This document shows positions 1 through 64,000 of a stretch of DNA of 64,000 nucleotides, one piece after another. The position numbers and the translations under genes are program-made. This stretch comes from Escherichia coli (lineage in GTDB: Bacteria; Pseudomonadota; Gammaproteobacteria; Enterobacterales; Enterobacteriaceae). How positions within the stretch are numbered: the first letter of the stretch is position 1; the number at the start of each line of letters is the position of its first letter. The notes under the pieces were generated by a model. The model saw only the letters and a list, made by a program, of their open reading frames with translations, had not been told where the DNA came from and searched no databases. The DNA lies in assembly GCF_003334305.1 (NCBI RefSeq), contig NZ_QOWS01000007.1; one strand, 5' to 3'.

Positions 1-148
1 CCCTTTTTTGGGATATACGTCATGTATATACATATTGGCCTGTTATTACTTTCCTGTCAAAGGGAGATAATGCGAAGTATTGTAGCGGGGGTATCGAAGA
101 CATTTAGCCGGAGTACCCTCCGGCTAAATAAACAAGCAACCAGAAAAA

Positions 149-862
149 TCAGTCCAGCTGTACACCCAGGCGGCGGGCGACGGCTTCATAGGCCTCGATC
201 AGGCCACCGAGGCTCTGGCGGAAACGGTCTTTGTCCATTTTCTCCAGTGTTTCTTTGTCCCACAGGCGGCTGCCGTCCGGGGAGAACTCATCGCCCAGTA
301 CCACTTCACCTTTGTACAGACCAAACTCCAGCTTGAAGTCGACCAGAATCAGACCAGCATCATCGAACAGTTTTTTCAGCACGTCGTTCGCTTTGTAGGT
401 CAGCTCTTTCATACGCGCCAGGTTCTCTTTGCTCACCCAGCCAAAGGTTTCGCAGTAAGATTCGTTGACCATCGGATCGTGCATGGCGTCGTTTTTCAGG
501 AACAGATCGAACAGCGGCGGGTTCAGCTCAATACCTTCTTCGATTCCAAGACGTTTCACCAGAGAGCCAGCAGCACGGTTACGCACGACACACTCAACCG
601 GCACCATATCCAGCTTTTTCACCAGACATTCGGTATCGGAGAGCAGACGCTCCATTTGAGTCGGGATACCCGCTTCAGCCAGTTTGCTCATAATGAAGTA
701 GTTGAACTTGTTGTTCACCATACCTTTGCGATCAAACTGCTCAATGCGCGCGCCATCCCCTGCTGACGTATCATTGCGGAATTCGAGCACCAACAGGTCC
801 GGGTTTTCCGTGCTGTATACGGTTTTCGCTTTACCACGATACAACTCAGCTTGCTTTTGCAT
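149..862 (-). CDS. purC: SAICAR synthetase (phosphoribosylaminoimidazole-succinocarboxamide synthase)
   Basis: ORF 149..871 translation recognised as E. coli PurC; start trimmed to the [13 protein letters not shown] methionine (237 aa). Confidence 0.9.
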
Positions 863-914
863 CTTTATCACTCCTGGGTGTGAATTAACGTTTTAAAATC
901 TTTTGCTGTCTGGT

Positions 915-968
<54 letters not shown>

Positions 969-1015
969 CAAACAAATTTCGTGCGAATTACCGCTAAAAT
1001 CGCGTTTTCCTGCCG

Positions 1016-1031
1016 ACGCACACGTTTGCGT
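1016..1031. promoter_or_regulatory. PurR operator-like palindrome upstream of purC
   Basis: acgcacacgtttgcgt matches the PurR box consensus ACGCAAACGTTTGCGT at 15/16 positions. Confidence 0.5.
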
Positions 1032-1039
1032 ATCATATC

Positions 1040-1068
1040 AGAAAAAAGGGCCGGATGATTCCAGCCCT
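1040..1068 (-). terminator. rho-independent terminator downstream of bamC
   Basis: On the minus strand, a GC-rich hairpin (agggctgg/ccggccct) is followed by a T6 run immediately after the bamC stop. Confidence 0.5.
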
Positions 1069-1074
1069 GTATTT

Positions 1075-2109
1075 TTACTTGCTAAACGCAGCCTGGAAGA
1101 CAGCTACCAGCGCGTCGTTCTGACTCTGAGTCAGAGTATGACCTTTCGGATCGATGAACTGTAGGCTGCTGCGGTTATCTAAATCGCCAACCTGCAGTTT
1201 ATAGTCACCGGATGCTAGGCCTGGATCGCTCGCGCCCAGTTCCTGCCAGTCGCTGTCAGACAGCGGCTTATAAGTTACGGCCATGTTGCCCTGCGAACGG
1301 GTGCTGTCGGTCACTTTCATGCCCACTTTTTCCAGCGCCGCTGGCAGACGTTGCCAAACCACATTGAACGGCCCGCGTACGACCAGCATTGGTAAACCGG
1401 TGTCATCAGCTGCACTTTGTACGTCCATAGTGGTGGAGGCACGATTTTGCGCAGCGTTCGCGGCGTCAGTGGCAGATTTATCCAGACCGGCGGAAATAAC
1501 GTTCATCATCTCCGTGCTGTAACGCTGCATGGAAGCCGCGTCTGCAACCGGTTTGCCCGCCTGTTCCAGGTTCAGCAGTTTAACCGTAACCGCCTGCTGA
1601 TAACCCTGCGGCTTAACAGAGATTTGATAACGACCACGATACTGCTCGTCTTCGTCCAGACGGTTCCATTGTACCCAATCGGTGGTCAGTGTCTGACCAG
1701 CATCATCACGTTGGGTGATGGTGTAGTTTTTCGCCTGCAGCACGCTAACCACCTGCGGCCACAGAGTATTGCCACGACCATTTTCCACCAGCAATGAAGC
1801 GGTATCGCCCGTGAACTGGGTACGCGCGCCAGAAACCAGTGCCAGCGGCTGGGCTGGTGGACGAATGTCCAGCGCCTTACCGACAGCACCACTACCGTTG
1901 GTCACCGGGATTGCATAATCACCGGAGGTCACCGGCAAAATCATTCCAGCCGGGGCATGAAGCTCCGCAAGCGGTGCCGCTTCCAGGTAGGCTTCATCAC
2001 CACTGACCTGACGCTTATAGCGTGAGTCAGAACTACAGGCAGCGAGTAATAAAACAAGCGAAACACCCGCAACCTTTGCCAGGCGCGACTTTTGAACAGA
2101 GTAAGCCAT
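1075..2109 (-). CDS. bamC: outer membrane protein assembly lipoprotein BamC (NlpB)
   Basis: ORF 1075..2112; signal peptide with lipobox LLLAAC|SSD; start set at second Met ([12 protein letters not shown]), 344 aa. Confidence 0.9.
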
Positions 2110-2125
2110 CAAATCTCCCTAAACT

Positions 2126-3004
2126 TTACAGCAAACCGGCATGCTTAAGCGCCGCTCTGACCGTCTCACGACCACTGTCGGTGATTGGTGTCATTGGCAG
2201 GCGCAGCGTATCGGTCGCCACAAGACCCAGTTCCTTACATGCCCATTTCACCGGGATTGGATTGGGTTCGACAAATAGTTTGTTGTGTAATGGCATCAGA
2301 CGCTGATTAATAACGCGTGCCTCGGCAAAATGCCCTTCTGCTGCCAGTTTGCACATCTGGGCCATATCACGCGCTGCGACGTTAGCCGTAACGGAAATAA
2401 CCCCATGACCGCCCAATTGCATGAAGTCCAGCGCGCTCGCATCATCGCCGCTCAGCAGAACAAAATCATCTGAAACCAGCTCTTTGATCTGGTTTACACG
2501 CGTTAAGTTCCCTGTTGCCTCTTTGATTCCGATAATATTTTTTACTTTCGCCAGACGGCCCACCGTTTCCGGGAGCAGATCGCAGCCAGTACGGGACGGC
2601 ACATTATACAGAATTTGCGGCAGGTCAGTATGCTCAGCGATGGCTTTGAAATGCTGATACAAACCTTCTTGCGACGGACGATTGTAGTAAGGGGTTACCG
2701 TCAGGCAGCCGACGATACCACTGTCATTGAAGCGCTGCGTCAGGCTAATGGCTTCCGCAGTAGCGTTAGCGCCGGTCCCGGCAATTACCGGAATGCGCCC
2801 ATCAGCCAGCTCCAGCGTCATCATCACCACATCAGCATGTTCGTCATGATTTAAGGTAGCGGACTCGCCAGTGGTGCCAACAGAAACGATCGCCGAAGTA
2901 CCGCTGGCGACATGATAATCAATCAGTTTTTTCAAGCTAGCCCGACAGACATTACCTTTTTCATCCATCGGAGTAACAATCGCGACAATACTTCCCGTGA
3001 ACAT
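2126..3004 (-). CDS. dapA: 4-hydroxy-tetrahydrodipicolinate synthase
   Basis: ORF 2126..3022 recognised as DapA; start trimmed to [17 protein letters not shown] (292 aa). Confidence 0.93.
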
Positions 3005-3149
3005 GGGCCATCCTCTGTGCAAACAAGTGTCTCAATGGTACGTTTGGTATGGCATTAAAAGCAAGCAGACAGAACCGTTCTGATTGTTGTATGCATGTTT
3101 TTTTTATGCTTTCCTTAAGAACAACTCACCCCTTAAAGGAATAACCAGT

Positions 3150-3722
3150 TTGACACTGTCATCGCAACATTATCTGGTGATCACTGCGTTGGGTGCCGAT
3201 CGCCCTGGAATTGTGAACACCATCACCCGTCATGTCAGTAGTTGCGGCTGTAATATTGAAGACAGTCGCCTGGCGATGCTGGGAGAAGAGTTCACGTTTA
3301 TTATGCTGCTTTCCGGTTCATGGAATGCCATTACTCTGATTGAATCAACGTTACCGTTGAAAGGTGCCGAACTGGATCTTTTAATCGTGATGAAGCGCAC
3401 GACGGCGCGTCCGCGTCCGCCAATGCCAGCATCTGTCTGGGTTCAGGTCGATGTGGCAGACTCCCCGCATTTAATTGAACGCTTCACAGCACTTTTCGAC
3501 GCGCATCATATGAACATTGCGGAGCTGGTGTCGCGCACGCAACCTGCTGAAAATGAACGGGCTGCGCAGTTGCATATTCAGATAACCGCCCACAGCCCCG
3601 CATCTGCGGACGCAGCAAATATTGAGCAAGCGTTCAAAGCCCTATGTACAGAACTCAATGCACAAGGCAGTATTAACGTCGTCAATTATTCCCAACATGA
3701 TGAACAGGATGGAGTTAAGTAA
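3150..3722 (+). CDS. gcvR: glycine cleavage system transcriptional repressor (ACT-domain protein)
   Basis: ORF 3084..3722 contains the GcvR sequence; likely TTG start at 3150 giving about 190 aa (MTLSSQHYLVITALGADRPGIV...). Confidence 0.8.
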   Translation: MTLSSQHYLVITALGADRPGIVNTITRHVSSCGCNIEDSRLAMLGEEFTFIMLLSGSWNAITLIESTLPLKGAELDLLIVMKRTTARPRPPMPASVWVQVDVADSPHLIERFTALFDAHHMNIAELVSRTQPAENERAAQLHIQITAHSPASADAANIEQAFKALCTELNAQGSINVVNYSQHDEQDGVK

Positions 3723-4192
3723 TGAATCCACTGAAAGCCGGTGATATCGCACCGAAATTTAGCTTGCCGGATCAAGACGGAGAACAAGTTAATTTGACCG
3801 ACTTCCAGGGACAGCGTGTTCTGGTTTATTTCTACCCGAAAGCCATGACCCCCGGCTGTACCGTACAGGCCTGCGGCTTACGCGATAACATGGATGAGTT
3901 GAAAAAAGCGGGCGTTGATGTGCTGGGTATCAGCACCGATAAACCCGAAAAACTCTCCCGTTTTGCGGAAAAAGAGCTGCTTAACTTTACGCTCCTGTCT
4001 GATGAGGACCACCAGGTGTGCGAACAATTCGGCGTCTGGGGTGAAAAGTCCTTCATGGGCAAAACCTACGATGGCATTCATCGCATCAGCTTCCTGATTG
4101 ACGCTGATGGCAAAATCGAACATGTCTTTGACGATTTCAAAACCAGCAATCACCACGACGTTGTGCTGAACTGGCTGAAAGAACACGCCTGA
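3722..4192 (+). CDS. bcp: thiol peroxidase / peroxiredoxin Bcp
   Basis: 156-aa ORF with peroxiredoxin PGCT motif; ATG shares one nt with the gcvR stop (TAATG). Confidence 0.92.
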   Translation: MNPLKAGDIAPKFSLPDQDGEQVNLTDFQGQRVLVYFYPKAMTPGCTVQACGLRDNMDELKKAGVDVLGISTDKPEKLSRFAEKELLNFTLLSDEDHQVCEQFGVWGEKSFMGKTYDGIHRISFLIDADGKIEHVFDDFKTSNHHDVVLNWLKEHA

Positions 4193-4387
4193 TTACTTTG
4201 CTCCATTCCGTGCTGGCTGCGCTTGCGGCCAGCATACCTCACTTCTCGTGATCAAGATCACATTCTCGCTTTCCCCTGCGACACGGGTGTCGAATCCATT
4301 TTTTGCTGAACGTTAATGACCATCATTTTTGTACCGTTCAGAATCCAGTCAATACATAACTTATTGAATATATTGAGTTAATCAGAA

Positions 4388-4403
4388 TGGCATCCTTTAT
4401 GCA
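4388..4403 (+). promoter_or_regulatory. sigma-54 (-24/-12) promoter of the hyf operon
   Basis: TGGCAT-N5-TATGCA with GG and GC 12 nt apart, matching the TGGCAC-N5-TTGCA consensus, about 40 nt upstream of the hyfA ATG. Confidence 0.55.
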
Positions 4404-4444
4404 ATATGAAATGCAATGTTTCATATCATTTTCAAGGAGCCGAC

Positions 4445-5062
4445 ATGAACCGCTTTGTGGTGGCCGAACCACTGTGGTGTACAGGATGTAATACCTGTCT
4501 CGCTGCCTGTTCGGACGTGCATAAAACGCAAGGTTTACAGCAACACCCGCGCCTGGCCCTGGCGAAGACGTCAACACTCACTGCCCCTGTCGTGTGTCAT
4601 CACTGTGAGGAAGCCCCTTGCCTGCAGGTCTGCCCGGTTAATGCCATCTCCCAGAGGGATGATGCGATCCAACTCAACGAAAGCCTCTGTATTGGCTGCA
4701 AGCTTTGCGCCGTGGTCTGCCCATTTGGCGCAATCAGCGCTTCAGGAAGCCGTCCGGTGAATGCCCCTGCGCAATATGTTTTTCAGGCTGAAGGCTCACT
4801 CAAAGACGGCGAAGAAAACGTGCCGCCCCAACATGCATTGCTGCGCTGGGAACCGGGTGTCCAGACCGTCGCGGTGAAATGCGACCTGTGTGATTTCTTG
4901 CCAGAAGGTCCGGCCTGCGTTCGCGCTTGCCCGAATCAGGCGTTACGGCTGATCACCGACGATAGCCTGCAACGACAGATGAAAGAAAAACAGCGCCTTG
5001 CCGCAAGCTGGTTTGCCAATGGCGGGGAGGATCCCCTTTCCCTCACTCAGGAGCAACGCTAA
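4445..5062 (+). CDS. hyfA: hydrogenase-4 component A, 4Fe-4S ferredoxin-type subunit
   Basis: ORF 4406..5062; start at MNRFVVAEPLW after an AAGGAG RBS; multiple CxxCxxCxxxCP ferredoxin motifs; 205 aa. Confidence 0.9.
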   Translation: MNRFVVAEPLWCTGCNTCLAACSDVHKTQGLQQHPRLALAKTSTLTAPVVCHHCEEAPCLQVCPVNAISQRDDAIQLNESLCIGCKLCAVVCPFGAISASGSRPVNAPAQYVFQAEGSLKDGEENVPPQHALLRWEPGVQTVAVKCDLCDFLPEGPACVRACPNQALRLITDDSLQRQMKEKQRLAASWFANGGEDPLSLTQEQR

Positions 5063-7080
5063 TGGATGCCCTGCAATTATTAACCTGGTCGCTGATCCTC
5101 TATCTGTTTGCCAGTCTGGCTTCGCTGTTTTTACTCGGTCTGGACAGACTGGCTATTAAGCTTTCCGGCATCACATCGCTGGTGGGCGGCGTGATTGGCA
5201 TCATCAGCGGAATTACGCAATTACATGCTGGTGTAACTTTAGTCGCCCGTTTTGCCACCCCTTTTGACTTTGCCGATTTTACCCTGCGAATGGATAGCCT
5301 CTCGGCATTTATGGTGCTGGTTATCTCCTTGCTGGTGGTGGTTTGTTCGCTCTATTCATTGACTTATATGCGCGAATACGAGGGCAAAGGCGCGGCGGCG
5401 ATGGGCTTCTTTATGAATCTTTTCATCGCATCGATGGTTGCCCTGCTGGTGATGGACAACGCTTTTTGGTTCATCGTGCTGTTTGAAATGATGTCGCTGT
5501 CTTCCTGGTTTCTGGTCATTGCCAGGCAGGATAAAACGTCGATCAACGCTGGCATGCTCTACTTTTTTATCGCCCACGCCGGATCGGTGCTGATTATGAT
5601 CGCCTTCTTGCTGATGGGGCGCGAAAGCGGCAGCCTCGATTTTGCCAGTTTCCGCACGCTTTCACTTTCTCCGGGGCTGGCGTCGGCGGTGTTCCTGCTG
5701 GCCTTTTTCGGTTTTGGCGCGAAAGCCGGGATGATGCCGTTGCACAGCTGGTTGCCGCGCGCTCACCCTGCCGCACCATCGCACGCTTCGGCGTTGATGT
5801 CTGGCGTAATGGTCAAAATCGGTATTTTCGGCATCCTGAAAGTAGCGATGGACCTGCTGGCGCAAACGGGTTTGCCGCTGTGGTGGGGCATTCTGGTGAT
5901 GGCGATCGGCGCAATCTCCGCGCTCCTGGGCGTGCTGTATGCGCTGGCGGAACAGGATATCAAACGGCTGCTGGCCTGGAGTACCGTCGAAAACGTCGGC
6001 ATTATTTTGCTGGCAGTCGGTGTGGCGATGGTCGGTCTGTCACTGCACGACCCGCTGCTCACCGTGGTTGGACTGCTCGGCGCACTGTTTCATCTGCTCA
6101 ACCATGCGCTGTTCAAAGGGCTGCTATTTCTCGGCGCGGGCGCGATTATTTCGCGTTTGCATACCCACGACATGGAAAAAATGGGGGCACTGGCGAAACG
6201 GATGCCGTGGACAGCCGCAGCATGCCTGATTGGTTGCCTCGCGATATCAGCCATTCCTCCGCTGAATGGTTTTATCAGCGAATGGTACACCTGGCAGTCG
6301 CTGTTCTCACTAAGTCGTGTGGAAGCCGTAGCGCTACAACTTGCGGGTCCTATTGCTATGGTAATGCTGGCAGTCACTGGTGGGCTGGCAGTAATGTGCT
6401 TCGTAAAAATGTACGGTATTACTTTCTGTGGTGCGCCGCGCAGTACACACGCTGAAGAGGCACAGGAAGTGCCAAATACGATGATCGTCGCCATGCTACT
6501 GCTCGCGGCACTCTGCGTATTAATTGCGCTTAGTGCCAGTTGGCTGGCACCGAAGATAATGCATATTGCCCATGCGTTTACCAATACCCCTCCCGTCACT
6601 GTCGCCAGCGGAATAGCACTTGTACCCGGCACGTTTCATACACAGGTCACCCCCTCATTACTGTTGCTGTTACTACTGGCGATGCCTTTGCTGCCTGGCC
6701 TTTACTGGCTGTGGTGTCGTTCGCGCCGCGCAGCGTTTCGTCGCACAGGAGATGCCTGGGCATGCGGCTACGGCTGGGAAAATGCGATGGCCCCGTCAGG
6801 CAATGGCGTGATGCAGCCGCTGCGTGTGGTCTTCTCTGCGTTATTTCGTCTACGACAACAGCTCGACCCTACGCTGAGGCTAAATAAAGGTTTTGCGCAC
6901 GTCACCGCCAGGGCTCAGAGCACAGAACCCTTCTGGGATGAGCGGGTGATCCGCCCCATCGTGAGCGCCACCCAACGGCTGGCCAAAGAAATACAGCATC
7001 TGCAAAGCGGCGACTTTCGTCTCTATTGCCTGTATGTGGTCGCCGCACTGGTTGTGCTGCTAATCGCTATTGCCGTCTAA
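5062..7080 (+). CDS. hyfB: hydrogenase-4 component B, NuoL/MnhA-like membrane subunit
   Basis: 672-aa polytopic membrane ORF with the antiporter-like motif KRLLAWSTVENVG. Confidence 0.92.
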   Translation: MDALQLLTWSLILYLFASLASLFLLGLDRLAIKLSGITSLVGGVIGIISGITQLHAGVTLVARFATPFDFADFTLRMDSLSAFMVLVISLLVVVCSLYSLTYMREYEGKGAAAMGFFMNLFIASMVALLVMDNAFWFIVLFEMMSLSSWFLVIARQDKTSINAGMLYFFIAHAGSVLIMIAFLLMGRESGSLDFASFRTLSLSPGLASAVFLLAFFGFGAKAGMMPLHSWLPRAHPAAPSHASALMSGVMVKIGIFGILKVAMDLLAQTGLPLWWGILVMAIGAISALLGVLYALAEQDIKRLLAWSTVENVGIILLAVGVAMVGLSLHDPLLTVVGLLGALFHLLNHALFKGLLFLGAGAIISRLHTHDMEKMGALAKRMPWTAAACLIGCLAISAIPPLNGFISEWYTWQSLFSLSRVEAVALQLAGPIAMVMLAVTGGLAVMCFVKMYGITFCGAPRSTHAEEAQEVPNTMIVAMLLLAALCVLIALSASWLAPKIMHIAHAFTNTPPVTVASGIALVPGTFHTQVTPSLLLLLLLAMPLLPGLYWLWCRSRRAAFRRTGDAWACGYGWENAMAPSGNGVMQPLRVVFSALFRLRQQLDPTLRLNKGFAHVTARAQSTEPFWDERVIRPIVSATQRLAKEIQHLQSGDFRLYCLYVVAALVVLLIAIAV

Positions 7081-7090
7081 GGAAATCACC

Positions 7091-8038
7091 ATGAGACAAA
7101 CTCTTTGCGACGGATATCTGGTTATTTTTGCGTTAGCACAGGCCGTGATTCTGCTGATGCTAACCCCACTTTTTACGGGTATTTCCCGGCAGATACGCGC
7201 GCGTATGCACTCCCGCCGCGGGCCGGGGATCTGGCAGGATTATCGCGATATCCACAAACTGTTTAAACGCCAGGAAGTTGCGCCGACATCTTCAGGTCTG
7301 ATGTTCCGCCTGATGCCGTGGGTATTAATCAGCAGCATGCTGGTGCTGGCGATGGCCTTACCACTGTTTATTACCGTTTCCCCTTTTGCGGGCGGCGGCG
7401 ATCTGATCACCCTTATCTATCTTCTTGCCCTGTTTCGTTTTTTCTTTGCTCTTTCCGGGCTGGATACCGGAAGTCCGTTTGCGGGAGTCGGTGCCAGTCG
7501 CGAGTTGACGCTCGGCATTCTGGTCGAACCAATGCTTATTCTCTCACTGCTGGTATTGGCGCTGATAGCAGGTTCCACGCATATCGAGATGATCAGCAAT
7601 ACGCTGGCGATGGGCTGGAACTCGCCGCTAACCACCGTACTGGCGTTACTGGCCTGTGGTTTTGCCTGCTTCATTGAGATGGGAAAAATTCCCTTTGATG
7701 TTGCTGAAGCAGAACAGGAATTACAGGAAGGCCCGCTGACCGAATATTCCGGTGCCGGGCTGGCGCTAGCGAAATGGGGGCTGGGGCTGAAACAGGTCGT
7801 GATGGCATCACTGTTTGTGGCCCTGTTTCTGTCCTTTGGGCGCGCGCAAGAACTTTCTCTCGCCTGCCTGCTGACTTCACTTGTCGTTACGCTGCTCAAG
7901 GTTTTGCTGATTTTTGTACTGGCCTCAATCGCGGAAAACACGCTGGCACGCGGGCGTTTTTTACTCATTCACCATGTGACCTGGCTTGGCTTCAGCCTTG
8001 CTGCGCTTGCATGGGTCTTCTGGTTAACCGGTCTGTAA
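7091..8038 (+). CDS. hyfC: hydrogenase-4 component C, NuoH-like membrane subunit
   Basis: ORF 7070..8038; start set at MRQTLCDGYLVIF after AAGGA (315 aa). Confidence 0.9.
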   Translation: MRQTLCDGYLVIFALAQAVILLMLTPLFTGISRQIRARMHSRRGPGIWQDYRDIHKLFKRQEVAPTSSGLMFRLMPWVLISSMLVLAMALPLFITVSPFAGGGDLITLIYLLALFRFFFALSGLDTGSPFAGVGASRELTLGILVEPMLILSLLVLALIAGSTHIEMISNTLAMGWNSPLTTVLALLACGFACFIEMGKIPFDVAEAEQELQEGPLTEYSGAGLALAKWGLGLKQVVMASLFVALFLSFGRAQELSLACLLTSLVVTLLKVLLIFVLASIAENTLARGRFLLIHHVTWLGFSLAALAWVFWLTGL

Positions 8039-8054
8039 GGAGCACTGACGGAAT

Positions 8055-9285
8055 ATGGAAAATCTTGCTCTGACGACGTTAATGCTGCCTTTTATCGGCG
8101 CACTGGTCGTTTCGTTTTCGCCACAACGTCGGGCCGCCGAATGGGGGTTTTGTTCGCCGCACTGACCACGCTGTGCATGTTGTCGCTGATCTCCGCGTTT
8201 TATCAGGCCGATAAAGTTGCCGTCACGTTGACGTTGGTCAACGTGGGGGATGTGGCATTGTTTGGCCTGGTCATTGATCGCGTGAGTACGCTGATTCTGT
8301 TTGTGGTGGTGTTTCTCGGTTTGCTGGTCACGATCTACTCCACGGGTTATCTGACGGATAAAAATCGCGAACACCCGCATAACGGCACGAATCGTTATTA
8401 CGCATTTTTGCTGGTGTTTATCGGCGCGATGGCGGGACTGGTACTCTCCTCGACGCTGCTCGGTCAGTTGTTGTTTTTTGAAATTACGGGCGGCTGCTCC
8501 TGGGCGTTGATCAGTTATTACCAGAGCGATAAAGCGCAGCGTTCAGCACTAAAAGCGTTGCTTATCACCCATATCGGTTCGTTGGGGTTGTATCTTGCCG
8601 CCGCCACGCTGTTTTTGCAGACCGGAACGTTTGTGCTTAGCGCGATGAGCGAGTTACATGGCGACGCACGTTATCTGGTTTATGGCGGCATCCTGTTTGC
8701 CGCGTGGGGGAAATCGGCCCAGCTACCGATGCAAGCGTGGCTACCGGACGCAATGGAAGCGCCAACACCGATCAGCGCCTATCTCCACGCCGCATCGATG
8801 GTGAAAGTGGGCGGCTGGCACTGGAGGGCAGCATCGCCTACATCGTCAACCACGCGTTCGCTAAAAGCCTGTTTTTCCTTGTAGCAGGTGCGCTGAGTTA
8901 CAGCTGCGGCACGCGCTTATTGCCGCGTCTGCGTGGCGTATTGCACACCCTGCCGTTGCCAGGCGTGGGTTTCTGCGTGGCAGCGCTGGCGATTACCGGT
9001 GTGCCGCCGTTCAACGGCTTCTTCAGTAAATTCCCGCTGTTTGCCGCCGGTTTTGCGTTGTCAGTGGAGTACTGGATCCTGCTGCCCGCCATGATTCTGC
9101 TGATGATTGAATCGGTCGCCAGTTTCGCCTGGTTTATTCGCTGGTTTGGTCGCGTTGTGCCTGGCAAACCGAGCGAGGCCGTCGCCGATGCCGCACCGCT
9201 GCCAGGGTCAATGCGCCTGGTGTTGATTGTACTGATTGTGATGTCGCTGATTTCCAGCGTAATCGCCGCGACCTGGTTGCAGTAA
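8055..9285 (+). pseudogene. hyfD: hydrogenase-4 component D (NuoM/N-like membrane subunit), disrupted by a frameshift and an internal deletion
   Basis: Coding signal is split over three frames: 8055..8165 (MENLALTTLMLPFIGALVVSF..., TGA after a G5 run), 8141..8884, and 8704..9285. The region holding the KRLLAxS(T/S)VEN(V/M)G motif present in HyfB and HyfF is missing. Confidence 0.75.
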
Positions 9286-9296
9286 GGAGATGATGA

Positions 9297-9947
9297 ATGA
9301 CCGGTTCTATGATCGTAAATAATCTGGCGGGACTGATGATGCTGACATCGCTGTTTGTGATTAGCGTCAAAAGCTATCGCCTGTCATGCGGATTTTACGC
9401 CTGCCAGTCGCTGGTGCTGGTGTCTATTTTCGCCACTCTCTCGTGCCTGTTCGCCGCAGAGCAACTGCTGATCTGGTCCGCCAGCGCCTTTATCACCAAA
9501 GTGCTGCTGGTACCGTTAATCATGACTTACGCTGCACGAAATATTCCCCAGAACATCCCGGAAAAAGCGTTATTCGGTCCGGCAATGATGGCACTGCTCG
9601 CGGCGTTAATTGTCCTGCTTTGCGCATTTGTCGTTCAGCCCGTGAAGCTACCGATGGCTACCGGGCTGAAACCGGCGCTGGCGGTAGCGTTAGGTCATTT
9701 TCTGCTTGGCCTGCTGTGCATTGTCAGCCAGCGCAATATCCTGCGGCAAATTTTTGGTTACTGCCTGATGGAAAACGGCTCCCATCTGGTGCTGGCGCTT
9801 CTTGCCTGGCGAGCACCGGAACTGGTGGAAATAGGTATCGCTACCGACGCCATCTTCGCCGTCATTGTGATGGTGTTACTGGCAAGAAAAATATGGCGTA
9901 CCCACGGCACGCTGGACGTGAACAACTTGACCGCGCTGAAGGGATAA
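9297..9947 (+). CDS. hyfE: hydrogenase-4 component E, small membrane subunit
   Basis: 216-aa hydrophobic ORF at the expected position and length. Confidence 0.9.
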
Positions 9948-9951
9948 TGAG

Positions 9952-11532
9952 ATGAGTTATTCTGTGATGTTCGCTTTACTCCTGCTCACGCCGCTGCTTT
10001 TTTCGCTGCTCTGTTTTGCCTGCCGGAAACGGGGGCTCTCTGCGACTTGTACGGTGACTGTATTACATAGCTTAGGGATCACACTGCTGCTGATTCTGGC
10101 ACTCTGGGTGGTCCAAACTGCCGCTGATGCAGGAGAAATATTCGCTGCGGGACTGTGGCTTCATATTGATGGTCTGGGCGGTTTGTTCCTCGCCATTCTT
10201 GGTGTGATTGGCTTTCTCACCGGTGTTTACTCGATTGGCTACATGCGTCATGAAGTGGCACACGGCGAGCTTTCACCCGTTACACTGTGCGATTACTACG
10301 GTTTCTTCCATCTGTTTTTGTTCACCATGCTGCTGGTTGTTACCAGCAATAACCTGATTGTGATGTGGGCGGCGATCGAAGCCACCACCTTAAGCTCGGC
10401 GTTTCTGGTAGGCATTTACGGTCAGCGTTCATCGCTGGAATCAGCATGGAAGTACATCATTATTTGTACTGTTGGTGTCGCTTTTGGTCTGTTCGGTACC
10501 GTGCTGGTATACGCCAACGCCGCCAGCGTTATGCCGCAGGCAGAAATGGCGATATTCTGGAGCGAGGTTCTTAAGCAATCGTCCTTGCTTGACCCAACAT
10601 TAATGCTGTTGGCCTTTGTGTTTGTGCTAATTGGCTTTGGTACCAAAACCGGGCTATTTCCCATGCACGCCTGGCTGCCGGATGCTCACAGTGAAGCGCC
10701 GAGTCCGGTCAGCGCCCTGCTCTCCGCCGTATTGCTGAACTGCGCGCTGTTGGTGCTGATTCGCTATTACATCATTATTTGCCAAGCCATCGGCAGCGAT
10801 TTCCCCAACCGGTTGTTGCTCATCTTCGGCATGTTGTCGGTTGCCGTGGCGGCATTTTTCATTCTGGTACAGCGGGACATTAAGCGTCTGCTGGCGTACT
10901 CCAGCGTGGAGAACATGGGGCTGGTCGCGGTGGCGCTAGGCATTGGCGGGCCGCTGGGAATTTTTGCCGCGCTGCTGCACATCTTAAACCACAGTCTGGC
11001 AAAAACGCTGCTGTTCTGCGGTTCCGGCAATGTACTGCTCAAGTACGGCACGCGCGATCTCAACGTCGTCTGTGGGATGCTCAAAATCATGCCATTTACC
11101 GCCGTGCTGTTTGGCGGCGGTGCGCTGGCGCTGGCAGGGATGCCGCCCTACAACATTTTTCTTAGCGAATTTATGACCATTACCGCCGGACTGGCACGTA
11201 ATCACCTGCTGATTATCGTCCTGCTGTTATTGCTGTTAACGCTGGTGCTGGCGGGCCTGGTACGGATGGCAGCGCGGGTGTTAATGGCGAAACCGCCGCA
11301 GGCCGTTAACCGGGGTGATCTCGGCTGGTTGACCACCTCGCCAATGGTGATTCTGCTGGTCATGATGCTGGCGATGGGAACGCATATTCCACAACCTGTC
11401 ATCAGGATCCTGGCGGGCGCTTCCACTATAGTCCTCTCAGGGACGCACGACCTGCCTGCACAACGTAGCACCTGGCATGATTTTTTGCCTTCAGGCACCG
11501 CATCTGTTTCGGAGAAACACAGTGAACGTTAA
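9952..11532 (+). CDS. hyfF: hydrogenase-4 component F, NuoN/M-like membrane subunit
   Basis: 526-aa polytopic ORF with motif [13 protein letters not shown]. Confidence 0.9.
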
Positions 11533-13237
11533 TTCATCGTCAAATCGTGGCGAAGCGATTCTCGCCGCCCTGAAAACGCAGTTCCCCGGCGCGGTGCTGG
11601 ATGAAGAGCGACAAACGCCTGAACAGGTCACCATTACGGTGAAAATCAATCTGCTGCCTGACGTTGTACATTATCTTTATTATCAACATGATGGCTGGCT
11701 TCCAGTCCTGTTTGGCAACGACGAGCGGACACTTAACGGTCATTACGCGGTTTATTATGCCCTTTCAATGGAAGGGGCCGAAAAATGCTGGATCGTGGTG
11801 AAGGCACTGGTCGATGCCGACAGTCGGGAGTTTCCGTCAGTCACACCGCGCGTCCCTGCCGCGGTCTGGGGCGAGCGAGAAATTCGCGATATGTACGGGC
11901 TGATTCCGGTTGGCCTGCCGGATCAGCGTCGCCTGGTGTTGCCCGATGACTGGCCGGAAGATATGCATCCGCTGCGCAAAGATGCGATGGATTATCGACT
12001 GCGCCCTGAACCGACGACAGATTCCGAAACGTATGCGTTTATCAATGAGGGCAACAGCGATGCGCGGGAGATCCCTGTCGGCCCGCTGCATATCACCTCC
12101 GATGAACCGGGTCACTTCCGCTTGTTTGTGGATGGCGAGCAAATTGTCGATGCTGATTACCGCCTGTTTTATGTCCATCGCGGCATGGAGAAACTGGCAG
12201 AAACGCGGATGGGCTACAACGAAGTGACCTTCTTATCGGACCGCGTGTGTGGGATTTGCGGTTTTGCCCACAGTGTGGCCTATACCAATTCGGTTGAAAA
12301 TGCACTGGGGATTGAGGTGCCGCAACGAGCACATACTATTCGCTCGATTCTGCTGGAAGTCGAACGGCTACACAGTCATTTGCTTAACCTTGGCCTCTCC
12401 TGCCATTTCGTTGGTTTTGATACCGGCTTTATGCAATTTTTCCGCGTGCGGGAAAAGTCGATGACGATGGCGGAATTGCTGATCGGGTCGCGTAAAACCT
12501 ACGGTCTGAATCTGATTGGTGGTGTTCGCCGCGATATTCTCAAAGAGCAACGTCTGCAAACGCTGAAACTGGTGCGCGAGATGCGCGCCGACGTGTCGGA
12601 GCTGGTAGAGATGCTGCTTGCCACGCCGAATATGGAACAACGCACTCAGGGCATTGGCATTCTCGACCGACAAATCGCCCGTGATTATAGCCCTGTAGGG
12701 CCGCTGATCCGCGGCAGTGGTTTTGCCCGTGATTTGCGCTTTGATCACCCCTACGCCGACTACGGCAATATTCCAAAAACACTGTTTACCTTTACCGGCG
12801 GCGATGTTTTCTCCCGCGTGATGGTCCGTGTCAAAGAGACGTTTGATTCGCTGGCAATGCTGGAATTTGCCCTCGACAACATGCCGGATACCCCACTGCT
12901 GACCGAAGGCTTTAGCTATAAACCTCACGCATTCGCGCTGGGCTTTGTTGAAGCGCCACGCGGTGAAGACGTGCACTGGAGCATGCTCGGTGATAACCAA
13001 AAATTGTTCCGCTGGCGCTGCCGTGCCGCCACCTACGCCAACTGGCCGGTGTTGCGTTACATGCTGCGCGGCAATACCGTTTCTGACGCACCGCTGATTA
13101 TCGGTAGCCTTGATCCCTGCTACTCCTGTACCGACCGTGTGACGCTGGTAGATGTGCGCAAGCGCCAGTCAAAAACCGTGCCGTATAAAGAGATCGAACG
13201 CTACGGCATTGATCGTAACCGTTCGCCGCTGAAGTAA
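11522..13237 (+). CDS. hyfG: hydrogenase-4 large (NiFe catalytic) subunit
   Basis: ORF 11477..13237; NiFe large-subunit N-terminal CGIC motif; precise start uncertain (GTG at 11522 or a downstream codon). Confidence 0.85.
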
Positions 13238-13246
13238 GGACAGAAG

Positions 13247-13786
13247 ATGCTGAAGTTACTGAAAACTATTATGCGCGCCGGAACCGCGACGGTGAAATAT
13301 CCCTTCGCGCCACTGGAGGTCAGCCCAGGCTTTCGCGGGAAACCGGACCTGATGCCCAGCCAATGTATTGCCTGCGGCGCCTGTGCTTGTCCGGCAAATG
13401 CGCTGACTATCCAGACCGACGACCAGCAAAATTCGCGCACCTGGCAGCTCTATCTGAGGCGTTGTATTTACTGCGGACGTTGTGAAGAAGTGTGCCCGAC
13501 CAGAGCCATCCAGCTTACCAATAACTTTGAACTGACCGTCACCAATAAAGCCGATCTCTATACCCGCGCGACGTTCCATCTACAACGTTGCAGCCGTTGC
13601 GAACGCCCGTTTGCCCCGCAAAAAACCGTCGCACTGGCTGCTGAATTGTTGGCACAGCAACAAAATGCGCCACAAAACCGCGAAATGTTGCGGGCGCAAG
13701 CGAGCGTCTGCCCGGAGTGCAAACAACGCGCGACGCTGATCAACGACGATACAGATGTACCGCTGGTGGCTAAGGAGCAGCTATGA
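13247..13786 (+). CDS. hyfH: hydrogenase-4 component H, 4Fe-4S ferredoxin-type subunit
   Basis: 179-aa ORF with CxxCxxCxxxCP motifs, preceded by an AAGGA RBS. Confidence 0.9.
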
Positions 13787-14541
13787 GTCCAGTGCTTACA
13801 CAACATGTCAGCCAGCCCATCACGCTGAACGAGCAAACGCAAAAGATGAAGCGGCATTTGCTACAGGATATCCGTCGCTCGGCTTACGTTTATCGCGTCG
13901 ATTGCGGCGGCTGCAACGCCTGTGAAATCGAAATTTTTGCTGCCATCACACCCGTATTCGACGCAGAACGTTTTGGCATTAAGGTTGTTTCATCACCGCG
14001 TCACGCCGATATTTTGTTATTTACTGGCGCAGTCACCCGGGCGATGCGTATGCCTGCACTTCGGGCGTATGAGTCTGCCCCCGATCATAAAATCTGTGTT
14101 TCCTACGGCGCGTGCGGTGTCGGCGGCGGTATTTTCCACGATCTCTACAGCGTCTGGGGCGGCAGCGACACCATTGTCCCCATTGATGTTTGGATCCCCG
14201 GCTGCCCGCCAACACCGGCCGCCACCATTCACGGTTTCGCCGTGGCGCTCGGTTTGCTGCAACAGAAGATTCACGCTGTGGATTATCGCGATCCCACCGG
14301 GGTGACTATGCAACCGCTGTGGCCGCAAATCCCGCCATCACAACGTATCGCCATTGAGCGAGAAGCGCGGCGGCTGGCGGGCTATCGTCAGGGGCGAGAA
14401 ATTTGCGATCGGCTCCTGCGCCATTTAAGCGACGATCCTACAGGAAATCGGGTTAACACCTGGTTGCGCGATGCCGACGATCCACGTCTCAATAGTATCG
14501 TTCAGCAACTCTTTCGCGTACTCCGGGGGTTACATGACTGA
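13783..14541 (+). CDS. hyfI: hydrogenase-4 small subunit (NuoB-like)
   Basis: 252-aa ORF overlapping the hyfH stop; NuoB-like cysteine motifs (CGGCNAC, GCPP). Confidence 0.9.
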
Positions 14542-14947
14542 AGAGTGCGGGGAAATTGTTTTCTGGACGCTGCGAAAAAAGTTTGTCGCCAGTAGCGACG
14601 AGATGCCGGAACACAGCTCTCAGGTAATGTATTACTCGCTGGCTATCGGTCATCACGTTGGCGTGATTGATTGTCTGAATGTCGCCTTCCGCTGCCCACT
14701 GACGGAATACGAAGATTGGCTTGCACTGGTCGAAGAGGAACAAGCCCGACGTAAGATGCTGGGGGTGATGACTTTTGGTGAGATTGTTATTGACGCCAGC
14801 CACACCGCCCTGTTGACCCGGGCATTCGCGCCACTGGCAGATGACGCGACGTCTGTGTGGCAGGCGCGTAGCATTCAATTCATTCATCTGTTGGATGAAA
14901 TTGTGCAGGAACCGGCCATCTATCTGATGGCCAGAAAAATTGCGTGA
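14534..14947 (+). CDS. hyfJ: hydrogenase-4 component J (HycH-like maturation factor)
   Basis: ORF 14471..14947; start set at [11 protein letters not shown] (137 aa), overlapping the hyfI end. Confidence 0.85.
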
Positions 14948-14976
14948 GAAGGATTTCTCATTAATAAGGACTGTTG

Positions 14977-16989
14977 ATGGCTATGTCAGACGAGGCGATG
15001 TTTGCCCCGCCACAAGGAATAACAATTGAAGCGGTAAACGGAATGCTCGCGGAGCGGTTAGCACAGAAACACGGTAAGGCGTCTTTATTACGCGCCTTCA
15101 TCCCGATGCCGCCGCCGTTCAGCCCGGTACAACTTATTGAACTGCATGTTCTCAAAAGCAACTTCTATTACCGCTACCATGATGATGGCAGCGATGTGAC
15201 GGCAACAACAGAGTATCAGGGCGAGATGGTCGATTATTCGCGTCACGCCGTCCTTCTCGGCAGTAGTGGAATGGCGGAGCTACGCTTTATTCGCACCCAC
15301 GGCAGCCGTTTTACTCCCCAGGATTGCACACTGTTTAACTGGCTGGCGCGGATAATCACCCCGGTTCTGCAATCATGGCTCAATGATGAAGAACAGCAGG
15401 TGGCGCTGCGTTTGCTGGAGAAAGATCGCGATCATCATCGGGTACTGGTTGATATTACTAATGCAGTGCTGTCACATCTTGATCTCGACGATCTGATCGC
15501 TGACGTCGCTCGTGAGATCCATCATTTTTTCGGTCTGGCTTCAGTCAGTATGGTACTGGGCGATCATCGAAAGAACGAGAAGTTTAGCCTGTGGTGCAGC
15601 GATCTTTCTGCCTCACATTGTGCGTGTCTGCCACGCAATATGCCTGGCGACAGTGTATTGCTGACACAAACGCTACAAACCCGACAACCGACCTTGACGC
15701 ACCGTGCAGACGATCTGTTTCTCTGGCAACGCGACCCGTTATTACTCTTACTTGCATCTAACGGCTGCGAATCTGTGCTCCTTATACCGCTTACCTTTGG
15801 CAACCATACACCGGGTGCATTGTTGCTGGCGCATACCTCTTCCACTCTCTTTAGTGAGGAAAACTGCCAGCTACTACAACACATAGCCGATCGCATCGCT
15901 ATTGCCGTTGGCAATGCCGATGCCTGGCGTAGCATGACCGATTTGCAGGAAAGTTTGCAGCAAGAAAACCACCAGCTTAGCGAGCAGCTCCTTTCGAATC
16001 TGGGCATCGGTGACATTATCTATCAAAGCCAGGCAATGGAAGACCTGCTCCAGCAGGTAGATATTGTGGCGAAGAGCGACAGTACGGTGTTGATTTGCGG
16101 TGAAACCGGAACCGGCAAAGAGGTGATCGCCAGAGCGATCCATCAACTTAGCCCGCGACGCGACAAGCCGCTGGTCAAAATCAACTGCGCTGCCATCCCC
16201 GCCAGTCTTCTGGAAAGTGAGTTATTCGGTCATGACAAAGGGGCGTTTACTGGTGCGATTAATACCCATCGTGGTCGTTTTGAAATTGCCGATGGCGGCA
16301 CGTTGTTTCTCGATGAAATTGGCGATCTGCCGTTAGAACTTCAGCCTAAACTGCTGCGCGTATTGCAGGAACGGGAGATTGAGCGTCTCGGCGGGAGTAG
16401 AACGATCCCGGTAAATGTCAGAGTCATTGCCGCCACCAACCGTGATTTGTGGCAAATGGTTGAAGATCGCCAGTTTCGCAGCGATCTCTTTTATCGCCTG
16501 AATGTCTTCCCACTGGAATTGCCGCCGCTGCGCGACCGTCCGGAAGATATCCCTCTTTTAGCAAAGCATTTCACGCAAAAAATGGCGCGCCATATGAATC
16601 GTTCAATTGACGCCATCCCGACCGAGGCGCTACGCCAGTTGATGTCGTGGGACTGGCCGGGCAACGTGCGCGAGCTGGAAAACGTGATTGAGCGAGCGGT
16701 ACTGCTGACTCGCGGTAACAGTCTGAATTTACATCTTAATGTCCGACAAAGCCGTTTACTGCCGACGCTAAATGAAGATTCAGCGCTTCGCAGTTCAATG
16801 GCGCAGTTGCTGCACCCGACGACGCCAGAGAATGACGAAGAAGAACGTCAGCGCATTGTTCAGGTATTGCGAGAAACCAATGGCATTGTTGCCGGGCCCC
16901 GTGGCGCGGCGACACGATTAGGGATGAAGCGCACCACGCTGCTGTCACGAATGCAGCGTCTGGGAATCTCGGTTCGCGAGGTGTTGTAA
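14977..16989 (+). CDS. hyfR: sigma-54-dependent transcriptional activator of the hyf operon (FhlA paralogue)
   Basis: 671-aa ORF with AAA+ sigma-54 activator motifs ([14 protein letters not shown]) and a C-terminal HTH; start at the second Met. Confidence 0.9.
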
Positions 16990-17010
16990 TCTGCTTTTGC
17001 AGGAGTATGC

Positions 17011-17859
17011 ATGAGAAACAAACTCTCTTTCGACTTGCAGTTGAGCGCCAGAAAAGCGGCAATCGCTGAACGGATTGCTGCCCATAAAATTGCCCGCAGT
17101 AAAGTGTCGGTCTTTTTAATGGCGATGTCCGCTGGCGTGTTTATGGCGATCGGATTTACTTTTTACCTTTCAGTTATCGCCGATGCCCCGTCTTCACAGG
17201 CATTAACCCATCTGGTGGGCGGCCTTTGCTTTACACTTGGCTTTATTTTGCTGGCGGTTTGCGGCACCAACCTGTTCACCTCGTCGGTAATGACGGTAAT
17301 GGCAAAAAGTCGGGGCGTTATTAGTTGGCGAACTTGGCTGATTAACGCACTTCTGGTGGCCTGCGGTAATCTGGCAGGTATTGCCTGTTTCAGTTTGTTA
17401 ATCTGGTTTTCCGGGCTGGTGATGAGTGAAAACGCGATGTGGGGAGTCGCGGTTTTACACTGCGCCGAGGGCAAAATGCATCATACATTTACTGAATCTG
17501 TCAGCCTCGGCATTATGTGCAATCTGATGGTTTGCCTGGCGCTGTGGATGAGTTATTGCGGGCGTTCGTTATGCGACAAAATCGTCGCCATGATTTTGCC
17601 CATCACCCTGTTTGTCGCCAGTGGCTTTGAGCACTATATCGCCAATTTGTTTGTGATTCCGTTCGCCATTGCCATTCGCCATTTCGCCCCTACCTCCTTC
17701 TGGCAACTGGCGCACAGTAGCGCAGACAATTTTCCGGCACTGACGGTCAGCCATTTTATTACCGCCAATCTGCTCCCGGTGATGCTGGGTAATATTATCG
17801 GCGGTGCAGTGCTGGTGAGTATTTGTTATCGGGCTATTTATTTACGTCAGGAATCCTGA
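17011..17859 (+). CDS. focB: formate channel, FNT family
   Basis: 282-aa polytopic membrane ORF immediately downstream of hyfR. Confidence 0.9.
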   Translation: MRNKLSFDLQLSARKAAIAERIAAHKIARSKVSVFLMAMSAGVFMAIGFTFYLSVIADAPSSQALTHLVGGLCFTLGFILLAVCGTNLFTSSVMTVMAKSRGVISWRTWLINALLVACGNLAGIACFSLLIWFSGLVMSENAMWGVAVLHCAEGKMHHTFTESVSLGIMCNLMVCLALWMSYCGRSLCDKIVAMILPITLFVASGFEHYIANLFVIPFAIAIRHFAPTSFWQLAHSSADNFPALTVSHFITANLLPVMLGNIIGGAVLVSICYRAIYLRQES

Positions 17860-17895
17860 AAAATCAGCCCGGCGAAACAGTTCGTCGGGCTGAAG
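17860..17895. terminator. bidirectional hairpin terminator between convergent focB and perM
   Basis: 12-bp stem (cagcccggcgaa/ttcgtcgggctg, one mismatch) flanked by an A-run and a T-rich tract. Confidence 0.45.
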
Positions 17896-17896
17896 A

Positions 17897-18958
17897 TTAT
17901 TCTTGCGCGATTTGCCCATCGGGCCAGGCGTGGATCACGGCTTTGATCAGCGTCGCCAATGGAATGGCGAAGAATACGCCCCAGAATCCCCACAAACCAC
18001 CGAAGATCACCACCGATAAAATAATCACCAGCGGATGCAGGTTAACCGCTTCGGAGAACAACACCGGTACTAGCAGGTTGCCGTCCAGCGCCTGAATAAT
18101 CAGATACACCGCGAAGCAGCTCCAGAATTCCGTGCCTGCGCCAAACTGGAATAGCGCCACGCCAACCACCGGAATGGTCACCACAAATGCGCCAATGTAC
18201 GGAATAAGAACCGAGAAGCCGACCAGCACCGCCAGCAGCAGCGAATAGTTCAGCCCAAAGAGCAAGAACCCCAGCCAGGTGGCGATCCCCACCACGATCA
18301 TCTCCAGCACTTTGCCGCGGATATAGTTGGTGATTTGTTGATTCATCTCCTTCCACACCTGTCCTGCCAGTCCACGGTTGCGCGGCAGCACCCGACGAAC
18401 GGCGTTCAGCATCTGCTCTTTGTCTTTCAGCAGGAAGAAGACCATCAATGGCACCAGCACCAGATAGACGGCAATGGTCAGCAAACCGACCAGCGAGGCG
18501 AGGGAAATTTTCACCACCGAATCGCCCATGGTCAGCATCCGACTGCGCATATTTTCGGCCATTGCATCAATAATGCCCGCGTCCATTAACGCCGGATAGC
18601 GACGCGGCAACGTGGCGGCAAAGTCAGAAAGCTTATTGAGCATCCCCGGCATATCGCGGATTAAGTAGATGCCCTGTTGCCAGGCGATAGGCAGTACCAC
18701 GAACGCCATCAGTAGCAATATACCGACAAAAACCACCAATACAATCGACGTCGCCCAGCGGCGGGAGCAGCCAATAGATTGCAGGCGCACGGTTGGCCAT
18801 TCCAGCAAATAGGCCAGCACAATAGCCACCAGCAACGGAGCAAGCAGGCCACTAAAGAAAAAGATAATGCCAAATCCGGCAACTAAAATAACCAGCAAGG
18901 CAATCGCTTCCGGGTCGCTAAAACGGCGGCGATACCATTGCATCAACATTTCGAGCAT
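17897..18958 (-). CDS. perM: AI-2E family permease
   Basis: 353-aa polytopic membrane ORF recognised as YfgO/PerM. Confidence 0.9.
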   Translation of the reverse strand: MLEMLMQWYRRRFSDPEAIALLVILVAGFGIIFFFSGLLAPLLVAIVLAYLLEWPTVRLQSIGCSRRWATSIVLVVFVGILLLMAFVVLPIAWQQGIYLIRDMPGMLNKLSDFAATLPRRYPALMDAGIIDAMAENMRSRMLTMGDSVVKISLASLVGLLTIAVYLVLVPLMVFFLLKDKEQMLNAVRRVLPRNRGLAGQVWKEMNQQITNYIRGKVLEMIVVGIATWLGFLLFGLNYSLLLAVLVGFSVLIPYIGAFVVTIPVVGVALFQFGAGTEFWSCFAVYLIIQALDGNLLVPVLFSEAVNLHPLVIILSVVIFGGLWGFWGVFFAIPLATLIKAVIHAWPDGQIAQE

Positions 18959-19170
18959 AAAAACCTTCCCTGAACCTCAAGAGCGGGATTGCGATCCGCA
19001 ATTGTATCGAAATGTCACAAAAAAGACTTCGCTTTTTATGACGGATTCAGGAAACTGAAAAGTCATTTGAGTGGGCTAATCTTCGCCGTTACACTCAAAG
19101 GCGGCGCGGTGGGAACGATATTTAACAGTATCGGTCAAATGACTATCTTCAGAAATACAGGATAGAGGTT

Positions 19171-20634
19171 ATGTTCAGGCAGTTGAAAAAAAACCTGGTT
19201 GCAACCCTCATTGCTGCTATGACCATTGGTCAGGTAGCCCCGGCGTTTGCCGACAGCGCAGACACCTTGCCGGATATGGGAACCTCCGCAGGAAGCACGC
19301 TTTCCATTGGTCAGGAAATGCAGATGGGCGACTATTATGTCCGCCAGCTACGCGGCAGCGCGCCGTTAATTAATGACCCGCTGTTAACGCAATATATTAA
19401 TTCGCTGGGGATGCGTCTGGTTTCGCATGCCAATTCGGTTAAGACACCGTTTCATTTTTTTCTGATCAACAACGACGAAATTAACGCCTTTGCTTTCTTT
19501 GGCGGCAACGTGGTGCTGCACTCTGCCCTGTTCCGTTATTCCGATAACGAAAGTCAACTGGCTTCAGTTATGGCGCACGAAATCTCCCACGTCACCCAAC
19601 GTCACCTGGCGCGAGCGATGGAAGATCAACAACGCAGCGCGCCGCTGACCTGGGTCGGCGCGTTAGGTTCTATTTTACTGGCGATGGCCAGTCCGCAGGC
19701 GGGGATGGCGGCGCTGACCGGTACACTGGCGGGAACACGTCAGGGGATGATCAGTTTCACCCAGCAAAATGAACAGGAAGCGGACCGCATTGGTATTCAG
19801 GTGCTGCAACGCTCGGGATTCGATCCGCAGGCGATGCCAACCTTCCTCGAAAAATTACTCGATCAGGCGCGTTACTCCTCGCGCCCGCCGGAAATTTTAT
19901 TGACTCACCCGTTGCCGGAAAGTCGTCTGGCAGATGCCCGCAACCGTGCTAATCAGATGCGACCGATGGTGGTGCAGTCGTCGGAAGATTTCTATCTGGC
20001 GAAAGCGCGCACACTGGGGATGTATAATTCCGGACGTAACCAGCTCACCAGTGATTTGCTGGATGAATGGGCGAAAGGAAACGTTCGTCAGCAACGAGCG
20101 GCGCAATATGGTCGTGCTTTACAGGCGATGGAAGCCAATAAATACGACGAGGCGCGTAAAACGCTGCAACCGTTACTGGCGGCAGAACCTGGCAACGCAT
20201 GGTATCTCGATCTGGCTACCGATATCGATCTTGGGCAAAACAAAGCCAATGAGGCAATCAATCGCCTGAAAAATGCCCGTGATTTGCGCACCAATCCGGT
20301 GTTGCAGCTCAACCTGGCGAACGCTTATCTACAAGGCGGTCAACCACAAGAAGCGGCCAATATTCTCAATCGCTACACTTTTAACAATAAAGATGACAGC
20401 AACGGCTGGGATTTACTGGCACAGGCGGAAGCCGCGCTAAATAACCGCGATCAGGAACTGGCTGCGCGAGCAGAAGGTTATGCGCTCGCCGGGCGACTCG
20501 ATCAGGCCATTTCGCTGTTGAGTAGCGCCAGTTCGCAGGTGAAATTAGGCAGCCTGCAACAAGCGCGTTACGATGCGCGCATCGACCAGTTGCGCCAGCT
20601 GCAGGAACGCTTTAAGCCTTATACCAAGATGTAA
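19171..20634 (+). CDS. bepA: periplasmic M48 metalloprotease/chaperone with TPR repeats (beta-barrel assembly-enhancing protease)
   Basis: 487-aa ORF with signal peptide and HEISH (HExxH) zinc motif. Confidence 0.92.
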
Positions 20635-20654
20635 TTCGCATTAAAGGAAGAACA

Positions 20655-21014
20655 ATGACCAAACAGGTAAAAATCTACCATAACCCACGCTGTTCAAAGA
20701 GCCGGGAAACGCTGAACCTGCTGAAAGAAAACGGCGTGGAGCCAGAAGTGGTGCTCTACCTTGAGACACCCGCCGATGCGGCAACGCTGCGCGATTTGCT
20801 GAAAATGCTGGGGATGAATAGCGCCCGTGAATTGATGCGCCAGAAAGAGGATCTTTATAAAGAACTGAACCTGGCTGACAGTTCGCTTAGCGAAGAGGCG
20901 CTGATTCAGGCAATGGTGGATAATCCGAAGCTAATGGAGCGCCCGATTGTGGTCGCGAATGGCAAAGCGCGGATTGGTCGTCCACCGGAGCAGGTACTGG
21001 AAATCGTGGGTTAA
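20655..21014 (+). CDS. yfgD: ArsC/Spx-family reductase-like protein
   Basis: 119-aa ORF with N-terminal catalytic Cys (YHNPRCSKSR). Confidence 0.85.
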   Translation: MTKQVKIYHNPRCSKSRETLNLLKENGVEPEVVLYLETPADAATLRDLLKMLGMNSARELMRQKEDLYKELNLADSSLSEEALIQAMVDNPKLMERPIVVANGKARIGRPPEQVLEIVG

Positions 21015-21043
21015 GATGTGCTCCATCGCTAGTTGAAGCACAT

Positions 21044-21138
21044 TGCCGGATGCGACGCTTGCCACGTCTTATCCGGCCTACGAATACTATGGATTAACTT
21101 CGCGTAGTTCGGATAAGGCGTTCGCGCCGCATCCGACA
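21044..21138. repeat. BIME: two inverted REP elements
   Basis: tgccggatgcgacgcttgccacgtcttatccggcctacg and its inverted partner cgcgtagttcggataaggcgttcgcgccgcatccgaca. Confidence 0.55.
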
Positions 21139-21151
21139 ATAAACACCTTAT

Positions 21152-21853
21152 CTACAACTTCAGAATTTCTTTCACAAACGGAATGGTCAGCTTACGTTGC
21201 GCGGTAATCGACGCACGATCCAACTGATCCAACGTCATAAATAGCGTGCGCATTTCTCTGTCGAGCCGCTTCAGCAAGAAACGCCCCACATCTTCCGGCA
21301 GTTCAAAACCACGCAAACGCGCGCGTAACTGTAGCGCCTGCAACTTATCTTCATCAGAAAGTGGCTGCAATTTGTAGATCTGCCCCCAGTCGAGTCGCGA
21401 CGCGAGATCCGGTAACCCCAGATTCAACTGCCGCGGTGGACGATCGCCGGTGATCAACAATCGTGTTTTGCCCGATTCCAGAATTCGATTGTAGAGATCG
21501 AAAATCGCCATCTCCCACAACTCATCGCCTGCAATACACTCAATGTTGTCGATACAGACCAGCGACAAATGCTCCATACCGTCGAGCACTTCCGGAACAA
21601 ACCAGGTGCGTTTATCCAGCGGGACATAGCCCACCGCATCGCCACGCTGCGACAATTCCGCGCAAGCCGCGTGCAGCAGATGGCTGCGCCCCGCGCCTTC
21701 GCGTGCCCAGAGATAGATGTAACCGCTATGTTCCTGACGCAGCACGTTTTGCAGCGCAGCCAGTAAAGAGGAGTTATCCCCCGGCCAGAAACTTGCAAAG
21801 GTTTCGTCGTCAGGAAGATAAAGTGGCAAAGAGAGCTGTGCCGGTGTGTTCAG
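21152..21853 (-). CDS. hda: DnaA-inactivating AAA+ protein Hda
   Basis: ORF 21152..21898; the recognised Hda N-terminus ([18 protein letters not shown]) begins at a CTG codon at 21853 (233 aa). Confidence 0.85.
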
Positions 21854-21947
21854 AGATACCTCAACCAGGATTTCACAAAATCGCGAGAAGTTTACCACAG
21901 AATCCCATGATGTTTGAACCGGGCAGCAACACTGCCCGGTCGGTACA

Positions 21948-23237
21948 TTATTTGTCTGTTATATCCGCGTCTTCTGCGTCCAGCACCACTTCTTCAGGGC
22001 GCAGCACACTAATCAGTTTGAAGATCAAACTTAAGCCGATACCGACGATGGTCGCCAGCGCCATACCTTTTAACTCCGCCGCGCCGATGTTTACCTTCGC
22101 GCCACTGACGCCGATGATCAAAATCACGGAAGTCAGGATCAGGTTCTGTGCTTTGTTGTAATCCACTTTCGATTCGATCAAAACACGAATACCGGAAGCA
22201 CCGATGACACCATAAAGCAGCAGCGAAACGCCGCCCATCACCGGCAATGGGATCATCTGGATAGCGGCAGCCAGTTTACCGACGCAGGAAAGCAGGATAG
22301 CGAAAATCGCCGCCCCGCCGATAACCCAGGTACTGTAAACACGGGTGATCGCCATCACGCCAATGTTTTCTCCGTAAGTGGTATTTGGCGTGGAGCCAAA
22401 GAAGCCGGAGATCACGGTCGACAGGCCGTTAGCAAACATCGAACGGTGCAGACCTGGATCGCGCAGCAGATCTTTTTTGACGATATTAGCCGTTACTACC
22501 AGGTGCCCTACGTGTTCGGCAATAACCACTAATGCCGCTGGCAGAATAGTCAGAATGGCAAACCACTCGAAGCGCGGCGTATAGAGGGTTGGCAGCGCAA
22601 ACCAGTGAGCATTAATAATCGGCGTGGTATCGACAATTCCCATTGCGAAAGAGAGCGCGTACCCCACCAGCACGCCAATTAAAATCGGGATAATTGCCAG
22701 GAAACCACGGAACAGCACGGAACCTAAAACCGTGACCGCCAGGGTGGTAATAGAGATGATGATGGTTTTGGAGTCTGGCGTTTGCCCTTCAGCCGGGAGT
22801 AAACCCGCCATACCGGCAGCTACGCCCGCCAGCTCCAGACCGATGACGGCAACGATTGCGCCCATTGCCGCAGGTGGAAACAGCACGTCCAGCCAGCCGG
22901 TCCCCGCTTTCTTCACGATAAAAGAAACCAGGCAGAACAGCACGCCGCACATAATAAAGCCGCCCAGCGCGACTTCATACCCCAACGGCAACAGTAACAA
23001 TACCGGTGAAATAAAGGCAAAGCTGGAACCAAGATAAGCCGGAATTTTCCCTTTACAGATGAAGAGATACAGCAGCGTTCCAATACCGTTAAATAACAGT
23101 ACAGTCGCCGGGTTAATATGAAATAAGACGGGCACCAGGACGGTTGCACCAAACATGGCGAACAAATGTTGCAAACTAAGCGGGATTGTCTGTAAAAGTG
23201 GCGGTCTTTCACTCACCCCGATAGCACGGCGCGTCAT
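21948..23237 (-). CDS. uraA: uracil:H+ symporter
   Basis: ORF 21948..23279; start trimmed to [16 protein letters not shown] (429 aa). Confidence 0.92.
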
Positions 23238-23279
23238 AGTATTATCCTCTGTATTATGTGTTATAGGCGCTTTACTCAA

Positions 23280-23312
23280 AAAAAAGCCGACTCTTAAAGT
23301 CGGCTTTAATTA
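23280..23312 (-). terminator. rho-independent terminator downstream of upp
   Basis: On the minus strand, hairpin aagccgacttta/agagtcggctt is followed by a T7 run. Confidence 0.6.
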
Positions 23313-23322
23313 TTTTTATTCT

Positions 23323-23949
23323 TTATTTCGTACCAAAGATTTTGTCACCGGCATCGCCGAGGCCCGGAATAATGTATCCGTGCTCGTTCAGTCCCTGGTC
23401 AATCGATGCGGTATACAGTTCGACGTCCGGGTGCGCTTTTTCCAGCGCAGCGATACCTTCTGGCGCAGCTACCAGCACCAGAACTTTGATGCTGCTGCAG
23501 CCCGCTTTTTTCAGCAGGTCGATGGTCGCGATAACGGAACCACCGGTTGCCAGCATTGGGTCAACGATCAGCGCCATACGCTCATCGATGTTAGAAACCA
23601 GTTTCTGGAAGTACGGTACCGGCTCCAGCGTTTCTTCATTACGGTACATACCGACAACGCTGATGCGCGCGCTCGGAACATTTTCCAGTACACCGTCCAT
23701 CATCCCCAGACCGGCACGCAGAATTGGCACAACGGTAATTTTCTTACCTTTGATCTGGTCGATTTCTACCGGGCCGTTCCAGCCTTCGATAGTTACTTTT
23801 TCCGTTTCGAGGTCGGCGGTCGCTTCGTAAGTCAGCAGGCTACCCACTTCGGAAGCGAGTTCGCGAAAGCGCTTGGTGCTGATATCTTGCTCACGCATCA
23901 GTCCCAGCTTGTGTTTGACGAGTGGGTGTTTGACTTCCACGATCTTCAT
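23323..23949 (-). CDS. upp: uracil phosphoribosyltransferase
   Basis: ORF 23323..23976; start trimmed to [16 protein letters not shown] (208 aa). Confidence 0.93.
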
Positions 23950-24194
23950 ACTCTTTCTCCTTTGAGGGGCAGCCACAAAAAAAATCGACGGATTATACCT
24001 CCTTTCTTCAAGGCGGCAATATTCTTTTCGTTGACTTTAGTCAAAATGATAACGGTTTGAGATAAAGTTATTTTATATTCAAATGGTTATGAAAGAAGAT
24101 TATTCCATCCGAAAACTAACCTTTGCCCTGGCACAAGTCTTCTTTCGCCGCGCGTCTGGGGAAAAGACGTGCAAAAAGGTTGTGTAAAGCAGTC

Positions 24195-24210
24195 TCGCAA
24201 ACGTTTGCTT
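24195..24210. promoter_or_regulatory. PurR operator upstream of purM
   Basis: tcgcaaacgtttgctt matches the PurR box consensus at 14/16, about 65 bp upstream of the purM start. Confidence 0.6.
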
Positions 24211-24255
24211 TCCCTGTTAGAATTGCGCCGAATTTTATTTTTCTACCGCAAGTAA

Positions 24256-25310
<1,055 letters not shown>

Positions 25311-25311
<1 letters not shown>

Positions 25312-25949
25312 TGAATATTGTGGTGCTTATTTCCGGCAACGGAAGTAATTTACAGGCAATTATTGACGCCTGTAAAACTAACAAAATTAAAGGCACCGTA
25401 CGGGCAGTTTTCAGCAATAAGGCCGACGCGTTCGGCCTTGAACGCGCCCGCCAGGCGGGTATTGCAACGCATACGCTCATCGCCAGCGCGTTTGACAGTC
25501 GTGAAGCCTATGACCGGGAGTTGATTCATGAAATCGACATGTACGCACCCGATGTGGTCGTGCTGGCTGGTTTTATGCGCATTCTCAGCCCGGCGTTTGT
25601 CTCCCACTATGCCGGGCGTTTGCTGAACATTCACCCTTCTCTGCTGCCGAAATATCCCGGATTACACACCCATCGTCAAGCGCTGGAAAATGGTGATGAA
25701 GAGCACGGTACATCGGTGCATTTCGTCACCGATGAACTGGACGGTGGCCCGGTTATTTTACAGGCGAAAGTCCCGGTATTTGCTGGTGATACGGAAGATG
25801 ACATCACCGCCCGCGTGCAAACCCAGGAACACGCTATTTATCCACTGGTGATTAGCTGGTTTGCCGATGGTCGTCTGAAAATGCACGAAAACGCCGCGTG
25901 GCTGGATGGTCAACGTCTGCCGCCGCAGGGCTACGCTGCCGACGAGTAA
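25311..25949 (+). CDS. purN: phosphoribosylglycinamide formyltransferase 1
   Basis: 212-aa ORF whose start overlaps the purM stop (ATAATG). Confidence 0.93.
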
Positions 25950-25964
25950 TGCCCCGTAGTTAAA

Positions 25965-25991
25965 GCGCCAGCTCTGCCGCTGGCGTTTTTC
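25965..25991 (+). terminator. rho-independent terminator after purMN
   Basis: Hairpin gcgccagc-tctgcc-gctggcg followed by TTTTT. Confidence 0.55.
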
Positions 25992-26119
25992 AATTCACCT
26001 GTAAATCGCAAGCTCCAGCAGTTTTTTTCCCCCTTTTCTGGCATAGTTGGACATCTGCCAATATTGCTCGCCATAATATCCAGGCAGTGTCCCGTGAATA
26101 AAACGGAGTAAAAGTGGTA

Positions 26120-29732
<3,613 letters not shown>

Positions 29733-29738
29733 TGCTTT

Positions 29739-29770
29739 GCGGGCCGACGAGAAATGTCGGCCCGCATTAT
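29739..29770 (+). terminator. hairpin terminator between convergent ppx and pdeF
   Basis: 10-bp GC-rich stem gcgggccgac/gtcggcccgc followed by attattc. Confidence 0.4.
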
Positions 29771-32014
29771 TCAGGCACTTTCGCGAATGGGTTCGATTTC
29801 ATTCAGCGTATCAATTAACGGTTGCGGCTTACCAATAAGATAACCCTGCATATAATCGATCCCCAAAGAGAGCACCGCCTCGCGGATCTCTTCGTTTTCA
29901 ACGTACTCTGCCACTACCCGCATTTTCTTCATTCGCGCCAGGTGGCAAATCGATGCCACTATCTGATAATCCAGACTATTTGACACAATATTGCGGATAA
30001 AACTGCCGTCAATTTTAAGCAGATCGGCATTCACATTTTTAAGCCGCGCATAGCTGGCGTAGCCGGTGCCGAAATCATCAATCGCAATCTGGCAGCCTAA
30101 TTCCTGAAGATGCTGCAAGGTGATTTGCGCCTGCTTAACATTGGTCAGAGCATTACTTTCGGTGACTTCAAAAATAAGTTGCCACGCTTCAATCTGATAT
30201 TTATCCAGCAACTGACTGACTTCAACAGGAAAACGAGCCTGACATACCGAGGTTGGAGACAGATTAATAGCAAAACGGTGAGCGGGCATCTTCGCTCTGT
30301 TTTCAGCCATAAATTGCAGCGTATGCTCAATGACCCACATGTCGATACTCGACGATAAACCAAATTCGTGCGCGACCGGCAAGAAGCTATCGGGGCCGAT
30401 CAGTTCATCATTCTCACCTTTCATGCGCAGAAGAATTTCATGGTAAACATCACCACGCATACCGGTAATCGGCTGGGCCATCAGGAAAAAATGGTTGTGT
30501 TCCAGCGCCTGCTGTAGTCGATTCATCATCGCGACTTTATCTTTCAATTCGCGTTGCAAATACATTGCCCCGCGACGCTGCATATTTTCCGGGGCGTTGG
30601 TCACGATGGAAAGTTCGGCGACCGTATTTAGCTCTCCCAGCAGCAGGTAGATATGATTCACTGGCGAGCGCACATAGCAGTAACTGACGCCAATCTGCGG
30701 TTGCATCGGCATGCCATCCCAAAAGAAACGAAATTGCTTGAGATGGCTATCCAGTGCGGTAATGCGCTCCTGGTGCGATTCTGTATTCAGCCGCAGCGCG
30801 AGATCGTTACCCGAAAGCTGATAAACATCTTCACCCGGTTCCAGCAAGGGTGACAGCCAGTGAGAAAGTTTTTGCTTGTATTGAATCCGCAGCATGATGC
30901 CATAGTTCTTAACCAGCATTTCCATGCCAGGGATGCGTAAATAACAAAGCGCAGACCAGGGGGCATCACGCAACGCGCGATTCAGGGCGCGAACATTTGG
31001 CAGATGAACCACCGGGTCCACATACGCAAGCCGCTGAATGCGTCTGACTACCGCTCGCTGACGAGTTGCCAGTACAGCCATATAATTGACAATAAAAGAG
31101 AATACCAGATAACTGGAGGAGGTTATGGTCAGCTGCGTGGTATAGCCAGGATAAATGGGAATGTAATTTTGATAGCTGTGGATGCTGATCATCAACACGA
31201 CCGCCCAGAGCAGCGAAATCAGCTTATAACCATAGCGCATCGCTCCCCACATCATCAGGGGCAGCAATAATGACAAGGTATAATTGGTGCTAAAAATTGT
31301 GCTTTTTTCATTTAACGGCATGCATAACAGCAACAATAAAGCACCTAATGCCAGTAGCCAGAGCGCGAACTCTTTTTTGGTGACTTTGGCATCAACCTGC
31401 TGTTTTAATTGCGAATAATAGCTACGTAAATAAAATGGATTTCGCACTACCCGAATGATGAAGTAGCACAGCGGGACACCGATCAGATTACCCACCAGTA
31501 AGGCCTGATAATTGATTAAAGTCCCGAGGTTAAAAGGCATGACACCGACCAGATTTTCTCTGCTCGCCAGCAATCCTACAAATGCAGCAAACTGGAAAAG
31601 TATCAGAAACAGCGTTGCAGGAAACACTATCTGCCAGAATATACGCTGGGAAATTAAACGGGTATCACCATGTGAAACGTTGTTACGCCGGGGAGTAAAG
31701 ACCCTGTAACCGCCCCAACAGAGAATGATAATGATAATAAAATTAGCCGTTAATGAGAGCGTTTCGTAAAAACCCAGCTCTGCATATTTGCGGACAAAAA
31801 TCCCTAAGGTGATCCCTGGCAATGCCGCCCAGCTGAAAAACATCATCATGCTGATCATCAGTGCCAAAGGCAGATAAAAGAGAAAAACCTCACCGGAAGA
31901 AATATGCGCGAAAGTATTAATGTGGGCGAAAATGGGCAAGATTAAAGAAGGCAGGAACAGCGGAAGCCCCCACCATTTATCACGTATTTTTATATAAGTT
32001 GCATTCAGTTTCAT
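29771..32014 (-). CDS. pdeF: cyclic-di-GMP phosphodiesterase with N-terminal membrane sensor domain and EAL domain
   Basis: 747-aa ORF: N-terminal polytopic region, C-terminal EAL-type motifs (QIAIDDFGTGYASYARLK). Recognised as YfgF. Confidence 0.9.
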   Translation of the reverse strand: MKLNATYIKIRDKWWGLPLFLPSLILPIFAHINTFAHISSGEVFLFYLPLALMISMMMFFSWAALPGITLGIFVRKYAELGFYETLSLTANFIIIIILCWGGYRVFTPRRNNVSHGDTRLISQRIFWQIVFPATLFLILFQFAAFVGLLASRENLVGVMPFNLGTLINYQALLVGNLIGVPLCYFIIRVVRNPFYLRSYYSQLKQQVDAKVTKKEFALWLLALGALLLLLCMPLNEKSTIFSTNYTLSLLLPLMMWGAMRYGYKLISLLWAVVLMISIHSYQNYIPIYPGYTTQLTITSSSYLVFSFIVNYMAVLATRQRAVVRRIQRLAYVDPVVHLPNVRALNRALRDAPWSALCYLRIPGMEMLVKNYGIMLRIQYKQKLSHWLSPLLEPGEDVYQLSGNDLALRLNTESHQERITALDSHLKQFRFFWDGMPMQPQIGVSYCYVRSPVNHIYLLLGELNTVAELSIVTNAPENMQRRGAMYLQRELKDKVAMMNRLQQALEHNHFFLMAQPITGMRGDVYHEILLRMKGENDELIGPDSFLPVAHEFGLSSSIDMWVIEHTLQFMAENRAKMPAHRFAINLSPTSVCQARFPVEVSQLLDKYQIEAWQLIFEVTESNALTNVKQAQITLQHLQELGCQIAIDDFGTGYASYARLKNVNADLLKIDGSFIRNIVSNSLDYQIVASICHLARMKKMRVVAEYVENEEIREAVLSLGIDYMQGYLIGKPQPLIDTLNEIEPIRESA

Positions 32015-32365
32015 AGATGCTCAGCAGAATCCCCCACATCCTGAAGGAGGTGTATTCAGACAGGCATCCCACCTGACTTCGAATGATGATTATTCATCAC
32101 TATAGAGAGCATTGATTCTAAGTGTCATATGAAAGTTCCAATTGATATATATCAAACAAAATAACCCTGATTAATGAATTATTACGTTTATCATGTTAAT
32201 TCATCATTATTACATCATCATTGTAAATAATTAAATTAACTTCCATAACATTAAAATATGTATCCACTGACGCTTTTTTACATAACGAAGAATTGACCAT
32301 TTTGTCCTGTTGTGCCTTAATGTAAGTACCGTCCACAGCGTGGGACATACTTCAAGGAACCTTTT

Positions 32366-32557
32366 GTGAGTCAGGCAACCAGTATGCGAAAACGACACCG
32401 ATTTAACAGTCGCATGACCCGTATCGTACTGCTCATCAGCTTTATCTTCTTCTTTGGCCGTTTTATCTACTCGTCCGTCGGTGCCTGGCAGCACCATCAG
32501 AGCAAAAAAGAAGCTCAGCAATCCACACTCTCCGTCGAATCACCGGTACAACGTTAG
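32366..32557 (+). CDS. yfgG: small protein YfgG
   Basis: 63-aa ORF with one hydrophobic helix, in an AT-rich region between divergent pdeF and yfgH. Confidence 0.7.
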   Translation: MSQATSMRKRHRFNSRMTRIVLLISFIFFFGRFIYSSVGAWQHHQSKKEAQQSTLSVESPVQR

Positions 32558-32867
32558 CGGTTACCTTCTCCACTTTCACAGAACCTAACGGCACTTCGCT
32601 GTCGGATGCTTTTGCTCTTTGGAATTATCAAAGCGGCAGATATTCTTTCATCTTAAATTTTACGTCTTTGTCCTGACTGAGGTTTATCCTGTTTGGCTGC
32701 GAAATAAATATAAAATTAATATATATGTTGTAATGATATATTTTTATAAATTATTCCCTGCGTGAATTTTAATAAATTTAATCTATCCCTTTATACGCAA
32801 TACATTTACTTTCCTCTTTTGATGATCTTAAATGTCTTATTTTTCGTAATGTGTATAACAAGGAATA

Positions 32868-33386
32868 GTGATGAAATTTAAAAAATGTCTTCTGCCTGTG
32901 GCAATGTTAGCGTCATTCACTCTGGCAGGATGCCAGTCAAATGCTGACGATCATGCCGCCGATGTTTATCAAACCGATCAACTGAATACCAAACAAGAAA
33001 CTAAAACCGTTAATATTATTTCCATTCTTCCCGCAAAAGTTGCCGTAGACAACTCCCAAAATAAACGGAACGCACAAGCCTTCGGCGCGCTTATTGGCGC
33101 AGTCGCTGGCGGTGTTATCGGCCACAACGTCGGTTCTGGCAGCAATTCCGGAACGACGGCAGGGGCAGTTGGCGGCGGAGCTGTAGGCGCGGCAGTGGGT
33201 TCTATGGTGAATGATAAAACCTTAGTGGAAGGTGTTTCTTTAACATATAAGGAAGGCACCAAAGTGTATACCTCTACCCAGGTGGGTAAAGAGTGCCAGT
33301 TTACGACAGGTTTAGCCGTTGTTATTACCACAACGTATAACGAAACGCGTATTCAGCCAAATACTAAATGTCCTGAAAAGAGCTAA
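32868..33386 (+). CDS. yfgH: outer-membrane lipoprotein with glycine-zipper region
   Basis: 172-aa ORF with lipobox TLAGC and a Gly-rich zipper (GALIGAVAGGVIGHNVG). Confidence 0.85.
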   Translation: MMKFKKCLLPVAMLASFTLAGCQSNADDHAADVYQTDQLNTKQETKTVNIISILPAKVAVDNSQNKRNAQAFGALIGAVAGGVIGHNVGSGSNSGTTAGAVGGGAVGAAVGSMVNDKTLVEGVSLTYKEGTKVYTSTQVGKECQFTTGLAVVITTTYNETRIQPNTKCPEKS

Positions 33387-33401
33387 TAATCAGGAGGAGT
33401 C

Positions 33402-33941
33402 ATGAAGAAAGTTTTTCTTTGCGCCATCTTGGCCTCCTTAAGCTATCCGGCTATCGCCTCATCATTGCAGGATCAACTCTCTGCTGTAGCAGAAGCTGAA
33501 CAGCAAGGTAAAAATGAAGAGCAAAGGCAGCATGACGAATGGGTCGCGGAGCGCAACAGGGAAATCCAGCAAGAGAAGCAACGTCGCGCAAATGCCCAGG
33601 CCGCCGCTAACAAAAGAGCGGCAACGGCAGCGGCAAATAAGAAAGCTCGTCAGGATAAACTGGACGCCGAAGCCTCTGCGGACAAAAAACGCGATCAAAG
33701 TTATGAAGATGAGCTACGCAGCTTAGAGATTCAGAAACAAAAACTGGCGCTGGCAAAAGAAGAAGCCCGCGTTAAGCGAGAAAACGAATTTATCGATCAG
33801 GAACTGAAGCACAAAGCTGCGCAAACCGATGTGGTGCAATCTGAAGCTGACGCCAACAGAAATATGACTGAAGGCGGTCGCGATCTGATGAAAAGCGTGG
33901 GCAAAGCAGAAGAGAACAAATCGGACAGCTGGTTTAATTAA
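33402..33941 (+). CDS. yfgI: secreted charged coiled-coil protein YfgI
   Basis: 179-aa ORF with signal peptide and a highly charged Lys/Glu/Ala-rich body; AGGAGG RBS. Confidence 0.85.
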   Translation: MKKVFLCAILASLSYPAIASSLQDQLSAVAEAEQQGKNEEQRQHDEWVAERNREIQQEKQRRANAQAAANKRAATAAANKKARQDKLDAEASADKKRDQSYEDELRSLEIQKQKLALAKEEARVKRENEFIDQELKHKAAQTDVVQSEADANRNMTEGGRDLMKSVGKAEENKSDSWFN

Positions 33942-33979
33942 TCGATGTTAGTAACTTCAAGCCTATGATTCTTGAAGAT

Positions 33980-34014
33980 AAAAAACCCTCTGTAGTAACA
34001 GAGGGTTTTGTTCA
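33980..34014. terminator. bidirectional rho-independent terminator between yfgI and guaA
   Basis: aaaaaccctctg-tagtaa-cagagggttttgtt: perfect stem flanked by an A-run and a T-run. Confidence 0.55.
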
Positions 34015-34035
34015 TTCATAGTGCAGGGATTAAAA

Positions 34036-35613
34036 TCATTCCCACTCAATGGTAGCTGGCGGCTTGCCGCTGATGTCATACACCACGCGGGAAATACCGT
34101 TCACTTCATTGATAATGCGGTTGGAAACGCGACCGAGGAAATCGTACGGCAGATGCGCCCAGTGTGCGGTCATAAAGTCGATGGTTTCGACAGCACGCAG
34201 AGAGACAACCCAGTCATACTTACGACCATCGCCCATTACGCCAACGGAACGTACCGGCAGGAACACAGTGAACGCCTGGCTGACTTTGTCGTACAGGTCC
34301 GCTTTACGCAGTTCTTCAATGAAGATGGCGTCAGCACGGCGCAGCAGGTCACAGTACTCTTTCTTCACTTCACCCAGCACACGAACGCCAAGGCCTGGTC
34401 CCGGGAACGGGTGACGGTACAGCATGTCGTACGGCAGGCCCAGCTCCAGACCAATCTTACGCACTTCGTCTTTGAACAGCTCTTTCAGCGGTTCAACCAG
34501 GCCCATCTTCATCTCTTTCGGCAGGCCGCCCACGTTGTGGTGAGATTTGATGACGTGTGCTTTACCGGTTGCAGAAGCCGCAGATTCGATAACGTCAGGG
34601 TAGATGGTGCCCTGCGCCAGCCACTTCACGTCTTCCAGTTTCAGCGCTTCTTCATCGAATACTTCAACGAAAACGCGCCCGATGATTTTACGTTTTGCTT
34701 CCGGATCGTTTTCGCCAGCCAGCGCTGACAGGAAGCGATCTTCTGCCGGTACGTGAACAATGTTAAGACCAAAGTGATCGCCAAACATATCCAGAACCTG
34801 CTCTGCTTCGTTGAGACGCAGCAGGCCGTTGTCGACGAATACGCAAGTCAGGTTTTTACCGATAGCGCGGTGCAGCAGCATTGCGGTTACGGAGGAATCC
34901 ACACCACCAGAGAGGCCGAGGATGACTTTATCGTCGCCTACCTGCTCGCGGATGCGAGCTACAGCATCGTCGATAATTTTCGCTGGCGTCCACAGGGCTT
35001 CACACTGGCAGATATCACGCACAAAACGCTCCAGCATGCGCATACCCTGGCGGGTGTGAGTCACTTCCGGGTGGAACTGTACGCCATAGAAGCGTTTTTC
35101 TTCGTTAGCCATAATGGCAAACGGGCAGCTTTCGGTGCTGGCTACGGTGACGAAGTCGGACGGGATAGCGGTAACTTTATCGCCGTGGCTCATCCAGACA
35201 TCGAGCAGCGGTTTACCGTCTGCGGTCAGCGCATCTTCGATACCGCGAACCAGTGCGCTGTCGTTTACGACTTCAACCTGCGCGTAGCCAAATTCACGTT
35301 CGTTAGAGGCTTCAACGTGACCGCCCAACTGCATTGCCATGGTCTGCATGCCATAGCAAACGCCGAATACCGGTACGCCTGCTTCAAAGACATACTGCGG
35401 CGCACGCGGGCTGTTTTCTTCGGTGGTGCTTTCCGGGCCGCCGGAAAGAATAATGCCGCTTGGATTGAAGTCACGAATTTGTGCTTCTGTCACATCCCAC
35501 GCCCACAGTTCGCAGTAAACACCCAGCTCACGCACGCGGCGCGCAACCAGTTGAGTGTACTGAGAACCGAAGTCCAGAATGAGGATGCGATGCTTATGAA
35601 TGTTTTCCGTCAT
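34036..35613 (-). CDS. guaA: GMP synthase (glutamine-hydrolysing)
   Basis: 525-aa ORF recognised as GuaA ([22 protein letters not shown]...). Confidence 0.95.
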
Positions 35614-35681
35614 TGACGCTTATTCCGAGGCAAGTGAAACAGATAATATAAATCGCCCGACATGAAGTCGGGCGAAGAGAA

Positions 35682-37148
35682 TCAGGAGCCCAGACGGTAG
35701 TTCGGGGACTCTTTAGTAATGGTCACGTCGTGAACGTGGCTTTCCTGAATGCCCGCACCGCTGATACGTACAAACTCCGCTTTAGTACGCAGTTCGTCGA
35801 TAGTACCACAGCCGGTCAGACCCATACAGGAGCGCAGGCCGCCCATCTGCTGGTGAATGATCTCTTTCAGGCGACCTTTATAAGCTACGCGACCTTCGAT
35901 ACCTTCCGGCACCAGTTTGTCGGCAGCGTTATCGCTCTGGAAATAACGGTCAGAGGAACCTTTGGACATCGCGCCCAGGGAACCCATACCACGGTAAGAT
36001 TTGTAAGAACGGCCCTGGTAGAGTTCGATTTCACCCGGAGATTCTTCAGTACCCGCCAGCATGGAACCTACCATCACCGCGCTTGCGCCAGCGGCGATAG
36101 CTTTGGCGATGTCGCCGGAGAAGCGAATACCACCATCTGCGATAACCGGAATACCGGTGCCTTCCAGGGCTTCAACTGCGTCAGCAACGGCAGTGATCTG
36201 CGGAACACCTACGCCAGTAACGATACGAGTCGTACAGATAGAACCAGGGCCGATACCGACTTTAACCGCGCTGCAACCAGCTTCTGCCAAAGCGCGTGCA
36301 CCTGCAGCTGTTGCCACGTTGCCGCCGATGATTTGCAGATCCGGATATTTAGCACGGGTTTCACGGATACGCTGCAAAACGCCTTCTGAGTGACCGTGGG
36401 AGGAGTCGATCAGCAGAACGTCAACGCCAGCGGCAACCAGCGCGTCAACACGCTCTTCGTTACCCGCACCTGCGCCAACTGCAGCACCAACACGCAGACG
36501 GCCTTGCTCGTCTTTACAGGCGTTCGGTTTACGTTCCGCTTTCTGGAAGTCTTTCACGGTGATCATGCCGATCAGGTGGAATTCGTCATCAACCACCAGC
36601 GCTTTTTCAACGCGTTTTTCGTGCATTTTTGCCAGCACCACTTCACGGGCTTCACCTTCACGCACGGTGACCAGACGCTCTTTCGGCGTCATGTAAACGC
36701 TAACCGGCTGGTTCAGGTCGGTAACAAAACGCACGTCACGACCGGTGATAATACCCACCAGTTCGTTTTCTTCGGTAACGACCGGATAGCCCGCAAAACC
36801 GTTACGCTCAGTCAGTTCTTTCACTTCGCGCAGCGTCGTGGTTGGCAGAACAGTCTGCGGATCAGTCACCACACCAGATTCGTGTTTTTTCACACGGCGA
36901 ACTTCTTCTGCCTGGCGTTCAATGGACATGTTTTTGTGGATAAAGCCGATACCGCCTTCCTGAGCCAGAGCAATAGCCAGGCGCGCTTCCGTTACGGTAT
37001 CCATTGCTGCGGAAAGCATAGGGATATTCAGACGAATAGTTTTCGTCAGCTGGGTGCTGAGGTCAGCAGTATTCGGCAGAACGGTAGAATGAGCAGGAAC
37101 GAGGAGAACGTCGTCAAACGTCAGAGCTTCTTTAGCGATACGTAGCAT
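35682..37148 (-). CDS. guaB: IMP dehydrogenase
   Basis: ORF 35682..37217; start trimmed to [18 protein letters not shown] (488 aa). Confidence 0.93.
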
Positions 37149-38892
<1,744 letters not shown>

Positions 38893-38960
38893 ATGAATTC
38901 CTCCGGTAGCCATCCCTCTACATTCATAGAGGGAATGGCAGATAAAATACTTACGGATAA

Positions 38961-40433
38961 TTATTTATTTTTCTTGATGTGCTTCATCAGACGCTTACGT
39001 TTACGCATCTGGGTTGGCGTCAGGGTGTTACGCTTGTTCGCATACGGGTTTTCCCCTTCTTTGAACTGAATACGAATCGGCGATCCCATTACGTCCAGCG
39101 ATTTGCGGAAGTAGTTCATCAAGTAGCGCTTGTAGGAATCAGGCAGGTCTTTCACCTGATTACCGTGAATCACCACAATCGGCGGGTTATAACCACCAGC
39201 GTGGGCATATTTCAGCTTCACACGACGACCGCGTACCAGCGGCGGTTGGTGATCTTCAACAGCCATCGTCATGATGCGCGTCAGCATAGAGGTCCCCACA
39301 CGACGGGTGGAGCTGTCATACGCTTCACGTACTGATTCAAACAAGTTACCAACACCACTGCCGTGCAAGGCAGAGATAAAGTGCACACGAGCAAAATCGA
39401 TAAAGCCCAGACGGAAGTCCAGCGTTTCTTTCACCTGCTCTTTCACTTCCTGGCTCAGGCCATCCCACTTATTCACCACAATGACAAGTGAGCGCCCACT
39501 ATTGAGAATAAAGCCCAGCAGCGAGAGATCCTGATCGGAAATACCTTCGCGCGCATCAATCACCAACATCACCACGTTGGCATCTTCAATGGCCTGCAAC
39601 GTTTTGATTACGGAGAATTTCTCTACAGCATCGGTGATTTTGCCGCGTTTACGTACGCCAGCGGTGTCAATGAGCACATACTCACGTCCATCGCGTTCCA
39701 TTGGGATATAGATGCTGTCACGCGTCGTACCAGGCATGTCATAAACAACAACGCGCTCTTCACCAAGAATACGGTTAGTGAGTGTAGACTTACCTACGTT
39801 CGGACGACCCACAATCGCCAGTTTGATCGGCAGACTTTGCGGGTCAAAGTCGTCTTCCTCTTCTTCTTCGCCGTTCTCTTCCGCTTCAAATTGCGCCCAG
39901 TATTCAGCGTCTTCGTCGACTTCCTCTTGCGGTGCGAGATCTTCCATCCACGGCAGCAGCACATGCTCCAGCAGACTTAATACGCCACGACCGTGAGACG
40001 CGGCGATCGGGTAGATTTCACCTAAGCCAAGCGAGTAGAAATCAACCACTGCCTGATCGGGATCCAGACCGTCAGTTTTGTTTGCCACCAGGAAGGTCGG
40101 TTTTTCACGGGAGCGCAGATGTTTGGCAATCGCTTCATCTGCCGGCATCAGGCCCGCGCGCGCATCCACCATAAACAGTACGACGTCCGCTTCTTCAATC
40201 GCCAGCAGCGACTGTTCCGCCATGCGGGTTTCTACACCGTCTTCTGTGCCATCAATCCCGCCGGTATCAATACAGATAAACTCACGGCCTTCAATTTCCG
40301 CACGACCGTACTTACGGTCACGAGTCAGACCCGGGAAATCCGCAACCAGCGCATCTCGGGTGCGAGTTAGACGGTTAAATAACGTGGATTTTCCTACGTT
40401 AGGGCGCCCGACAAGCGCGACCACAGGTACCAT
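38961..40433 (-). CDS. der: ribosome-associated double-GTPase Der (EngA)
   Basis: ORF 38961..40472; two G-domains (GRPNVGKS twice); start trimmed to [16 protein letters not shown] (490 aa). Confidence 0.92.
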
Positions 40434-40489
40434 GTTTAAAGCCTCATTTTTATAAATCATCAGACAACGCACGCTATATTCGCGTCGTT

Positions 40490-40530
40490 GTTAAAAACAG
40501 GAAAACGGCCCCTGTCCAGGAGCCGTTTTC
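40490..40530 (-). terminator. candidate terminator/attenuator between bamB and der
   Basis: Minus-strand hairpin aaaacggc...gccgtttt followed by cctgttttt. Confidence 0.4.
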
Positions 40531-40550
40531 AAAGTGAACGACAGAGACGA

Positions 40551-41729
40551 TTAACGTGTAATAGAGTACACGGTTCCGTCTTTTGCCTGGATCAGCAGTT
40601 TGCCGTCAGCGGCAACCGGTTCAGTCTGGAAACCGGAACTATCAACTTTTTGCTGGGCAACGAAACGACCATCTTCGACGTTAATCCAGTGCAGATAACC
40701 TTCACTGTCACCGACCACCAGGTTGCCATTATACAGCACCGGAGAAGTCAGCAGGCGATGCAGCAGATCGCTTTGTGTCCACAGCGTAACGCCGCCATCA
40801 ATGGTCAACGCCATCACCCTGTCATTTTGATCGACCAGATAGATGCGATTGCCGTCGACGATGAAATCATTCACCGAACCCAGTTCGCGTTTCCACATAA
40901 TCTGACCACTGCGCAGATCAAGCGCCGTCAGGTTACCATTATAGGCCAGCGCGAAAACAACGCCGTTAACAACGACGGGAGTCGTGTCAACATCGCTCAG
41001 ACGGTCAATTTCGGTAGAACCGGTCGCCTGGGAAATACGCTGCTGCCAAATCATCTGGCCCTGTTCCATCAGCACTGCGCTGACGCGACCATTATCGCCA
41101 CCCACGACGGCCGCACCAAAAGCCGTTGCCGGCGCAGACTCGCCACGCAAAGAGAGCGAAGGCATATCGAGGTTAACTGTCCATTTGACAGCGCCGTCAG
41201 CTTCGTTCAGCGCTTGTAACTGACCGTTACTGGTGTGGATTAACACCAGACCGTCGCTGACCACCGGGCGCGAAAGTGCTTCACCCGCGACTTTAGTTTG
41301 CCATGCCACAGTACCATCGCTGGTATTCAGCGCGTAAACCTGCGCCTTTTCGCTGCCAATGTAGACATGCCCACCAGACACGGTCACACCGCCAGAAAGT
41401 AATGCAGGCTCTTTAGAGAACCAGCCATCTTTCTCGGCCAGGCTGACAGACCAGATTTCTTTGCCATCATCCGCATTCAGCGCTTTTACCAAACCAGCGC
41501 GGTCCGCTGCATAGACAACGTTGTCCGCCAGTGCCGGATGAAGATTGGAATAGAAGTTGCCAATGCCGCTACCAACGGAAGTGCTCCACGCCGTGGTCGG
41601 CGTAAACTGGTTTTCAACGGTTGGCAATGGGGACATCTTTACCACATCTTCTTCGCTGTTAAACAGCGAACAGCCGCTTAAAAGGGTAACGGAAAGCAGT
41701 CCTGGCAGCAGTAATTTACGCAATTGCAT
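40551..41729 (-). CDS. bamB: outer membrane protein assembly lipoprotein BamB (PQQ-like beta-propeller)
   Basis: 392-aa ORF with lipobox LLSGC. Confidence 0.92.
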   Translation of the reverse strand: MQLRKLLLPGLLSVTLLSGCSLFNSEEDVVKMSPLPTVENQFTPTTAWSTSVGSGIGNFYSNLHPALADNVVYAADRAGLVKALNADDGKEIWSVSLAEKDGWFSKEPALLSGGVTVSGGHVYIGSEKAQVYALNTSDGTVAWQTKVAGEALSRPVVSDGLVLIHTSNGQLQALNEADGAVKWTVNLDMPSLSLRGESAPATAFGAAVVGGDNGRVSAVLMEQGQMIWQQRISQATGSTEIDRLSDVDTTPVVVNGVVFALAYNGNLTALDLRSGQIMWKRELGSVNDFIVDGNRIYLVDQNDRVMALTIDGGVTLWTQSDLLHRLLTSPVLYNGNLVVGDSEGYLHWINVEDGRFVAQQKVDSSGFQTEPVAADGKLLIQAKDGTVYSITR

Positions 41730-41739
41730 CGGGTCCCTC

Positions 41740-42360
41740 TCAGATGGACAAATTATTAATTTTCATCTGCATCATTTCGCTCAGTGCCGGAGTAACATCG
41801 CTTTTCACGCCTGCTTCCCATGCACTACGCGCACCTTGCTTATCACCTTTGCTCAGCAATGCTTCACCACGCAGGTCGGCAACAATGGCAGCCCACCCTT
41901 CACCTTTGATGGTATCAAGGGTTTTCAGCGCGGCATCAGCCTGCTTGAGCTGTACCTGAACGCGAGCAAGACGCAGATTTATCACGGCTTTGAGATTTTC
42001 ATCGCTCGTGTCTGCCAGCCCCTGTTGTAACTGGGCGGCAGCTTTCTCTAGTTCATTTTTGTCAACAAATTGCTGCGCAAGTTCCAAAGAAGCCAGCGCA
42101 CCATAAGTATTTTTATTTTCAGCAGCAAATTTTTCCGCCGCCGGGATGCTATCCGGTTTGCCTTCGCTCACTGCGGTAACCGCATTTTGATAGGCAAGAG
42201 AAGCGGAGCGTGCAGAATCAACCTGATGGCTGTTCCAGTAGCGCCAGCCAATCAGTGCGCCAACGCCCAAAATCACCCCAACAGCCAGTGCTTTGCCATT
42301 TTCAGCAAAAAAGCGTTTAACCGCTTCTACCTGGTCGTTTTCGTTCTCGTAAATTTCCAC
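41740..42360 (-). CDS. yfgM: membrane-anchored TPR-like protein YfgM (ancillary SecYEG-associated)
   Basis: 206-aa ORF with one N-terminal TM helix. Confidence 0.9.
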   Translation of the reverse strand: MEIYENENDQVEAVKRFFAENGKALAVGVILGVGALIGWRYWNSHQVDSARSASLAYQNAVTAVSEGKPDSIPAAEKFAAENKNTYGALASLELAQQFVDKNELEKAAAQLQQGLADTSDENLKAVINLRLARVQVQLKQADAALKTLDTIKGEGWAAIVADLRGEALLSKGDKQGARSAWEAGVKSDVTPALSEMMQMKINNLSI

Positions 42361-42377
42361 GCTGTCCTTCTCCTTCC

Positions 42378-43652
42378 TTAACCCAGTAACGTGCGCAAAT
42401 GCGCGGCTACGCTATCCTGCGCAACTGCCGTTTGCTCACCAGAGCGCAAATCCTTCACTACTGCTGTGCCGTTAGCCACTTCAGACTCACCCAGCACCAC
42501 AGCAACGCGGGCACCCCATTTATCAGCACGGGCAAACTGTTTCTTAAAGTTGCCGCCGCCGTGGTTGGTCATCAATTTCACGCCCTGTAATTCATCACGC
42601 AGACGCTCAGCTAATGCCATAGCCGCAGATTGTGTATCAGCACCTGAAGCCACCAGGTATATATCGACAACAGGATCGGCTTTAAATTCCGGATTAACGG
42701 CCTGTACTAACAATACAAGACGTTCGAGGCCCATCGCAAAACCGACAGCCGGTGTTGCACGACCGCCCAGTTGTTCCACAAGACCGTCATAACGACCGCC
42801 TGCACACACGGTGCCCTGGGAGCCGAGACTGTTAGTCACCCACTCGAAAACGGTACGGTTATAGTAATCCAGACCACGCACCAGACGCTGGTTTACGGTG
42901 TAAGCGATCCCCGCGCTCTCCAGCAGTTTGCACAGACCGGCAAAGTGCTCACGAGATTCCTCGTCCAGATAATCGCCTAATGCCGGAGCATCGTTGAGAA
43001 GCGCCTGCACTTCCGGATTTTTGGAATCCAGCACGCGCAGCGGGTTAGTGTACATGCGGCGTTTGCAGTCTTCGTCCAGCTTATCTTTATGCTGCTCAAG
43101 GAATGCCACCAGCGCATCGCGGTAATTGGCGCGTGCTTCCAGCGAACCGATAGAGTTCAGCTCAAGAGTTACGTGCTCGGAAATACCCAGCGCACGCCAC
43201 CAGCGGGCGGTGAGCATAATCAGTTCAGCGTCGATATCCGGACCTTGCAGACCGAAAACTTCGCAGCCCAACTGATGGAACTGACGATAACGCCCTTTCT
43301 GCGGACGCTCGTGACGGAACATCGGCCCGATATACCACAGACGCTGTTCCTGATTGTACAGAAGACCATGCTCAATGCCGGCGCGTACACAGCCCGCCGT
43401 CCCTTCAGGGCGCAGAGTCAGGCTGTCGCCATTGCGATCCTCAAAGGTGTACATCTCTTTTTCAACCACGTCGGTGACTTCACCAATCGCACGTTTGAAT
43501 AGCGGGGTCTGCTCTACAATCGGCAAGCGGATTTCACTGTAACCGTAGCTGCCGAGCACGTTTTTCAGTGTGCCTTCAATGCGCTGCCAGATGGCCGTTT
43601 CGCCAGGCAGGTAATCGTTCATGCCGCGAATGGCTTGAATGTTTTTTGCCAC
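42378..43652 (-). CDS. hisS: histidine--tRNA ligase
   Basis: 424-aa ORF recognised as HisS. Confidence 0.95.
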
Positions 43653-43659
43653 GTTTATT

Positions 43660-43755
43660 CTCTTTCTGAATATAAAAATGAACCCTCAACGCTTCCCTCA
43701 ATGTTTCGGGAGCTATGCGGGTTCAATCATACACGGGAAGCGAGGCGCTTCCCAT
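43660..43755 (-). ncRNA. sroE: probable SroE small RNA region (ispG 3' UTR / hisS leader)
   Basis: 110-nt structured spacer between ispG and hisS. From memory, SroE maps to the gcpE-hisS spacer in E. coli; boundaries are approximate and unverified. Confidence 0.35.
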
Positions 43756-43762
43756 CACGTTA

Positions 43763-44881
43763 TTATTTTTCAACCTGCTGAACGTCAATTCGACGCGCTT
43801 CGTCCAGCTGACTGGCTTTCGCACGAATGCGTGCTTCCAGCTGGTCGATCATATCGTTGTTGTCCAGACGGTCTTTGCGCACGCCATCTTCATAGAGGCC
43901 GCTTTTCTTGTTGCCGCCGGTGACGCCGAGTGTAGAAACCAGCGCCTCACCTGGGCCATTCACCACGCAGCCGATAATCGAAACGTCCATCGGAGTGATG
44001 ATATCTTCCAGGCGTTGCTCCAGCGCGTTAACCGTACCGATAACATCAAATTCCTGACGCGAACAGGTCGGGCAGGCGATGAAGTTGATCCCGCGCGAAC
44101 GGATACGCAGCGATTTCAAAATATCGAAACCGACTTTGATCTCTTCGACCGGATCGGCCGCCAGTGATACGCGCAGCGTGTCGCCGATGCCTTCAGACAG
44201 CAGCAGACCTAAACCAATGGCGGATTTTACTGCCCCGCTGCGTGCACCACCGGCTTCGGTGATCCCCAGATGCAGCGGCTGATCGATCTGTTTTGCCAGC
44301 AAACGATAAGACTCAACAGCGAGGAAGACGTCAGACGCTTTCACGCTGACTTTGAACTGATCGAAGTTCAGGCGATCGAGATGATCAACATGGCGCATGG
44401 CGGATTCCAGCAACGCCTGCGGCGTCGGTTCGCCATACTTTTCTTGCAGATCTTTTTCCAGCGATCCGGCGTTAACGCCAATACGGATCGGAATGTTTTT
44501 ATCGCGCGCACAGTCAACCACCATGCGAATACGCTCTTCATTACCGATATTGCCAGGGTTAATACGCAGACAATCGACGCCGTATTCCGCTACTTTCAGT
44601 GCAATGCGATAGTCGAAGTGGATGTCAGCCACCAGCGGCACGTTAACCTGCTGTTTGATGAGTTTGAACGCTTCTGCCGCGTCCATCGTCGGTACGGAGA
44701 CACGGACGATATCAGCGCCAACGCGTTCCAGCGCCTTGATTTGATTGACCGTTGCTTCGACGTCTGTCGTACGCGTATTGGTCATGGACTGTACGGCGAT
44801 GGGAGCACCATCGCCAATCGGCACATTCCCAACGTAAATACGTGTTGATTTTCTACGTTGAATTGGAGCCTGGTTATGCAT
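43763..44881 (-). CDS. ispG: 4-hydroxy-3-methylbut-2-enyl diphosphate synthase (flavodoxin)
   Basis: 372-aa ORF recognised as IspG/GcpE. Confidence 0.95.
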
Positions 44882-44907
44882 GAAAAATCTCCCGCGTTAC
44901 CCGTCTG

Positions 44908-45921
44908 TTACTGCGCCGGTGATTGTTCGGCATTGAGGGTCAGACGCGCAACCTGGTTAGTTCTGATAAAACGACTCAGATCGACAGGTTTCCCTTGATA
45001 CTGGATCTGTACTGCGGCTGGCGCACCAATTTTCAGTTTGTATGGTGCCTGGCCGGTTAAGTTCAAATTACCGTCTTTACGCTGCATACCGCTAAACAAT
45101 TTTTTACCGGTAGCATCAGTAACCTCCAGCCAGCAATCGGCAGTAAAGTTCATCACCAGCGCATTCGGATCAGCCGCCGGCGTAGTCACGCCTGCCTGAT
45201 CGGTTGGCAACGGCGCAGCGCCATCTGGCGTTGTTGTTGCCGTTGGTGCCGGGGTCGCGGCGGTATCAACATTTGCCTGCGAAGGCGAAACAACCGCATT
45301 CTGTTGCGGATCAACAGCTGGTGCTGGCGCAGTTACGGCAGGTGTTTGCGTGTTGGTTGCGGTAGTATCCACAGACGCTGGCGGCGTGGACGTTGTAGCC
45401 GGGTCTGTAGTTGTCGACGTATTTAACGGAACACTCTGCCCCTGCTCGCTATTACTGCTCAGTTCCGCCGAAGATTGATCGGCCATAGTGGTGATCTCTT
45501 CCTGCTGAGCTTTGTGGTCTTGCCACCACCAGGCACCGCTCAGGCCGATAACCACAAACAACACCAGCCAGGTGAAGGTCATCAGCCAGCCGTCACGTTT
45601 TTTGCGGCGTTTACCGAGGGAAAAACTCTGCATCGGCGCAACTTTCGCAGCCCGTAGTGGAGCCTGCTTTTCCAGCCCTGGCAGCAGTTCTTCTTCTGGA
45701 ATATGTACCAGACGCGCATAAGAGCGGATATATCCGCGCAGGAATGTTGAAGCAAGATCGGCGGGTGCCTTATCTTCTTCAATGTCGCGTACCGTGGAAA
45801 CCTTCAGGCAAAGTCGCTCGGCAACGGCCTGCTGACTAAGTCCTAGTTGTTCGCGAGCATTACGCAGGCGAGCGCCGGTAGTAAGTGCTTCATTTTGGTC
45901 GTGCGTGGCTTCAGTATTCAT
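44908..45921 (-). CDS. rodZ: cytoskeleton protein RodZ
   Basis: 337-aa ORF: N-terminal HTH, single TM helix, Pro/Thr/Ala-rich periplasmic linker. Confidence 0.9.
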
Positions 45922-46205
45922 TCGCTGCAGGTACGTTTAAATGAGAATTGAGATGCCGGTGAACCATCATGCTCACCCACACCGCGAAACATCCGTTAAG
46001 TTAACCGTTATCATACAGTATAAGACCGTCTGTGTGCTCGTGACAAAGCCCACATTCACTAAGGCTAACTTACTGTTGCATCGTTACATACTGCCTTAAA
46101 GTCAGCAAAAACGCACCGTTAATATTGACCAGACAATTGCAACTTAATACTTCATTCATAAAAGATTACGCCACGGTACATAAAGTAACCGTGGCGTAAT
46201 GGCTA

Positions 46206-47360
46206 TCAGACCGCTTTAATGTCGATGGCTTCACCCTGCATCCGTTTACGCAGGGTACGTTTCGTACGGTCGATAACATCGCCCGCCAACTGACCACAGG
46301 CAGCATCGATATCATCACCACGGGTTTTACGCACAATAGTGGTGAAACCGTAGCTCATCAGCACTTTTGAGAAACGGTCGATACGGCTGTTCGAGCTGCG
46401 TCCATACGGCGCGCCCGGGAAGGGGTTCCACGGGATCAGGTTGATCTTACACGGCGTATCTTTCAGCAGTTCCGCCAGTTGGTGCGCGTGTTCAGTGCCG
46501 TCGTTAACGTGGTCAAGCATCACATACTCAATAGTGACACGGCCCTGATTGGCGTTGGATTTCTCCAGATAACGGCGCACCGCAGCAAGGAACGTTTCGA
46601 TATTGTACTTTTTGTTGATCGGCACAATTTCGTCACGAATTTCGTCGTTCGGCGCGTGCAGGGAAATTGCCAGTGCAACGTCGATCATATCGCCCAGTTT
46701 ATCCAGCGCCGGAACTACACCGGAAGTAGAAAGCGTGACGCGACGTTTAGACAGGCCAAAACCGAAATCATCAAGCATGATTTCCATCGCCGGAACGACG
46801 TTGTTCAGGTTGAGCAGCGGCTCGCCCATGCCCATCATCACTACGTTAGTGATTGGGCGCTGACCGGTGACTTTTGCTGCGCCGACGATTTTCGCCGCAC
46901 GCCACACCTGGCCAATAATTTCCGATACCCGCAGGTTGCGGTTAAAGCCCTGCTGGGCGGTGGAACAGAATTTACACTCCAGCGCACACCCCACCTGCGA
47001 AGAGACGCAGAGCGTGGCACGGTCGTCTTCCGGGATATACACCGTTTCGACGCGCTGATCGCCAACGGCGATCGCCCATTTAATGGTGCCATCGGATGAA
47101 CGCTGTTCTTCAACCACTTCCGGTGCGCGGATCTCCGCCACCTCTTTCAGTTTGCCGCGCAACACTTTGTTGATGTCGGTCATCTCATCAAAGTTGTCGC
47201 AGCAATAGTGATACATCCACTTCATCACCTGATCGGCGCGGAAGGGTTTTTCACCTAAATCTTTAAAAAACTCCCGCATCTGCTGACGGTTGAGATCCAG
47301 CAGGTTGATTTTTCCATCTTTCGTGGTGACGTTTTCAGGTGTGACTAATTGTTCAGACAT
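46206..47360 (-). CDS. rlmN: dual-specificity RNA methyltransferase RlmN (radical SAM)
   Basis: 384-aa ORF with radical-SAM CxxxCxxC motif (CALECKFC). Confidence 0.93.
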
Positions 47361-47403
47361 ATGCTATTCCGGCCTCGTTATTACACGTTATGGCCCCTGG
47401 AGG

Positions 47404-47450
47404 GTTGAAAAAAGAAACGCCCCGGTGAGCGGCTGCTCGTCCGGGGGCGC
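47404..47450 (-). terminator. rho-independent terminator downstream of ndk
   Basis: Minus-strand GC-rich hairpin (cgcccccgg...ccggggcg) followed by tttctttttt. Confidence 0.5.
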
Positions 47451-47509
47451 TGCATTGTACAAATTCTGGCGCACGGATGCCACGTTTGCACGCGGCATTT
47501 ACGAAATTA

Positions 47510-47941
47510 TTAACGGGTGCGCGGGCACACTTCGCCTTCGCCAAAGAAATAAGCGATTTCGCGAGCGGCAGATTCGACGGAATCAGAACCGTGGGTACCG
47601 TTTTCGGTCAGGCTGTCAGCGTAATCAGCGCGCAGAGTACCAGCCAGTGCGTTTGCCGGATTGGTCGCGCCCAGCAGATCGCGGTGACGCTGAACGGCGT
47701 TTTCACCTTCCAGCACGGAAACCACGATCGGGCCAGAGGTCATGAATTCAACCAGACCATCAAAGAACGGTTTTCCATCGTGTTCAGCATAAAAGCCACG
47801 TGCCTGTTCAACGGTCAGGTGCAGCATTTTGGTGCCGACAATTTTGAACCCTGCAGCTTCAAAGCGCGCAAAGATATTACCAATGACGTTTTTTGCTACC
47901 GCGTTCGGTTTGATGATGGAAAAAGTACGTTCAATAGCCAT
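47510..47941 (-). CDS. ndk: nucleoside diphosphate kinase
   Basis: 143-aa ORF recognised as Ndk. Confidence 0.95.
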
Positions 47942-48089
47942 TTTTACCTCTGTAAATTGTTCTGTTGTTGTCTGTACCAGCGTACGAGATGGCGCGGATT
48001 ATAATGAGCAACAGGGCCGTTGACTATTGATGAAGGTAACATTTTTTTAAAATAAAATGAGTTTTAGCAACAATCAGGGACAAAACAGA

Positions 48090-50402
48090 CTATTGCATGA
48101 CAAATTTCACTGTCGCGATTTGCCCCACATCATCCATCACCAGCAATTGATAATCACCTTTATCCGTCAAATGCAGGGTCACGTTGCGCCCGCGTTCAGT
48201 TAACGGTTCGCCATTCAGAAACCACCAGCGTTCACCTGCCCCTCCACTTGATTGCAACGGCAAAGTCGCTTCCGCTGCGCCCGGTAAACGTTTAATAATC
48301 GCGCCATCGCGAACGCCTGTCAGCTGCAGAGGGAGCTGGGCATCGTGACCGTATGGCGGGCAAATTGTCGAGGCCGGTGGTAAGCGCACAGCGCGACGTT
48401 CTGATGCGGGCAGCCAGGGTTCCAGCGGTAGCGGCCAGACATTTATCATTTCTTGTCGCGCTTGCGGGCAATCAGCGGCAACACGTTTGCCATTTTCATC
48501 CAGCCAGATGGGGAAACGAATGCCATTAATGCCTTCCTGCTCCGGCAGTAATAGAGTTGGCGGCTGACTCCCGTCCAGCAGCCAGGTTGCCAGGCGGCGG
48601 CGACAGTTACCGTCACCTTCCGGCAAAGACTGTCCGCCCGGCCAGCAGATAACGCCACGAGTGACTGAGTTCGGGCGCGGGTCTTCCGGCAGATTCGCAC
48701 TGCGCGACAGTAAGATATTATTGACCTGATTCAACAATGGTACGGCACTGGCAAAGCCAAACTGACCAACAACGGGCGTGCCGTCCGGTCTGCCAGTCCA
48801 GATCCCAATGACATAGCGAGCGTTAACCCCAATCGCCCAGGCGTCACGATAGCCATAGCTGGTGCCCGTTTTCCATGCCAGTGGGGCGACGCGCGGCAAG
48901 GCACTATCCGGCAAGGGTTTCGCTTCATCAGCCATAATCCGGCGAATGATCCACGCCGCCCCCGACGACATTAAAGGCCGTTCAAGCAGCGGATCGTCAG
49001 GCTGTAAGCGCAATTTGCCTGCCTTGCCGTGGCGAGCAAACGCGGTATACGCTGCCGCCATATCTTCCAGTTTTGCACCAGCGCCGCCGAGAATGAGTGA
49101 AAGATTCGGCGCAGCACCGTTGGGCAAATATAACGGCAATCCAACATTGCGTAACTTTGCCGCAAACCGTTTCGGTCCATAGGCTTCCAGCACCTGCACA
49201 GCAGGTAAGTTCAGCGAGCGCACCAGCGCCTCGCTCATGCTGATCGGGCCATGAAAACCGCTATCAAAGTTACCTGGTCGATAATCACCGGTGCGCCGGG
49301 GGACGTCTTGCAGCAGTGATGCCGGGTGGATCAAGCCTTCATCCAGCGCCAGACCATAAACAAACGGTTTGAGCACCGATCCTGGCGATCGGATCGCATT
49401 GACCATATCAACATGACCAAAGCGTGAATCATCGTTGAGATCAACCGATCCCACCCAGCCGCGAACACGCATATCGGTATGATCAACCACGATCATCGCC
49501 AGTGAGCTGCGCGGTGGCAACCGCCCTTTCCAGTTTTGCGCCAGTTCTTCCAGACGTCGTTGAAGACCGGCATCCAGCGTAGTAACGATTTTGTCGCTTT
49601 TGCTTTTACCGAGCATCATGCGCGAAAACAGCGGTGCCAGTTGCGGCATTTGTCGGGGTGCCAGCCAGATGGGTTCTTCCCTTGACTCTTTTACCTGCTC
49701 ACGGGACCACACACCTTGCACGGCCATCCGTTCGAGCACTTTATTACGCGCGGCTTCGGCACGCTCCGGCCAACGATCCGGGCGAAGACGGCTGGGCGCT
49801 TGCGGCAAAACCGCCAGCATTGCCGCCTCGGAATAGCTTAAATTCGCAGGCGACTTTCCGAGATAAGCCCAACTTGCCGCACCGATCCCCTGCAACGTAC
49901 CGCCAAACGGAGCGCGGTTAAGATACAAGGTCAGAATTTCACGCTTAGACAGATGCCATTCCAGTTGCAACGCGCGCCAGAGTTGGCGAATTTTGCCGCC
50001 AAATGTTTTGGGGTGAGGATCAAGCAGACGAGCAACCTGCATAGTGAGCGTGCTGCCACCGGAAATAACCCGTCCCGAAGTGAGATCTTGCCATGCTGCG
50101 CGCGCCACCGAGAATGGATTCACCCCCGGATGCTTCCAGAACCAGCGATCTTCATAATTGATCAGCGCTTCAAGGTAACGTGGAGAAACATCTTCGATTG
50201 TTACCGGATAACGCCAGATGCCGTCAGCATCGGCGAAGCGCCATAGCGGCGTACCATCCTGCGCCACGACCACTCGTGCGGGATTGACTTCATGCAGCGG
50301 TAGAGGCCAGCGTTTATCTGCTCCCCACGCTGCAAGAAAAAGGAGAAATGGCGCAGCTGCCAGCGTTATCCAGCAGCCGCGTTTGGTTAACAAGCGAGGC
50401 AT
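48090..50402 (-). CDS. pbpC: penicillin-binding protein 1C (transglycosylase/transpeptidase)
   Basis: 770-aa ORF; start codon directly abuts the yfhM stop. Confidence 0.9.
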   Translation of the reverse strand: MPRLLTKRGCWITLAAAPFLLFLAAWGADKRWPLPLHEVNPARVVVAQDGTPLWRFADADGIWRYPVTIEDVSPRYLEALINYEDRWFWKHPGVNPFSVARAAWQDLTSGRVISGGSTLTMQVARLLDPHPKTFGGKIRQLWRALQLEWHLSKREILTLYLNRAPFGGTLQGIGAASWAYLGKSPANLSYSEAAMLAVLPQAPSRLRPDRWPERAEAARNKVLERMAVQGVWSREQVKESREEPIWLAPRQMPQLAPLFSRMMLGKSKSDKIVTTLDAGLQRRLEELAQNWKGRLPPRSSLAMIVVDHTDMRVRGWVGSVDLNDDSRFGHVDMVNAIRSPGSVLKPFVYGLALDEGLIHPASLLQDVPRRTGDYRPGNFDSGFHGPISMSEALVRSLNLPAVQVLEAYGPKRFAAKLRNVGLPLYLPNGAAPNLSLILGGAGAKLEDMAAAYTAFARHGKAGKLRLQPDDPLLERPLMSSGAAWIIRRIMADEAKPLPDSALPRVAPLAWKTGTSYGYRDAWAIGVNARYVIGIWTGRPDGTPVVGQFGFASAVPLLNQVNNILLSRSANLPEDPRPNSVTRGVICWPGGQSLPEGDGNCRRRLATWLLDGSQPPTLLLPEQEGINGIRFPIWLDENGKRVAADCPQARQEMINVWPLPLEPWLPASERRAVRLPPASTICPPYGHDAQLPLQLTGVRDGAIIKRLPGAAEATLPLQSSGGAGERWWFLNGEPLTERGRNVTLHLTDKGDYQLLVMDDVGQIATVKFVMQ

Positions 50403-53400
50403 TTACGGTCGGACAATCAGCAGATCTTCAGCCGCGCCGGTCGCCCGCCATTGGGGAACATACATTGATTCCACCATCGGTTGCGGTACCTGATACGTTC
50501 CCGGCGTCACCGCCCGCGCCAGATACACCAGCGTTACCGGTTGGTATTCATCAACGGCAACCGCCGCCACAAAGCGATCGTCACGGAACTCAATGTGCTT
50601 AATGCTCGCCTGCTGCATCTGGTTCAGTAAGTTTTGCACTTCGCCACCACTTTGCTCCAGGCTGGCGCTACCGTTCGCCAGATTCTGATTTTCCAGTTCC
50701 AGACCCGCAGGCAGCAGATCCACGACTAACGCATCCGGCACGCTGTTACTGGCTTTTACCTGCAACCAGACCAGCACCAGATCGCCGCTACGTAACGAGT
50801 CCAGCGATTTGCTCTTACCATCAGTACCAAGAATATGACGCTCGATTTGCAGCACATTGTTCGCCGGTAAAGGTGCGGATTGCGGATAACCGCTGGCATC
50901 CATACGCAACCATAACGGCTGATCGCCACTGTTTCTCACCTGCAAGGTGGCAAGTTGATCGCTATTCAGATTGCTGTTTAGCGTTTTCTCGCCTGTCAGC
51001 GGCTCAGCTGAGAAAGAGGTTTGCGCCTGCCATTTACCCGGTAAATCCTGAATCGTACGGGCAGCCAGGAACAACGCGTTACTTTCCTGCGTCGATAGCC
51101 AGCGTTCACCAAACGCCTGCTGCGAAAGTGTGTTCAGCAAAGTGTACTGCTCATCGGGTAGCAGTTTATTTTCTTCCAGCAAGGAGAGCATTAACGCGTT
51201 GTCGCGCAGTGGACTACCGTAATCACCCAGCCATATCCGCTCATCACTATTTCTCGGCGTTTTCAGCGCCAGCACAATCGCTTCTTCACCACGCGTTGCA
51301 TCACCCATGGTTTTCAGCGCAACGCCAAGTTGCAGCAGCGGTAAACCAGAAGCGGCATCTGCACGATGCTCCCAGATTTCACGCAGCGCACCCAGCGGAG
51401 CCTTTTGTTGACGGGCCAACACCAGCGCAGCGTAAGACTGTACGGCGAATTTACTGGCTTTGAGATTATCCGCGTACGGGATCGACATCATGCCCGGATC
51501 TTGTAAATAGCGCAGCAGACGCTCATTACCCCGGTTAATGGCGTCTGTCGGCACGCTGTAACCCTGTTCGCCTGCGCGGACCAGGAAATCCATCACGTAA
51601 GCCGTCAGCCAGTACTCTTCGTCACCGTTTTTATCCCACAGCGCAAAGCCGCCGTTATCACGTTGCATTTGCAGCAAACGGGAAATGCCGATATCGACCG
51701 ATGCACGGCGTTTCTCATCACTGTCGCCTTTGATGCCCAACGCCTGCAGTTGGGCTGCGTTGGTATAAAGTGACGGGAACAGGCCGCTGGCGGTTTGCTC
51801 AAGACAGCCGTACGGATACGCTTTTAACTCTTTGATATAACGTGCAATGTTCAGCGGTGGTTTGCCGCTCAACAACAATTGCCCTTCCAGCGTAACAGGC
51901 GAGAAGTTTTGCAATCCATCCGCCGGAATCGCCCATGTCTCACCAGGCTGTAACGCCGTACCGTAATTAACCGTTTGTGCCGGGAACGCCGGACGGACGC
52001 CGATTTTCCACTGCTTCTGCTGATCGGCAACGGTTTCATCCGGTAACGCTAACCCGCTAATGGTGGCCTGAATTTCTCCATCGCCATAACCCGGCAATGC
52101 TCGCACCGGGATAAACAGCGTAGTACGCACACCTGGCGCTAATTCAACGGCTGCGGGTGAATCGCTGACCAGTTCAAGCAAACCACTGGCGGTCAGGGCA
52201 ACGTTCAGTTTTTGCGGTTTATCGGTAAGATTAGTGATATCCAGCGTCAGACGCGAGGTATCGCCACTCGCCATAAAGCGCGGCATGTTCAGTTCAGCAA
52301 TCACCGGTGCGGCAACTATCACTTTGCTTTCGTTGCTACCGAAGTCATCTGCCGTCCAGGCTTGCGCCATGACGCGTAATTCACCGTTAAAATCGCCAAT
52401 CGGCAGTGTAACCGAGCCTTCGCCCTGTTCGTTGAGCGTTACCGGCAGCGCCTGCTGCGCGACAATATTGACGTGATTGACCGGCGGTTTACCACCACGT
52501 TTCAGCTCATCACCATCGCCACCGAAACGCAGAGCTGCCAGACGCCCCTGACCTTCAATAACCTGACCGTAAATATCGTAAATGTCTGCGCCATAGCGTT
52601 TCTGACCAAAGAACGCCTGCCACGGATCTGGCGTGACGTAGTCAGTAATATTCAGCACACCACTATCAACGGCAGACACCAGCACATTCACCTGTTTAGG
52701 CTTCTCGCCATTTTTAGTGCTGGCTTTAATTTTCACGGTTAATGGTTGATTGGGACGCATTTTTGCTGGTGTTTCCAGCGCCAGATCGAGGCGACGGTTT
52801 TCATCGCCAAGCGGCAGATGCAACACACCAACCGCGCGTTTTGGCGTCGCGGAGCGAGATTTATCGCCAGGACGTACCACCAGCGTACTTAAATACAGAT
52901 CATGACGATTCCAGGTTTTATCGACCGGAATCGTCAGATCCAGCCCTTGAGCCGGAACATCAATCTCTTGCCACCACAGCGGCCCTTCACTGGACTCGAC
53001 CATCGCATAACCTTTACCCGCCGTTGGCGCGGCGATATGCAACTTAATGGTGTCGCCAGGGCGATAACTGGCTTTATCCAGTTTCAGCGTGACACGGTCG
53101 GGTCGCACTGCGCCGCTACCGTCGCTGTTGTCCTGCCAGCTATAGCCAGCCCAGAAACGAACACTACTGACCGCTTCATTCGGCGCTTTGACTTCCAGAC
53201 GATAAGCGCCCCACTCTACCGGAAAACTGACCTTGCCGGTTTCGTCCGCTTTCAGATCCAGAGTTTGTTCATTTTCGATCAGATCTTTTTGATCAAACTG
53301 TGACTGCCAGCCTTCATCTTCTGACCAGTTCCAGTAGTAATCGCGGCGTTCGCGAATCAGGCGCACCTGCAAGCCCGACACGGCTTTTTTCACGCCTTGC

Positions 53401-55364
53401 GCATCGCTATAAACGATGTCAAAAGCGGCGTTACTGCCTTCATCAACAATGGGCTGTTTCACCGTGCTGTCAGTACGATAATCGTAAACCGATTTCGAGG
53501 CGAACTGCGGACGGATCCCCGGCAATGCATCGGCAGGCCAGATAGCCTGCTCAGCGCGGCGCGTCACCGGGCGACCGCCCGATTCCAGCAAACTACCCTG
53601 GAAAATAACCTGTAATGGGGAATGCGTTTCCTTCCACTGGCTTTCTGTAGAAACTTCGCCGCGCCCTTTATCATCCAGCGTCAACTGAACTTCATCCAGC
53701 GTGCGGGAAAGATTTTCGGCAGCTATATCGCCGAATTCAAAACCAGGTAAGGCTGACACAGCTTCACGCAGTGGGCGCAGGAAAAGTTGCCCTTGCAAAG
53801 TATTACCATTAGCAGGTGCACCATACAGGTAGTACCCCACCACGGAGAATTTCACTTCATCTTTCGGCGTTAGCGGGGTTTTCTCACCGGTCAGATTCAG
53901 CGCCATGCGCTCTGGCATAAAATCTTCGACGTGGAAATCCCACATCCGATACTGGTTATCGCCCGTGTTAGCGCGAATATGCCACATACCGGTTGCCGCA
54001 TTGCTATCGAGTGGCCAGGTAAAGTGGTAGAGGCCATTTTCCGGCTGACTAACGACGCTCCTGAGTACCTGCCCATCGGGTTTAATCACGTCTAACTTGA
54101 TGGGTTGATTGGGCAACGCTTTACCGTCTGCATCACGCAGCAAACCATTGAGGATTACCGTTTCACCCGGGCGATAAAGATCGCGTGGGCCAAACATGAA
54201 AAACTGTTTGCTATAGCCTGGCGCGCCAGCAATGTTAAATTCTGCTAAGTCCAGCGCCGGAAGTTTTAAATCGAGTAGCGTTGTCTGACCGTCTTTACGC
54301 GCCAACAGTAATGCCGCGTTTTTATCATTTTCCAGCTGCACATGCCCCTGAGCGTCACTGGTTGCCTGAGTCAGAGTCTGCCCTTTCTCATTTAATAAAG
54401 AGACTTCAATTCCTTGCTGGGCCGCGCCGTTTTCCAGACTTTGGGTAAAGATATCCAGACGATTGTGATAACGGTGAGCTGAAACGCCGATATCACTTAA
54501 CGTAAACAGCGTCGCGGGATTACTGTAATCGTAACGTCCAGCCTGATTCATCACAGCCAGATACACGCCCGCCTGCTGAAGCGGTTTGATATCGCCCAGC
54601 GGCAGCAATAATTTTTCACGGGTGTTACGCGCAGGATTGAGATCAAACCGTCCGGTGTAGACCAGATCCGCCATCTGCAGCAGTTTGTCTGACTGCCAGT
54701 TCGCCAGCGAATTGCGGTATTCCCATTGGCTAATGAATGCTGGCAGAGATTCTGGCTTAACGCGGAAGAAGTTAACATCGACATTATTAACGTTGAGCGC
54801 CATTACCGGCAGCCCTTCAACGACTTTACCAGGCAGCAGCGAACCACGGCTGGCAAAACCGACGCTGGGTTGGATGTCGCGGGTAGTTATAGTTTTTTCG
54901 TAATCTTTACTGAAGGTTGCGTTGTTGAGTGCTTTGACCTCCTTGCCAATAGTAACGATCAAATCACGTTTCGGTTCGAGGTGGCGTAAACGTAACTCTT
55001 TAAGATTATCTGACAGCTCCCAGGCACCATCCACTTTGCCGCTTTTTTTATCGACGACATGAATAACGCGTGAGAAATCCTGATCCGGGTCGAGAGGGAT
55101 GGAGAACGTCAGCACCAGCGTGGCTGCACCATCAAGTTGGACTTCAGAGAGATCCAGCAATGTCAGCACCTTACCGGCACTCTGTTGGGCCAGTTTTTGT
55201 CTCTCCGGCACGGAGAGTTTTGCTGAACTCGCGTTTTCTGAAGAGGCCGCTTTAGTAACTTCAGAAGGCGCATCTTTTTTCACCGCTGTTGGCGCGTTAT
55301 CGTTGTTGTCGCACCCTGCCAGCGCCAGCATTAGCATGCAGGCGGCTACGCGTAACTTTTTCAT
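50403..55364 (-). CDS. yfhM: alpha-2-macroglobulin family lipoprotein (ECAM)
   Basis: 1653-aa ORF with lipobox LALAGC and thioester motif CLEQ (YGCLEQTASG). Confidence 0.9.
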   Translation of the reverse strand: MKKLRVAACMLMLALAGCDNNDNAPTAVKKDAPSEVTKAASSENASSAKLSVPERQKLAQQSAGKVLTLLDLSEVQLDGAATLVLTFSIPLDPDQDFSRVIHVVDKKSGKVDGAWELSDNLKELRLRHLEPKRDLIVTIGKEVKALNNATFSKDYEKTITTRDIQPSVGFASRGSLLPGKVVEGLPVMALNVNNVDVNFFRVKPESLPAFISQWEYRNSLANWQSDKLLQMADLVYTGRFDLNPARNTREKLLLPLGDIKPLQQAGVYLAVMNQAGRYDYSNPATLFTLSDIGVSAHRYHNRLDIFTQSLENGAAQQGIEVSLLNEKGQTLTQATSDAQGHVQLENDKNAALLLARKDGQTTLLDLKLPALDLAEFNIAGAPGYSKQFFMFGPRDLYRPGETVILNGLLRDADGKALPNQPIKLDVIKPDGQVLRSVVSQPENGLYHFTWPLDSNAATGMWHIRANTGDNQYRMWDFHVEDFMPERMALNLTGEKTPLTPKDEVKFSVVGYYLYGAPANGNTLQGQLFLRPLREAVSALPGFEFGDIAAENLSRTLDEVQLTLDDKGRGEVSTESQWKETHSPLQVIFQGSLLESGGRPVTRRAEQAIWPADALPGIRPQFASKSVYDYRTDSTVKQPIVDEGSNAAFDIVYSDAQGVKKAVSGLQVRLIRERRDYYWNWSEDEGWQSQFDQKDLIENEQTLDLKADETGKVSFPVEWGAYRLEVKAPNEAVSSVRFWAGYSWQDNSDGSGAVRPDRVTLKLDKASYRPGDTIKLHIAAPTAGKGYAMVESSEGPLWWQEIDVPAQGLDLTIPVDKTWNRHDLYLSTLVVRPGDKSRSATPKRAVGVLHLPLGDENRRLDLALETPAKMRPNQPLTVKIKASTKNGEKPKQVNVLVSAVDSGVLNITDYVTPDPWQAFFGQKRYGADIYDIYGQVIEGQGRLAALRFGGDGDELKRGGKPPVNHVNIVAQQALPVTLNEQGEGSVTLPIGDFNGELRVMAQAWTADDFGSNESKVIVAAPVIAELNMPRFMASGDTSRLTLDITNLTDKPQKLNVALTASGLLELVSDSPAAVELAPGVRTTLFIPVRALPGYGDGEIQATISGLALPDETVADQQKQWKIGVRPAFPAQTVNYGTALQPGETWAIPADGLQNFSPVTLEGQLLLSGKPPLNIARYIKELKAYPYGCLEQTASGLFPSLYTNAAQLQALGIKGDSDEKRRASVDIGISRLLQMQRDNGGFALWDKNGDEEYWLTAYVMDFLVRAGEQGYSVPTDAINRGNERLLRYLQDPGMMSIPYADNLKASKFAVQSYAALVLARQQKAPLGALREIWEHRADAASGLPLLQLGVALKTMGDATRGEEAIVLALKTPRNSDERIWLGDYGSPLRDNALMLSLLEENKLLPDEQYTLLNTLSQQAFGERWLSTQESNALFLAARTIQDLPGKWQAQTSFSAEPLTGEKTLNSNLNSDQLATLQVRNSGDQPLWLRMDASGYPQSAPLPANNVLQIERHILGTDGKSKSLDSLRSGDLVLVWLQVKASNSVPDALVVDLLPAGLELENQNLANGSASLEQSGGEVQNLLNQMQQASIKHIEFRDDRFVAAVAVDEYQPVTLVYLARAVTPGTYQVPQPMVESMYVPQWRATGAAEDLLIVRP

Positions 55365-55570
55365 TTTTCATCCCTGCCACAATGGCCCGTTAGCAACGTC
55401 GAATAATTATTATGCGTGAGAATTTACGTTATGTAATTCAGTATCACGCCCATACAATCCGAATTTTAGTGAGAATTGTGGCTCAGACAGCCAAATCAGC
55501 CTCTTTCGCTTGTCGCTTTTCACTAAACATCCGACAATTTAGCCTAACCCCGGCAAAAATGGAGATGCCT

Positions 55571-56416
55571 ATGTCCACGACATGGTTTGTAGGAGCCGAC
55601 TGGCTCGCCGAACATATTGATGACCCGGAAATTCAGATTATCGATGCCCGCATGGCGTCGCCTGGACAGGAAGATCGTAACGTTGCTCAGGAGTATCTGA
55701 ATGGACATATTCCCGGCGCAGTGTTTTTTGATATCGAAGCGCTTTCTGATCACACTTCCCCGCTTCCGCACATGCTGCCGCGCCCGGAAACGTTCGCCGT
55801 GGCGATGCGTGAATTAGGCGTTAACCAGGATAAGCACCTGATTGTCTATGACGAAGGTAATCTTTTCTCAGCCCCACGAGCATGGTGGATGCTGCGCACC
55901 TTTGGTGTAGAGAAAGTGTCGATTCTGGGGGGTGGACTTGCAGGCTGGCAGCGCGATGATCTGCTGTTAGAAGAAGGTGCAGTAGAGCTGCCGGAAGGAG
56001 AGTTTAACGCCGCGTTTAATCCTGAAGCCGTGGTGAAAGTAACCGATGTATTATTGGCAAGCCATGAAAATACGGCGCAAATTATTGATGCCCGCCCGGC
56101 TGCACGTTTTAACGCAGAAGTTGATGAACCTCGCCCAGGTTTACGTCGCGGACATATTCCCGGAGCACTGAATGTTCCGTGGACGGAACTGGTGCGCGAA
56201 GGCGAACTAAAAACGACCGATGAACTGGATGCGATATTTTTTGGTCGCGGCGTCAGCTACGACAAACCAATTATCGTCAGCTGCGGCTCTGGTGTAACGG
56301 CAGCCGTGGTTTTGTTAGCACTCGCGACGCTGGATGTGCCAAACGTGAAACTGTACGACGGCGCATGGAGTGAATGGGGCGCGCGGGCAGATTTACCGGT
56401 TGAGCCAGTGAAATAA
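55571..56416 (+). CDS. sseA: 3-mercaptopyruvate sulfurtransferase (rhodanese family)
   Basis: ORF 55412..56416; start at MSTTWFVGADWL after GGAG (281 aa). Confidence 0.9.
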   Translation: MSTTWFVGADWLAEHIDDPEIQIIDARMASPGQEDRNVAQEYLNGHIPGAVFFDIEALSDHTSPLPHMLPRPETFAVAMRELGVNQDKHLIVYDEGNLFSAPRAWWMLRTFGVEKVSILGGGLAGWQRDDLLLEEGAVELPEGEFNAAFNPEAVVKVTDVLLASHENTAQIIDARPAARFNAEVDEPRPGLRRGHIPGALNVPWTELVREGELKTTDELDAIFFGRGVSYDKPIIVSCGSGVTAAVVLLALATLDVPNVKLYDGAWSEWGARADLPVEPVK

Positions 56417-56437
56417 GCTTTATACAGGCAATAAAAA

Positions 56438-56462
56438 ACCGCCGAATTTGGCGGTTTTTTAT
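56438..56462 (+). terminator. rho-independent terminator of sseA
   Basis: aaaaaaccgccgaatttggcggtttttt: 6-bp GC stem followed by T6. Confidence 0.7.
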
Positions 56463-56606
56463 TGCTGGTCTGGTTCGCGGCCTTTCCAGCAGGTTGTATT
56501 ACCGTAGTAATGCAAGCGCGTCTCAGCGGAGACAATACTCGCCAGTAACTCTCTTTTTGTCAAGCAAAAGAGAGTTATTATTGTTCTGTTAGTGTATTAT
56601 CCACTG

Positions 56607-56910
56607 CGGCCCTTTCCGCCGTCTCGCAAGCGGGCGCTGGCTTAAGGAAAGGATGTTCCGCGACCGTTAGAGCAAGCGCGTCTCAGCGCTTGCTATCGCG
56701 GCAATATCGCCAGTGGTGCTGTCGTGATGCGGTCTTCGCATGGACCGCACAATGAAGATACGGTGCTTCTGTATCGTACTTATTGTTTCTGGTGCGCTGT
56801 TTTCCCAAGTAAATAATAACCGGAGTCTCTCCGGCGACAATTTACTGGTGGTTAACAACCTTCAGAGCAGCAAGTAAGCCCGAATGCCGCCCTTTGGGGC
56901 GGCATATTTT
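56607..56910 (+). ncRNA. ryfA: probable RyfA small RNA locus
   Basis: Structured 490-nt sseA-sseB spacer ending in a plus-strand intrinsic terminator (gccgccc-tttg-gggcggc + atatttt) at 56886..56910. From memory, ryfA lies between sseA and sseB; 5' end and strand are inferred. Confidence 0.3.
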
Positions 56911-57685
56911 AGATTATCCGATTCTGTTTAAAGTCACGCAAAAAACCACCCCAGCGACGTTCATAGAATGGCACAATATGTTCGGTAATAAAGTGGCTAA
57001 TTCCTTTTTCCCCTTTTTTCACCTGACAAATATCGATTGGTTCATCGCCAGGTAATGTATCGGTCGCTACACTTCCCGTCGCCTGAATAATTTCTTCGAT
57101 ATCACCATCGGCTTCAATGCCAATAAGTAAATTAGGCTGTGCCTCTTCGTTCTCTTTAATTGAACAAATAAAAGCACGCTTCACCGGCTTAATGGTTTTA
57201 AATAAGGTGGTGAGTGAATCAATCATTTGTGCTGGCGGCTCTGCGACTTCCGATAATATCAGCGATTCACCGCCTTCCAGGATTTCCTGGCTGCTCAGCG
57301 GATTTCCCTCTTCACCAATCAACAAACTGATTTCACGCGGCATAAATTCTTTACCGGTCGGCAGTTTGGCATTAAGGAAGAGCGTTTCGCCAAGGGTCAT
57401 CTCAAACAATGTGCGAACGGGCATTACGACAAATGCCTGTTCGTCTTCAACCGCCTGTTGAAGCGCTTCTAACGAGGTGAAAAAAGGAATGACGCTGGTG
57501 CCGTCTTCTTTTTCCCAGTGCTGTAAATCAAGCGCACTATCTTCAACCACAGCCTCGCCCTGCGCCGCCGTACCAGGCACCCAGACGGTGGATTCCAGTA
57601 GAGTACGGAAAAAGGCCGGGCGGTGCGCCGGTTCAGTTGCTGCTTTTTCCAGCAGGTCTTCAAGTTCGTTTTTTGTTTCGGACAT
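56909..57685 (-). CDS. sseB: SseB (enhanced serine sensitivity protein)
   Basis: ORF 56909..57694; start at MSETKNELEDLLEKAA (258 aa). Confidence 0.88.
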   Translation of the reverse strand: MSETKNELEDLLEKAATEPAHRPAFFRTLLESTVWVPGTAAQGEAVVEDSALDLQHWEKEDGTSVIPFFTSLEALQQAVEDEQAFVVMPVRTLFEMTLGETLFLNAKLPTGKEFMPREISLLIGEEGNPLSSQEILEGGESLILSEVAEPPAQMIDSLTTLFKTIKPVKRAFICSIKENEEAQPNLLIGIEADGDIEEIIQATGSVATDTLPGDEPIDICQVKKGEKGISHFITEHIVPFYERRWGGFLRDFKQNRII

Positions 57686-57711
57686 AAGAACCACAATTCA
57701 TTCAACGTTCG

Positions 57712-57820
57712 GGGCGCAAATGCCTGATGCGCTACGCTTATCAGGCCTACAAGGGATTCGCAATTTGTTGAATTTGCAGAATTTGTAGGCCGGATAAGGC
57801 GTTTACACCGCATCCGGCAT
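57712..57820. repeat. REP/BIME cluster between pepB and sseB
   Basis: gcctgatgcgctacgcttatcaggcctac and taggccggataaggcgtttacaccgcatccggca REP-type palindromes. Confidence 0.5.
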
Positions 57821-57826
57821 ATTAGT

Positions 57827-59110
57827 TTACGCCGTTAACAGATTAGCTATCGTGCGCACACCAAGTCCCGTAGCGCCCGCAGACCACTGTTCAACCGGCG
57901 CTTTACGGTAAGTCGCCGAGCAGTCGATATGCAGCCAGCCTTGCTGATAGTTCTCAACAAAGTGCGACAGGAAGCCCGCCGCCGTGCTCGCGCCTGCCGG
58001 ATACGCCGCGCTTCCGGTATTGTTCAGTTCGGCAAAGTTAGACGGCAGCTGGCTGCGGTGGAACTCCGCCAGCGGCAGACGCCAGAATGGTTCGTTCTCT
58101 TGTGAGGCACTCGCCAGCAAACGACCGGCAAGCGCATCGTCAAAACTGAACAGCGCGTGATAATCATTACCCAGCGCAGTTTTCGCCGCCCCGGTGAGGG
58201 TCGCCGCATCAATGATCATTTCCGGTTTCTGCGCACTGGCATCAATCAGACCATCGGCAAGCACCAGACGCCCTTCGGCATCAGTGTTCATCACTTCAAC
58301 TTTTTTACCGTTGCGATAGGTGATGATATCGCCCAGCTTGAACGCATTGCCGCTAATCAGGTTATCCGCACAGCAGAGGAACAGCTTCACGCGCTTGTTC
58401 AGTCCGCGCGTAATGGCAAATGCCAGCGCCCCGGTAACCGTTGCCGCGCCGCCCATGTCCGACTTCATCGAGTCCATAAACGCAGTCTGTTTGATGCTGT
58501 AGCCGCCGGAGTCAAAAGTGATACCTTTACCTACCAGGCACGCGTACACCGGTGCTTCTTTATCGCCAGTTGGGTTGTAATCCAGCGCCAGCAATACCGG
58601 AGAACGTTCTGAACCGCGCCCGACGGTGTGCAGCCCCATATAACCTTGCTCACGCAGATCTTCGCCTTTGGTGATCCGATAAGTCACACGATCGCCCGCG
58701 ACGTTGCTGATCAGATCAACAGCACGCTGTGCCAGTTGCGATGGTCCCAATTCTTCTGCCGGTGCGTTGATGGTGTCACGCACCCAGTCGATGATCATCA
58801 GGCGGTTATCCAGTTCCTGGCGCTGGGCATCGTCCAGATCCGGCCACTCCACTTTACGCGTGCCTTTCGGGGCTTTGTAACCTTGCCAGAATGCCCAGCA
58901 GCGATCCGCATCCCAGCCTTCACCGCTTAACTGAACATGCTTGATGCCCAGACCGTCAATCTTGCGCGCCGCACGCTGGATCAGCCCCAGATCGTCTGCC
59001 CCGTTCAAATGCAGGGTAATGCCGTCATTATTAATGCTGTAAGTTGCTTTTTCTCCCCAGCGCGCGTCGGCAGGTTGGGTAGAGAGGGTAATCTTCATCG
59101 CTTCTGTCAT
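57827..59110 (-). CDS. pepB: peptidase B (M17 leucyl aminopeptidase family)
   Basis: ORF 57827..59197; start trimmed to [18 protein letters not shown] (427 aa). Confidence 0.92.
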
Positions 59111-59287
59111 TTTAGTTATCCTTCTTTGTAAAAGGGCCGCCAGTTGGCAGCCCCAGGATTTTTCCGCTAAATGATTCGCGTTGCAGGAAGGCGGCAAGTG
59201 AGTGAAGCCCCAGGAGCATAGATAACTATGTGACTGGGGTGAACGAGCGCAGCCAACGCATCTGCGGCGTGAAGCATGACGCGGAAA

Positions 59288-59488
59288 TTATTCGGCCTCG
59301 TCCAGCCAGACTAACAAAATCGCTTCGAGGATTTTCTCGTTGGATGCCTGCGGGTCGTCGTCGAAATCTTCCAGATCGCAAATCCACTGATGCATATCGG
59401 TGAATCGAACCGTTTTCGGATCAAGATCGGGATACGCATCGTACAGTGCTTCGCCAATTTCGCGGCTATCGGTCCATTTAAGTCCCAT
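59288..59488 (-). CDS. iscX: Fe-S cluster assembly protein IscX
   Basis: 66-aa acidic ORF recognised as IscX (YfhJ). Confidence 0.9.
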
Positions 59489-59499
59489 ACTAACCTCTG

Positions 59500-59835
59500 T
59501 TAATGCTCACGCGCATGGTTGATAGTGTAACGCGGGATTTCGACCACTAAATCTTCGTCGGTGACGCGCGCCTGGCAGCTTAAACGGCTTTCCGGCTCCA
59601 GTCCCCAGGCTTTGTCCAGCATGTCGTCTTCCTGCTCTGAGCTTTCCGGCAGCGAGTCAAAACCTTCACGAACGATGCAGTGGCAGGTGGTGCAAGCACA
59701 GGATTTTTCACAGGCGTGTTCAATCTCGATACCGTTACGCAGAGCTGCGTCGAGAATGGTTTCACCGCTATTAGCTTCCAGAACAGCGCCATCAGGACAG
59801 AGATCCTGATGAGGCAAAATAACAATCTTTGGCAT
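59500..59835 (-). CDS. fdx: [2Fe-2S] ferredoxin
   Basis: 111-aa ORF with the adrenodoxin-type cysteine pattern. Confidence 0.93.
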
Positions 59836-59836
59836 A

Positions 59837-61687
59837 TTAAACCTCGTCCACGGAATGGCCTTTCAGCGCACGACGAACCGACTGGTCCATGCGGCGAGCG
59901 GCGAAATCCTGGGTTTGTTTGTCTACGTTTTTAATCGCTTGTTCGATGGCGTCAACGTCATCGCCCTGCGCCACTTCACTCAGGTGAGCGGCAGCATCGT
60001 CAATGACCTGACGTTCTGCGGCGCTTAACAGCGCGGCATCAGCAGCCAGCGCGCCGTGCAGACTTTCCAGCACACGCGCCGCTTCTACTTTTTGTTCTGC
60101 CAGCATTCGGGCTTTTACGTCCTGCTCGGCATAGCTCATTGAGTCTTTGATCATCGAAGCGATTTCGCTATCGGTCAGACCGTAAGACGGTTTGACCTGA
60201 ATAGACGCCTCAACGCCGGTGGATTTCTCCATCGCCGTCACGCTCAAAAGACCGTCGGCATCGACCTGGAACGTCACGCGAATATGCGCACCGCCAGCCG
60301 GTAGCGCCGGAATACCACGCAGCGCAAAACGCGCCAGTGAGCGGCAGTCCTGCACCAGTTCGCGCTCACCCTGCATTACATGGATAGACATCGCCGTCTG
60401 ACCATCTTTAAAGGTGGTGAAATCCTGAGCGCGGGCCACCGGAATAGTGGTATTACGCGGAATCACTTTCTCCACCAGGCCGCCCATCGTTTCGAGGCCC
60501 AGCGACAGTGGGATCACATCAAGCAGCAGCATTTCGCTGTCTGGCTTGTTACCCACCAGAATATCCGCCTGAATCGCCGCGCCAATAGCGACGACTTTAT
60601 CCGGGTCGATGGAAGTCAGCGGTGGACGACCGAAAAATTCGCCTACCCGTTCACGCACCAGCGGCACGCGAGTAGAACCGCCAACCATCACCACTTCCAG
60701 CACTTCATCAGCTTCTACGCCCGCGTCTTTCAGCGCGCGACGACAAGCCAGTAAGGTTCGTTTTACCAGTGGCGCGATCAGTTCATTGAATTGTTCACGG
60801 CTGATTTCGCCCTGCCAGCCCGCAACGTTAACGGTCACGGAGTCCGCATCGCTCAGGGCGATTTTGGCCGCAATGGCGGCATCCAGCAGTTCACGCTGAA
60901 CGCGGTTATCGCTACGATCAGGAATGCCCGCCTGTTCGCGAATGTAATCCGCCAGTAGATGGTCGAAATCATCGCCGCCGAGCGCGGAATCACCGCCGGT
61001 TGCCAGCACTTCAAACACGCCGCGACTTAAGCGCAGAATGGAAATATCAAACGTCCCGCCACCGAGGTCATAAACAGCGATCACGCCTTCCTGACCGGAA
61101 TCCAGCCCGTAGGCGATAGCCGCAGCGGTCGGTTCGTTAAGTAAGCGCAGGACGTGAAGGCCCGCCAGACGCGCCGCGTCTTTGGTGCCCTGACGCTGGG
61201 CATCGTCAAAGTACGCCGGAACGGTGATAACTACACCATCCAGCTCGCCTGCCAGGGCTTCAGTTGCCCGCGCCGCCAGTGCTTTGAGGATGTCCGCAGA
61301 AACGCGCACCGGGTTCAGCAGCCCCGCCGCCGTTTCAATCATCGGCAGGCCGTTTTCGCTGGCCTGGAATTGATAAGGCAGATGCGGATAGCGTTGCTGG
61401 ATATCAGCCAGCGAGCGCCCCATCAGGCGTTTAACAGAACTAATGGTGTTGGCGGTGTCAAGCGCTGCGTTAGTACGCGCGTCATAACCCACCGAATGCC
61501 CTTGCTGTTGATAGTGAACAACAGATGGCAGCAGGTGACGGCCTTCATGGTCGGCTAACGTTTCGGCCTGACCGCTGCGCACTGTCGCCACCAGCGAGTT
61601 GGTTGTGCCCAGGTCAATACCAGCCGCCAGACGACGCTGATGCGGCGCAGCACTCAAACCAGGTTCACTAATTTGTAATAAGGCCAT
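59837..61687 (-). CDS. hscA: Fe-S cluster biogenesis Hsp70-type chaperone HscA
   Basis: ORF 59837..61741; start at [31 protein letters not shown] (616 aa). Confidence 0.93.
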
Positions 61688-61703
61688 GTTTAGCTTCCAG
61701 AAA

Positions 61704-62219
61704 TTAAAAATCGAGCAGTTTTTCTTCGAGTTGTTCGGCACTGCTCCGCAGTTTATCGAGAAAACGCAGCTTACGCACGGTATCCGCCGCCGCGTCCCAC
61801 GCCTCGTTGTCTAACTGTTCAACCATCAACTGATGGCGGGTATCAAACATCTTTTTCACACGTTTGATAAAGCTTTCCAGCCGCGCTTCATCTTTCGCCT
61901 GTTCGATCTCGTCCAGCTCTTCGCGCAGCTCCAACTGTTCCATCAGGAACGCGGTGTCGCGCACAGTATGCTGCTCGCTGGCGAGATCAAAACCGTGTAA
62001 AGAAAGCAAATATTCCGCGCGCATTAACGGATGACGCAGCGTTTGCCAGGCCTGGTTAATGGTTGCAGATTGCTGTACGGCGGCGAGTTGTTCCGCCTGG
62101 CTTCCGCTGGCGAATTTATCAGGATGATACTGACGTTGTAGATCCTGAAAACGCAGGCTCAGCGCCTGGGTATCGAGTTGATAACGGGCAGGCAAGCCAA
62201 AGAGGGTGAAGTAATCCAT
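61704..62219 (-). CDS. hscB: J-domain co-chaperone HscB
   Basis: 171-aa ORF with J-domain HPD motif (YHPDKF). Confidence 0.92.
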
Positions 62220-62314
62220 AACATTCTCAGGGCTGCGATCCGCCGCGATAACGGCGAATCAGGTAAAACAAACCCCACGCGCAGGCGACCACGGTGGGGT
62301 TATCGGTATGCGCA

Positions 62315-62638
62315 TCAAACGTGGAAGCTTTCGCCGCAACCACACTCATCTTTAACGTTCGGGTTGGTGAATTTAAACCCTTCATTCAGGCCTTCTTTTA
62401 CGAAGTCCAGCTGCGTACCGTCCAGAAATTGCAGGCTTTTGCCATCGACCACGACTTTCACGCCTTTGTCTTCAAACACGATGTCTTCCGGCGTCGGTTC
62501 GTCAACAAATTCCAGTACATAAGCCATACCTGAACATCCGGAGGTTCTCACGCCCAGACGCAGGCCAAACCCTTTGCCGCGGTTAGCCAGAAAGGTATTT
62601 ACTCGCGCTGCTGCACTGTCGCTCAGTGTAATCGACAT
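62315..62638 (-). CDS. iscA: A-type Fe-S cluster carrier IscA
   Basis: ORF 62315..62644; start at [13 protein letters not shown]; C-terminal CGCGESF motif (107 aa). Confidence 0.93.
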
Positions 62639-62654
62639 AACCAAACCTCAACTC

Positions 62655-63041
62655 TTATTTTGCTTCACGTTTGCTTTTATAGTCCGCAATGGCGGCTTTG
62701 ATCGCGTCTTCTGCCAGAATAGAACAGTGAATTTTCACCGGCGGCAGTTCAAGTTCTTCAGCAATATCGGTGTTTTTGATCGCCTGCGCTTCGTCGAGAG
62801 ACTTCCCTTTCACCCATTCGGTGACCAGGGAGCTGGAAGCGATAGCAGAACCGCAGCCGTAAGTTTTAAAACGCGCGTCTTCAATGATACCTTCATCGTT
62901 GACTTTAATCTGCAACTTCATCACGTCGCCACAGGCCGGTGCCCCCACCATGCCGCTGCCGACGTTCTCGTCGTTGTTGTCAAAGGAACCCACGTTACGC
63001 GGATTCTCGTAATGGTCGATAACTTTTTCGCTGTAAGCCAT
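62655..63041 (-). CDS. iscU: Fe-S cluster scaffold protein IscU
   Basis: 128-aa ORF with conserved scaffold cysteines and LPPVK motif. Confidence 0.95.
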   Translation of the reverse strand: MAYSEKVIDHYENPRNVGSFDNNDENVGSGMVGAPACGDVMKLQIKVNDEGIIEDARFKTYGCGSAIASSSLVTEWVKGKSLDEAQAIKNTDIAEELELPPVKIHCSILAEDAIKAAIADYKSKREAK

Positions 63042-63068
63042 TATAAATTCTCCTGATTCCGATACCGA

Positions 63069-64000
63069 TTAATGATGAGCCCATTCGATGCTGTTCAGAT
63101 CCACGCCCTGCTTGTACATTTCCCACAGCGGAGAAAGGTCACGCAGACGACCGATGGATTTACGAACTAACTCGATGGTGTAGTCGATCTCTTCTTCAGT
63201 AGTAAAACGACCTAAAGAGAAACGGATAGAGCTATGTGCCAGCTCGTCGTTCAGCCCCAGCGCGCGCAGCACGTAGGACGGTTCGAGGCTTGCTGACGTA
63301 CAGGCGGAACCTGAAGAAACTGCGAGGTCTTTCAGCGCCATAATCAGCGACTCACCTTCAACGTAGTTGAAGCTGACGTTGAGAATGTTCGGCGCACCGT
63401 GTTCCAGGTCACCGTTCAGGTAAACTTCTTCGATATCTTTGATGCCGTTCCACAGACGGTTACGCAGGCCGCGCAGACGTTCCATCTCGGTCGCCATCTC
63501 TTCTTTTGCGATGCGATAGGCCTCGCCCATTCCGACGATCTGGTGAACAGGCAGAGTGCCGGAACGCATACCGCGCTCGTGACCGCCGCCGTGCATTTGC
63601 GCTTCGATGCGTACGCGCGGTTTACGACGTACATACAGCGCACCGATACCTTTCGGGCCATAGATTTTGTGACCGGAGAAAGACATCAGGTCAACTTTCA
63701 ACTGGCTCAGGTCGATAGGCAGTTTACCCACGCTCTGGGTTGCATCAACGTGATAGATAATGCCACGAGCACGGCACATTTCGCCGATAGCCGCGATATC
63801 CTGCACCACGCCGATTTCGTTATTTACGTGCATGATGGAAACAAGGATGGTGTCGTCACGCATCGCTGCTTCAAGTTCTTTCAGGTCGATAATGCCGTTA
63901 CGCTGCGGTGCCAGGTAGGTGACTTCAAAACCTTCGCGCTCCAGCTGACGGCAGGTATCCAGTACCGCTTTGTGTTCGGTTTTGCTGGTGATGATGTGCT
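63069..64000 (-). CDS. iscS: cysteine desulfurase IscS (3' portion; 5' end lies beyond the window)
   Basis: ORF 63069..63863 matches the IscS C-terminal region ([27 protein letters not shown]); the reading frame stays open to the window edge. Confidence 0.93.

Follow-up and report, generated by a model that had tools for sequence, protein, structure and literature searches.

GcvR of Escherichia coli binds GcvA and glycine and represses gcvTHP, according to Ghrist, Heil & Stauffer as cited in PMC7382830. An alternative start codon in place of AUG typically cuts translation several-fold (PMC5622118), and in cyaA of E. coli a weak UUG keeps a regulator scarce (Reddy et al. 1985, as cited in PMC5622118). 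Stop/start junctions with -1 spacing are a known and enriched type (review PMC12548453; PMC6728339), and tight translational coupling was found in four of five tested overlapping E. coli pairs even with a Shine-Dalgarno (SD) sequence, so that the presence of an SD does not rule out that a downstream gene needs translation of the gene before it (Huber et al. 2019, PMC6728339). With weak-UUG genes of the cyaA type, gcvR shares a UUG start, a good SD and a regulatory product of low abundance. With the coupled overlapping pairs (PMC6728339, PMC12548453), gcvR-bcp shares co-directional genes, a TAATG junction and a downstream SD within the upstream gene, but it differs from them in that GcvR and Bcp are not subunits of one complex and that the downstream product, Bcp, is about 6-9 times more abundant.

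The window, a stretch of 64,000 nucleotides of E. coli DNA, contains the dapA / gcvR-bcp / hyf region, with bamC-dapA on the minus strand and gcvR-bcp-hyfA and onward on the plus strand. Many E. coli chromosomes match positions 2950-4250 at 100% identity, and every one of 5426 complete genomes contains the segment; gcvR (b2479, P0A9I3) and bcp (b2480, P0AE52) of E. coli K-12 occupy the same locus without differences. RefSeq (PGAP) places gcvR at 3150-3722 on the plus strand (WP_000176187.1, 190 aa, TTG start, stop TAA at 3720-3722) and bcp at 3722-4192 on the plus strand (WP_001068682.1, 156 aa, thioredoxin-dependent thiol peroxidase). The gcvR product is a glycine cleavage system transcriptional repressor by RefSeq and by the NCBIfam equivalog NF008612 / PRK11589, which scores 397 bits (cutoff 267) and places all of its 189 positions (1-189) on residues 23-211 of the 212-aa open reading frame. 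Its tandem ACT-type domains are represented by Pfam PF13740 (ACT_6), PF01842 (ACT) and PF13291 in precomputed assignments on close homologues. NCBIfam NF006960 (Bcp / PrxQ) scores 309.9 bits (cutoff 140), with profile positions 1-155 of 156 on residues 1-155 counted from ATG 3722. The Bcp translation contains KAMTPGCTVQACG, that is, a TPGC motif and a second Cys five residues on; from family knowledge, we take the TPGC Cys to be peroxidatic and the later Cys to be resolving. Judged from their sequences, GcvR and Bcp are the canonical proteins. The TTG start of gcvR and its 1-nt overlap with bcp are both present in the RefSeq annotation and in curated family models, and are already known; our result re-derives the standard annotation, and neither point changes current understanding.

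We compared the window with 80 Enterobacteriaceae loci from species-representative genomes and six loci from Yersiniaceae, Dickeya, Erwinia and Edwardsiella. The codon aligned with TTG 3150-3152 (plus strand) is TTG in 87 of 87 loci, window counted. It lies in frame with the longest open reading frame (3084-3722, 212 codons), 22 codons into it. In 30 of the 87 loci a stop codon precedes any upstream in-frame ATG, GTG or TTG, leaving the aligned TTG as the sole start at or upstream of this position; in Erwinia the stop sits only 6 codons 5' of it. An SD sequence, AAGGA (3136-3140, plus strand), lies 9 nt before the TTG; the hexamer at -14 to -9 is AAGGAA, CAGGAA or TAGGAA in all 87 loci, with AGGAA invariant, and in 77 of 77 distinct upstream sequences 3136 lies exactly 14 nt before the TTG. 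Position 1 of the NF008612 profile falls on residue 23 of the long open reading frame, which is TTG 3150. The tandem-ACT GcvR homologue of V. cholerae (PDB 1U8S) aligns with the 190-aa form from residue 6 to residue 183 (E=5e-39) and has an equally short N-terminus, without the extension. GTG 3177 (codon 10) was rejected as a start, the codon being GTT, GTC or GTA in 77 of the 87 loci. As in other UUG-initiated genes, an SD within range and conservation among orthologues coincide in gcvR with the lack of a viable alternative start.

Initiation at TTG 3150 is strongly supported by every one of these comparative tests. An earlier note made from the sequence alone had proposed this start, and it is upheld by the 87 loci, the SD, the edge of the family profile and RefSeq; the alignment of orthologous N-termini that it suggested as a check favours TTG 3150 in all 87. 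It also placed the beginning of the open reading frame at 3084, 22 codons upstream of 3150, which is correct, and called the codon there ATG, which is not: the codon is TTG. No in-frame ATG exists between the stop at 3081-3083 and 3150, so the upstream ATG that the note named as the competing start is a nonexistent codon. Translation of gcvR would begin at UUG 3150 by way of the AAGGA 9 nt upstream and yield the 190-aa repressor. The UUG start was reportedly mapped by experiment by Ghrist & Stauffer in 1998, with the main transcription start said to lie ~27 bp upstream of the UUG. Among the papers searched, none names gcvR together with UUG and none contains 'gcvR-bcp', and the supplements of tetracycline ribosome profiling hold no entry for gcvR or bcp.

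The segment taken by the ORF finder as a 22-codon extension (3084-3149, plus strand) has the character of a non-coding 5' region: it lacks codon periodicity, carries indels and lies outside the family profile. Its 22-residue translation, LYACFFYAFLKNNSPLKGITS, contains no Met, and the upstream start candidates are only TTG 3084 and TTG 3087. Variability per codon position is 0.128/0.166/0.156 upstream of the TTG and 0.103/0.052/0.259 in the gcvR CDS; the third-position excess is present downstream of the TTG and absent upstream. Within the segment, a near-invariant block of 29 nt, TTGTATGCATGTTTTTTTTATGCTTTCCT (3087-3115, plus strand), keeps its length in 77 of 77 sequences from Escherichia to Yersiniaceae and Edwardsiella. 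It is followed by a leader segment (3116-3135, plus strand) of 19, 20, 21, 24, 32 or 34 nt among the 77 distinct sequences, and because this length varies, 25 of the 77 are shifted out of the E. coli frame inside the extension.

The block at 3087-3115 is probably the gcvR core promoter. If it is, the codons at 3084 and 3087 would lie no further downstream than the -35 region and would not be part of the main mRNA. The best-spaced -10 candidate inside the block, TTTCCT, does not carry the key A in second place. Since a consensus promoter scan of 2900-4450 returned no plus-strand promoter, the assignment is one that we infer; for gcvR, Shimada 2014 gives only a predicted promoter, TTAAAA-18-TCTGAT. 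The 66 nt from 3084 to 3149 would accordingly read as promoter and leader, not as coding sequence.

It is extremely improbable that GcvR is instead a protein of 211 or 212 aa that starts at TTG 3084 or 3087 and bears N-terminal peptides such as MLYACFFYAFLK... In E. coli no stop interrupts the frame from 3084 on, and long GcvR entries do exist for Salmonella and Klebsiella orthologues: P0002 (212 aa), which stands for a cluster of 810 sequences, and P0061 (211 aa). Against such a protein, neither TTG 3084 nor TTG 3087 is preceded by an SD, stop codons 8-12 codons upstream of the TTG break the extension in ~30 species, the frame is shifted in 25 of the 77 distinct sequences, the extension reaches beyond the curated GcvR profile, and 3087-3092 belong to a block that is conserved as DNA and not as codons. 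The comparisons indicate that database entries of 201-212 aa are over-extended. Orthologue entries (P0002, P0006, P0010, P0061) show at least three N-termini, giving 190 aa, ~201 aa (from an upstream ATG) or 211-212 aa (from the far TTG). The practical value of the 190-aa, TTG-initiated GcvR, which the comparative data give as the correct form across Enterobacterales, lies in annotation quality, as databases still carry over-extended versions, for instance the 212-aa Salmonella cluster of 810 sequences and, from other genera, versions of 201-211 aa.

Two other elements were noted 5' of gcvR. An upstream open reading frame of 12 codons (ATG 3106 to TAA 3144) stops 5 nt short of the gcvR TTG. 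It is probably located 5' of the main transcription start and was rejected as a regulatory leader peptide, the frame not being conserved (in Citrobacter it stops after 4 codons). In the dapA-gcvR intergenic region a second near-invariant block (3034-3066) includes, on the minus strand, TTGCTT (3064-3059), an 18-nt spacer and TACCAT (3040-3035), plausibly the dapA promoter, ~25 nt upstream of the dapA ATG (3004).

Beyond the 87 loci, a relative with 68% identity (L088) has GTG at the start position after the same GGCAGGAAG motif, and three relatives with 41-44% identity have an ATG start. By these comparisons, the weak gcvR start is a conserved trait of Enterobacterales. One base change of the TTG would give AUG or GUG, yet TTG is retained, which suggests selection for low GcvR output. 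The UUG would be maintained by selection across Enterobacterales, most likely to keep GcvR scarce, and an expression effect of altering it was reportedly described by Ghrist & Stauffer in 1998. The locus offers a clean example of a selected weak start codon on a low-copy regulator.

At the 3' end of gcvR, the last A of the stop codon TAA (3720-3722) is also the first letter of the bcp ATG (3722-3724), which gives the junction TAATG (3720-3724, plus strand), exactly as the earlier note had described. The order gcvR-to-bcp with divergent bamC is kept in every locus examined, distant ones included, as is dapA except in one (L091). The 86 compared junctions comprise TAATG in 67, TGATG in 3, ATGA in 4, gaps of 2-3 nt in 10, a 23-nt overlap in 1 (Erwinia) and a 19-nt gap in 1 (Edwardsiella), so that a 1-nt overlap is found in 70 of 86 and the -4 form in 4 of 86. 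In the three relatives at 41-44% identity the genes are separated by 10, 48 and 74 nt. The same 1-nt overlap occurs in 3 of the 34 co-directional adjacent pairs in the first 50 kb of the window, namely gcvR/bcp, hyfA/hyfB and purM/purN. The gcvR/bcp overlap is real and conserved, but it is an ordinary type of junction.

The 1-nt overlaps of hyfA/hyfB and purM/purN lie at 5062 and 25477, respectively, and further overlapping pairs are hyfH/hyfI (-4), hyfI/hyfJ (-8) and hyfF/hyfG (-11). A 331-aa GcvR-Bcp 'fusion protein' labelled Astraeus odoratus (P0030) is an enterobacterial contaminant in a fungal assembly, in which a eukaryote-style gene model spliced away the stop/start junction together with the first ~14 bcp codons.

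The earlier note had read coupled translation from the overlap. Drawn from geometry, this is a possibility of a generic kind, and a stop/start overlap by itself is no demonstration of translational coupling. The bcp start has an SD sequence of its own, GGAG (3711-3714, plus strand), located inside gcvR codons 187-189 at a distance of 7 nt from the ATG; 85 of 86 loci have an SD-like core between -16 and -4 relative to the bcp start. The codon for gcvR G188 is GGA in 99% of sequences, and the last 9 gcvR codons have the lowest synonymous diversity in the gene. RNA folding of the junction gave no excess stability relative to shuffles (z -0.46, +0.19), and in a consensus fold of the junction from 19 species none of 17 pairs was compensatory (covariation term +0.37). 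A conserved hairpin masking the bcp start was rejected, there being no covariation. As no conserved structure was found, the bcp start would need no unwinding by ribosomes that translate gcvR.

In the absolute proteome of Mori et al. 2021, Bcp accounts for ~3-6e-4 and GcvR for ~5-9e-5 of proteome mass across conditions. With proteins of similar size, this corresponds to a ~6-9-fold molar excess of Bcp over GcvR in steady-state levels, as distinct from synthesis rates. By termination-reinitiation, each termination on the upstream gene can give no more than one initiation on the downstream gene. With Bcp at 6-9 times GcvR and a maximum of 1:1, reinitiation is therefore disfavoured as the main source of Bcp, and the ratio could also stem from instability of GcvR or from an internal promoter for bcp. 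Among the features expected of coupled pairs, the co-directional arrangement with -1 or -4 overlap is present in gcvR-bcp; no local structure that would block a de novo start at bcp was found, and the downstream output, in steady-state levels, is not at or below that of the upstream gene.

We attach little probability to strict coupling, in which bcp translation would come almost entirely from ribosomes that have finished gcvR immediately before and Bcp output would be tied to GcvR. The 1-nt overlap in 70 of 86 loci, with ATGA in 4 more, and the precedents of an enriched -1 class (PMC12548453) and of 4/5 tested E. coli pairs (PMC6728339) speak for strict coupling; the ~6-9-fold excess of Bcp, set against reinitiation at no more than 1:1, and a bcp SD under synonymous-site selection with no conserved structure to block de novo initiation speak against it. 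Nor does strict coupling fit the gaps of 2-3 nt (10 loci), 19 nt (Edwardsiella) and 10-74 nt (distant relatives), across which gene order is unchanged. Coupling is compatible with the geometry of the overlap, but the evidence favours an initiation of bcp that is for the most part independent. Translation of bcp would rest mainly on de novo initiation at its own GGAG and AUG in the last gcvR codons, and ribosomes ending gcvR would add at most a minor share by reinitiation.

At the level of transcription, bcp is most likely co-transcribed with gcvR, because the 1-nt overlap leaves no room for a terminator. A consensus scan returned no plus-strand terminator-like site from the gcvR start to the bcp start. 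In the same type of scan, a terminator-like hairpin with a T-rich tail downstream of bcp (4279-4302, plus strand) is a candidate end of the gcvR-bcp transcript, and the sole other plus-strand match lies inside bcp (3805-3824). Both genes are slightly up after acid shock, a response too weak to show co-transcription, and the SMRT-Cappable-seq supplements hold no gcvR entry.

The 3' part of gcvR (3618-3719, plus strand) has reduced synonymous variation; it covers the region where bcp is initiated and may contain a further embedded element. In the last ~34 gcvR codons, class-centred synonymous heterozygosity is -0.113, versus +0.042 in codons 11-156 (MWU p=2.5e-5), and the reduction holds for codons 157-181 alone (p=0.004). 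Invariant within this stretch are TGTACAGAA (3645-3653) and GGCAGTAT (3666-3673; reading TATAAA in many species). Positions 3618-3719 yielded no covariation-supported RNA structure. The low variation could reflect an initiation region that is longer than usual, a promoter for bcp inside gcvR, or a binding site.

These signals bear on a reading that we hold to be rather unlikely, in which a promoter of its own in the 3' part of gcvR drives most bcp expression, the overlap being compact packing and the genes largely uncoupled at both levels. Such a promoter would agree with the excess of Bcp over GcvR and with a constraint that reaches codons 157-181, beyond the ribosome-binding site, and includes the invariant TGTACAGAA and GGCAGTAT. 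It is at odds with the consensus scan of 2900-4450, which gave no plus-strand promoter, and with the best hexamer pair, TGTACA / TATTAA, whose elements are 20 nt apart; moreover, the different initiation efficiencies of UUG and AUG on one mRNA could produce the ratio alone. Only tentatively do we suggest that the signal at 3618-3719, TGTACAGAA with GGCAGTAT(A/T)AA, may be an internal promoter or regulator site that sets bcp independently of gcvR. If this is true, the strictly conserved UUG would likewise serve to hold GcvR low and Bcp high throughout Enterobacterales, with both genes in a single compact locus.

Our preferred reading, which we consider highly probable as a whole, is that gcvR would start at UUG 3150, that 3084-3149 would be non-coding, that the UUG would serve low GcvR output, and that bcp would be co-transcribed with gcvR and initiated mainly de novo.

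Two observations concern the annotation downstream of bcp. The hyfA start is ATG 4406 by the ORF finder and 4445 in RefSeq, and hyfB (5062-7080), an intact open reading frame of 672 codons in the window, carries a frameshift flag in the RefSeq record of ER1709 from which the annotation was taken.

Follow-up and report, generated by a model that had tools for sequence, protein, structure and literature searches.

The FhlA-dependent promoters of the E. coli formate regulon (fdhF, hydN-hypF, hycA and hypA) have in common with hyf a sigma-54 −24/−12 element, CGWCA/TGWCG half-sites clustered ∼60–130 bp upstream and an A/T-rich IHF-type region in between. The E. coli hyfA promoter (PhyfA) was reportedly described by Skibinski et al. 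2002 and by Self et al. 2004. The former are said to have shown that the hyf promoter depends on sigma-54, FhlA and HyfR, that a hyf promoter fragment is shifted by HyfR and that primer extension places the start 30 bp upstream of hyfA. The promoter studied here is PhyfA as listed in EcoCyc: the locus and the −24/−12 element are the same and the promoter itself shows no difference. In E. coli the UAS regions belonging to fdhF (CGTCAAAACTGACG), hydN (CGTCACTAGTGTCG), hycA-hycB (TCGTCAAAAATGACA) and hyc-hyp are filled with half-sites like those at hyf. However, one clean palindrome with a GC-rich spacer stands at hyf where the formate regulon shows a dense half-site array, and hyf carries a CRP site and a lineage-specific 16-bp box, both of which the formate-regulon promoters lack. 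The hyf (FHL-2) promoters of other Enterobacterales (Citrobacter, Kosakonia, Atlantibacter, Dickeya, Morganella, Providencia, Sodalis) display the same order of palindrome, IHF-like site and −24/−12 element. In the nearer genera the palindrome lies at the same distance from the −24 as in E. coli, whereas the more distant lineages have CGTCA arms and A/T-rich spacers. Among hyf promoters the CRP site and the box are found in the bcp-linked lineage only. We read the feature as PhyfA, an enhancer-dependent sigma-54 promoter of the hydrogenase-4 operon with a putative activator contact at the palindrome (IR1) and an IHF-type bend, and assign this reading a probability of roughly 85%.

The window, i.e. 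the whole stretch of E. coli DNA that was analysed, comprises 64,000 nucleotides. The bcp-hyfA intergenic region is 252 bp long: bcp ends at position 4192 and the hyfA start codon, an ATG on the + strand (MNRFVV, RefSeq annotation), is located at 4445. A Shine-Dalgarno sequence (AAGGAG, + strand) can be read from the sequence at 4434–4439, or 4434–4447 when the hyfA start is included. We found a match for window positions 4150–4500 in 5,425 of the 5,426 complete E. coli genomes, and the matched region is annotated with bcp and hyfA. For ∼1,127 of the 5,425 genomes, including ST131, only the first ∼92–97 nt of the query were matched, which are the end of bcp. Those genomes are without this promoter and hyfA, and thus the hyf operon is missing from a large part of E. 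coli. For strain CUVET21-37 (NZ_CP115351.1, 1290956–1291323) the 351-nt query aligned as two pieces over 368 nt with 100% identity, which suggests a duplication or insertion of ∼17 bp within the bcp-hyfA region. Four E. coli alleles showed ∼14 polymorphic intergenic positions, none of which falls within the promoter elements described below, though this comparison is a low-power test.

The initial annotation had placed three features in this intergenic region: a −24/−12 element and two inverted repeats, IR1 and IR2, proposed as upstream activating sites. All three sequences are present at the coordinates it gave. The region is rich in inverted repeats in general (10 compared to 3.2 expected); repeats of the IR1 class arose in 92% and repeats of the IR2 class in 35% of the shuffled intergenic regions. 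None of the three features exceeds chance by sequence alone, and the IR1 pattern taken alone is not significant across the 64-kb window. What makes them significant is where they lie, how well they are conserved and which published binding data cover them; this applies to the −24/−12 element and to IR1, and does not apply to IR2 as a repeat.

For the comparison we scanned for HyfA with one genome per species and obtained 45 loci, a set that does not contain the species-representative E. coli genome. An alignment was built from the window and six loci with bcp synteny, namely Citrobacter amalonaticus, three Citrobacter sp. and two Kosakonia. Across these seven intergenic sequences we observed sharp footprints against a mean column identity of 72%.

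The −24/−12 element TGGCATCCTTTATGCA occupies 4388–4403 on the + strand and ends 42 nt before the hyfA start codon. TGGCAT is found at 4388–4393 and TATGCA at 4398–4403, with the GG (4389–4390) and the GC (4401–4402) in the canonical 12-nt register. The element had been written as TGGCAT-N5-TATGCA, in which the GG/GC register is correct and the spacer is off by one: there are four nucleotides before TATGCA, or five before ATGCA. The site has one mismatch to TGGCAY-N5-TTGCW. One-mismatch matches to this consensus show no excess over chance in the 64-kb window (6 observed compared to 7.6 expected). With the RpoN matrix (186 promoters) the hyfA site scored 12.0 of 21.4 bits and ranked only 9th in the window, with several intragenic matches ahead of it. 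The higher-scoring matches include sense-strand sigma-54-like motifs within the hyf operon at 15401–15416 and 16799–16814 (both inside hyfR), 14243–14258 and 10997–11012.

Published binding data and orthologs identify the element as a sigma-54 site. The ChIP-seq site OS23 (Bonocora et al. 2015, PMC4591121) is reported as ATGGCATCCTTTATGCA on the + strand with hyfA as the downstream gene; this 17-mer is identical to window positions 4387–4403 and carries the flag 'C' for experimentally confirmed in EcoCyc. In the main-text tables of the same study hyfA is the sole entry from the hyf operon. The bcp>hyfA spacer is also among the strongest RpoN-holoenzyme gSELEX peaks, with 92%, and 100% with NtrC (Shimada et al. 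2021, PMC8743547). Within the seven aligned promoters TGGCA (4388–4392), TT (4397–4398) and TGC (4400–4402) are invariant, and a −24/−12 motif lies upstream in 32 of the 44 hyfA-like loci examined. The sigma-54 promoter of hyfA is thus supported as annotated, and it was already published. Bonocora et al. (PMC4591121) predicted the start 31 nt upstream of hyfA, which corresponds to 4414–4415 on the + strand. We also noticed a palindrome, ATATGAAA-tgcaatg-TTTCATAT, at 4404–4426; it starts directly after the −12 GC and covers the transcription start, and the orthologs keep only AAYGTTT (4415–4421) of it.

IR1 (CGACAcgggTGTCGA, 4279–4293) consists of CGACA-cggg-TGTCG at 4279–4292, and its centre is 103 bp upstream of the −24 GG. 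It has the FhlA/HyfR-type form, i.e. inverted CGWCA and TGWCG half-sites 4 nt apart, which IR2 does not show. In all six Citrobacter and Kosakonia orthologs CGACAC (4279–4284), TG (4288–4289) and CG (4291–4292) are invariant. Of the 32 hyf-type promoters with a recognisable −24/−12 element, 29 carry the pattern CGWCA-N4-TGNCG 40–170 bp upstream of the GG. Its density is 7.4 per kb in this UAS zone and 0.11 per kb in the remainder of these loci, a 66-fold difference. E. coli, Citrobacter, Kosakonia and Atlantibacter all keep the palindrome centre at −101 to −103 relative to the GG. In E. coli this form also turns up in the UAS regions of fdhF, hydN and hycA-hycB. The spacer of IR1 is rich in G+C (CGGG); at most of the orthologous sites it is A/T-rich. 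One further exact copy of the palindrome, at 52460 in the window, lies inside the yfhM coding sequence and we regard it as a chance match.

A de novo count of 5-mers, in which no pattern was presupposed, was run on the UAS zones of 13 independent lineages outside the E. coli group. The top 5-mer was CGACA/TGTCG, which is exactly the IR1 arm, with an 8.5-fold enrichment (p = 2e-19) and an occurrence in 13/13 lineages; GTCGA, GACGA and GACAC came next. In the E. coli hyf zone the enriched 5-mers are confined to IR1 and the start of the box. HyfR (window 14974–16989) and FhlA share 51% identity overall and a near-identical C-terminal helix-turn-helix, so that both activators would be expected to read an IR1-type site. 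Conservation and motif enrichment, together with the likeness of the two helix-turn-helix regions, support IR1 as a conserved activator-type palindrome and a candidate enhancer site of the FhlA/HyfR type, and thereby favour its earlier assignment as a bEBP upstream activating site.

IR1 stands out with neither of the two published FhlA site descriptors. The RSAT FhlA matrix gave 5.6 bits for IR1, a chance-level score. The 16-mer consensus CATTTCGTACGAAATG, as quoted in PMC4987338, matched IR1 at no more than 6 of 16 positions by hand and none of the best 16-mer matches fell on IR1. Genuine UAS regions also scored at chance: the true sites of fdhF and hydN reach only 7–8.6 bits with the FhlA matrix (PMC7658346, Table 2) and known UAS regions reach 9–11 of 16 with the Leonhartsberger consensus. 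We therefore rejected both as discriminators. The matrix is in effect a TGWC-N5-TGWC direct repeat and its best match in the hyf region is the CRP palindrome. As both descriptors perform at chance on the genuine fdhF, hydN and hyc UAS, a low IR1 score is uninformative either way.

Two further sites had been overlooked by the initial annotation. The CRP site CGTGATCAAGATCACA is located at 4247–4262, centred ∼159 bp upstream of the transcription start and upstream of IR1. The same 16-mer appears verbatim among the in-vivo CRP ChIP-seq sites of ETEC, where it is listed for hyfA (PMC4287617), and from genomic SELEX hyfA is already known as a target of CRP (PMC3105977). The palindrome is near-consensus, contains two GATC Dam sites and has half-sites (4249–4251 and 4257–4262) that are invariant in the seven aligned sequences. 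In Myers et al. this palindrome figures as a predicted FNR site that is not bound. The second site, ATTCAATAAGTTA at 4357–4369 on the − strand, is IHF-like and agrees with WATCAA-N4-TTR at 8 of 9 positions. Its core AA (4358–4359) and TGA (4365–4367) are invariant, as is C4355, and in a Citrobacter sp. we found a perfect IHF core, AATCAACTGGTTA, at the equivalent position. An IHF ChIP-chip signal has been reported at a site upstream of hyfA (PMC3688515 supplement).

There are other ways to explain the two inverted repeats. IR2 (CTGAACG-N22-CGTTCAG, 4306–4341) had been proposed as a genuine bEBP recognition element, with its two arms read by an activator dimer. It lies 47–82 bp upstream of the −24 and thus within enhancer range, its arms can be extended to 10 nt with 90% complementarity, and the 35% of shuffles that yield such a repeat are a minority; moreover its span shows zero polymorphism in the four E. 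coli alleles, which leaves room for some constraint. The orthologs, however, point the other way. The right arm CGTTCAG (4335–4341) differs in 6/6 orthologous promoters without compensating complementarity, and we found no consistent replacement repeat in these six sequences, only different accidental repeats or no repeat. The left arm CTGAACG (4306–4312) is kept only in C. amalonaticus and is E. coli-specific as a repeat arm, with G4308 and C4311 as its sole invariant positions. The 5-mers that are enriched across hyf UAS zones are absent from the arms, the 22-nt spacing of the arms differs from the N4 of the FhlA-type sites seen here and the conserved block is the interior of IR2 rather than the arms. 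A role of IR2 as a recognition element is very unlikely on this evidence; as a recognition element IR2 is not supported, and it appears to be a coincidental repeat whose arms are peculiar to E. coli and flank a conserved box. IR1 in turn could act as an RNA hairpin instead of a protein site, and serve the bcp transcript upstream as an intrinsic terminator or as a 3′ stabiliser. It is found 87 nt past the bcp stop codon, and a consensus scan with a loose pattern flags it as terminator-like (CGACACGGGTGTCG followed by AATCCATTTT), but its predicted hairpin amounts to just −4.9 kcal/mol (z = −0.04 relative to shuffles). In the orthologs a T to C change in the right arm of IR1 goes uncompensated and weakens the stem. 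The conservation tracks the DNA half-sites and not the base pairing, and the hairpin at 4210–4235 is far stronger (−20.9 kcal/mol, z = −5.1) and the likelier 3′ structure of bcp. With a weak fold and a stem that is not maintained in relatives we rejected IR1 as an intrinsic terminator and regard an RNA role as improbable in the extreme. The G+C-rich hairpin at 4210–4235 itself starts 18 nt past the bcp stop codon, is not followed by a T-tract and shows polymorphisms among other E. coli alleles. At the equivalent place in the Citrobacter orthologs there is another G+C-rich hairpin, with a T-run behind it.

The block between the IR2 arms poses a different problem. The 16-bp box TGACCATCAYTTTTGT (4317–4332; TGACCATCA-Y-TTTTGT, also given as TGACCATCATTTTTGT) consists of two stretches, TGACCATCA (4317–4325) and TTTTGT (4327–4332), which are invariant in Escherichia, Citrobacter and Kosakonia. 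No other invariant block of the seven-sequence alignment is as long, and the conservation of the box goes beyond that of the −24/−12 element. Such a block could be a real enhancer, alone or together with IR1: a hyf-specific determinant for HyfR, which would act strongly on hyf and not on hyc, or the site of another factor. That it is confined at this promoter position to the bcp-linked hyf lineage and lacking in the fdhF, hydN and hyc-hyp regions of E. coli agrees with such specificity, and since HyfR and FhlA have an almost common recognition helix a further specificity determinant would be needed. The box also begins with AATGAC, which resembles an FhlA-type half-site (AATGA and ATGAC are enriched in other hyf UAS zones), and it is similar to AATGACAATCAC in the hycA-hycB UAS. 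Yet it is carried by one clade only, so that its conservation may in part reflect shared ancestry, and it contains the left half of no palindrome. Pectobacterium has hyfR and no box, which shows that the box does not accompany HyfR in general. A comparison by eye with the consensus sequences of Fur, ArcA, PurR, Cra, TyrR, NarL and FNR gave no fit: the matches in E. coli are not at the conserved positions of the box. An assignment to the 'silent' FNR site of Myers et al. was rejected because that site, GTGATCAAGATCAC, is the CRP palindrome. We consider an enhancer role of the box possible but rather doubtful, and tentatively put the box forward as a candidate undescribed cis element specific to bcp-linked hyf operons, which might be an asymmetric second contact of HyfR or the site of another regulator. 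In four distant loci the string TGACCATCAY recurs on the minus strand downstream of hyfA, at roughly equivalent places in the coding sequence (L015 3892–3901, L022 3862–3871, L035 3877–3886 and L038 3834–3843); presumably it is a conserved codon string unrelated to the promoter box.

Under our preferred reading, an enhancer-dependent PhyfA, the elements are ordered from upstream to downstream as CRP site, activator palindrome, box, IHF-type site, −24/−12 element, start and hyfA. The sigma-54 RNA polymerase would be held as a closed complex on TGGCAT-N4-TATGCA (4388–4403) and would start ∼30 nt upstream of hyfA only upon remodelling by the AAA+ activator FhlA or HyfR. The activator may bind ∼100 bp upstream at the IR1 palindrome and would probably also touch the half-site-like start of the box at 4315–4322. 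An IHF-type bend at ∼4357–4369 could then bring the activator to the polymerase, and CRP at 4247–4262 would add catabolite control. Sigma-54 and CRP occupancy are shown by published data, and conservation and motif enrichment by the comparison made here, whereas we infer the contact of FhlA or HyfR with IR1, the use of the site by IHF and any role of the box.

The promoter is already known and its architecture is an ordinary enhancer-dependent one, with the box as the single unexplained item. The modest value of the analysis is a comparative dissection, in which a real and conserved IR1 is separated from a coincidental IR2, and in the observation that both published FhlA site descriptors remain at chance level even on known UAS regions. 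The box is a mutagenesis target for two old questions, namely what lets HyfR and FhlA tell hyf from hyc and why the expression of hyf is so poor. If the box is indeed contacted, this second contact could explain why HyfR reportedly favours hyf over hyc although its recognition helix is FhlA-like.

Follow-up and report, generated by a model that had tools for sequence, protein, structure and literature searches.

The inverted repeat between bcp and hyfA of Escherichia coli is very probably the catalogued cAMP–CRP operator of the hyfA promoter

The inverted repeat GTGATCAAGATCAC located between the bcp and hyfA genes of Escherichia coli belongs, with a high degree of confidence, to the catalogued cAMP–CRP operator of the hyfA promoter, with CRP as a probable architectural co-activator. 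It was analysed within a single stretch of 64 000 nt, termed the window below. The CRP site upstream of the hyf operon is real, but it is already known and it is ordinary. What is added here to the published record is the conservation of the site across genera, its fixed 31-bp phasing to a second inverted repeat located downstream, and its decay in strains that lack hyf.

The DNA from 4150 to 4500 is 100% identical to that of many complete E. coli genomes, in which the RefSeq annotation gives bcp followed by hyfA. The first-pass annotation correctly placed the repeat between these genes. In the window bcp occupies 3722–4192 and the ATG of hyfA is at 4445. The features of the region are as follows:

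4210–4235, plus strand: hairpin, stem 11 bp, located 18 nt past the stop codon of bcp and with no T-run after it (RNA fold −20.9 kcal/mol; 100% kept in hyf-minus strains)
4247–4262, no strand assigned: cAMP–CRP binding site CGTGATCAAGATCACA, which contains GTGATCAAGATCAC; centre 4254.5, at −160.5 from the hyfA sigma-54 start (matrix, site table, SELEX-chip, ChIP-seq and conservation)
4279–4292, no strand assigned: inverted repeat CGACAC-GG-GTGTCG (conserved across genera; mutated in the hyf-minus remnant)
4317–4332, no strand assigned: block TGACCATCAyTTTTGT (15 of 16 columns identical in E. coli, Citrobacter and Kosakonia)
4357–4369, minus strand: IHF-like site ATTCAATAAGTTA, with one mismatch to WATCAANNNNTTR, in the interval from the upstream elements to the promoter (consensus scan; TTGA core conserved)
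4388–4402, plus strand: sigma-54 promoter TGGCAT-N6-TGC, the −24/−12 elements (TGGCA and TGC invariant in the alignment; RpoN SELEX)
4445–5062, plus strand: hyfA, the regulated target, with which the operon for hydrogenase 4 begins (list of open reading frames; RefSeq annotation of identical DNA)

The hairpin at 4210–4235 is probably a structure of the 3′ end of the bcp transcript, and separate from the CRP site. A role of GTGATCAAGATCAC itself as an RNA element was rejected; no hairpin can form from a stem of 6 bp and a loop of 2 nt, and the search against Rfam families at E ≤ 1 gave no match.

The sequence GTGATCAAGATCAC is present as a single copy at 4248–4261. It comprises two 6-bp arms, GTGATC and GATCAC, flanking a non-palindromic AA, and the arms cannot be extended since C4247 lies opposite A4262. 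It had been described as a perfect palindrome at 4249–4262. These coordinates are displaced by one nucleotide (they read TGATCAAGATCACA), and the reverse complement of GTGATCAAGATCAC is GTGATCTTGATCAC, the symmetry being broken by the central AA. The core was also written as TGAT-N6-ATCA, which conflates two registers: TGAT and ATCA are separated by N4 (the FNR register), while N6 is the spacing of GTGA and TCAC (the CRP register). The remainder of that description is sound. There are two GATC Dam sites within the repeat, at 4250–4253 and 4256–4259, and the stated separation of some 130 bp from the sigma-54 promoter is close to the 135 bp measured from the centre at 4254.5 to the GG of the −24 element (4389–4390). 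As a bare inverted repeat GTGATCAAGATCAC is unremarkable, and not beyond chance. Repeats of the same 6+2+6 form are common in the window (25, compared with 15.3 ± 3.3 in shuffled sequences), so the repeat as such is not evidence of function. A 6-bp direct repeat TTCTCG, at 4243–4248 and 4263–4268, brackets the CRP site with a period of 20 bp.

The identification as a CRP site is based upon the longer sequence CGTGATCAAGATCACA, which agrees with TGTGA-N6-TCACA at 15 of 16 positions. The window contains only four matches to this consensus with one mismatch or fewer, against 2.0 expected. A position weight matrix was constructed from the 106 CRP ChIP-seq sites of Haycocks et al. 2015 (Table 1), from which the hyfA site had been excluded. 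Scanned with this matrix, as had been suggested in the first-pass annotation, CGTGATCAAGATCACA scores 19.0 of a maximum of 22.1 bits. This is the top score in the 64 kb, was reached in none of 200 shuffles, and is higher than that of 96% of the 106 sites. The second-best match in the window is TTTGATCTCGCTCACA at 37295–37310, with 16.0 bits. This is the known CRP site of guaB/xseA, found both in the ChIP-seq table, and hence in the training set, and in the published table of CRP sites.

The same site is found in the published data, both in vitro and in vivo. In Shimada 2011 (Table S4) CGTGATCAAGATCACA is entered under hyfABCDEFGHIJR-focB as a site of activation by CRP, at −160.5, with flanking sequences that match the window exactly; the rows of that table carry ECK identifiers, and are taken here to derive from RegulonDB. 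The catalogued site of hyfAp and the one described here are consequently the same object, identical in sequence and position and with no difference between them. Genomic SELEX-chip in vitro gave a peak between bcp and hyfA at the same site, recorded on the other strand (Shimada 2011, Table S3), and hyfA is among the known CRP targets recovered by SELEX in that study. In enterotoxigenic E. coli (ETEC) H10407, CRP ChIP-seq gave a high-confidence peak with the identical CGTGATCAAGATCACA, assigned to hyfA (Haycocks 2015, Table 1). Taken with the sequence match and the conservation, these data make the binding of a cAMP–CRP dimer at CGTGATCAAGATCACA well supported. A requirement for cAMP–CRP in HyfR-driven expression of hyf-lacZ was reportedly observed by Self et al. 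in 2004. The activator role assigned to CRP at hyfA is taken from that study together with the published site table.

Related sites occur elsewhere in the literature tables. GTGATCAAGATCAC is also found near tppB in MG1655, as a predicted FNR site that is unbound, and there is a near-identical CRP-bound site in an ETEC-specific gene. In ETEC there is also a CRP ChIP-seq peak (CGTGATGGCTGTCACG) at fdhF, another promoter dependent on FhlA and sigma-54. Control of the formate regulon by CRP may accordingly extend beyond hyf.

The TGAT-N4-ATCA spacing within GTGATCAAGATCAC is the core of an FNR site. Anaerobiosis might therefore activate hyf by way of FNR at this element, whether it is a site for FNR alone or for both CRP and FNR. 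There are several observations consistent with this. GTGATCAAGATCAC agrees with the pattern TTGATNNNNATCAA at 12 of 14 positions. Exactly this sequence was predicted to be an FNR site by Myers 2013, with a PatSer score of 13.04, and FNR-dependent regulation of hyfA in earlier studies is noted there. The near-identical sequence GTGATCAAAATCAC at ppiA/tsgA, differing from GTGATCAAGATCAC by one base of the spacer, is bound by FNR in the ChIP-seq data of Myers 2013 (Table S6), and a CRP ChIP-seq peak is also listed at ppiA/tsgA. However, the same table has no FNR ChIP-seq peak in anaerobic glucose medium at GTGATCAAGATCAC near hyfA. On scanning with a matrix constructed from the 63 ChIP-bound FNR sites of Myers et al. 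2013 (Table S6), GTGATCAAGATCAC was found to be weak, its 13.8 bits falling below 83% of the bound sites. An FNR half-site has T at the first position (TTGAT-N4-ATCAA). In the FNR register both half-sites of GTGATCAAGATCAC (GTGAT...ATCAC) have instead the CRP-type G, which occurs in only 10% of the bound half-sites. From specificity-swap studies by Bell/Busby and by Spiro/Guest, this first position is said to be the classical discriminator between CRP and FNR. Matches to the FNR pattern with two mismatches are moreover common, with 50 in the window, and the orthologous sites TGTGACTAATATCACA and TTTGACCGCGATCACA retain the CRP cores but not those of FNR. We therefore regard activation through FNR at this element as improbable. 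Thus the suggestion that a site of the CRP/FNR family controls hyf divides into two. CRP is upheld by the matrix score, site table, SELEX and ChIP-seq, while FNR is unsupported, with no ChIP-seq peak and with the G in both half-sites. The ChIP-seq datasets to which the first-pass annotation had pointed divide in the same way, with a peak for CRP in ETEC H10407, and for FNR a prediction with no peak (Myers 2013).

The top match of the FNR matrix in the window is TTGATATATATCAA at 32142–32155, a perfect FNR consensus and a perfect 14-bp palindrome. Myers 2013 (Table S6) places the same 14-mer between yfgF and yfgG and records a peak for it in FNR ChIP-seq. The 14-mer TTGACGTTGGTCAA at 8228–8241 is in Myers 2013 a predicted FNR site inside hyfD with no ChIP-seq peak.

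The CRP operator is conserved beyond E. coli. A scan with HyfA using one genome per species gave 45 loci. The six closest are those of Citrobacter amalonaticus, three further Citrobacter species and two Kosakonia species, in which HyfA is 63–71% identical to that of E. coli and the gcvR-bcp-hyfA synteny is kept in every case. The bcp-hyfA intergenic DNA of Citrobacter and Kosakonia is largely unalignable with that of E. coli except in discrete blocks. These comprise the CRP site, CGACAC-N3-TGYCG, TGACCATCAyTTTTGT, the TTGA core in the IHF-like site, the −24/−12 elements and the ribosome-binding site. Within the four Citrobacter and two Kosakonia loci the CRP sites (TGTGATCGCAATCACA, TGTGACTAATATCACA and TTTGACCGCGATCACA) score 15.8–18.7 bits, with the cores retained and the spacer variable. 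The motif CGACAC..TG.CG is unchanged throughout six sequences, which represent three genera, and the distance from the centre of the CRP site to that of this downstream inverted repeat is exactly 31.0 bp in all six. From the CRP centre to the GC of the −12 element the distance is 144.5–146.5 bp across the three genera. Sigma-54 promoters were found in the orthologous loci as well. The more distant hyf operons, in Atlantibacter, Morganella, Providencia, Dickeya, Pectobacterium and Serratia, have no comparable CRP site (best score ≤9.4 bits), and the CRP input is thus lineage-specific and not essential to hyf.

Within E. coli the site follows the operon that it is proposed to control. The 40-mer around the CRP site is present in all of the 4298 complete genomes that carry hyf (4298/4298). 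In the seven variant E. coli loci examined, the 16-mer is altered at positions 6 and 7 only (CGTGACCAAGATCACA and CGTGATGAAGATCACA), and still scores 17.7–18.2 bits. In strain UCPROB-002 hyfA is annotated as a frameshifted pseudogene, and the CRP site upstream is intact. The whole of the hyfABCDEFGHIJR-focB operon is absent from 1128 of 5426 complete E. coli genomes, about 21%. From the alignment, the loss looks like a deletion of 13 584 bp between GCTGAA microhomologies at 4305–4310 and 17889–17894. A breakpoint only 5 bp from the CRP site was considered and rejected, as the alignment places the junction at the GCTGAA of 4305–4310 and a decayed remnant is retained. This remnant of the hyf regulatory region lies between bcp and yfgO, and is far more diverged than its flanks. 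In it the bcp hairpin (4210–4235) is intact. By contrast the left CRP half-site and the spacer are deleted by a 19-bp gap, which could have arisen by slippage between the TTCTCG repeats, and mutations are found in the inverted repeat downstream. No CRP match in the remnant scores above −0.3 bits. The CRP site is therefore kept only where hyf is present, and is tied to hyf and not to bcp. The loss of the site with that of hyf was probably a single evolutionary event.

These comparisons also bear on whether the element has some other function, or none. It could be imagined that GTGATCAAGATCAC is a Dam-methylation switch, given the two GATC sites within it, or else a chance inverted repeat at which the binding of CRP lacks regulatory consequence. 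Chance alone yields many repeats of this form (about 15 are expected in the window, where 25 are present), and many CRP sites detected by ChIP have no known regulatory output. However, GATC is not conserved as a Dam-dependent site would require. The orthologous sites have from 0 to 2 copies, and one copy has changed to GATG in a variant of E. coli. The CRP cores, by contrast, are fixed; the Dam sites are thus incidental. GATC often occurs inside canonical CRP sites, and the two in GTGATCAAGATCAC come with the CRP consensus. A search of the literature on Dam methylation at the hyf CRP site gave nothing relevant. Against a chance repeat, the distance of the site from the −12 element is constant to within 1 bp in all three genera, and the site disappears together with hyf. 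A methylation switch or an inconsequential repeat is therefore scarcely credible.

The inverted repeat at 4279–4292 is the nearest partner of the CRP site. A pattern scan had flagged it as terminator-like. Its conservation across genera, always 31.0 bp from the CRP centre, makes it more likely to be the site of an enhancer-binding protein. It probably belongs to the upstream activating sequence at which HyfR/FhlA would bind. The orientation of its half-sites (GACA...TGTC) has no obvious fit to the FhlA consensus TGWC-N6-GWCA (PMC7658346). The conserved block at 4317–4332 could be a second HyfR/FhlA site, or the site of another factor.

The promoter itself comprises TGGCAT at 4388–4393 and TGC at 4400–4402. 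SELEX with the RpoN holoenzyme gave one of its highest genomic peaks between bcp and hyfA (PMC8743547). In line with the IHF-like site, the predicted FNR site GTGATCAAGATCAC near hyfA overlaps enrichment of IHF, seen by ChIP-chip, and also enrichment of Fis (Myers 2013, Table S6). Transcription of hyfA would start at ∼4415. A start at 4415 puts the CRP centre of 4254.5 at −160.5, in agreement with the published coordinate. From 4100 to 4500 the hyfA strand has no predicted sigma-70 promoter that would place CRP at a canonical distance; the sole match in this interval is weak and on the opposite strand.

The sigma-54 holoenzyme requires an ATP-dependent enhancer-binding protein for its activation, and recruitment alone is insufficient. 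Since recruitment cannot activate this holoenzyme, CRP is most likely to be an architectural co-activator at hyfA. The following mechanism can be suggested. When glucose is absent a cAMP-loaded CRP dimer would bind CGTGATCAAGATCACA, its two subunits each reading one of the GTGA/TCAC cores on either side of the 6-bp spacer. The inverted repeat that probably binds HyfR/FhlA would then be centred 31 bp downstream of the dimer, some three helical turns away, which would place CRP on the same face of the DNA as the activator. The fixed three-turn spacing to a conserved inverted repeat suggests that CRP helps HyfR/FhlA to assemble, or shapes a loop assisted by IHF. Either the roughly 90° bend introduced by CRP or a direct contact might aid the assembly of the activator or the IHF-assisted loop to the promoter. 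The outcome would be the addition of catabolite control to the control of hydrogenase 4 by formate, pH and anaerobiosis. One aspect of the geometry counts against the architectural explanation. The CRP site is upstream of the presumed activator site, and so the bend would lie outside the loop.

Comparison with known CRP-regulated promoters shows what is ordinary about the hyf site and what is less so. It has the half-sites and 6-bp spacer of the canonical operators (TGTGA-N6-TCACA, as in lac and gal), and is near-consensus in score. Canonical CRP sites are centred at −41.5, −61.5, −72.5 or −92.5 of sigma-70 promoters and act by recruitment of polymerase, whereas the promoter of hyf is of the sigma-54 type, with CRP at −160.5. 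CRP is also required at another sigma-54 promoter, that of the propionate operon prpBCDE. The closest comparison is with the dctA, glnAp2, Pu and nif promoters, where the same regulator acts at a distance upstream with the same sigma factor (PMC3900584). There cAMP–CRP inhibits, which counts against activation at hyfA. The contact of activating region 1 (AR1) of CRP with the C-terminal domain of the alpha subunit of polymerase down-regulates these promoters, even from remote sites (PMC3900584). By analogy, CRP at hyfA might repress or 'poise' the sigma-54 holoenzyme, and so help to keep hyf silent. The inhibited promoters often have no strong specific site for CRP, while that at hyfA is near-consensus, conserved and listed as activating in the published site table. 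The hyf operon is notoriously poorly expressed in wild-type K-12, as repression would predict. Yet the requirement for cAMP–CRP that Self et al. are said to have found points in the opposite direction, and a strong site that is strictly conserved at a fixed phasing to the inverted repeat is a better fit to a cooperative role. We consider repression by CRP at hyfA to be very unlikely.

Activation by CRP may be stated in a stronger form. CRP could be a true positive co-activator of the sigma-54 promoter, acting from −160.5 in rigid phase with the enhancer complex of HyfR/FhlA as its partner (31 bp, three turns, invariant in the three genera). This is offered tentatively, as a possibility about which there is considerable doubt. 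If true, it would constitute a distinct mode of action for CRP, either contact with an enhancer-binding protein or bend-assisted assembly, and would be opposite to the inhibition described in PMC3900584.

The rediscovery of the hyf CRP site adds little, as it is already present in the published tables of CRP sites. Its residual value is mechanistic, as a clean and conserved case in which to ask how CRP could help, and not hinder, a sigma-54 promoter. For the organism, a strong input of catabolite control would explain, at least partly, the silence of hydrogenase 4 in glucose-grown E. coli.

Follow-up and report, generated by a model that had tools for sequence, protein, structure and literature searches.

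HyfD is a NuoL/MrpA-like, antiporter-type membrane subunit of hydrogenase-4 (Hyd-4), or formate hydrogenlyase-2 (FHL-2). The intact protein aligns over about 435-465 residues with MrpA (7qru_A), NuoL (7z7r_L) and MbhH (6cfw_H), at E-values between 1e-47 and 1e-38, and all three carry the block, running from after the lysine of MVKxG to before the NHAxxK helix, that is missing from the allele described here. Previous work bears on this subunit in several ways. First, a ΔhyfDEF mutant of Pectobacterium atrosepticum retained full FHL-2 H2 production, with a slight gain in H2 and a higher level of HyfG protein, and its authors concluded that neither biosynthesis nor activity requires HyfD, HyfE or HyfF (PMC7384014). 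Second, some taxa have hyf-type operons that are naturally devoid of hyfD (PMC7654741). Third, Escherichia coli K-12, whose hyfD is intact, gave no detectable Hyd-4 H2 when the operon was driven from the hyc or the T5 promoter and HyfG processing was engineered (PMC7654741). Fourth, a study of the E. coli pangenome published in 2026 (2377 genomes) placed hyfD with the metabolic genes that most often occur as pseudogenes, localised the diversity within FHL to the HyfD subunit, and speculated on environment-specific selection (PMC13322260).

The locus analysed here lies in a stretch of 64,000 nucleotides of E. coli DNA (contig NZ_QOWS01000007.1), which we call the window. Like the P. atrosepticum mutant and the natural hyfD-less operons, it appears to be a hyf-type locus without a functional HyfD. 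It differs from the mutant in keeping hyfE, hyfF and a remnant of hyfD, and also in its host, since the activity of E. coli Hyd-4 is itself doubtful, unlike that of the active P. atrosepticum FHL-2. The hyfD of K-12 sits at the same hyfC-hyfE locus and is about 98.8% identical in nucleotides over the retained parts of the window gene. The window allele departs from it by one G at codon ~31, by 208 bp (aa ~253-322), by its division into three frames, and by fragments that score below the family cutoff. We hold with high confidence that this is a genuine inherited hyfD pseudogene, whose two independent inactivating lesions are common and segregate in E. coli, and whose phenotypic cost is likely to be small.

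The window gene occupies the orthologous hyfD position, between hyfC and hyfE of the hyfABCDEFGHIJR-focB operon, as judged from the open reading frames (ORFs) and from the annotation of strain H15. All other genes of the operon (hyfA, B, C, E, F, G, H, I, J, hyfR and focB) are intact ORFs in the window. Translation of the 1231 nt between hyfC and hyfE (8055-9285) gave no frame that reads through, and the single continuous ORF of about 479 codons typical of HyfD, 1440 nt when intact, is lacking. The original prediction, made from the letters of the window, had described a hyfD fragmented into three frames between intact neighbours, with an ATG at 8055 preceded by a ribosome-binding site, a TGA at about 8163, and 1231 bp in place of the roughly 1440 bp expected for a protein of 479 residues. 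The translations, the ORF list and the length of the intact gene agree with this description (Table 1), and the start at 8055 is also the one annotated by PGAP in H15. From this ATG, the first remnant encodes MENLALTTLMLPFIGALVVSFSPQRRAAEWG and then runs out of frame to the TGA at 8163-8165. The ATG of the second remnant abuts the run of five G, and the third, taken as the ORF 8704-9285, contains LALEGSIAYIVNHAFAKSL.

Table 1. Features of the hyfD locus in window coordinates
Feature	Start	End	Strand	Description and basis
hyfC	7091	8038	+	Intact upstream neighbour, 315 aa; ORF in the window and hyfC annotation in H15
Shine-Dalgarno-like TAAGGAG	8037	8043	+	11 nt before the native hyfD ATG at 8055; read from the sequence
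hyfD remnant 1, native frame	8055	8165	+	36 codons; HyfD residues 1-31, then out of frame; translation
hyfD remnant 2, second frame	8141	8884	+	HyfD residues ~31-252 and an out-of-frame tail of ~23 aa past the junction, then stop
G5 homopolymer	8143	8147	+	G6 (hyfD nt 84-89) in the intact gene; 1-bp loss, frameshift at codon ~31; alignment
208-bp deletion junction	8810	8813	+	hyfD nt 758-965 gone between 8810 and 8811; alignment
hyfD remnant 3, third frame	8811	9285	+	HyfD residues 323-479; ends at the native TAA; mechanical ORF 8704-9285
SNP 8820	8820	8820	+	A in 11/11 deletion carriers, G in 10/10 non-carriers; 10 nt from the junction
hyfE	9297	9947	+	Intact downstream neighbour, 216 aa; ORF in the window and H15 annotation

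The indels were mapped on the intact, K-12-like hyfD of strain CM5 (1440 nt, 479 aa, WP_000429104.1) and on three other alleles. The reference is one continuous ORF, and the window gene differs from it by exactly two indels. One is the loss of a G from a run of six, as anticipated from the five-G run. The other is a deletion of 208 bp; a second frame change had rightly been suspected in this part of the gene, although it falls between 8810 and 8811 and not near 8815, as first placed. The G loss shifts the frame by -1 and the deletion, being 3x69+1 nt long, shifts it by -1 again, which therefore leaves the remnants in three frames. GCG is found at both deletion endpoints, a microhomology of 3 nt (8811-8813 in the window) that makes the breakpoint ambiguous by as much. 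A search for longer direct repeats at these endpoints found none, and the 6-mers that it returned lie away from them. The G6 to G5 loss probably stems from replication slippage. For the missing 208 bp, the likely cause is an illegitimate deletion mediated by the 3-nt microhomology. The gene has the features of a unitary pseudogene: it is homologous to hyfD along its retained length, its ORF is disrupted by lesions, and these lesions are heritable and common to independent genomes.

The deletion takes away about 69-70 codons (aa ~253-322), encoding GVYIFARAIIDGGNIPHVIGGVGMVMALVTILYGFLMYLPQQDMKRLLAWSTITQLGWMFFGLSLSIFGS. The block begins directly after the conserved HAASMVKVG and stops just before the NHAFAKSL helix; the conserved helix KRLLAWSTITQLG falls inside it, with the motif at residue 297 of intact HyfD. 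The paralogues encoded in the window retain the equivalent motif, in HyfB as KRLLAWSTVENVG at residue 301 and in HyfF at residue 311, and the KRLLAWST helix of the lost block is common to HyfB, HyfF and MrpA. The comparison with HyfB and HyfF had already led to the proposal that about 70 residues including the KRLLA motif are absent, and the alignment bears this out. The window allele hence lacks the contiguous core of NuoL/MrpA-type proteins, with its K(R)xLA(W/Y/F)S(T/S) helix between the MVKxG and NHAxxK helices. The same gap is seen in the scores against the NCBIfam equivalog model of hydrogenase 4 subunit D (NF005097), for which the curated cutoff is 430 bits. Intact K-12-like HyfD scores 810.9 bits over profile positions 1-480, while the window fragments reach 22.3 bits (8055-8165, positions 1-32), 383.9 bits (8141-8884, positions 31-256) and 255.9 bits (8704-9285, positions 324-480). 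None attains the cutoff and positions 257-323 are missing. The second lesion both shifts the frame again and removes some 70 codons of the conserved transmembrane core. The window allele cannot encode a full-length HyfD and, because of this loss and of the frameshifts, none of its fragments is predicted to be functional.

How widespread these lesions are was assessed in 5426 complete E. coli genomes, using short lesion queries in which every 28-nt seed was forced to span the lesion. The hyfC-hyfE region is covered at 80% or more in 4290 of these genomes, and 4295 have any match to it. The remaining 1131, about a fifth of the genomes, show no match at all to the region 7800-9500 of the window and thus lack the hyf locus. 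The 208-bp segment of intact hyfD is present in 3369 genomes, about 920 have the flanks without the segment, and 860 have the exact deletion junction (44-mer). All 60 junction rows among the matches listed are annotated as a pseudogene, 'hydrogenase 4 subunit D'. The G5 allele (49-mer) was found in 1103 genomes and the G6 allele (48-mer) in 2848, the latter including the K-12 derivatives NEB10-beta and JM83. Roughly a third of the hyf-bearing complete genomes therefore carry at least one of the two lesions that kill hyfD. Among the sampled matches, the 208-bp deletion accompanies G5 in 28 of 60 rows and G6 in 13 of 60. Extrapolating these fractions gives about 515 and 617 carriers, which overshoots the total of 860-921, and we take from them only that the split is roughly half and half, i.e., that roughly half of the deletion carriers have G5.

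In the annotation, a missing gene name proved a good proxy for the 208-bp deletion (60/60 junction rows listed, and all the region rows matched in one piece). The converse, taking the name hyfD as a sign of an intact gene, was rejected, because alleles with G5 only are named hyfD and yet flagged as pseudogenes. We also discarded, as a proxy for the G run, the division of the junction 44-mer matches into exact ones (469) and ones with a single mismatch (391), because the SNP at 8799 does not track the run in the haplotype panel.

This panel comprises the window and 20 genomes (21 sequences), aligned over the window-equivalent positions 7300-9760 (~2.4 kb); H15, which has G5 and the 208-bp deletion (Δ208), was left out of the alignment. 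All four combinations of G5 or G6 with deletion or no deletion were found in it. G6 and the 208-bp segment are present in K-12-like CM5, O111, O157 and 33-6; G5 is the only one of these lesions in HS, a BL21 derivative, 2013C-3033 and strain 127; Δ208 is the only one in SCU-308, O178:H19, WCHEC035148 and ETEC-2264; and both occur in the window, 120899, 2011C-4315, E21845 and O103 WL1467. A third hyfD lesion, not in the window, is a 1-bp deletion at ~8487 (Δ8487), outside any homopolymer. It accompanies G5 in 90-3040 and UTAK-1, and G5 and Δ208 in MS 145-7 and C5. HS has, besides G5, a 38-bp insertion at window-equivalent ~9041 that no other panel member shares.

The distribution of these alleles gives some clues on their origin. 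The complete linkage of A8820 with the deletion across the panel suggests that Δ208 arose once. G5 always lies on the local haplotype 8082A/8161A, and the G5-type 48-mer is matched exactly by only 5 of the 2848 G6 genomes, which points to one main origin of G5. To produce the mosaic of lesion combinations, homologous recombination is needed within the 670 bp between both sites. Recombination between lesions is also implied by Δ8487, since this lesion outside homopolymers is common to carriers and non-carriers of Δ208. Of 2461 aligned positions, only 2, the G run among them, separate 120899 (G5) from O178:H19 2012C-4431 (G6), and the run must therefore have slipped one or more times on a haplotype that is otherwise fixed. 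Homologous recombination and rare slippage may thus have shuffled G5 and Δ208 into all four combinations, with the alleles spreading by descent and recombination. Both lesions are old as well as common in E. coli, and the strain of the window has both. HS and the BL21 derivatives share with the window the G6 to G5 frameshift and the 8082A/8161A haplotype. Unlike the window, they keep the 208-bp segment; HS additionally has a broken hyfB and the BL21 derivative a broken hyfC, two genes that are intact in the window.

The lesions of hyfD are not the only ones in this operon. A 1-bp deletion in hyfB (window-equivalent 5652, TTTCCGC to TTTCGC) frameshifts the gene in 8 of the 14 panel genomes compared. 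The corresponding 43-mer occurs in 1264 of the 5426 complete genomes, a frequency comparable to those of the hyfD lesions, while the hyfB of the window is intact. Stops or frameshifts also affect hyfE and hyfF in several panel strains. This doesn't mean that the operon has long been abandoned. Over the equivalents of window positions 5121-11169 in a small, non-random panel of 15 sequences, pN/pS was 0.10 for hyfD, 0.12 for hyfE, 0.18 for hyfF, 0.22 for hyfC and 0.25 for hyfB. In this small panel, the search for relaxed constraint found no signal of long-term neutral evolution, and the value of hyfD is not above those of its neighbours. The low pN/pS implies that most of the diversity accrued under purifying selection and that the lesions are young relative to it, which suggests that purifying selection still acted on the operon in the rather recent past. 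With these values, and with the other hyf genes of the window intact, the operon does not resemble DNA that was abandoned long ago, and neutral decay is a candidate explanation at most. As far as sequence comparison can tell, hyf in E. coli is an eroding operon. Our allele frequencies fit and extend the published evidence that E. coli hydrogenase-4 is cryptic and eroding.

What the loss of hyfD would do to the cell is probably little. It had been proposed that a broken HyfD would likely inactivate hydrogenase-4; this now looks weak, by analogy with the ΔhyfDEF mutant of P. atrosepticum, which keeps its H2 production, and with K-12, whose Hyd-4 yields no H2 despite an intact hyfD. A small effect on H2 metabolism is expected either because the operon is already silent or because an FHL-1-like core (HyfA, B, C, G, H and I) is independent of HyfD. 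Data from other strains and species would thus point to a low cost, with the E. coli hyf poorly functional or non-functional and decaying, and HyfD dispensable where FHL-2 is active. The premature stop at 8163 may, in addition, lower the expression of hyfE-focB through polarity.

An alternative to decay is that the removal of HyfD was selected for, either because it leaves an FHL-1-like core, because it increases the expression of the downstream hyfG, or because it drops a membrane subunit that is costly or leaky. Selection of this kind would account for the frequent hits to hyfD next to the otherwise intact operon of this strain. No fewer than three distinct lesions of hyfD (G5, Δ8487 and Δ208) are common, every other hyf gene of the window is intact, and certain taxa naturally lack hyfD in their hyf-type operons (PMC7654741). 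The slight gain in H2 and the higher HyfG protein of the P. atrosepticum ΔhyfDEF mutant (PMC7384014) and the environment-specific selection speculated upon in the pangenome paper (PMC13322260) go in the same direction. We nevertheless find adaptive trimming unlikely, because hyfB, a core membrane subunit that is essential by analogy with HycC, is hit about as often as hyfD. The breakage of hyfC, hyfE and hyfF in various strains makes a pattern that fits general decay better than targeted remodelling, and H2 from K-12 Hyd-4 went undetected even when the operon was overexpressed (PMC7654741). We also doubt strongly that natural isolates like the window strain make a 'mini Hyd-4' that resembles FHL-1 and couples energy differently, an idea that stems from the retention of the catalytic genes alongside three common, independent hyfD lesions.

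The near-identity of 120899 and O178:H19, which differ at the G run, could also be read as phase variation, the run being a reversible on/off contingency switch for hyfD. This is one pair, and the reading is very improbable on several grounds. A run of 5-6 nt is short for high-frequency switching. G5 is tied to one local haplotype, with hardly any G6 genome matching its 48-mer. Finally, the 'ON' state of O178:H19 would be pointless, as the 208-bp deletion is still present there. Nor is it credible, save at a very small probability, that slippage at the G run or separately translated fragments still give a working HyfD. It is true that G5 puts the ATG at 8141 in frame at the run, so that an N-terminally truncated HyfD without residues 1-30 could in principle be made where the 208 bp are retained. 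However, there is no evident Shine-Dalgarno sequence upstream of 8141, and PGAP calls all the G5 alleles examined frameshifted. A G6 run is found in 2848 genomes and the intact examples have one continuous ORF, contrary to what is expected of programmed frameshifting, and the 208-bp deletion, with its ~70 core codons and its frame change, is beyond what slippage could compensate.

There remains the error that the original prediction had itself raised, a homopolymer miscall at the G run together with a collapsed or misassembled 208-bp segment. Under-calling of homopolymers is a known error mode, yet such an artefact is excluded because the junction and G5 occur identically in 860 and 1103 independently assembled complete genomes, from many laboratories and platforms, with the deletion linked to A8820 and found on several diverged haplotypes. 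The comparison with H15 (NZ_CP010178.1) leads to the same conclusion. In H15, the 1231-nt feature has the locus tag RG53_RS12505 and the PGAP label 'hydrogenase 4 subunit D, frameshifted'. It occupies unchanged coordinates with respect to the neighbouring genes, and H15 and the window do not differ at any base over 7800-9500. Window positions 1-25000 differ from H15 2409178-2434177 at 4 sites (1216, 11150, 18602 and 24417). The window is thus a distinct sequence, from a strain very closely related to H15, and yet both carry the two lesions. The split hyfD is a real inherited allele. It is not specific to this strain, as a reading of the window by itself could have implied, since its lesions segregate commonly in E. 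coli and have already been annotated by PGAP.

In this sense the inherited pseudogene is an ordinary allele, known already from the RefSeq annotation and from the pangenome-level report. For annotation, the value of the present analysis is that a split hyfD can be taken as a true allele and not as an assembly error. The allele-level picture of hyfD lesions across the population is a mildly useful by-product. Strains like that of the window, where hyfD alone is broken and the eleven other hyf genes are intact, are natural ΔhyfD backgrounds, and could be used to ask whether E. coli Hyd-4 is active and whether HyfD matters.

We also observed other indels in the vicinity of hyfD. In O157 644-PT8, a deletion of 234 bp (window-equivalent ~7807) removes the 3' end of hyfC, which PGAP reports as 'incomplete; missing C-terminus', and hyfD is intact. 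Strain 33-6 has 6 extra bp, in frame, at ~7337 of hyfC. At ~11121 of hyfF, another in-frame indel gives several strains, among them 2011C-4315, E21845, O103 WL1467 and C5, 6 bp more than the window.

Follow-up and report, generated by a model that had tools for sequence, protein, structure and literature searches.

Organization of the hyfF–hyfG junction

The 64,000-nt stretch of Escherichia coli DNA analysed here (the window; contig NZ_QOWS01000007.1 of assembly GCF_003334305.1) carries a hyf operon in which hyfG is preceded by hyfE and hyfF and followed by hyfH, hyfI and hyfJ. The features at the junction between hyfF and hyfG are the following:

hyfF, 9952–11532, plus strand: encodes the 526-aa antiporter-like membrane subunit of hydrogenase 4 and ends in TAA at 11530–11532
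hyfG, 11522–13237, plus strand: 571 aa, hydrogenase 4 catalytic large subunit, with GTG 11522 as the proposed start
Shine-Dalgarno (SD) sequence GGAG of hyfG, 11511–11514, plus strand: within the hyfF coding sequence, 7-nt spacer to the GTG
hyfF/hyfG overlap, 11522–11532, plus strand: 11 nt, GTGAACGTTAA, read directly from the sequence
In-frame ATG upstream of hyfG, 11477–11479, plus strand: probable non-start, hyfF coding sequence in another frame
In-frame GTG, 11594–11596, plus strand: internal valine codon, Val25 of an FPGAVLD motif, probable non-start

The hyfF gene agrees with the RefSeq hyfF annotations of strains E2865, K-12 and A7, and shares 99.05% identity with K-12 hyfF along its entire length.

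HyfG has the expected architecture of a NuoC-like N-terminal domain fused to NiFe large-subunit/49-kDa domains, and cluster representatives 99% identical to it carry PF00329, PF00374 and PF00346. An NCBIfam search for a HyfG-specific profile matched NuoD/NuoCD-type models alone, all under their cutoffs. The protein aligns over its full length to the E. coli paralogue HycE, the large subunit of hydrogenase 3 in FHL-1 (7z0s chain E; E = 6.7e-291 over residues 22–586 of the longest hyfG ORF), and over residues 90–475 to NuoCD. Both NiFe-binding cysteine pairs, in RVCGICG and DPCYSC, are present and, in the alignment, match those of HycE and MbhL. C-terminal processing sites distinguish hyf-type (R/VTLV) from hyc-type (R/MTVV) proteins (PMC7384014), and the window protein has the hyf-type site. 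HyfE, encoded upstream, is a marker specific to FHL-2 (10.1101/563510). Judged by these sequence features, the window HyfG is the group 4a [NiFe]-hydrogenase large subunit of FHL-2.

A GUG start codon for hyfG

The hyfG frame opens at 11432, immediately after an in-frame stop ending at 11431, and offers start codons at ATG 11477, GTG 11522, GTG 11594 and GTG 11639. A first-pass annotation of this DNA had given hyfG a 56-nt overlap with hyfF if read from ATG 11477 and an 11-nt overlap from GTG 11522, and our re-reading of the coordinates reproduces both values. Its statement that no ATG start lies directly after the hyfF stop is also correct, because the next in-frame ATG past that stop comes only at 11768, which is codon 98 in the 586-aa ORF. 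Its proposal of a non-ATG start is borne out by the strength of the RBS, the orthologous loci, the N-terminus of HycE, curated annotation and the literature, all of which favour GTG 11522.

The predicted duplex with the anti-SD sequence is −6.6 kcal/mol for GTG 11522, with a spacer of 6–7 nt, and a duplex of −6 kcal/mol or stronger occurs in just 6.6% of 22-mers in the window. The GGAG with its 7-nt spacer falls within the 5–9 nt expected upstream of an SD-dependent GUG. The E. coli SD (cGGAGa) has one base less than the AGGAGA of most orthologues, and reads CGAG, a natural ETEC variant, in 15 of 4295 genomes.

Comparison with HycE places the N-terminus at the same point. In the alignment, residue 4 of HycE (cryo-EM structure 7z0s_E) falls opposite residue 22 of the 586-aa ORF, and HycE Met1 therefore corresponds to residue 19. 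GTG 11522 encodes residue 16, so that the two N-termini match to within 3 residues. The K-12 hycE gene itself differs in its start region: it begins with ATG, 17 nt past the hycD stop and without overlap, behind a weak AAGAGAG SD.

Existing annotation agrees with this start. PGAP places the hyfG start 11 nt inside hyfF in eight E. coli genomes, one of them identical to the window, as does the curated MG1655 entry b2487 (NP_416982.1, protein version.1). The K-12 gene thus has the same GTG, SD and 11-nt overlap, and its junction is identical to that of the window over the 91 nt from 11470 to 11560. In both dominant HyfG protein clusters (8611 and 1499 members) the protein has 571 aa, and the start codon of E. 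coli hyfG has been given as GUG (Finney et al. 2019). The GTG start is therefore already annotated and published, and as such is an ordinary finding; it confirms the existing annotation and has little significance beyond that.

Taken together, the sequence evidence makes it almost certain that hyfG is translated from GUG 11522 behind the GGAG, with ATG 11477 and GTG 11594 unused. A 30S subunit would bind GGAG 11511–11514 in the last hyfF codons and initiate 7 nt downstream, and initiation at this GUG would give a 571-aa HyfG with its N-terminus in register with that of HycE. In vivo initiation at GUG 11522 is the probable consequence of this arrangement.

Conservation of the start module in the hyf clade

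We compared the junction among 19 hyf loci from three bacterial orders (Enterobacterales, Orbales and Alteromonadales). A HyfF scan of one genome per species yielded eight loci, and the sample was widened by protein search and exact-sequence contig look-ups. The 18 loci from outside E. coli comprise Klebsiella indica, four Citrobacter, Phytobacter, Brenneria, Pectobacterium, Proteus, Dickeya, Gilliamella, Atlantibacter, Shimwellia, Serratia, Morganella, Celerinatantimonas, Shewanella and a Budviciaceae genome. A module of AGGAGA, 4–7 nt and GTG is found in all 19 loci; the 18 non-E. coli loci each have (A)GGAGA, 4–7 nt and GTG at the homologous position. In P. betavasculorum, for example, AGGAGA is followed after 5 nt by GTG, and the overlap with the upstream gene is 14 nt. 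The hyfG gene of Pectobacterium atrosepticum, which has a functional FHL-2, also starts with GUG (Finney et al. 2019). In Brenneria and Celerinatantimonas an ATG lies right behind the GTG, which is there a candidate initiator. The comparison thus demonstrates the position of the hyfG start, its SD and the conservation of both.

Shared ancestry by itself does not account for the invariant G of the start codon: synonymous sites are saturated, and of the 127 four-fold degenerate sites examined in columns with an invariant residue, not one has the same base in all 19 sequences. In the 11 loci with called genes, all 44 starts of the neighbouring genes hyfF, hyfH, hyfI and hyfJ are ATG, and every hyf gene in the window other than hyfG has an ATG start. 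The idea that a GUG moderates HyfG synthesis has been raised for two species (Finney et al. 2019). Tentatively, and at somewhat less than even likelihood, the GUG and its strong AGGAGA SD could have been selectively kept across the FHL-2 (hyf) clade, the GUG acting as a throttle or as a reinitiation-friendly start that sets the amounts of catalytic relative to membrane subunits. The clade-wide pattern extends the published idea at the level of conservation, not of function, and is a small addition to what is known.

Overlap and possible translational coupling of hyfF and hyfG

The hyfG GTG lies upstream of the hyfF stop on the same strand, the geometry of an overlapping gene pair. As in known coupled pairs (for example ATGA or GTGA overlaps of 4 nt), the start precedes the stop and the SD is embedded upstream. 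However, the 11 nt of the hyfF/hyfG overlap exceed the common 1- and 4-nt classes of such pairs, which leaves this pair a candidate for coupling. Within the same operon, hyfH and hyfI overlap by 4 nt (ATGA) and hyfI and hyfJ by 8 nt. The overlap would put the hyfG start within reach of a ribosome terminating on hyfF, allowing reinitiation, and coupling is compatible with the anatomy of the junction because the SD and the start sit in the last 22 nt of hyfF. Some translational coupling of hyfF and hyfG is thus likely on sequence grounds, although the SD permits independent initiation.

A stricter version of this idea holds that GTG 11522 can be used only when hyfF is translated, through termination–reinitiation or unfolding of the site by the upstream ribosome, and that the overlap is the functional feature. 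Besides the placement of SD and start within hyfF, this is suggested by the predicted local fold of the free mRNA, in which the GTG is mostly paired (probability of being unpaired 0.18), such that initiation could need unfolding by a ribosome translating hyfF. The sequence TGTTTC-GGA-GAAACA (11505–11519) folds into a small hairpin that encloses the SD, and in 18 of 19 loci the distance between the hyfF stop and the GTG is no more than 23 nt. However, the length of the overlap varies, with extremes of 23 nt shared and 23 nt of separation; the hairpin occurs in E. coli only, and the accessibility of the SD follows no pattern among the orthologues. The SD is also strong, at −6.6 to −7.8 kcal/mol, as expected of independent initiation. 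Furthermore, deletion of hyfDEF in P. atrosepticum raised HyfG levels (PMC7384014), a comparison that hinges on the junction left by that deletion. We therefore consider strict dependence rather unlikely.

The spacing between the two genes among the 19 loci takes the form of overlaps of 23, 14, 11, 8 or 4 nt or gaps of 1, 2, 10 or 23 nt. Five loci have no overlap, and what is kept is the close juxtaposition and not the overlap. The 11-nt overlap would then be a by-product of where the variable tail of hyfF ends.

We rejected the 11505–11519 hairpin as a coupling device: it is confined to E. coli, leaves the SD mostly in the loop (probability of being unpaired 0.73), and the orthologues have no common structure. 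A terminator scan of 11000–12000 found none, and a promoter scan of the same interval returned one promoter-like site on the minus strand, at chance level; nothing in these scans points to an internal transcription unit at the junction.

Other in-frame start codons at the junction

The first-pass annotation had called the hyfG start ambiguous, a description that does not survive the orthologue alignment. This singles out GTG 11522, the only one of the three candidates with an SD. The alignment of orthologues and HycE, named beforehand as the refuting test of the ambiguity, favours one start with a canonical RBS. Neither the upstream ATG nor the downstream GTG is conserved across the loci.

Initiation at ATG 11477 would extend HyfG by 15 residues, to 586 aa. 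This codon begins the longest ORF and is the sole ATG near the junction, and an analogous upstream ATG was picked by the gene caller in Serratia (596 aa). However, it has no SD (−1.5 kcal/mol), and the extension lacks conservation: in-frame stops 21–45 nt ahead of the GTG close the frame in 9 of the 18 loci from outside E. coli (Klebsiella indica, Citrobacter NCU1, Phytobacter, Brenneria, Proteus, Dickeya, Shimwellia, Morganella and Celerinatantimonas). The residues of the extension have no equivalent in HycE, and the ATG is used by no annotation checked. The N-terminal extension of the 586-aa form is absent from all of the 120 best cluster representatives listed. A start at ATG 11477 is thus highly improbable. 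Production of two HyfG isoforms, from ATG 11477 and GTG 11522 both, is very unlikely as well. Both codons are in frame, with nothing further in its favour, whereas the absence of an SD, of conservation and of any counterpart in HycE or in annotations counts against the ATG here too, and the extension would sit on a NuoC-like N-terminal domain whose start position is conserved across the 19 loci.

A start at GTG 11594, the first in-frame start codon clear of hyfF, would give a 547-aa HyfG but has a negligible likelihood, as it lacks an SD (−1.7 kcal/mol), is an internal Val/Ile codon of the conserved FP(G/A)A(V/I)L motif that reads ATA or ATT in several genera (among them Klebsiella indica and Phytobacter), and would cost 24 residues, among them a block also conserved in HycE.

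GUG 11522 accordingly stands as the preferred start, and ATG 11477 and GTG 11594 would be in-frame triplets that arose by chance. The chance of at least one ATG, GTG or TTG in 30 open codons upstream of a true start is 0.78, and that of at least one ATG is 0.39; the apparent ambiguity is what chance leads one to expect. Taking the longest ORF gives the wrong answer at this junction: 586 aa here and 596 aa in the Serratia database entry.

The same longest-ORF trap is seen at the Serratia hyfG orthologue, and also at hyfJ in the window, where the longest ORF runs from 14471 and the annotated start is 14534.

Lesions in the hyf operon

Side observations on hyfG, hyfH and hyfD are more interesting, and have more practical value, than the start-codon result. 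They concern the following features:

hyfG 48-nt segment, 12686–12733, plus strand: 16 residues, flanked by the direct repeat GCCCGTGAT, present in the window
hyfH, 13247–13786, plus strand: 179 aa; 6 nt are deleted within the GCCTGY repeat at 13379–13384
hyfD pseudogene, 8055–9285, plus strand: G6 to G5 frameshift at about 8142 and a 208-nt internal deletion at about 8810

K-12 HyfG has 555 aa, compared with 571 aa in the window, because of a 48-nt in-frame deletion. The missing segment encodes the universally conserved motif GPxxRGSG and is deleted in K-12 and in about 49% of hyf+ E. coli genomes. We found no published description of the 16-residue gap in K-12 HyfG in the freely accessible literature searched.

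The K-12 allele of the catalytic subunit thus lacks a conserved 16-residue segment, which matters to work on E. coli hydrogenase 4, and many lineages, that of the window included, bear other lesions in the hyf operon. The genes hyfD to hyfJ carry intact annotations in O157:H7 Z887 and in strain H8. The operon is weakly expressed under laboratory conditions (PMC7384014), and no activity of K-12 Hyd-4 was obtained from 15 engineered strains (PMC7654741). [quoted passage not shown] On the sequence evidence, the missing HyfG segment and the operon lesions offer a concrete and testable explanation of why Hyd-4 activity has for so long gone undetected in K-12.

In HyfH, the 6-nt deletion falls in an iron–sulfur cysteine motif, which it shortens from 12 residues to 10. 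The hyfD gene is labelled 'frameshifted' by PGAP in the identical sequence of strain A7, and the hyfD deletion allele was present in 2 of 12 sampled cases, a rough estimate of its frequency.

The hyfG start codon

The E. coli hyf operon, which encodes hydrogenase 4 (formate hydrogenlyase-2), lies in the window, whose positions 8000-14000 match commensal strains including A7 and H15 at 100% identity. At the hyfF-hyfG junction, the first-pass annotation had listed several candidate starts for the large subunit HyfG, and its description of these starts and their overlaps is correct throughout when read from the sequence. The features concerned are:

9952-11532, hyfF, with its TAA stop at 11530-11532
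11432, opening of the hyfG frame, immediately after an in-frame stop ending at 11431
11477, ATG in the hyfG frame, overlapping hyfF by 56 nt
11522, GTG in the hyfG frame, overlapping hyfF by 11 nt
11594, GTG in the hyfG frame, a candidate start
11639, a further GTG in the hyfG frame
11768, next in-frame ATG, at codon 98

Five independent lines of evidence, namely the ribosome-binding site (RBS), orthologues, the HycE paralogue, annotation and literature, point to GTG 11522. A Shine-Dalgarno (SD) sequence, GGAG (11511-11514), lies 7 nt before this codon with an anti-SD duplex energy of -6.6 kcal/mol, a range (-6 or lower) reached by only 6.6% of window 22-mers; the values at ATG 11477 and GTG 11594 are -1.5 and -1.7 kcal/mol. 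We also gathered the junction from 18 non-E. coli genomes (Klebsiella indica, four Citrobacter, Phytobacter and Brenneria; Pectobacterium, Proteus, Dickeya, Gilliamella, Atlantibacter, Shimwellia, Serratia and Morganella; Celerinatantimonas, Shewanella and one Budviciaceae genome). All 18 have (A)GGAGA and then, 4-7 nt later, a GTG homologous in position to 11522; those duplex energies that were computed lie between -7.3 and -7.8 kcal/mol. In HycE, the large subunit of hydrogenase 3, residue 4 of the solved chain 7z0s_E aligns with residue 22 of the 586-aa ORF that begins at ATG 11477, so HycE Met1 corresponds to ORF residue 19, three residues after GTG 11522 (residue 16). In 8/8 E. coli genomes inspected, among them A7 with a sequence identical to that of the window, the RefSeq pipeline PGAP places the start 11 nt inside hyfF, as does the curated and never revised MG1655 entry b2487 (NP_416982.1). 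The two dominant HyfG protein clusters (8,611 and 1,499 members) are both 571 aa long, and the N-terminal extension of the 586-aa ORF occurs in none of the best 120 cluster representatives listed. Finally, E. coli hyfG has been reported to begin with GUG (Finney et al. 2019).

The rival starts fare poorly. At GTG 11594 the orthologues have an internal Val/Ile codon of a conserved FP(G/A)A(V/I)L motif. ATG 11477 has no counterpart among the 18 junctions, nine of which carry an in-frame stop 21-45 nt 5' of the GTG. Spare in-frame starts upstream of the true one are expected by chance: given 30 open codons, at least one alternative start codon arises with probability 0.78, and an ATG with probability 0.39. 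The supposed ambiguity is therefore resolved, because the orthologue alignment clearly favours one start with a canonical RBS, the result that the first-pass annotation had named as refuting it, and the proposed non-ATG start is upheld at GTG 11522. The answer was already present in annotation and literature, and the start is an ordinary feature.

Conservation of GUG

All 19 hyfG sequences (E. coli included), which share 72-100% pairwise protein identity (median 78%), have G as the opening base of the start codon. By comparison, not one of 127 four-fold degenerate sites in columns of invariant residues has a single base throughout, the commonest base there occurring in a mean of 10.3 of the 19 sequences. 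ATG starts hyfF, hyfH, hyfI and hyfJ in 44/44 cases (11 loci with called genes), as it does every remaining hyf gene of the window, and the start of K-12 hycE, 17 nt beyond the hycD stop, is an ATG too. Because the SD-GTG element falls in hyfF reading frames that differ between genera, and past the hyfF stop in five, hyfF coding constraint does not explain its conservation. Together, these patterns suggest that the GUG has been kept by selection. This extends a published two-species remark, and does not indicate what purpose the GUG serves.

Overlap and possible translational coupling

The hyfG SD and start fall within the final 22 nt of hyfF, which leaves a terminating ribosome well positioned for reinitiation. 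The hyfF stop nevertheless varies widely relative to the GTG.

Where the hyfF stop lies with respect to the hyfG GTG
23-nt overlap: three Citrobacter (Awk 4, C. amalonaticus, R56), K. indica
14-nt overlap: Pectobacterium, Shimwellia
11-nt overlap: E. coli, Brenneria
8-nt overlap: Dickeya, Shewanella
4-nt overlap (GTGA): Citrobacter NCU1, Phytobacter, Gilliamella, Serratia
1-2 nt gap: Proteus, Atlantibacter, Morganella
10-nt gap: Celerinatantimonas
23-nt gap: Budviciaceae

As the hyfF C-terminal tail is poorly conserved, the overlap seems to be a by-product of the point at which the tail stops. The coupling suggested by the first-pass annotation is possible, but is not required by this anatomy. 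A perfect inverted repeat at 11505-11519 (TGTTTC-GGA-GAAACA) places the E. coli SD in a small triloop hairpin, which is not conserved in other genera. In Pectobacterium betavasculorum, a 154-aa ORF without a Pfam match (1550-2014 of that locus) adjoins hyfG on its 5' side in place of full-length hyfF (~525 aa), and the membrane-arm gene content of this operon is unlike that of the other loci.

Among complete E. coli genomes, 1,131/5,426 have no match to the junction, so roughly one in five members of the species lacks the operon. The 91 nt at 11470-11560 are identical in 4,190 of the 4,295 hyf-carrying genomes. In 15/4,295, the SD GGAG is changed to CGAG at 11511 (for example position 1812 of the ETEC6333 locus), which is synonymous in hyfF (TCG to TCC); the five carriers listed of the 15 are all porcine isolates (swine, wild boar, porcine ETEC). 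CGAG is a natural weakened-RBS variant of hyfG.

Lesions in the hyf operon

More interesting than the start itself are the lesions of the operon. HyfG has 571 aa in the window and 555 aa in K-12 and strain E2865, because the latter lack 48 nt:

12686-12733, 48-nt hyfG segment, flanked by the direct repeat GCCCGTGAT (compared with 10488-12155 of the MG1655 locus)

The 16 residues lost include a GPxxRGSG...D(L/I)R motif that is kept in HycE, P. furiosus MbhL, bacterial NuoD/NuoCD and the mitochondrial 49-kDa/ND7 subunits, and in 18/18 non-E. coli hyf orthologues. The segment is present in 2,180/4,295 hyf-carrying complete genomes, so that ~49% (roughly 2,115) carry the deletion. Fifteen engineered strains yielded no K-12 hydrogenase 4 activity, attributed to 'unknown biosynthetic problems' (Finney et al. 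2020, PMC7654741), and Lindenstrauss and Pinske call E. coli formate hydrogenlyase-2 a 'long-standing mystery'. The 48-nt deletion, of which we found no published mention in the openly searchable literature, may account for the lack of any hydrogenase 4 activity seen in K-12.

The window has lesions of its own:

13247-13786, hyfH, with a 6-nt deletion (one GCCTGY repeat unit fewer, 13364-13411)
8055-9285, hyfD pseudogene, with a G6 to G5 frameshift at ~8142 and a 208-nt internal deletion at ~8810

The hyfH deletion shortens a 12-residue ferredoxin [4Fe-4S] motif to 10 residues, with loss of the CxxCxxCxxxCP spacing. This exact allele occurs in 762/4,292 E. coli genomes (~18%); the full motif is kept in K-12, E2865 and the orthologues checked (Pectobacterium, Proteus, Dickeya, Atlantibacter). 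The hyfD frameshift leads to a stop after 36 codons, PGAP labels the gene 'frameshifted' in the identical strain A7, and the deletion junction is common to about 2/12 sampled genomes. Lesions differ between E. coli lineages (E2865, 2014C-3061, PCP06173), the sets being a hyfI frameshift with the hyfG 48-nt deletion, hyfD and hyfI frameshifts, and a hyfD frameshift with an internal hyfF stop, although assembly errors may underlie some annotated frameshifts. The operon thus appears to be decaying independently in many lineages, with a catalytic-subunit lesion in the laboratory strain. In O157:H7 Z887 and in strain H8, hyfD-hyfJ are all annotated as intact (HyfG 571 aa, HyfH 181 aa), so these would be natural strains in which to look for native hydrogenase 4 activity.

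Other start calls and features

At hyfJ, the ORF from ATG 14471 (14471-14947, 158 aa) is longer than that from the annotated, K-12-homologous ATG 14534 (137 aa), which overlaps hyfI by 8 nt; as at hyfG, the longest ORF is misleading here. In Serratia, the start of HyfG cluster representative P0024 (596 aa; 108 members) has been placed at an upstream ATG, giving a 58-nt overlap (locus positions 2001-2058), although the conserved AGGAGA-GTG of this locus is at 2055; the start is probably mis-called. Two 740-aa entries with Fer4 domains, P0004 and P0005, resemble read-through fusions of HyfG with HyfH. The 64-kb window has no tRNA genes and two RNA matches at Rfam gathering thresholds, as expected for this E. 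coli chromosomal region:

56606-56910, plus strand, ryfA (317.9 bits)
43672-43763, minus strand, sroE (114.6 bits)

Follow-up and report, generated by a model that had tools for sequence, protein, structure and literature searches.

In E. coli, infC, which encodes IF3, and pcnB carry AUU start codons, and these non-canonical starts hold expression low or responsive to the discrimination exerted by IF3, the autoregulatory loop of infC being experimentally established. The gene under study here, hda, shares with infC only the weak codon, and no IF3- or growth-dependent control of hda was found. Nearer in kind is yfjD, the second chromosomal gene of E. coli K-12 for which a CTG start was confirmed and where, as in hda, the CTG took the place of a canonical start in the annotation; according to EcoGene 3.0, this CTG was predicted from conservation and a ribosome-binding site and was confirmed by start-codon mutagenesis. 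The product of yfjD is unrelated to Hda, however, and its old start (TTG, codon 9) lies downstream of the CTG whereas that of hda lies upstream. The closest described system is hda of E. coli K-12 itself (b2496, NP_416991.2), whose CTG start is given as experimentally established in the part of EcoGene 3.0 that concerns it, with reference to Su'etsugu et al. 2008, J Biol Chem 283:36118. The CTG start of hda is, in other words, already known, having been published in 2008 and being present in RefSeq; what is added here is the order-wide invariance of this codon and of its Shine-Dalgarno sequence, together with a hint that the wider Hda family often uses weak starts. Since Hda sets the rate at which DnaA-ATP is inactivated after replication initiation, the way in which its level is fixed bears on replication control.

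The hda gene analysed here is another copy of this known locus and not a relative of it: start codon and 233-residue product are those of the K-12 gene, and no difference was found. It lies on the minus strand of the window, that is, the whole 64-kb stretch of E. coli DNA that was analysed, and is flanked by uraA and yfgD/arsC. A 901-nt stretch across the gene is present in 5426/5426 complete E. coli genomes, many of them 100% identical, where the annotation of the match reads hda, 'DnaA inactivator Hda', and uraA lies upstream. The window protein exceeds the cut-offs of both the equivalog model NCBIfam NF005982 (476.6 bits, cut-off 268) and TIGR03420 (281.4, cut-off 194.8), and has the DnaA-like AAA+ domain and the Hda lid domain, the precomputed Pfam assignments of its relatives being PF00308 and PF22688. 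It corresponds to residues 21-253 of PDB 5x06 chain E, with Met for the CTG-encoded Leu as the sole change. Because its sequence is identical to that of the characterised E. coli protein, RIDA activity (stimulation of DnaA-ATP hydrolysis with the DNA-loaded clamp) can be accepted as its predicted function. Read along the minus strand, the uraA stop codon is followed by a GC-rich hairpin and then by ctGTGgtaaacttctcgcgattttgtgaaatcctggtTGAGGTatctCTGaacacaccggcaCAGCTCTCTTTGCCACTT. The features of the locus are as follows.

21851..21853, minus strand: CTG (CUG) initiation codon of hda, read from the sequence, found in 81/81 aligned sequences and in three divergent ones, and reported in the literature.
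21152..21853, minus strand: hda coding sequence as actually translated, 233 codons and a TAG stop, encoding the DnaA inactivator Hda; the RefSeq CDSs of NZ_CP010178 and NC_000913.3 map here.
21821..21838, minus strand: beta-clamp-binding motif QLSLPL, codons 6-11, from the translation; Q6, L7, P10 and L11 show no variation among the aligned sequences.
21858..21863, minus strand: Shine-Dalgarno sequence TGAGGT, its GAGG core (21862..21859) 5 nt before the CTG; every column is at least 90% conserved.
21854..21898, minus strand: spurious 15-codon extension (GTG ... TCT), leader and probable promoter DNA and not part of Hda; stops, missing starts and indels in relatives.
21889..21897, minus strand: predicted extended -10-like box TGGTAAACT (TGnTAnACT), overlapping GTG 21898..21896; TG.TA.ACT at least 90% conserved.
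21913..21918, minus strand: predicted weak -35-like element TTCAAA, 18 nt upstream of TAAACT, matching TTGACA at 4/6 positions; TTC conserved.
21917..21941, minus strand: GC-rich hairpin just past the uraA stop codon, with an 11-bp stem and a 3-nt loop, terminator-like without a U-tract.
21948..23237, minus strand: uraA, uracil permease, the upstream same-strand neighbour, from RefSeq annotation mapped from the NZ_CP010178 locus.

An earlier note on this DNA had proposed that hda begins at a CTG and that the in-frame start upstream of it overextends the reading frame. The triplet at 21853..21851 on the minus strand is indeed CTG (plus-strand cag at 21851..21853), and the 248-aa translation of the longest ORF, 21898..21152 on the minus strand, does carry 15 residues before the Hda N-terminus. 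The note was mistaken on a single point, the identity of the upstream codon, which it gave as ATG: the sequence at 21898..21896 reads GTG and the ORF tool lists it as such, the tool printing M for any start codon by convention. A start at this GTG, giving 248 aa, was the pre-2008 annotation of hda. The sole ATG nearby, at 21908..21906 on the minus strand, is out of frame with hda; it opens an 11-codon ORF (21873..21908, minus strand; stop TGA at 21875..21873) that runs across the -10-like box, is not conserved among the aligned sequences and is probably located before the point at which transcription begins. The note's interpretation is otherwise supported by four lines of evidence independent of one another, namely annotation, literature, comparative sequence and the position of the clamp-binding motif, and we conclude that CUG 21853..21851 almost certainly starts the 233-residue Hda, the 45 nt up to GTG 21898 being 5' leader and probable promoter and not coding sequence. 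Two other readings are weighed against this one in what follows. In the first, the CUG yields the main 233-aa Hda from hda's own promoter while the GTG yields a minor 248-aa isoform on transcripts reading through from uraA. In the second, translation starts at GTG 21898 to give a 248-residue Hda in which the CTG is an ordinary internal Leu codon.

Reference annotation and published work place the start at the CTG. In the PGAP-annotated E. coli genome NZ_CP010178 (WP_001307333.1), the hda CDS occupies 1648..2349 of the extracted locus (L001), position 1648 of which is position 21853 of the window, where the sequence reads CTG; in K-12 MG1655 the CDS of NP_416991.2 covers 2618075..2618776, that is 702 nt, or 233 codons and a stop. 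From these two sets of coordinates it follows that RefSeq already begins hda at this CTG. In the paper reporting the crystal structure of the Hda-clamp complex (PMC5397184), full-length Hda is taken as 233 residues and 26.6 kDa, and the deposited 5x06 chain consists of a tag followed by M-NTPAQ.... Initiation profiling, which the earlier note had named as a check on its proposal, is approached by a tetracycline ribosome profiling (TetRP) study (PMC4909307), whose Supplementary Table S3 lists 2006 and 2014 annotations of hda that differ by 45 nt, the CTG being the 2014 site and lying that far within the 2006 reading frame. For hda, the automated TetRP call is 'no change' from the 2006 start, in line with initiation at the GTG. 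Manual inspection, by contrast, assigned hda to category '3. 2014', which according to the legend denotes signal at the 2014 initiation site, and not to 'multiple', which speaks against a second start as well; it is this manual call, the sole assignment of the hda signal to the CTG site, that points to the CTG. Besides EcoGene 3.0, no direct statement of a CUG or CTG start for Hda turned up in full-text searches, and hda is mentioned neither in the main text of the retapamulin Ribo-RET preprint nor in that of the TRAINSPOTTER N-terminomics paper.

The main evidence is comparative. E. coli genomes hardly vary over the 64-nt region (5395/5427 records at at least 99% identity), which is thus uninformative within the species as to whether the extension is coding. 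The comparison set consisted of hda and its flanks from 80 species-representative Enterobacterales genomes, to which the window was added to make 81 sequences spanning Escherichia, Salmonella, Citrobacter, Yersinia, Serratia, Erwinia, Pantoea, Photorhabdus, Xenorhabdus and Edwardsiella. At the position aligned to 21853..21851, all 81 carry CTG, as do three of three more divergent members, Proteus among them, which brings the total to 84/84. Among the 80 distinct 233-codon CDSs, 129 columns hold an invariant residue with degenerate codons, and codon 1 is the only one of these in which a single codon is used; the other 25 invariant Leu columns use three to six codons each, the commonest accounting for 38-88%. 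The invariance of codon 1 is more than chance, and its being the sole single-codon column indicates that it is constrained as a nucleotide triplet, unlike an internal Leu. Were the CTG internal to a 248-residue protein, it would be expected to vary synonymously as those 25 columns do, and it never does. Protein similarity across the family moreover sets in at the CTG, which is also where PDB 5x06 and RefSeq begin, the NCBIfam NF005982 profile beginning two residues before it. Downstream, the first canonical in-frame start falls at codon 7 or later in every species of the Enterobacterales set, so that a protein begun there would lack part or all of the clamp-binding motif (residues 6-11).

The upstream 15 codons behave otherwise. 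The earlier note had suggested that their conservation be compared across Enterobacteriaceae; run across the Enterobacterales, this comparison found that the CTG and the GAGG are conserved and that the stretch between the two candidate starts is not. An in-frame stop falls within the 15 codons upstream of the CTG in 48/81 sequences, no in-frame ATG, GTG or TTG occurs between the last stop and the CTG in 30/81, and the alignment contains indels of 1-3 nt between the -10-like box and the Shine-Dalgarno sequence. Even in an E. coli-labelled representative (L003), a 1-nt insertion shifts the upstream GTG out of frame. The 15-codon stretch is non-coding. E. coli, E. albertii and a small number of other members of the set of 81 have this upstream frame open. 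Two in-frame near-cognate codons within the stretch, CTG 21868..21866 and ATC 21871..21869, were also considered as starts and were rejected, as they have no Shine-Dalgarno sequence and their position in the frame is not conserved.

The GAGG core is separated from the CTG by 5 nt in 76/81 sequences; four Serratia have a 7-nt spacer and one sequence has a 6-nt spacer. What looks like a conserved 'EV' in overextended proteins (...EVxLNTPAQ) is this Shine-Dalgarno sequence read as codons, and its conservation is at the nucleotide level. The base after GAGGT varies freely (A, G, C or T); it is a G in 24/81 Enterobacterales sequences, making GAGGTG (cases within L045-L082 and L092-L094, about 9 nt upstream of the start of the hda match; proteins P0006-P0098), and in Serratia the 2-nt insertion between the Shine-Dalgarno sequence and the CTG puts GAGGTG out of frame. 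In GAGGTG species, databases annotate a 235-aa Hda ('MLLNTPAQ...') from this GTG; for Hafnia paralvei and Izhakiella australiensis, sister entries carry the 233-aa form. Because the base varies freely and the GTG overlaps the Shine-Dalgarno sequence, the 235-aa 'MLLNTPAQ' entries probably carry two codons too many. NCBIfam NF005982, which has 235 positions and whose profile begins where the 235-aa form does, appears to have been built on that form. A further set of Hda predictions (P0064, P0105, P0108, P0116 and P0125) starts from an internal TTG at codon 9 to give 225 aa, without most of the clamp-binding motif; this form is a gene-caller artefact of genomes that have no canonical upstream start. 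Wrong forms of Hda, whether 248 aa, 235 aa or truncated to 225 aa, are still common in sequence databases, and in the case of the 248-aa form the longest-ORF rule gives a wrong N-terminus from which the clamp-binding motif is 15 residues further removed.

The position of that motif bears on the choice of start in the wider Hda family as well. Counted from the CTG, a motif of the form QL[SP]LPL is found near the N-terminus, at residues 6-11; the GTG start would put it at residue 21. When 1.84 billion representatives were searched without a profile, 150 diverse relatives were obtained, and in 129 of the 150 the motif could be located. Residue 4 is its commonest first residue; in 104 of these 129 it begins among the first 11 residues, and an offset of 20 residues is seen in E. 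coli-derived sequences only. The CTG start brings E. coli Hda in line with the rest of its family. Outside the Enterobacterales, Hda/HdaA proteins of 45-64% identity have the domain architecture of E. coli Hda, with the motif, in those where it could be located, usually in the first 11 residues. The starts predicted for nine sampled relatives of this kind (L083-L091), which are gene-caller predictions and not experimentally mapped, are GTG in three, TTG in two and ATG in four and, unlike that of E. coli hda, never CTG; in four of the five with a non-ATG start, the upstream frame is closed within seven codons, with no alternative start. Weak starts may characterise hda in general, outside the Enterobacterales as well, as far as a small sample of nine predicted starts can indicate. 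The neighbourhood differs among these loci: the gene upstream of hda is a DUF2066 gene (PF09839) in L084, L085, L090 and L091, and an AI-2E-family transporter gene (PF01594) in L086, L087 and L089, the end of the neighbour overlapping or abutting the hda start in several of them. The uraA-hda arrangement is not universal.

GTG 21898 is probably promoter DNA, as predicted from the motif that it overlaps. The TGnTAnACT box is found in 77/81 sequences, ending 34-39 nt before the CTG, and its distance from the CTG changes by numbers of nucleotides not divisible by three. It can be read as an extended -10 element: a TG, one base, then TAAACT. If the box is a promoter, transcription would start near 21882, corresponding to about 2618805 in MG1655, and GTG 21898 (MG1655 2618821) would lie outside the hda-specific mRNA. 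The candidate -35 element TTCAAA directly follows the hairpin, and its conservation may belong to the tail of the latter. A scan of 21750..22100 for sigma-70 and terminator consensus sequences returned no calls; the promoter scanner demands 9/12 matches over the -35 and -10 hexamers and the region of the -10-like box has 8/12. No published transcription start of hda was found in the literature search. The box, TGTGGTAAA / TGTGGTAAACT (21889..21897, minus strand), is also similar to a DnaA box in reverse complement, which would read TGTGNATAA on this strand, a likeness that is intriguing for a gene regulating DnaA. It has two mismatches in the eight specified positions, the same mismatches being shared by its relatives, and the conserved box fits an extended -10 element better than a DnaA box.

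The hairpin at 21917..21941 is stable (-22.3 kcal/mol, z = -3.59; 0/200 shuffles fold as well). It was not called by the terminator scan because it has no T run, and the lack of a U-tract makes some read-through from uraA possible. Such read-through, which is plausible, is what a minor 248-aa isoform would require; the open frame of E. coli, E. albertii and a small number of others also allows such an isoform, and GUG is intrinsically a start about 10 times stronger than CUG in reporters (bioRxiv 10.1101/063800). Against this, the GTG has no Shine-Dalgarno sequence, the extension is unconserved outside Escherichia and would displace the clamp-binding motif by 15 residues from the N-terminus, unlike in the rest of the family, and the manual TetRP category is that of a single site. 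We regard a second, GTG-initiated isoform as very improbable. As to the GTG being the only start, a reading that has in its favour an open frame from 21898 with a canonical start codon, the occurrence of the 248-aa form in many database entries (P0002, with 3510 member sequences) and the unmoved automated TetRP call, it is contradicted by the missing Shine-Dalgarno sequence upstream of the GTG, by the location of the GTG inside the conserved TGnTAnACT box, by the stops, absent starts and frame-breaking indels of the extension, by the synonymous invariance of the CTG, and by RefSeq, EcoGene, the manual TetRP call and the crystal construct, all of which use the CTG, and is extremely unlikely to be correct.

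Initiation at the CUG is best explained as follows. The strong, near-consensus UGAGGU, its GAGG at the optimal spacing of 5 nt upstream, sets the 30S subunit on the CUG, which the initiator tRNA reads as fMet with a first-position mismatch; the GTG at 21898, overlapping the TG of the extended -10-like box, probably lies upstream of the hda transcription start. In reporters, CUG supports 1-2% of the expression obtained with AUG, GUG and UUG supporting 10-100% (bioRxiv 10.1101/063800), and structures of CUG initiation complexes show a weak first-position pair, the initiator tRNA in those structures being a variant (PMC11497404). It is therefore plausible, judging from codon and Shine-Dalgarno sequence, that the combination of a weak CUG with a strong Shine-Dalgarno sequence keeps Hda output low, and purifying selection would then hold the arrangement in place; the connection that the earlier note drew with low, tightly controlled Hda expression is reasonable in this light. 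Although UUG, GUG and AUG are each one mutation away, they occur in 0/84 sequences, which suggests selection for this weak codon itself and so for low Hda output. It is conceivable, though on balance we doubt it, that the CUG and its GAGGU form a selected regulatory device by which Hda synthesis is kept low and dependent on start-codon proofreading, for instance on the level of IF3. If so, the capacity of the cell to inactivate DnaA would be coupled to its translational state. A contribution of RNA structure in the leader, masking or exposing the CUG, was considered and rejected, the 66-nt leader and start region folding no better than shuffled sequences (z = +0.76).

We note that the mechanical ORF list overextends other genes of the window. 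It starts uraA at a TTG at 23279, as against a RefSeq CDS start at 23237 (extension 23238..23279, minus strand), and gives upp 217 aa from a GTG where the RefSeq CDS measures 627 nt (extension 23950..23976, minus strand). The longest-ORF problem is thus general in this window and not special to hda. On the other side of hda, the convergent intergenic region between its stop codon and yfgD/arsC (21040..21150) contains REP-like palindromic units (gccggatgcg...cgcatccggc), as is usual in such intergenic regions of E. coli.

Follow-up and report, generated by a model that had tools for sequence, protein, structure and literature searches.

The window examined here, a 64,000-nt stretch of the E. 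coli chromosome, carries the gene order uraA-upp <> purM-purN-ppk. The two sides of this arrangement are separated by a 324-bp spacer (23950..24273) between upp and purM. Of 5426 complete E. coli genomes, 5425 contain this spacer, many of them at 100% identity. To the right of the spacer, purN shares 1 nt with the stop codon of purM, which makes the pair a single operon, and ppk follows as the next gene on the plus strand. Where RefSeq annotates an identical gene and spacer, it agrees with our purM call. A mechanical list of open reading frames begins purM at an in-frame GTG at 24259 (350 aa) rather than at the annotated 24274 (345 aa); the annotated start is supported by a conserved GTGGGGA sequence that sits just 5' of it. 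Coordinates of these and all other features discussed below are collected in the table.

Within the spacer lies a 16-bp sequence, TCGCAAACGTTTGCTT, that has the hallmarks of a PUR box. It matches the palindromic PurR consensus ACGCAAACGTTTGCGT at 14 of 16 positions, as the original prediction had counted, with mismatches at positions 1 and 15, and it shows the 16-bp two-fold symmetry typical of these sites (ACGCAAACGTTTGCGT / aNGNAAACGTTTNCNT). Against the classical consensus CGCAAACGTTTNCNT, which Liu et al. 2011 (PMC3266220) quote, it has no mismatch in 15 positions. The inner 12 bp of the site form a perfect palindrome; the window contains this sequence a single time, whereas dinucleotide shuffles predict 0.05 occurrences. 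The center of this palindrome is a CpG step (C24202 and G24203) with AA and TT on either side, in the context AAACGTTT at 24199..24206. The location is likewise that of a nucleotide-metabolism promoter: as predicted, the site is upstream of purM and purN, both on the plus strand, with its end 64 nt from the purM GTG.

Table. Features of the purM locus and of related or neighboring elements in the window (positions count from the first nucleotide of the window).
Feature	Position	Strand	Remarks
uraA	21948..23237	-	annotated coordinates; left of the spacer
upp	23323..23949	-	left of the spacer
upp promoter	23976..24019	-	-35 TTGCCG; -10 TATAAT at 23997..23992, then GATTTTTTTTG
FNR site of the upp promoter region, TTGACTTTAGTCAA	24031..24044		~160 nt left of the PurR box, within the upp-purM spacer
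PurR operator (PUR box) of the purMN promoter, TCGCAAACGTTTGCTT	24195..24210	.	sequence read directly; consensus match, PWM, published motif, conservation
Putative weak -35 hexamer TCGCAA	24195..24200	+	3/6 to TTGACA; placed by geometry; 17-nt spacer to the -10
Perfect 12-bp palindrome core, GCAAACGTTTGC	24197..24208	.	central CpG at 24202-24203
Putative extended -10 TGtTAGAAT of the purM promoter	24215..24223	+	invariant in 34 Enterobacterales
Predicted purM transcription start	24230..24231	+	from the -10 position; operator center at ~-28
Ribosome-binding region GTGGGGA of purM	24260..24266	+	conserved at 0.91-1.00 in 34 species
purM, phosphoribosylformylglycinamidine cyclo-ligase	24274..25311	+	GTG start; 345 aa; TIGR00878, 514.9 bits
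purN, GAR formyltransferase	25311..25949	+	TIGR00639, 281.7 bits
purC PurR box, ACGCACACGTTTGCGT	1016..1031	+	identical to the purC motif of Cho et al. 2011
yfgO/yfgC PurR ChIP-chip motif, CCGGAAGCGATTGCCT	18898..18913	-	published motif (Cho et al. 2011)
guaBA PurR motif, GCGTAACCGATTGCAT	37202..37217	+	published motif; guaB-xseA spacer
PurR-like 16-mer, ACGGCAACGATTGCGC	22846..22861	+	18.1 bits, above the purM operator; inside the uraA coding sequence (peptide GAIVAV)
Weaker PurR-like 16-mer, ACGCGCGCGTTTGCGT	21311..21326	-	13.4 bits; 3 mismatches to consensus; inside the hda coding sequence
sroE sRNA	43672..43763	-	Rfam gathering-threshold match, 114.6 bits
ryfA sRNA	56606..56910	+	Rfam gathering-threshold match, 317.9 bits

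Published experiments identify this sequence as a site of PurR action. In the ChIP-chip study of Cho et al. 2011 (PMC3159470, Table 1), the purM-purN peak carries exactly this 16-mer (MG1655 coordinates 2,619,140-2,619,155), with a log2 enrichment of 2.08 in the presence of adenine versus 0.98 in its absence. The same study groups purMN with the IMP-pathway units that are repressed by PurR-hypoxanthine, and it describes PurR sites as usually lying between the -35 and -10 elements and acting on initiation. Liu et al. 2011 (PMC3266220) identify the same site as the sequence that PurR binds at purM; when they removed AAACGTTTGCTT from an upp-purMN spacer carried in multicopy, the phenotype that they ascribe to PurR titration became weaker. 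The predicted identity of the site as a PurR operator thus agrees with both papers. According to secondary sources, He et al. 1990 and Meng et al. 1990 demonstrated binding in vitro and a repression of purMN that depends on purR; the former is reportedly a DNase footprint study.

How unusual is such a match by sequence alone? Scoring with a PurR matrix had been suggested alongside the original prediction, and we built a leave-one-out position weight matrix (PWM) from 27 published PurR motifs (Cho et al. 2011, Table 1), with the purM site excluded. The purM site scored 17.3 bits, third in the window and inside the 7.4-25.2 bit range of the 27 other published sites. Sites of at least 17.3 bits are expected 0.09 times per 64 kb on both strands under an exact i.i.d. 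model, 0.24 times under a first-order Markov model, and 4.4e-4 times in the 324-bp upp-purM spacer. For the window as a whole, the PWM score is only moderately unusual and is not decisive. The site is nonetheless well beyond chance, because it directly precedes a purine gene and is conserved across species. The spacer holds no second PurR-like site: the next best PWM score there is 2 bits, so a PurR footprint elsewhere in the purM promoter, the observation that would have counted against the prediction, has no candidate sequence.

To follow the site through evolution, we collected purM loci from 80 gammaproteobacterial species, one genome each, spanning Enterobacterales, Pasteurellales, Vibrionales, Aeromonadales, Alteromonadales, and others. 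A box was called when the leave-one-out PWM gave at least 13 bits no more than 400 nt 5' of purM. By this measure 65 of the 80 species have a PurR box at the orthologous position, compared with 4 of 80 in a control of ~2.5 kb of purM coding and downstream DNA from the same loci. The distance from box to start codon is nearly constant, at 44-85 nt in most species. The 15 loci in which no box was called 5' of purM come from Alteromonadales, Shewanella-type loci, two Orbaceae, and a few others including one Pasteurellaceae.

Alignment of 34 Enterobacterales purM promoters resolved this conservation to individual nucleotides. The only conserved islands are the box, a CTGnTAGAAT element, the ribosome-binding site, and the GTG start; upstream of 24194 these promoters show no conservation. 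Within the box, columns 24197..24203 and 24205..24208 are invariant, the two bases of the central CpG among them, and columns 24194..24196 are conserved at 0.91-0.97. A variable 3-nt gap separates the box from CTGnTAGAAT at 24214..24223, in which C24214, T24215, G24216, and TAGAAT at 24218..24223 are all invariant. Within E. coli, the 45-nt segment comprising box and -10 is the same in 5364 of 5426 genomes, whereas only 1999 reach 99% identity or more over the whole upp-purM spacer.

These conserved islands suggest how the purM promoter is built. A sigma-70 consensus scan of 23900..24350 called the upp promoter (minus strand) alone and no purM promoter, since the -35 of the latter is weak, and we placed the purM promoter by cross-species conservation. 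In that placement TGtTAGAAT would serve as an extended -10, and the operator sits 4 nt 5' of it. The sole candidate for a -35 element is TCGCAA, which falls in the left half of the operator. With transcription predicted to start at about 24230/24231, the operator would span about -36 to -21 and would overlap the -35 region. Both the predicted start and the position of the operator relative to it agree with Liu et al. 2011 (PMC3266220).

The operator shares its spacer and its window with other regulatory features. Liu et al. 2011 (PMC3266220) describe TTGACTTTAGTCAA, to its left, as the site for FNR in the promoter region of upp. Farther off in the window are Rfam matches to two small RNAs, sroE and ryfA. 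The upp promoter leads into GATTTTTTTTG, the T8 initially transcribed region that serves UTP-sensitive reiterative transcription.

The purM operator is one of several PurR sites in this stretch of chromosome. The original prediction counted two PurR-regulated units, at purC and purM; both sites are real, but the count was low, and the window holds four published PurR-bound regions: purC, yfgO/bepA, purMN, and guaBA. Between bamC and purC, the purC box precedes the purC ATG (862, minus strand) by 154 nt. A GC-rich, REP-like palindromic sequence occupies 905..960, between this box and purC. The guaBA motif is 54 nt upstream of the guaB ATG (37148, minus strand) and makes guaBA the third classical PurR-regulated unit in the window. 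We took the guaBA context from the window sequence itself, as the collinear annotated record is divergent there. That record departs from the window past ~33 kb, with IS100 and other insertions. According to its annotation, the yfgO/yfgC motif is outside the yfgO-bepA spacer, within the first ~60 nt of the yfgO (perM) coding sequence. Of the 35 regions that Cho et al. 2011 detected by PurR ChIP-chip, four lie in a span of 36.2 kb (1016..37217), about 0.8% of the genome; this density mirrors the fact, already known, that purC, purMN, and guaBA cluster near 55-56 min.

Two further PurR-like 16-mers lie inside coding sequences. The one in uraA outscores the purM operator and could in principle have been a further operator or a partner in DNA looping, but we rejected both roles: the ChIP list does not include it, and across most of 21 species it has eroded at synonymous positions. 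It therefore appears to be a chance match in coding sequence, and a false positive that scores above a genuine operator is a caution for calls made by PWM only. The weaker 16-mer, in hda, is probably a chance match as well, because ~0.9 such sites are expected per window at 13.4 bits.

The uraA example bears directly on whether the purM site could itself be a chance palindrome in a spacer of mixed AT/GC content, with no regulatory role. The whole-window expectation of 0.09-0.24 sites at this score leaves some room for accidents, and a comparable 18.1-bit match does look like one. Against such an origin stand the expectation of 4.4e-4 for the spacer itself, the conservation of the box in 65 of 80 species while its flanks are not conserved, and the published evidence of PurR occupancy in vivo and of an effect when the site is deleted. 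Coincidence thus has a negligible probability. An origin at the RNA level, with the inverted repeat working as a hairpin, terminator, or attenuator and not as protein-binding DNA, seems to us just as improbable. The repeat is indeed followed by a short T-rich stretch (TTTCCC), but its arms abut without a loop, so that a stem could have at most 4 bp. The RNA fold of 24180..24230 has a z of -1.12, with 33 of 200 shuffles folding equally well; no terminator-like site was found in 23900..24350, and an Rfam sweep gave no match near purM. Moreover, the repeat lies upstream of the predicted transcription start, and what is conserved at the repeat among the 34 Enterobacterales is its sequence.

A different protein is a somewhat more serious contender, though still a very unlikely one. 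The site could in principle be the main operator of another LacI/GalR-family regulator, such as GalR/GalS, RbsR, or CytR, with PurR secondary or irrelevant. A central CG within an AAnCGnTT-like core is common to LacI-family operators, and GalR has been reported on operators that overlap PurR sites at purR. At purM, however, the evidence points to PurR. The GalR ChIP-chip table, with its 15 regions, contains no purM peak, and the PurR ChIP-chip peak at purM is saturating. The flanks GCAAAC/GTTTGC are of the PurR type and not of the GalR type (GTG.AA.CG.TT.CAC), and the genes downstream are those of purine biosynthesis. We hold it to be very nearly certain that the site is the purMN operator for the LacI-family purine repressor PurR, which would occlude the weak -35 of an extended -10 promoter.

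Comparison with characterized operators places the site within the PurR family. Its closest counterpart is the E. coli K-12 purMN operator (RegulonDB/EcoCyc; Cho et al. 2011), where the 16-mer is identical, its neighboring genes are the same, and 64 nt likewise separate it from the purM GTG; the two are one site in different strains. On a larger scale the strains differ, with 23,346 bp between the purC and purM boxes in MG1655 versus 23,179 bp here, which implies ~167 bp of indels between the boxes relative to K-12. The xanP motif TGGCAAACGTTTGCTT (Cho et al. 2011) agrees with the purM site in 14 of 16 bases, the non-consensus T at 1 and at 15 among them, and its leave-one-out score is equal (17.32 bits), but unlike the purM site it serves a xanthine permease gene. 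The operators of purB and purR are bound by the same protein and belong to the same motif family. They differ in lying downstream of the transcription start, in transcribed or coding sequence, where PurR acts as a roadblock to elongation (Cho et al. 2011), whereas at purM the site falls in the -35/spacer region and would block initiation.

The purF operator offers a structural reference for PurR binding. Its sequence, ACGCAAACGTTTTCTT (on its own strand), is reportedly the one that Schumacher and colleagues used in 1994 for crystal structures of the PurR-hypoxanthine-DNA complex. Both it and the purM site are pseudo-palindromes of 16 bp that contain a GCAAAC half-site, have a CpG at the center, and overlap the promoter, an arrangement for repression at initiation. 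The two differ in symmetry and in their outer positions. The 12-bp core of the purM site is fully symmetric, its right half reading GTTTGC where purF has GTTTTC, and the purM site has non-consensus bases at outer positions 1 (T) and 15 (T).

Repression at purMN operates, most likely, by promoter occlusion. Hypoxanthine or guanine would load the PurR dimer as corepressor and enable it to bind the 16-bp two-fold symmetric site, each monomer taking one GCAAAC half-site. At the central CpG, the hinge helices of the repressor would then insert into the minor groove and kink the DNA; in the structures attributed to Schumacher and colleagues (1994), the hinge helices and Leu54 are said to intercalate at this CpG step. 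Since the weak -35 lies inside the operator, bound PurR would occlude RNA polymerase, and initiation of purM-purN would be blocked when purines are plentiful.

For the purine regulon itself, the sequence at 24195..24210 is the already known purMN PurR operator and brings nothing new. It serves chiefly as a positive control, a textbook operator that was recognized from raw sequence without tools. The modest additions are the finding that across Enterobacterales no promoter elements other than the box and the putative extended -10 are conserved, the count of four published PurR-bound regions in the window, and the false positive in uraA. The departures of the operator from consensus, T at position 1 and a pyrimidine at position 15, raise a more speculative point. 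T at position 1 is kept in 97% of the 34 Enterobacterales and may persist because the left half-site may double as the -35 hexamer TCGCAA. That these departures have been selected, and are not the product of drift, strikes us as possible but doubtful. If true, promoter strength and repressor affinity would depend on the same bases, and purMN would be held at an intermediate operator strength throughout Enterobacterales.

Follow-up and report, generated by a model that had tools for sequence, protein, structure and literature searches.

The two AT-rich spacers on either side of yfgG in Escherichia coli are most probably regulatory regions whose AT tracts are covered by H-NS, together with StpA, and where access of FNR to the pdeF (yfgF) promoter is limited; we place the probability of this reading at roughly three in four. 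H-NS occupancy of the locus, FNR binding, the rise in occupancy by FNR in a strain carrying delta-hns and delta-stpA, and sigma70 and sigmaS occupancy at yfgG are all on record in published genome-wide data. Positions refer to the window, that is, the whole stretch of 64,000 nucleotides that was analysed. The locus reads ppx, pdeF, then in divergent orientation yfgG-yfgH-yfgI, and guaA, an order with which the K-12 annotation agrees; it is a core region of E. coli, found in 5424 of 5426 complete genomes, and the gene identities given in the original prediction are correct. Its main components are as follows.

29771-32014, minus strand: pdeF (yfgF), gene
32015-32365, no strand: spacer 1, divergent pdeF/yfgG regulatory region, 351 bp, 34.2% GC
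32366-32557, plus strand: yfgG coding sequence, 63 aa, annotated Ni/Co stress response protein, 49.5% GC
32558-32867, no strand: spacer 2, yfgG-yfgH intergenic region, 310 bp, 31.3% GC
32868-33386, plus strand: yfgH, gene
33402-33941, plus strand: yfgI, gene

The claim that both spacers are AT-rich was upheld by a sliding-window GC calculation, with 34.2% and 31.3% GC against 52.3% in the window and 49.5% in the yfgG coding sequence. Throughout the 64 kb, 200-bp windows below 33% GC were confined to these two spacers (minima 24.5% and 23%), and the string originally quoted as an example (32179-32240, 17.7% GC) lies inside the AT-rich core of spacer 1. Within the initial 50 kb of the corresponding K-12 sequence, 19 further intergenic regions reach 50 bp or more and average 42% GC; beside them, the spacers ranked second and third lowest in GC, being by far the longest among the low-GC regions. 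AnTm tracts of at least 5 nt occurred at 14 and 23 per kb in the two spacers, which is 2-3 times the density of 6.9 per kb for the window as a whole. As for the divergent pdeF and yfgH promoters that had been proposed, the divergence is real, but the partner of pdeF is yfgG, with which yfgH is co-directional. The spacers are ordinary promoter regions of a core enterobacterial locus, and since the H-NS coating already appears in published genome-wide maps, the observation is real and already known.

Spacer 1 holds two promoters and the AT-rich core between them.

32142-32155, no strand: FNR box, perfect consensus TTGATatatATCAA = TTGATATATATCAA, read from the sequence and FNR-bound in ChIP-seq
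32115-32120, minus strand: pdeF -10 hexamer TAGAAT, read from the sequence and named as the -10 in PMC3718329
32293-32321, plus strand: yfgG promoter, -35 TTGACC, 17-bp spacer, extended -10 TGcCTTAAT, TSS at about 32328
32160-32290, no strand: AT-rich core separating the two promoters, covered by both H-NS ChIP-chip regions

FNR, the principal known regulator of the locus, had been overlooked in the original prediction. The spacing between the FNR box and the TAGAAT hexamer is 28 nt, and the architecture is no different from that of class II FNR promoters, with a perfect TTGAT-N4-ATCAA box about 28 bp upstream of TAGAAT, as published for yfgF; what is unusual is the context, namely a strong divergent promoter 220 bp away and the H-NS cover. 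According to Lacey (2010), as relayed in PMC3718329, the box is centred at -41.5 of the yfgF promoter and FNR activates yfgF; from this spacing, the pdeF TSS would lie at about 32107-32108. FNR binding at the yfgF box was detected by ChIP-seq (Myers et al., 2013; PMC3688515, Tables S5 and S6), the centre of the published peak falling at about 32200 of the window, and in Table S9 of the same study yfgF is an FNR peak without FNR-dependent expression change in glucose minimal medium. The position of the box is constant in all aligned genera, where the -10 reads TAAAAT, TACAAT or TAGAAT at the same position. A simple sigma70 scan found 4 sites versus 4.0 in shuffled sequences, that is, no excess; it recovered ATGACA-18-TATAGT, listed for yfgF by Shimada et al. 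(2014; PMC3946193), which was rejected as the FNR-dependent pdeF promoter, as the latter uses TAGAAT.

On the opposite side, TTGACC-17-CTTAAT was predicted for yfgG by Shimada et al. (2014), and the GAATTGACC and TGTGCCTTAATGT elements of this promoter are invariant in an alignment of four genera. At this promoter lie a sigma70 ChIP-seq peak (2627279, height 11932) and, with a TSS at 2627275, a sigmaS ChIP-seq region; they map to about 32329-32333 of the window. Upstream of the -35 there is a conserved palindrome (ACATtaaaatATGT in E. coli at about 32248-32261; AACATTAATTAATGTT in Kluyvera), for which no convincing match to the Zur, Fur, MntR, NsrR, ArcA or Nac consensus was found by eye.

The core is poorly conserved in sequence across genera, and a 100-bp core of 18-30% GC is kept in 37 of 37 metagenomic spacers. 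The length of spacer 1 is likewise kept, at 341-353 bp in the 37 metagenomic variants and 341-354 bp in 13 of 14 protein-selected loci from Escherichia, Enterobacter, Phytobacter and Kluyvera, the exception (L018) being a locus where the pdeF start is not placeable. The pdeF-yfgG pair and spacer 1 are syntenic and conserved in at least four genera, and are thus ancestral.

Spacer 1 also contains the following open reading frame.

32196-32348, minus strand: 50-aa ORF, PGAP 'hypothetical protein', in many E. coli genomes

This ORF could in principle be a hidden small protein gene, given that it is annotated in many RefSeq E. coli genomes and is intact in several Escherichia species. Nevertheless, it runs antisense to a strong promoter, overlaps the conserved yfgG promoter and 5' UTR, lacks a recognisable RBS context and is missing from the curated K-12 annotation; outside Escherichia, tblastn yielded fragments of 27-40 aa at 42-55% identity or none, and the aligned DNA contains indels. 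A genuine gene is exceedingly improbable here, and the ORF was rejected as probably spurious on account of the promoter overlap, the K-12 absence, the fragmentary matches and the indels.

The H-NS ChIP-chip regions of Myers et al. (2013; Table S3) extend over 2624400-2628963 aerobically and 2626274-2628408 anaerobically, and were placed on the window with a coordinate offset checked with three FNR boxes.

29454-34017 (aerobic) and about 31328-33462 (anaerobic), no strand: published H-NS ChIP-chip region, Table S3 of Myers et al. (2013) mapped onto the window

When mapped, the aerobic region spans the block from pdeF to yfgI in full and the anaerobic one spans both spacers, with 45.0% and 41.6% GC, respectively, against 51-53% in the flanks. 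The yfgF/yfgG spacer is, in addition, marked 'HNS' (SELEX) in Table 1 of Shimada et al. (2014), and the proposed H-NS occupancy is borne out by these two data sets, the evidence for H-NS at this locus being genome-scale throughout. The supplements of Srinivasan 2015 do not mention these genes. The extended AT-rich tract characteristic of an H-NS-bound region was found in both spacers (31-34% GC over 310-351 bp, cores of 23-25%), and the high-affinity H-NS motif TCGATAAATT (Lang 2007) was not enriched relative to the window, spacer 2 giving two hits, each with 2 mismatches, and spacer 1 giving none. The AT-rich cores may be the sites of H-NS nucleation.

In delta-hns delta-stpA, the FNR ChIP-chip peak of the yfgF/yfgG region goes up to 1.68 from 0.35 (Myers et al., 2013; Table S7), nearly five-fold (log2 scale average), and yfgF is found in the O2-dependent gene table of this mutant (ratio 0.23), being absent from the wild-type O2 table. 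The title of Table S11 is given with 'only in' the mutant in the paper and differently in the file; that pdeF induction is specific to the mutant thus depends on its absence from Table S12. In Table S6, the overlap column for nucleoid-associated proteins (Fis, H-NS, IHF) reads 'None' at the yfgF FNR box, in conflict with the H-NS region of Table S3 of the same paper. For the silencing by nucleoid proteins that had been suggested, the gain of FNR occupancy and the O2 table of the mutant speak in favour as regards pdeF; yfgG, on the contrary, is clearly expressed although it lies inside the H-NS region, with a strong sigma70 peak, a sigmaS peak and a mapped TSS at its promoter, which counts against its silencing and against our preferred reading.

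In the mechanism that we propose, spacer 1 carries back-to-back promoters about 220 bp apart, the FNR-activated one of pdeF and the strong sigma70/sigmaS one of yfgG, separated by the core of 18-30% GC, whose composition and length, rather than sequence, are what is conserved. H-NS, with StpA, would cover the AT-rich tracts in vivo, spreading aerobically over the slightly AT-rich pdeF-yfgI block and contracting anaerobically to the spacers, and would restrict FNR access and weaken the anaerobic induction of pdeF. The yfgHI genes may be damped by H-NS as well, and the two spacers may be bridged by it.

A simpler account would take the AT-richness as plain promoter-bearing non-coding DNA (UP elements, -10 regions, easy melting, insulation of divergent promoters), H-NS being incidental and of little regulatory effect. 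Intergenic DNA is itself of low GC (mean 42%, with one other region at 30.6%), RNA polymerase holoenzyme binds the spacer without added factors (Shimada et al., 2014), the yfgG promoter is strongly occupied by sigma70 within the H-NS region, and the constancy of spacer length points to a geometric constraint on the two promoters. This account is at odds with the gain of FNR occupancy and the listing of pdeF O2-dependence in delta-hns delta-stpA, and with the spacers holding the most extreme 200-bp windows in 64 kb, and we regard it as improbable.

More doubtful still, and in our view very improbable, is a reading of the spacers as upstream activating regions with intrinsic curvature and bound Fis, the curvature and Fis binding having been part of the original prediction. 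Curvature was computed with a Bolshoy/Trifonov wedge model, the numbers being approximate. A-tracts are enriched, and a bend peak at about 32804-32829, just upstream of the yfgH promoter, reaches the 99.6-99.8th percentile of the window; however, dinucleotide-preserving shuffles were at least as bent in a fraction of 0.82 for spacer 1, which is thus less bent than its shuffles, and 0.12 for spacer 2, not a significant excess, and AA/TT lacked 10-11 bp periodicity in the spacers. After the comparison with shuffles, intrinsic curvature was set aside as a distinguishing feature, and Fis binding found no support either, the entry at the FNR site in Table S6 of Myers et al. (2013) showing no Fis overlap.

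Returning to partial H-NS masking of FNR, the closest parallel is found in the H-NS-masked FNR sites designated 'Category 7' by Myers et al. (2013; e.g., hlyE, ttdR), which likewise have an FNR box in an activating position inside an extended H-NS region; yfgF/yfgG is present in the supplementary tables of that study and never discussed there. Unlike these sites, FNR is already detectably bound here in the wild type (ChIP-seq peak), so the masking is partial, and in contrast to hlyE, where SlyA antagonises H-NS, no H-NS antagonist is known at yfgF/yfgG. The upstream and downstream regulatory elements of proU and bgl offer a second comparison, with two AT-rich tracts, here about 550 bp apart, and a short expressed gene between them within one H-NS-bound region. 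Such an arrangement would be consistent with bridging, the likeness being one of resemblance only, and the intervening DNA, yfgG, differs in being transcribed from a strong promoter.

Spacer 2 would be where the yfgG transcription unit ends and where the promoter of the yfgH-yfgI module lies.

32589-32614, plus strand: weak intrinsic-terminator-like hairpin 3' of yfgG, 5-bp stem followed by a U-rich tail, from a consensus scan only
32805-32833, plus strand: candidate yfgHI promoter TTTACT-17-TTAAAT followed by RBS AAGGA, from alignment
32868-33941, plus strand: yfgH-yfgI pair, patchily distributed two-gene module, GC3 0.42 and 0.48

The terminator-like hairpin is conserved in part only, within Escherichia. 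The candidate assignment of TTTACT-17-TTAAAT as the yfgHI promoter is suggested by its hexamers and RBS, which do not vary in alignment A2, not even in MGYG-HGUT-00110, a distant Enterobacteriaceae isolate in which the upstream neighbour of yfgH is a different gene. An FlhDC SELEX peak has been reported for the yfgG>yfgH spacer (PMC9962212).

The patchy distribution of this module raises the possibility that the AT-rich DNA, above all spacer 2 and yfgHI, is a horizontally acquired remnant under xenogeneic silencing by H-NS, a reading that deserves consideration even though we hold it to be unlikely. The yfgG-guaA slot varies in cargo by genus, being occupied in Enterobacter, Kluyvera and Phytobacter by other genes (an MscS-like gene, LysR plus MFS, or LysE/AraC); yfgH adjoins yfgG in only 1 of 37 metagenomic loci; orthologues of yfgHI are present in S. 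Typhi and not in S. Typhimurium (PMC11619404); the GC3 of yfgH is 0.42 versus 0.53-0.61 in its neighbours; and the H-NS region covers yfgHI. Yet yfgHI is core within E. coli, the compositional deviation of both genes is mild (47-49% overall GC), and island hallmarks were not found, with no tRNA in 27000-37000, no flanking direct repeats and no integrase; nor would such an origin fit spacer 1 and the pdeF-yfgG pair, given their synteny in at least four genera.

As a separate observation, the 5' leader of pdeF carries a conserved structured element with GGA-loop hairpins.

32015-32107, minus strand: pdeF 5' leader, about 93 nt, with a 5' stem-loop, from alignments A1, A3, A4 and A5, folds and stem tabulation
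32057-32077, minus strand: leader block, mRNA GUCAGGU[G/U]GGAUGCCUGUCUG, conserved in alignments
About 32031-32052, minus strand: GGA-loop hairpin of the leader, from folds and stem tabulation

In the alignments, GCAUCU (GGCAUCU) directly before the pdeF AUG is invariant. With RNAalifold on MAFFT alignments, the invariant hairpin was the only one recovered, and stems were tabulated sequence by sequence because variable-length hairpins had been misaligned. In this tabulation, GGA stands in the loop of the second hairpin in each of the 38 unique leaders, whose stems come in 8 or more variants, and the block hairpin also has GGA in its loop, so that the leader shows the pattern sought in CsrA-regulated leaders, namely two or more GGA motifs, by preference in loops, one of them near the SD or overlapping it. 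No match to an Rfam covariance model above chance was obtained in 31000-34000 of the window, and none at E <= 10 for the Enterobacter leader (L010, 3780-4020).

We tentatively propose, at somewhat less than even odds, that this leader is an undescribed conserved cis-regulatory RNA adding a post-transcriptional switch to the control by FNR and H-NS. It would comprise a 5' stem-loop whose structure is kept while its sequence varies; a 20-nt block GUCAGGUUGGAUGCCUGUCU that would form its own GGA-loop hairpin or pair with GGCAUCU, thereby sequestering the ribosome-binding region; a second hairpin with a putatively covarying stem and a loop always bearing GGA; and an AUG within the block that would open a mini-ORF (MPV-stop in E. 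coli). The switch would work either by CsrA binding or by translation under the control of a uORF or of structure. By analogy, CsrA may control this leader: the CsrA-repressed leaders of the c-di-GMP genes ycdT/dgcT and ydeH/dgcZ (Jonas et al., 2008, as relayed in PMC5635695) share with it two conserved GGA loops, here separated by 25-28 nt and near the start codon, whereas the GGA flanks in the pdeF leader depart from the ANGGA pattern. Neither pdeF nor its synonym yfgF is named in the CsrA CLIP-seq supplements for E. coli (Potts 2017), although this gene is silent aerobically.

In E. coli, PdeF serves as the anaerobic c-di-GMP phosphodiesterase, and its FNR promoter lying under H-NS would account for the protein being undetectable aerobically and for the weak FNR-dependent induction of pdeF in some media. 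As this point is already contained in published genome-scale tables, its confirmation adds little. The additions made here are modest, namely the conservation across Enterobacteriaceae of the length and AT core of spacer 1, but not of its sequence, the variable yfgG-guaA slot and the probably spurious PGAP ORF, and are useful mainly for designing promoter fusions at the pdeF-yfgG locus; the conserved pdeF leader is the sole element of this region that might yield something new.

The 1.1 kb around the AT-rich DNA flanking yfgG was matched in 5424 of 5426 complete Escherichia coli genomes, at 95-100% identity and on the chromosome every time; relative to K-12, the window shows nothing but scattered substitutions. 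In K-12 the genes are annotated in the order ppk, ppx, pdeF (yfgF, b2503, minus strand), yfgG, yfgH, yfgI (plus strand), guaA and guaB, and the following features are considered here:

29771-32014, minus strand: gene pdeF
32015-32107, minus strand: pdeF mRNA leader, also found in orthologous loci L010, L011-L020 and L083-L162
32120-32115, minus strand: TAGAAT, 28 nt downstream of the FNR box
32142-32155: perfect FNR box, TTGATATATATCAA, read from the sequence
32293-32321, plus strand: yfgG promoter TTGACC-17-CTTAAT with a TG extended -10, predicted by Shimada 2014 (PMC3946193)
32366-32557, plus strand: gene yfgG
32868-33386, plus strand: gene yfgH
33402-33941, plus strand: gene yfgI

The partner diverging from pdeF is yfgG, so the original prediction was imprecise in pairing pdeF with yfgH. 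Spacer 1 (pdeF/yfgG, 32015-32365) and spacer 2 (yfgG-yfgH, 32558-32867) have 34.2% and 31.3% GC, against a window mean of 52.3%, and only they contain 200-bp windows below 33% GC within the 64 kb (minima 24.5% and 23%); the string originally quoted as AT-rich, 32179-32240, has 17.7% GC. The mean of the other intergenic regions here is 42% GC, and the two spacers rank 2nd and 3rd lowest of 19, being by far the longest among the low-GC ones. The minima and this ranking confirm that the AT-richness is real and goes beyond the AT bias that non-coding DNA commonly has.

Within E. coli, coverage of the AT-rich region falls below 80% in about 50 of the 5426 genomes, and at least one, NZ_CP067342.1 (H22), carries an IS1A insertion in the equivalent of 32015-32867. 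A 50-aa ORF at 32196-32348 (minus strand), annotated by PGAP in many E. coli as 'hypothetical protein' WP_000017552.1, overlaps the yfgG promoter and 5' UTR, is absent from the K-12 annotation and is not kept outside Escherichia; it is probably a spurious annotation artefact. Between the convergent yfgI and guaA, a 21-nt inverted repeat (33973-34018; 81% complementary, 4-nt loop) looks like a bidirectional terminator.

Published genome-scale data were placed on the window by subtracting 2594945 from U00096.2 coordinates (+/-1), a conversion checked with three FNR boxes. For yfgG, a sigmaS ChIP-seq study reports a peak at 2627100-2627399 and a TSS at 2627275 (PMC4447067), and anaerobic sigma70 ChIP-seq gives a strong peak at 2627279 (Myers 2013; PMC3688515); this sigma70 peak and the sigmaS TSS convert to ~32329-32333, exactly 7 nt downstream of the yfgG -10. 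Such strong sigma70 and sigmaS occupancy contradicts the proposed silencing of yfgG. About 40 bp upstream of the yfgG -35, at ~32245-32263 and centred near -75 of the TSS, lies a conserved palindrome, AACATTAATTAATGTT in Kluyvera and a degenerate ATAACATTAAAATATGTAT in E. coli, with equivalents in loci L013-L020; it may be an operator for some regulator of the Ni/Co-stress gene yfgG, and comparison by eye with known operator consensus sequences gave no convincing match.

For pdeF, the evidence runs in favour of H-NS. The H-NS ChIP-chip regions of Myers et al. 2013 (Table S3; PMC3688515), 2624400-2628963 aerobically and 2626274-2628408 anaerobically, convert to ~29454-34017, the entire pdeF-yfgI block from ppx to guaA, and to ~31328-33462, covering the pdeF 5' part, both spacers, yfgG and yfgH; their GC contents are 45.0% and 41.6%, respectively, versus 51-53% in the flanks. 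In the same study, the average FNR ChIP-chip peak at yfgF/yfgG rises from 0.35 in the wild type to 1.68 in the double mutant delta-hns delta-stpA, flagged as significant (Table S7), and yfgF appears among the O2-dependent genes of that mutant with a ratio of 0.23 (Table S11), where values below 1 denote anaerobic induction, as judged from other entries and the text; the wild-type list (Table S12) is without yfgF and has yfgG at 0.45, and in glucose minimal medium yfgF is among the FNR peaks without FNR-dependent expression change (Table S9). An H-NS genomic-SELEX site is also marked in the yfgF/yfgG spacer (Shimada 2014; PMC3946193), and aerobic PdeF protein is below detection (PMC5635695). 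Taken together, the binding regions, the SELEX site, the mutant FNR peak and yfgF ratio, and the undetectably low aerobic PdeF level support the H-NS proposal for pdeF. Myers 2013 is internally in conflict at this point: by Table S3 the yfgF/yfgG FNR box falls in the anaerobic H-NS region, whereas Table S6 lists its NAP overlap as 'None' (PMC3688515). An IHF ChIP-chip region lies inside the pdeF coding sequence (~31287-31566; Table S4).

The remaining parts of the original prediction fared less well. No evidence was found for Fis binding, the Table S6 entry at the FNR box being 'None'. Curvature was calculated with a wedge model (approximate parameters) against dinucleotide-preserving shuffles of each spacer; a bend peak near 32804-32829 ranks among the highest 0.4% of the window and nothing stands out in spacer 1, and shuffles bent as much in 12% of trials for spacer 2 and 82% for spacer 1. 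AA/TT has no helical periodicity in the spacers, and intrinsic curvature is not supported by these calculations; nor do the spacers show enrichment of the Lang high-affinity H-NS motif. By this modelling, the distinguishing feature is composition, not phased A-tracts. Among the strongest bends predicted for the window is one at ~31715-31733, in the pdeF 5' part.

Guided by protein, a scan that took a single genome from each species recovered orthologous ppx-pdeF-yfgG loci from species of Escherichia, from Enterobacter, Phytobacter and Kluyvera, and from one further Enterobacteriaceae isolate. The pdeF-yfgG spacer measures 341-354 bp with 34-41% GC in 13 of the 14; in the exception, L018 (Kluyvera genomosp. 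3), the pdeF start is not cleanly placeable and the apparent spacer is 647 bp. All 14 carry the FNR box, at the same offset in the 13. Across genera, the alignment shows conserved blocks at the pdeF leader, the -10, the FNR box, the yfgG -35 and extended -10, and the yfgG 5' UTR, with a poorly conserved AT-rich centre between them. A further 37 unique metagenomic spacers (341-353 bp, 36-43% GC) all contain a 100-bp core of 18-30% GC, so that core composition and length are conserved and sequence is not, a pattern that fits DNA-protein coating or promoter geometry. This comparison marks spacer 1 as ancestral, not foreign. Spacer length is held in 50 of 51 orthologous loci (all but L018) around a central ~100 bp unconserved in sequence, which suggests that either the spacing of the divergent promoters or their helical phase is under constraint.

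The yfgG-guaA interval (32558-34035; compared in L010, L011, L013, L015, L017 and L018) is a variable slot. In Escherichia its occupant is yfgHI; Kluyvera has a 292-aa MscS-like gene there, to which isolate MGYG-HGUT-00110 adds yfgHI; Enterobacter has LysR plus MFS, and Phytobacter has genes of the LysE and AraC types. Promoter-proximal DNA of the yfgG-adjacent gene has 25-30% GC in Kluyvera and MGYG-HGUT-00110 (there also at yfgH), and no AT-rich tract was seen upstream of the slot genes in Enterobacter and Phytobacter. Within E. coli, the yfgHI pair belongs to the core; just one of the 37 metagenomic loci has yfgH near yfgG, and S. Typhi has yfgHI orthologues whereas S. Typhimurium does not (PMC11619404). 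GC3 is 0.42 in yfgH and 0.48 in yfgI, with higher values in the neighbours, and neither tRNA nor flanking repeats were found around the pair. The promoter-proximal 70 bp of spacer 2 (TTTACT-17-TTAAAT and RBS) are kept in every locus that has yfgH, including where the gene upstream is a different one, and we propose TTTACT-17-TTAAAT as a candidate yfgHI promoter. That yfgHI was acquired long ago along with the AT-rich DNA upstream of it is plausible, though unproven.

The pdeF leader contains a 21-nt block (32057-32077; mRNA GUCAGGU[G/U]GGAUGCCUGUCUG) that is invariant save one position in the protein-selected loci. A metagenome DNA-pattern scan with its non-Escherichia form yielded 45 loci in which a PdeF N-terminus follows downstream; the remaining matches were an unrelated coding sequence or due to chance. 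Because the 45 loci were chosen by the block itself, they are uninformative on its conservation and informative on the leader's other parts. Each of the 38 unique leaders has GCAUCU (or GCGCCU) directly 5' of the AUG, together with a hairpin, at least 4 bp long, whose loop contains GGA; the stem of this hairpin covaries, with at least 8 variants, among them U-A to A-U exchanges. Most leaders have a 5' stem-loop of variable sequence (mean fold z -1.65). When folded singly, most non-Escherichia leaders pair UUGGAUGCCUG with the AUG-adjacent (C)GGGCAUCUA, forming a long-range helix that would hide the ribosome-binding region and that competes with the block's own GGA-loop hairpin; RNAalifold recovers the block hairpin only. 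The invariant GGCAUCU just 5' of the AUG is an alternative pairing partner for the block, and a mini-ORF (MPV-stop in E. coli) starts from an AUG within the block. The leader matched no Rfam family. CsrA sites typically present two GGA-loop hairpins near the start codon, and the pdeF leader resembles them in having two such hairpins 25-28 nt apart, close to its start codon; hypothetically, the leader may contain a CsrA site or act as a translational switch. The CsrA CLIP-seq supplements of Potts 2017 do not include pdeF, though the gene is silent aerobically.

Overall, the AT-rich observation is real, and genome-scale data in the literature bear out the H-NS part of its interpretation. As a promoter region in a core operon neighbourhood, the locus is ordinary and well mapped; the conserved pdeF leader is the sole item that might repay more work.
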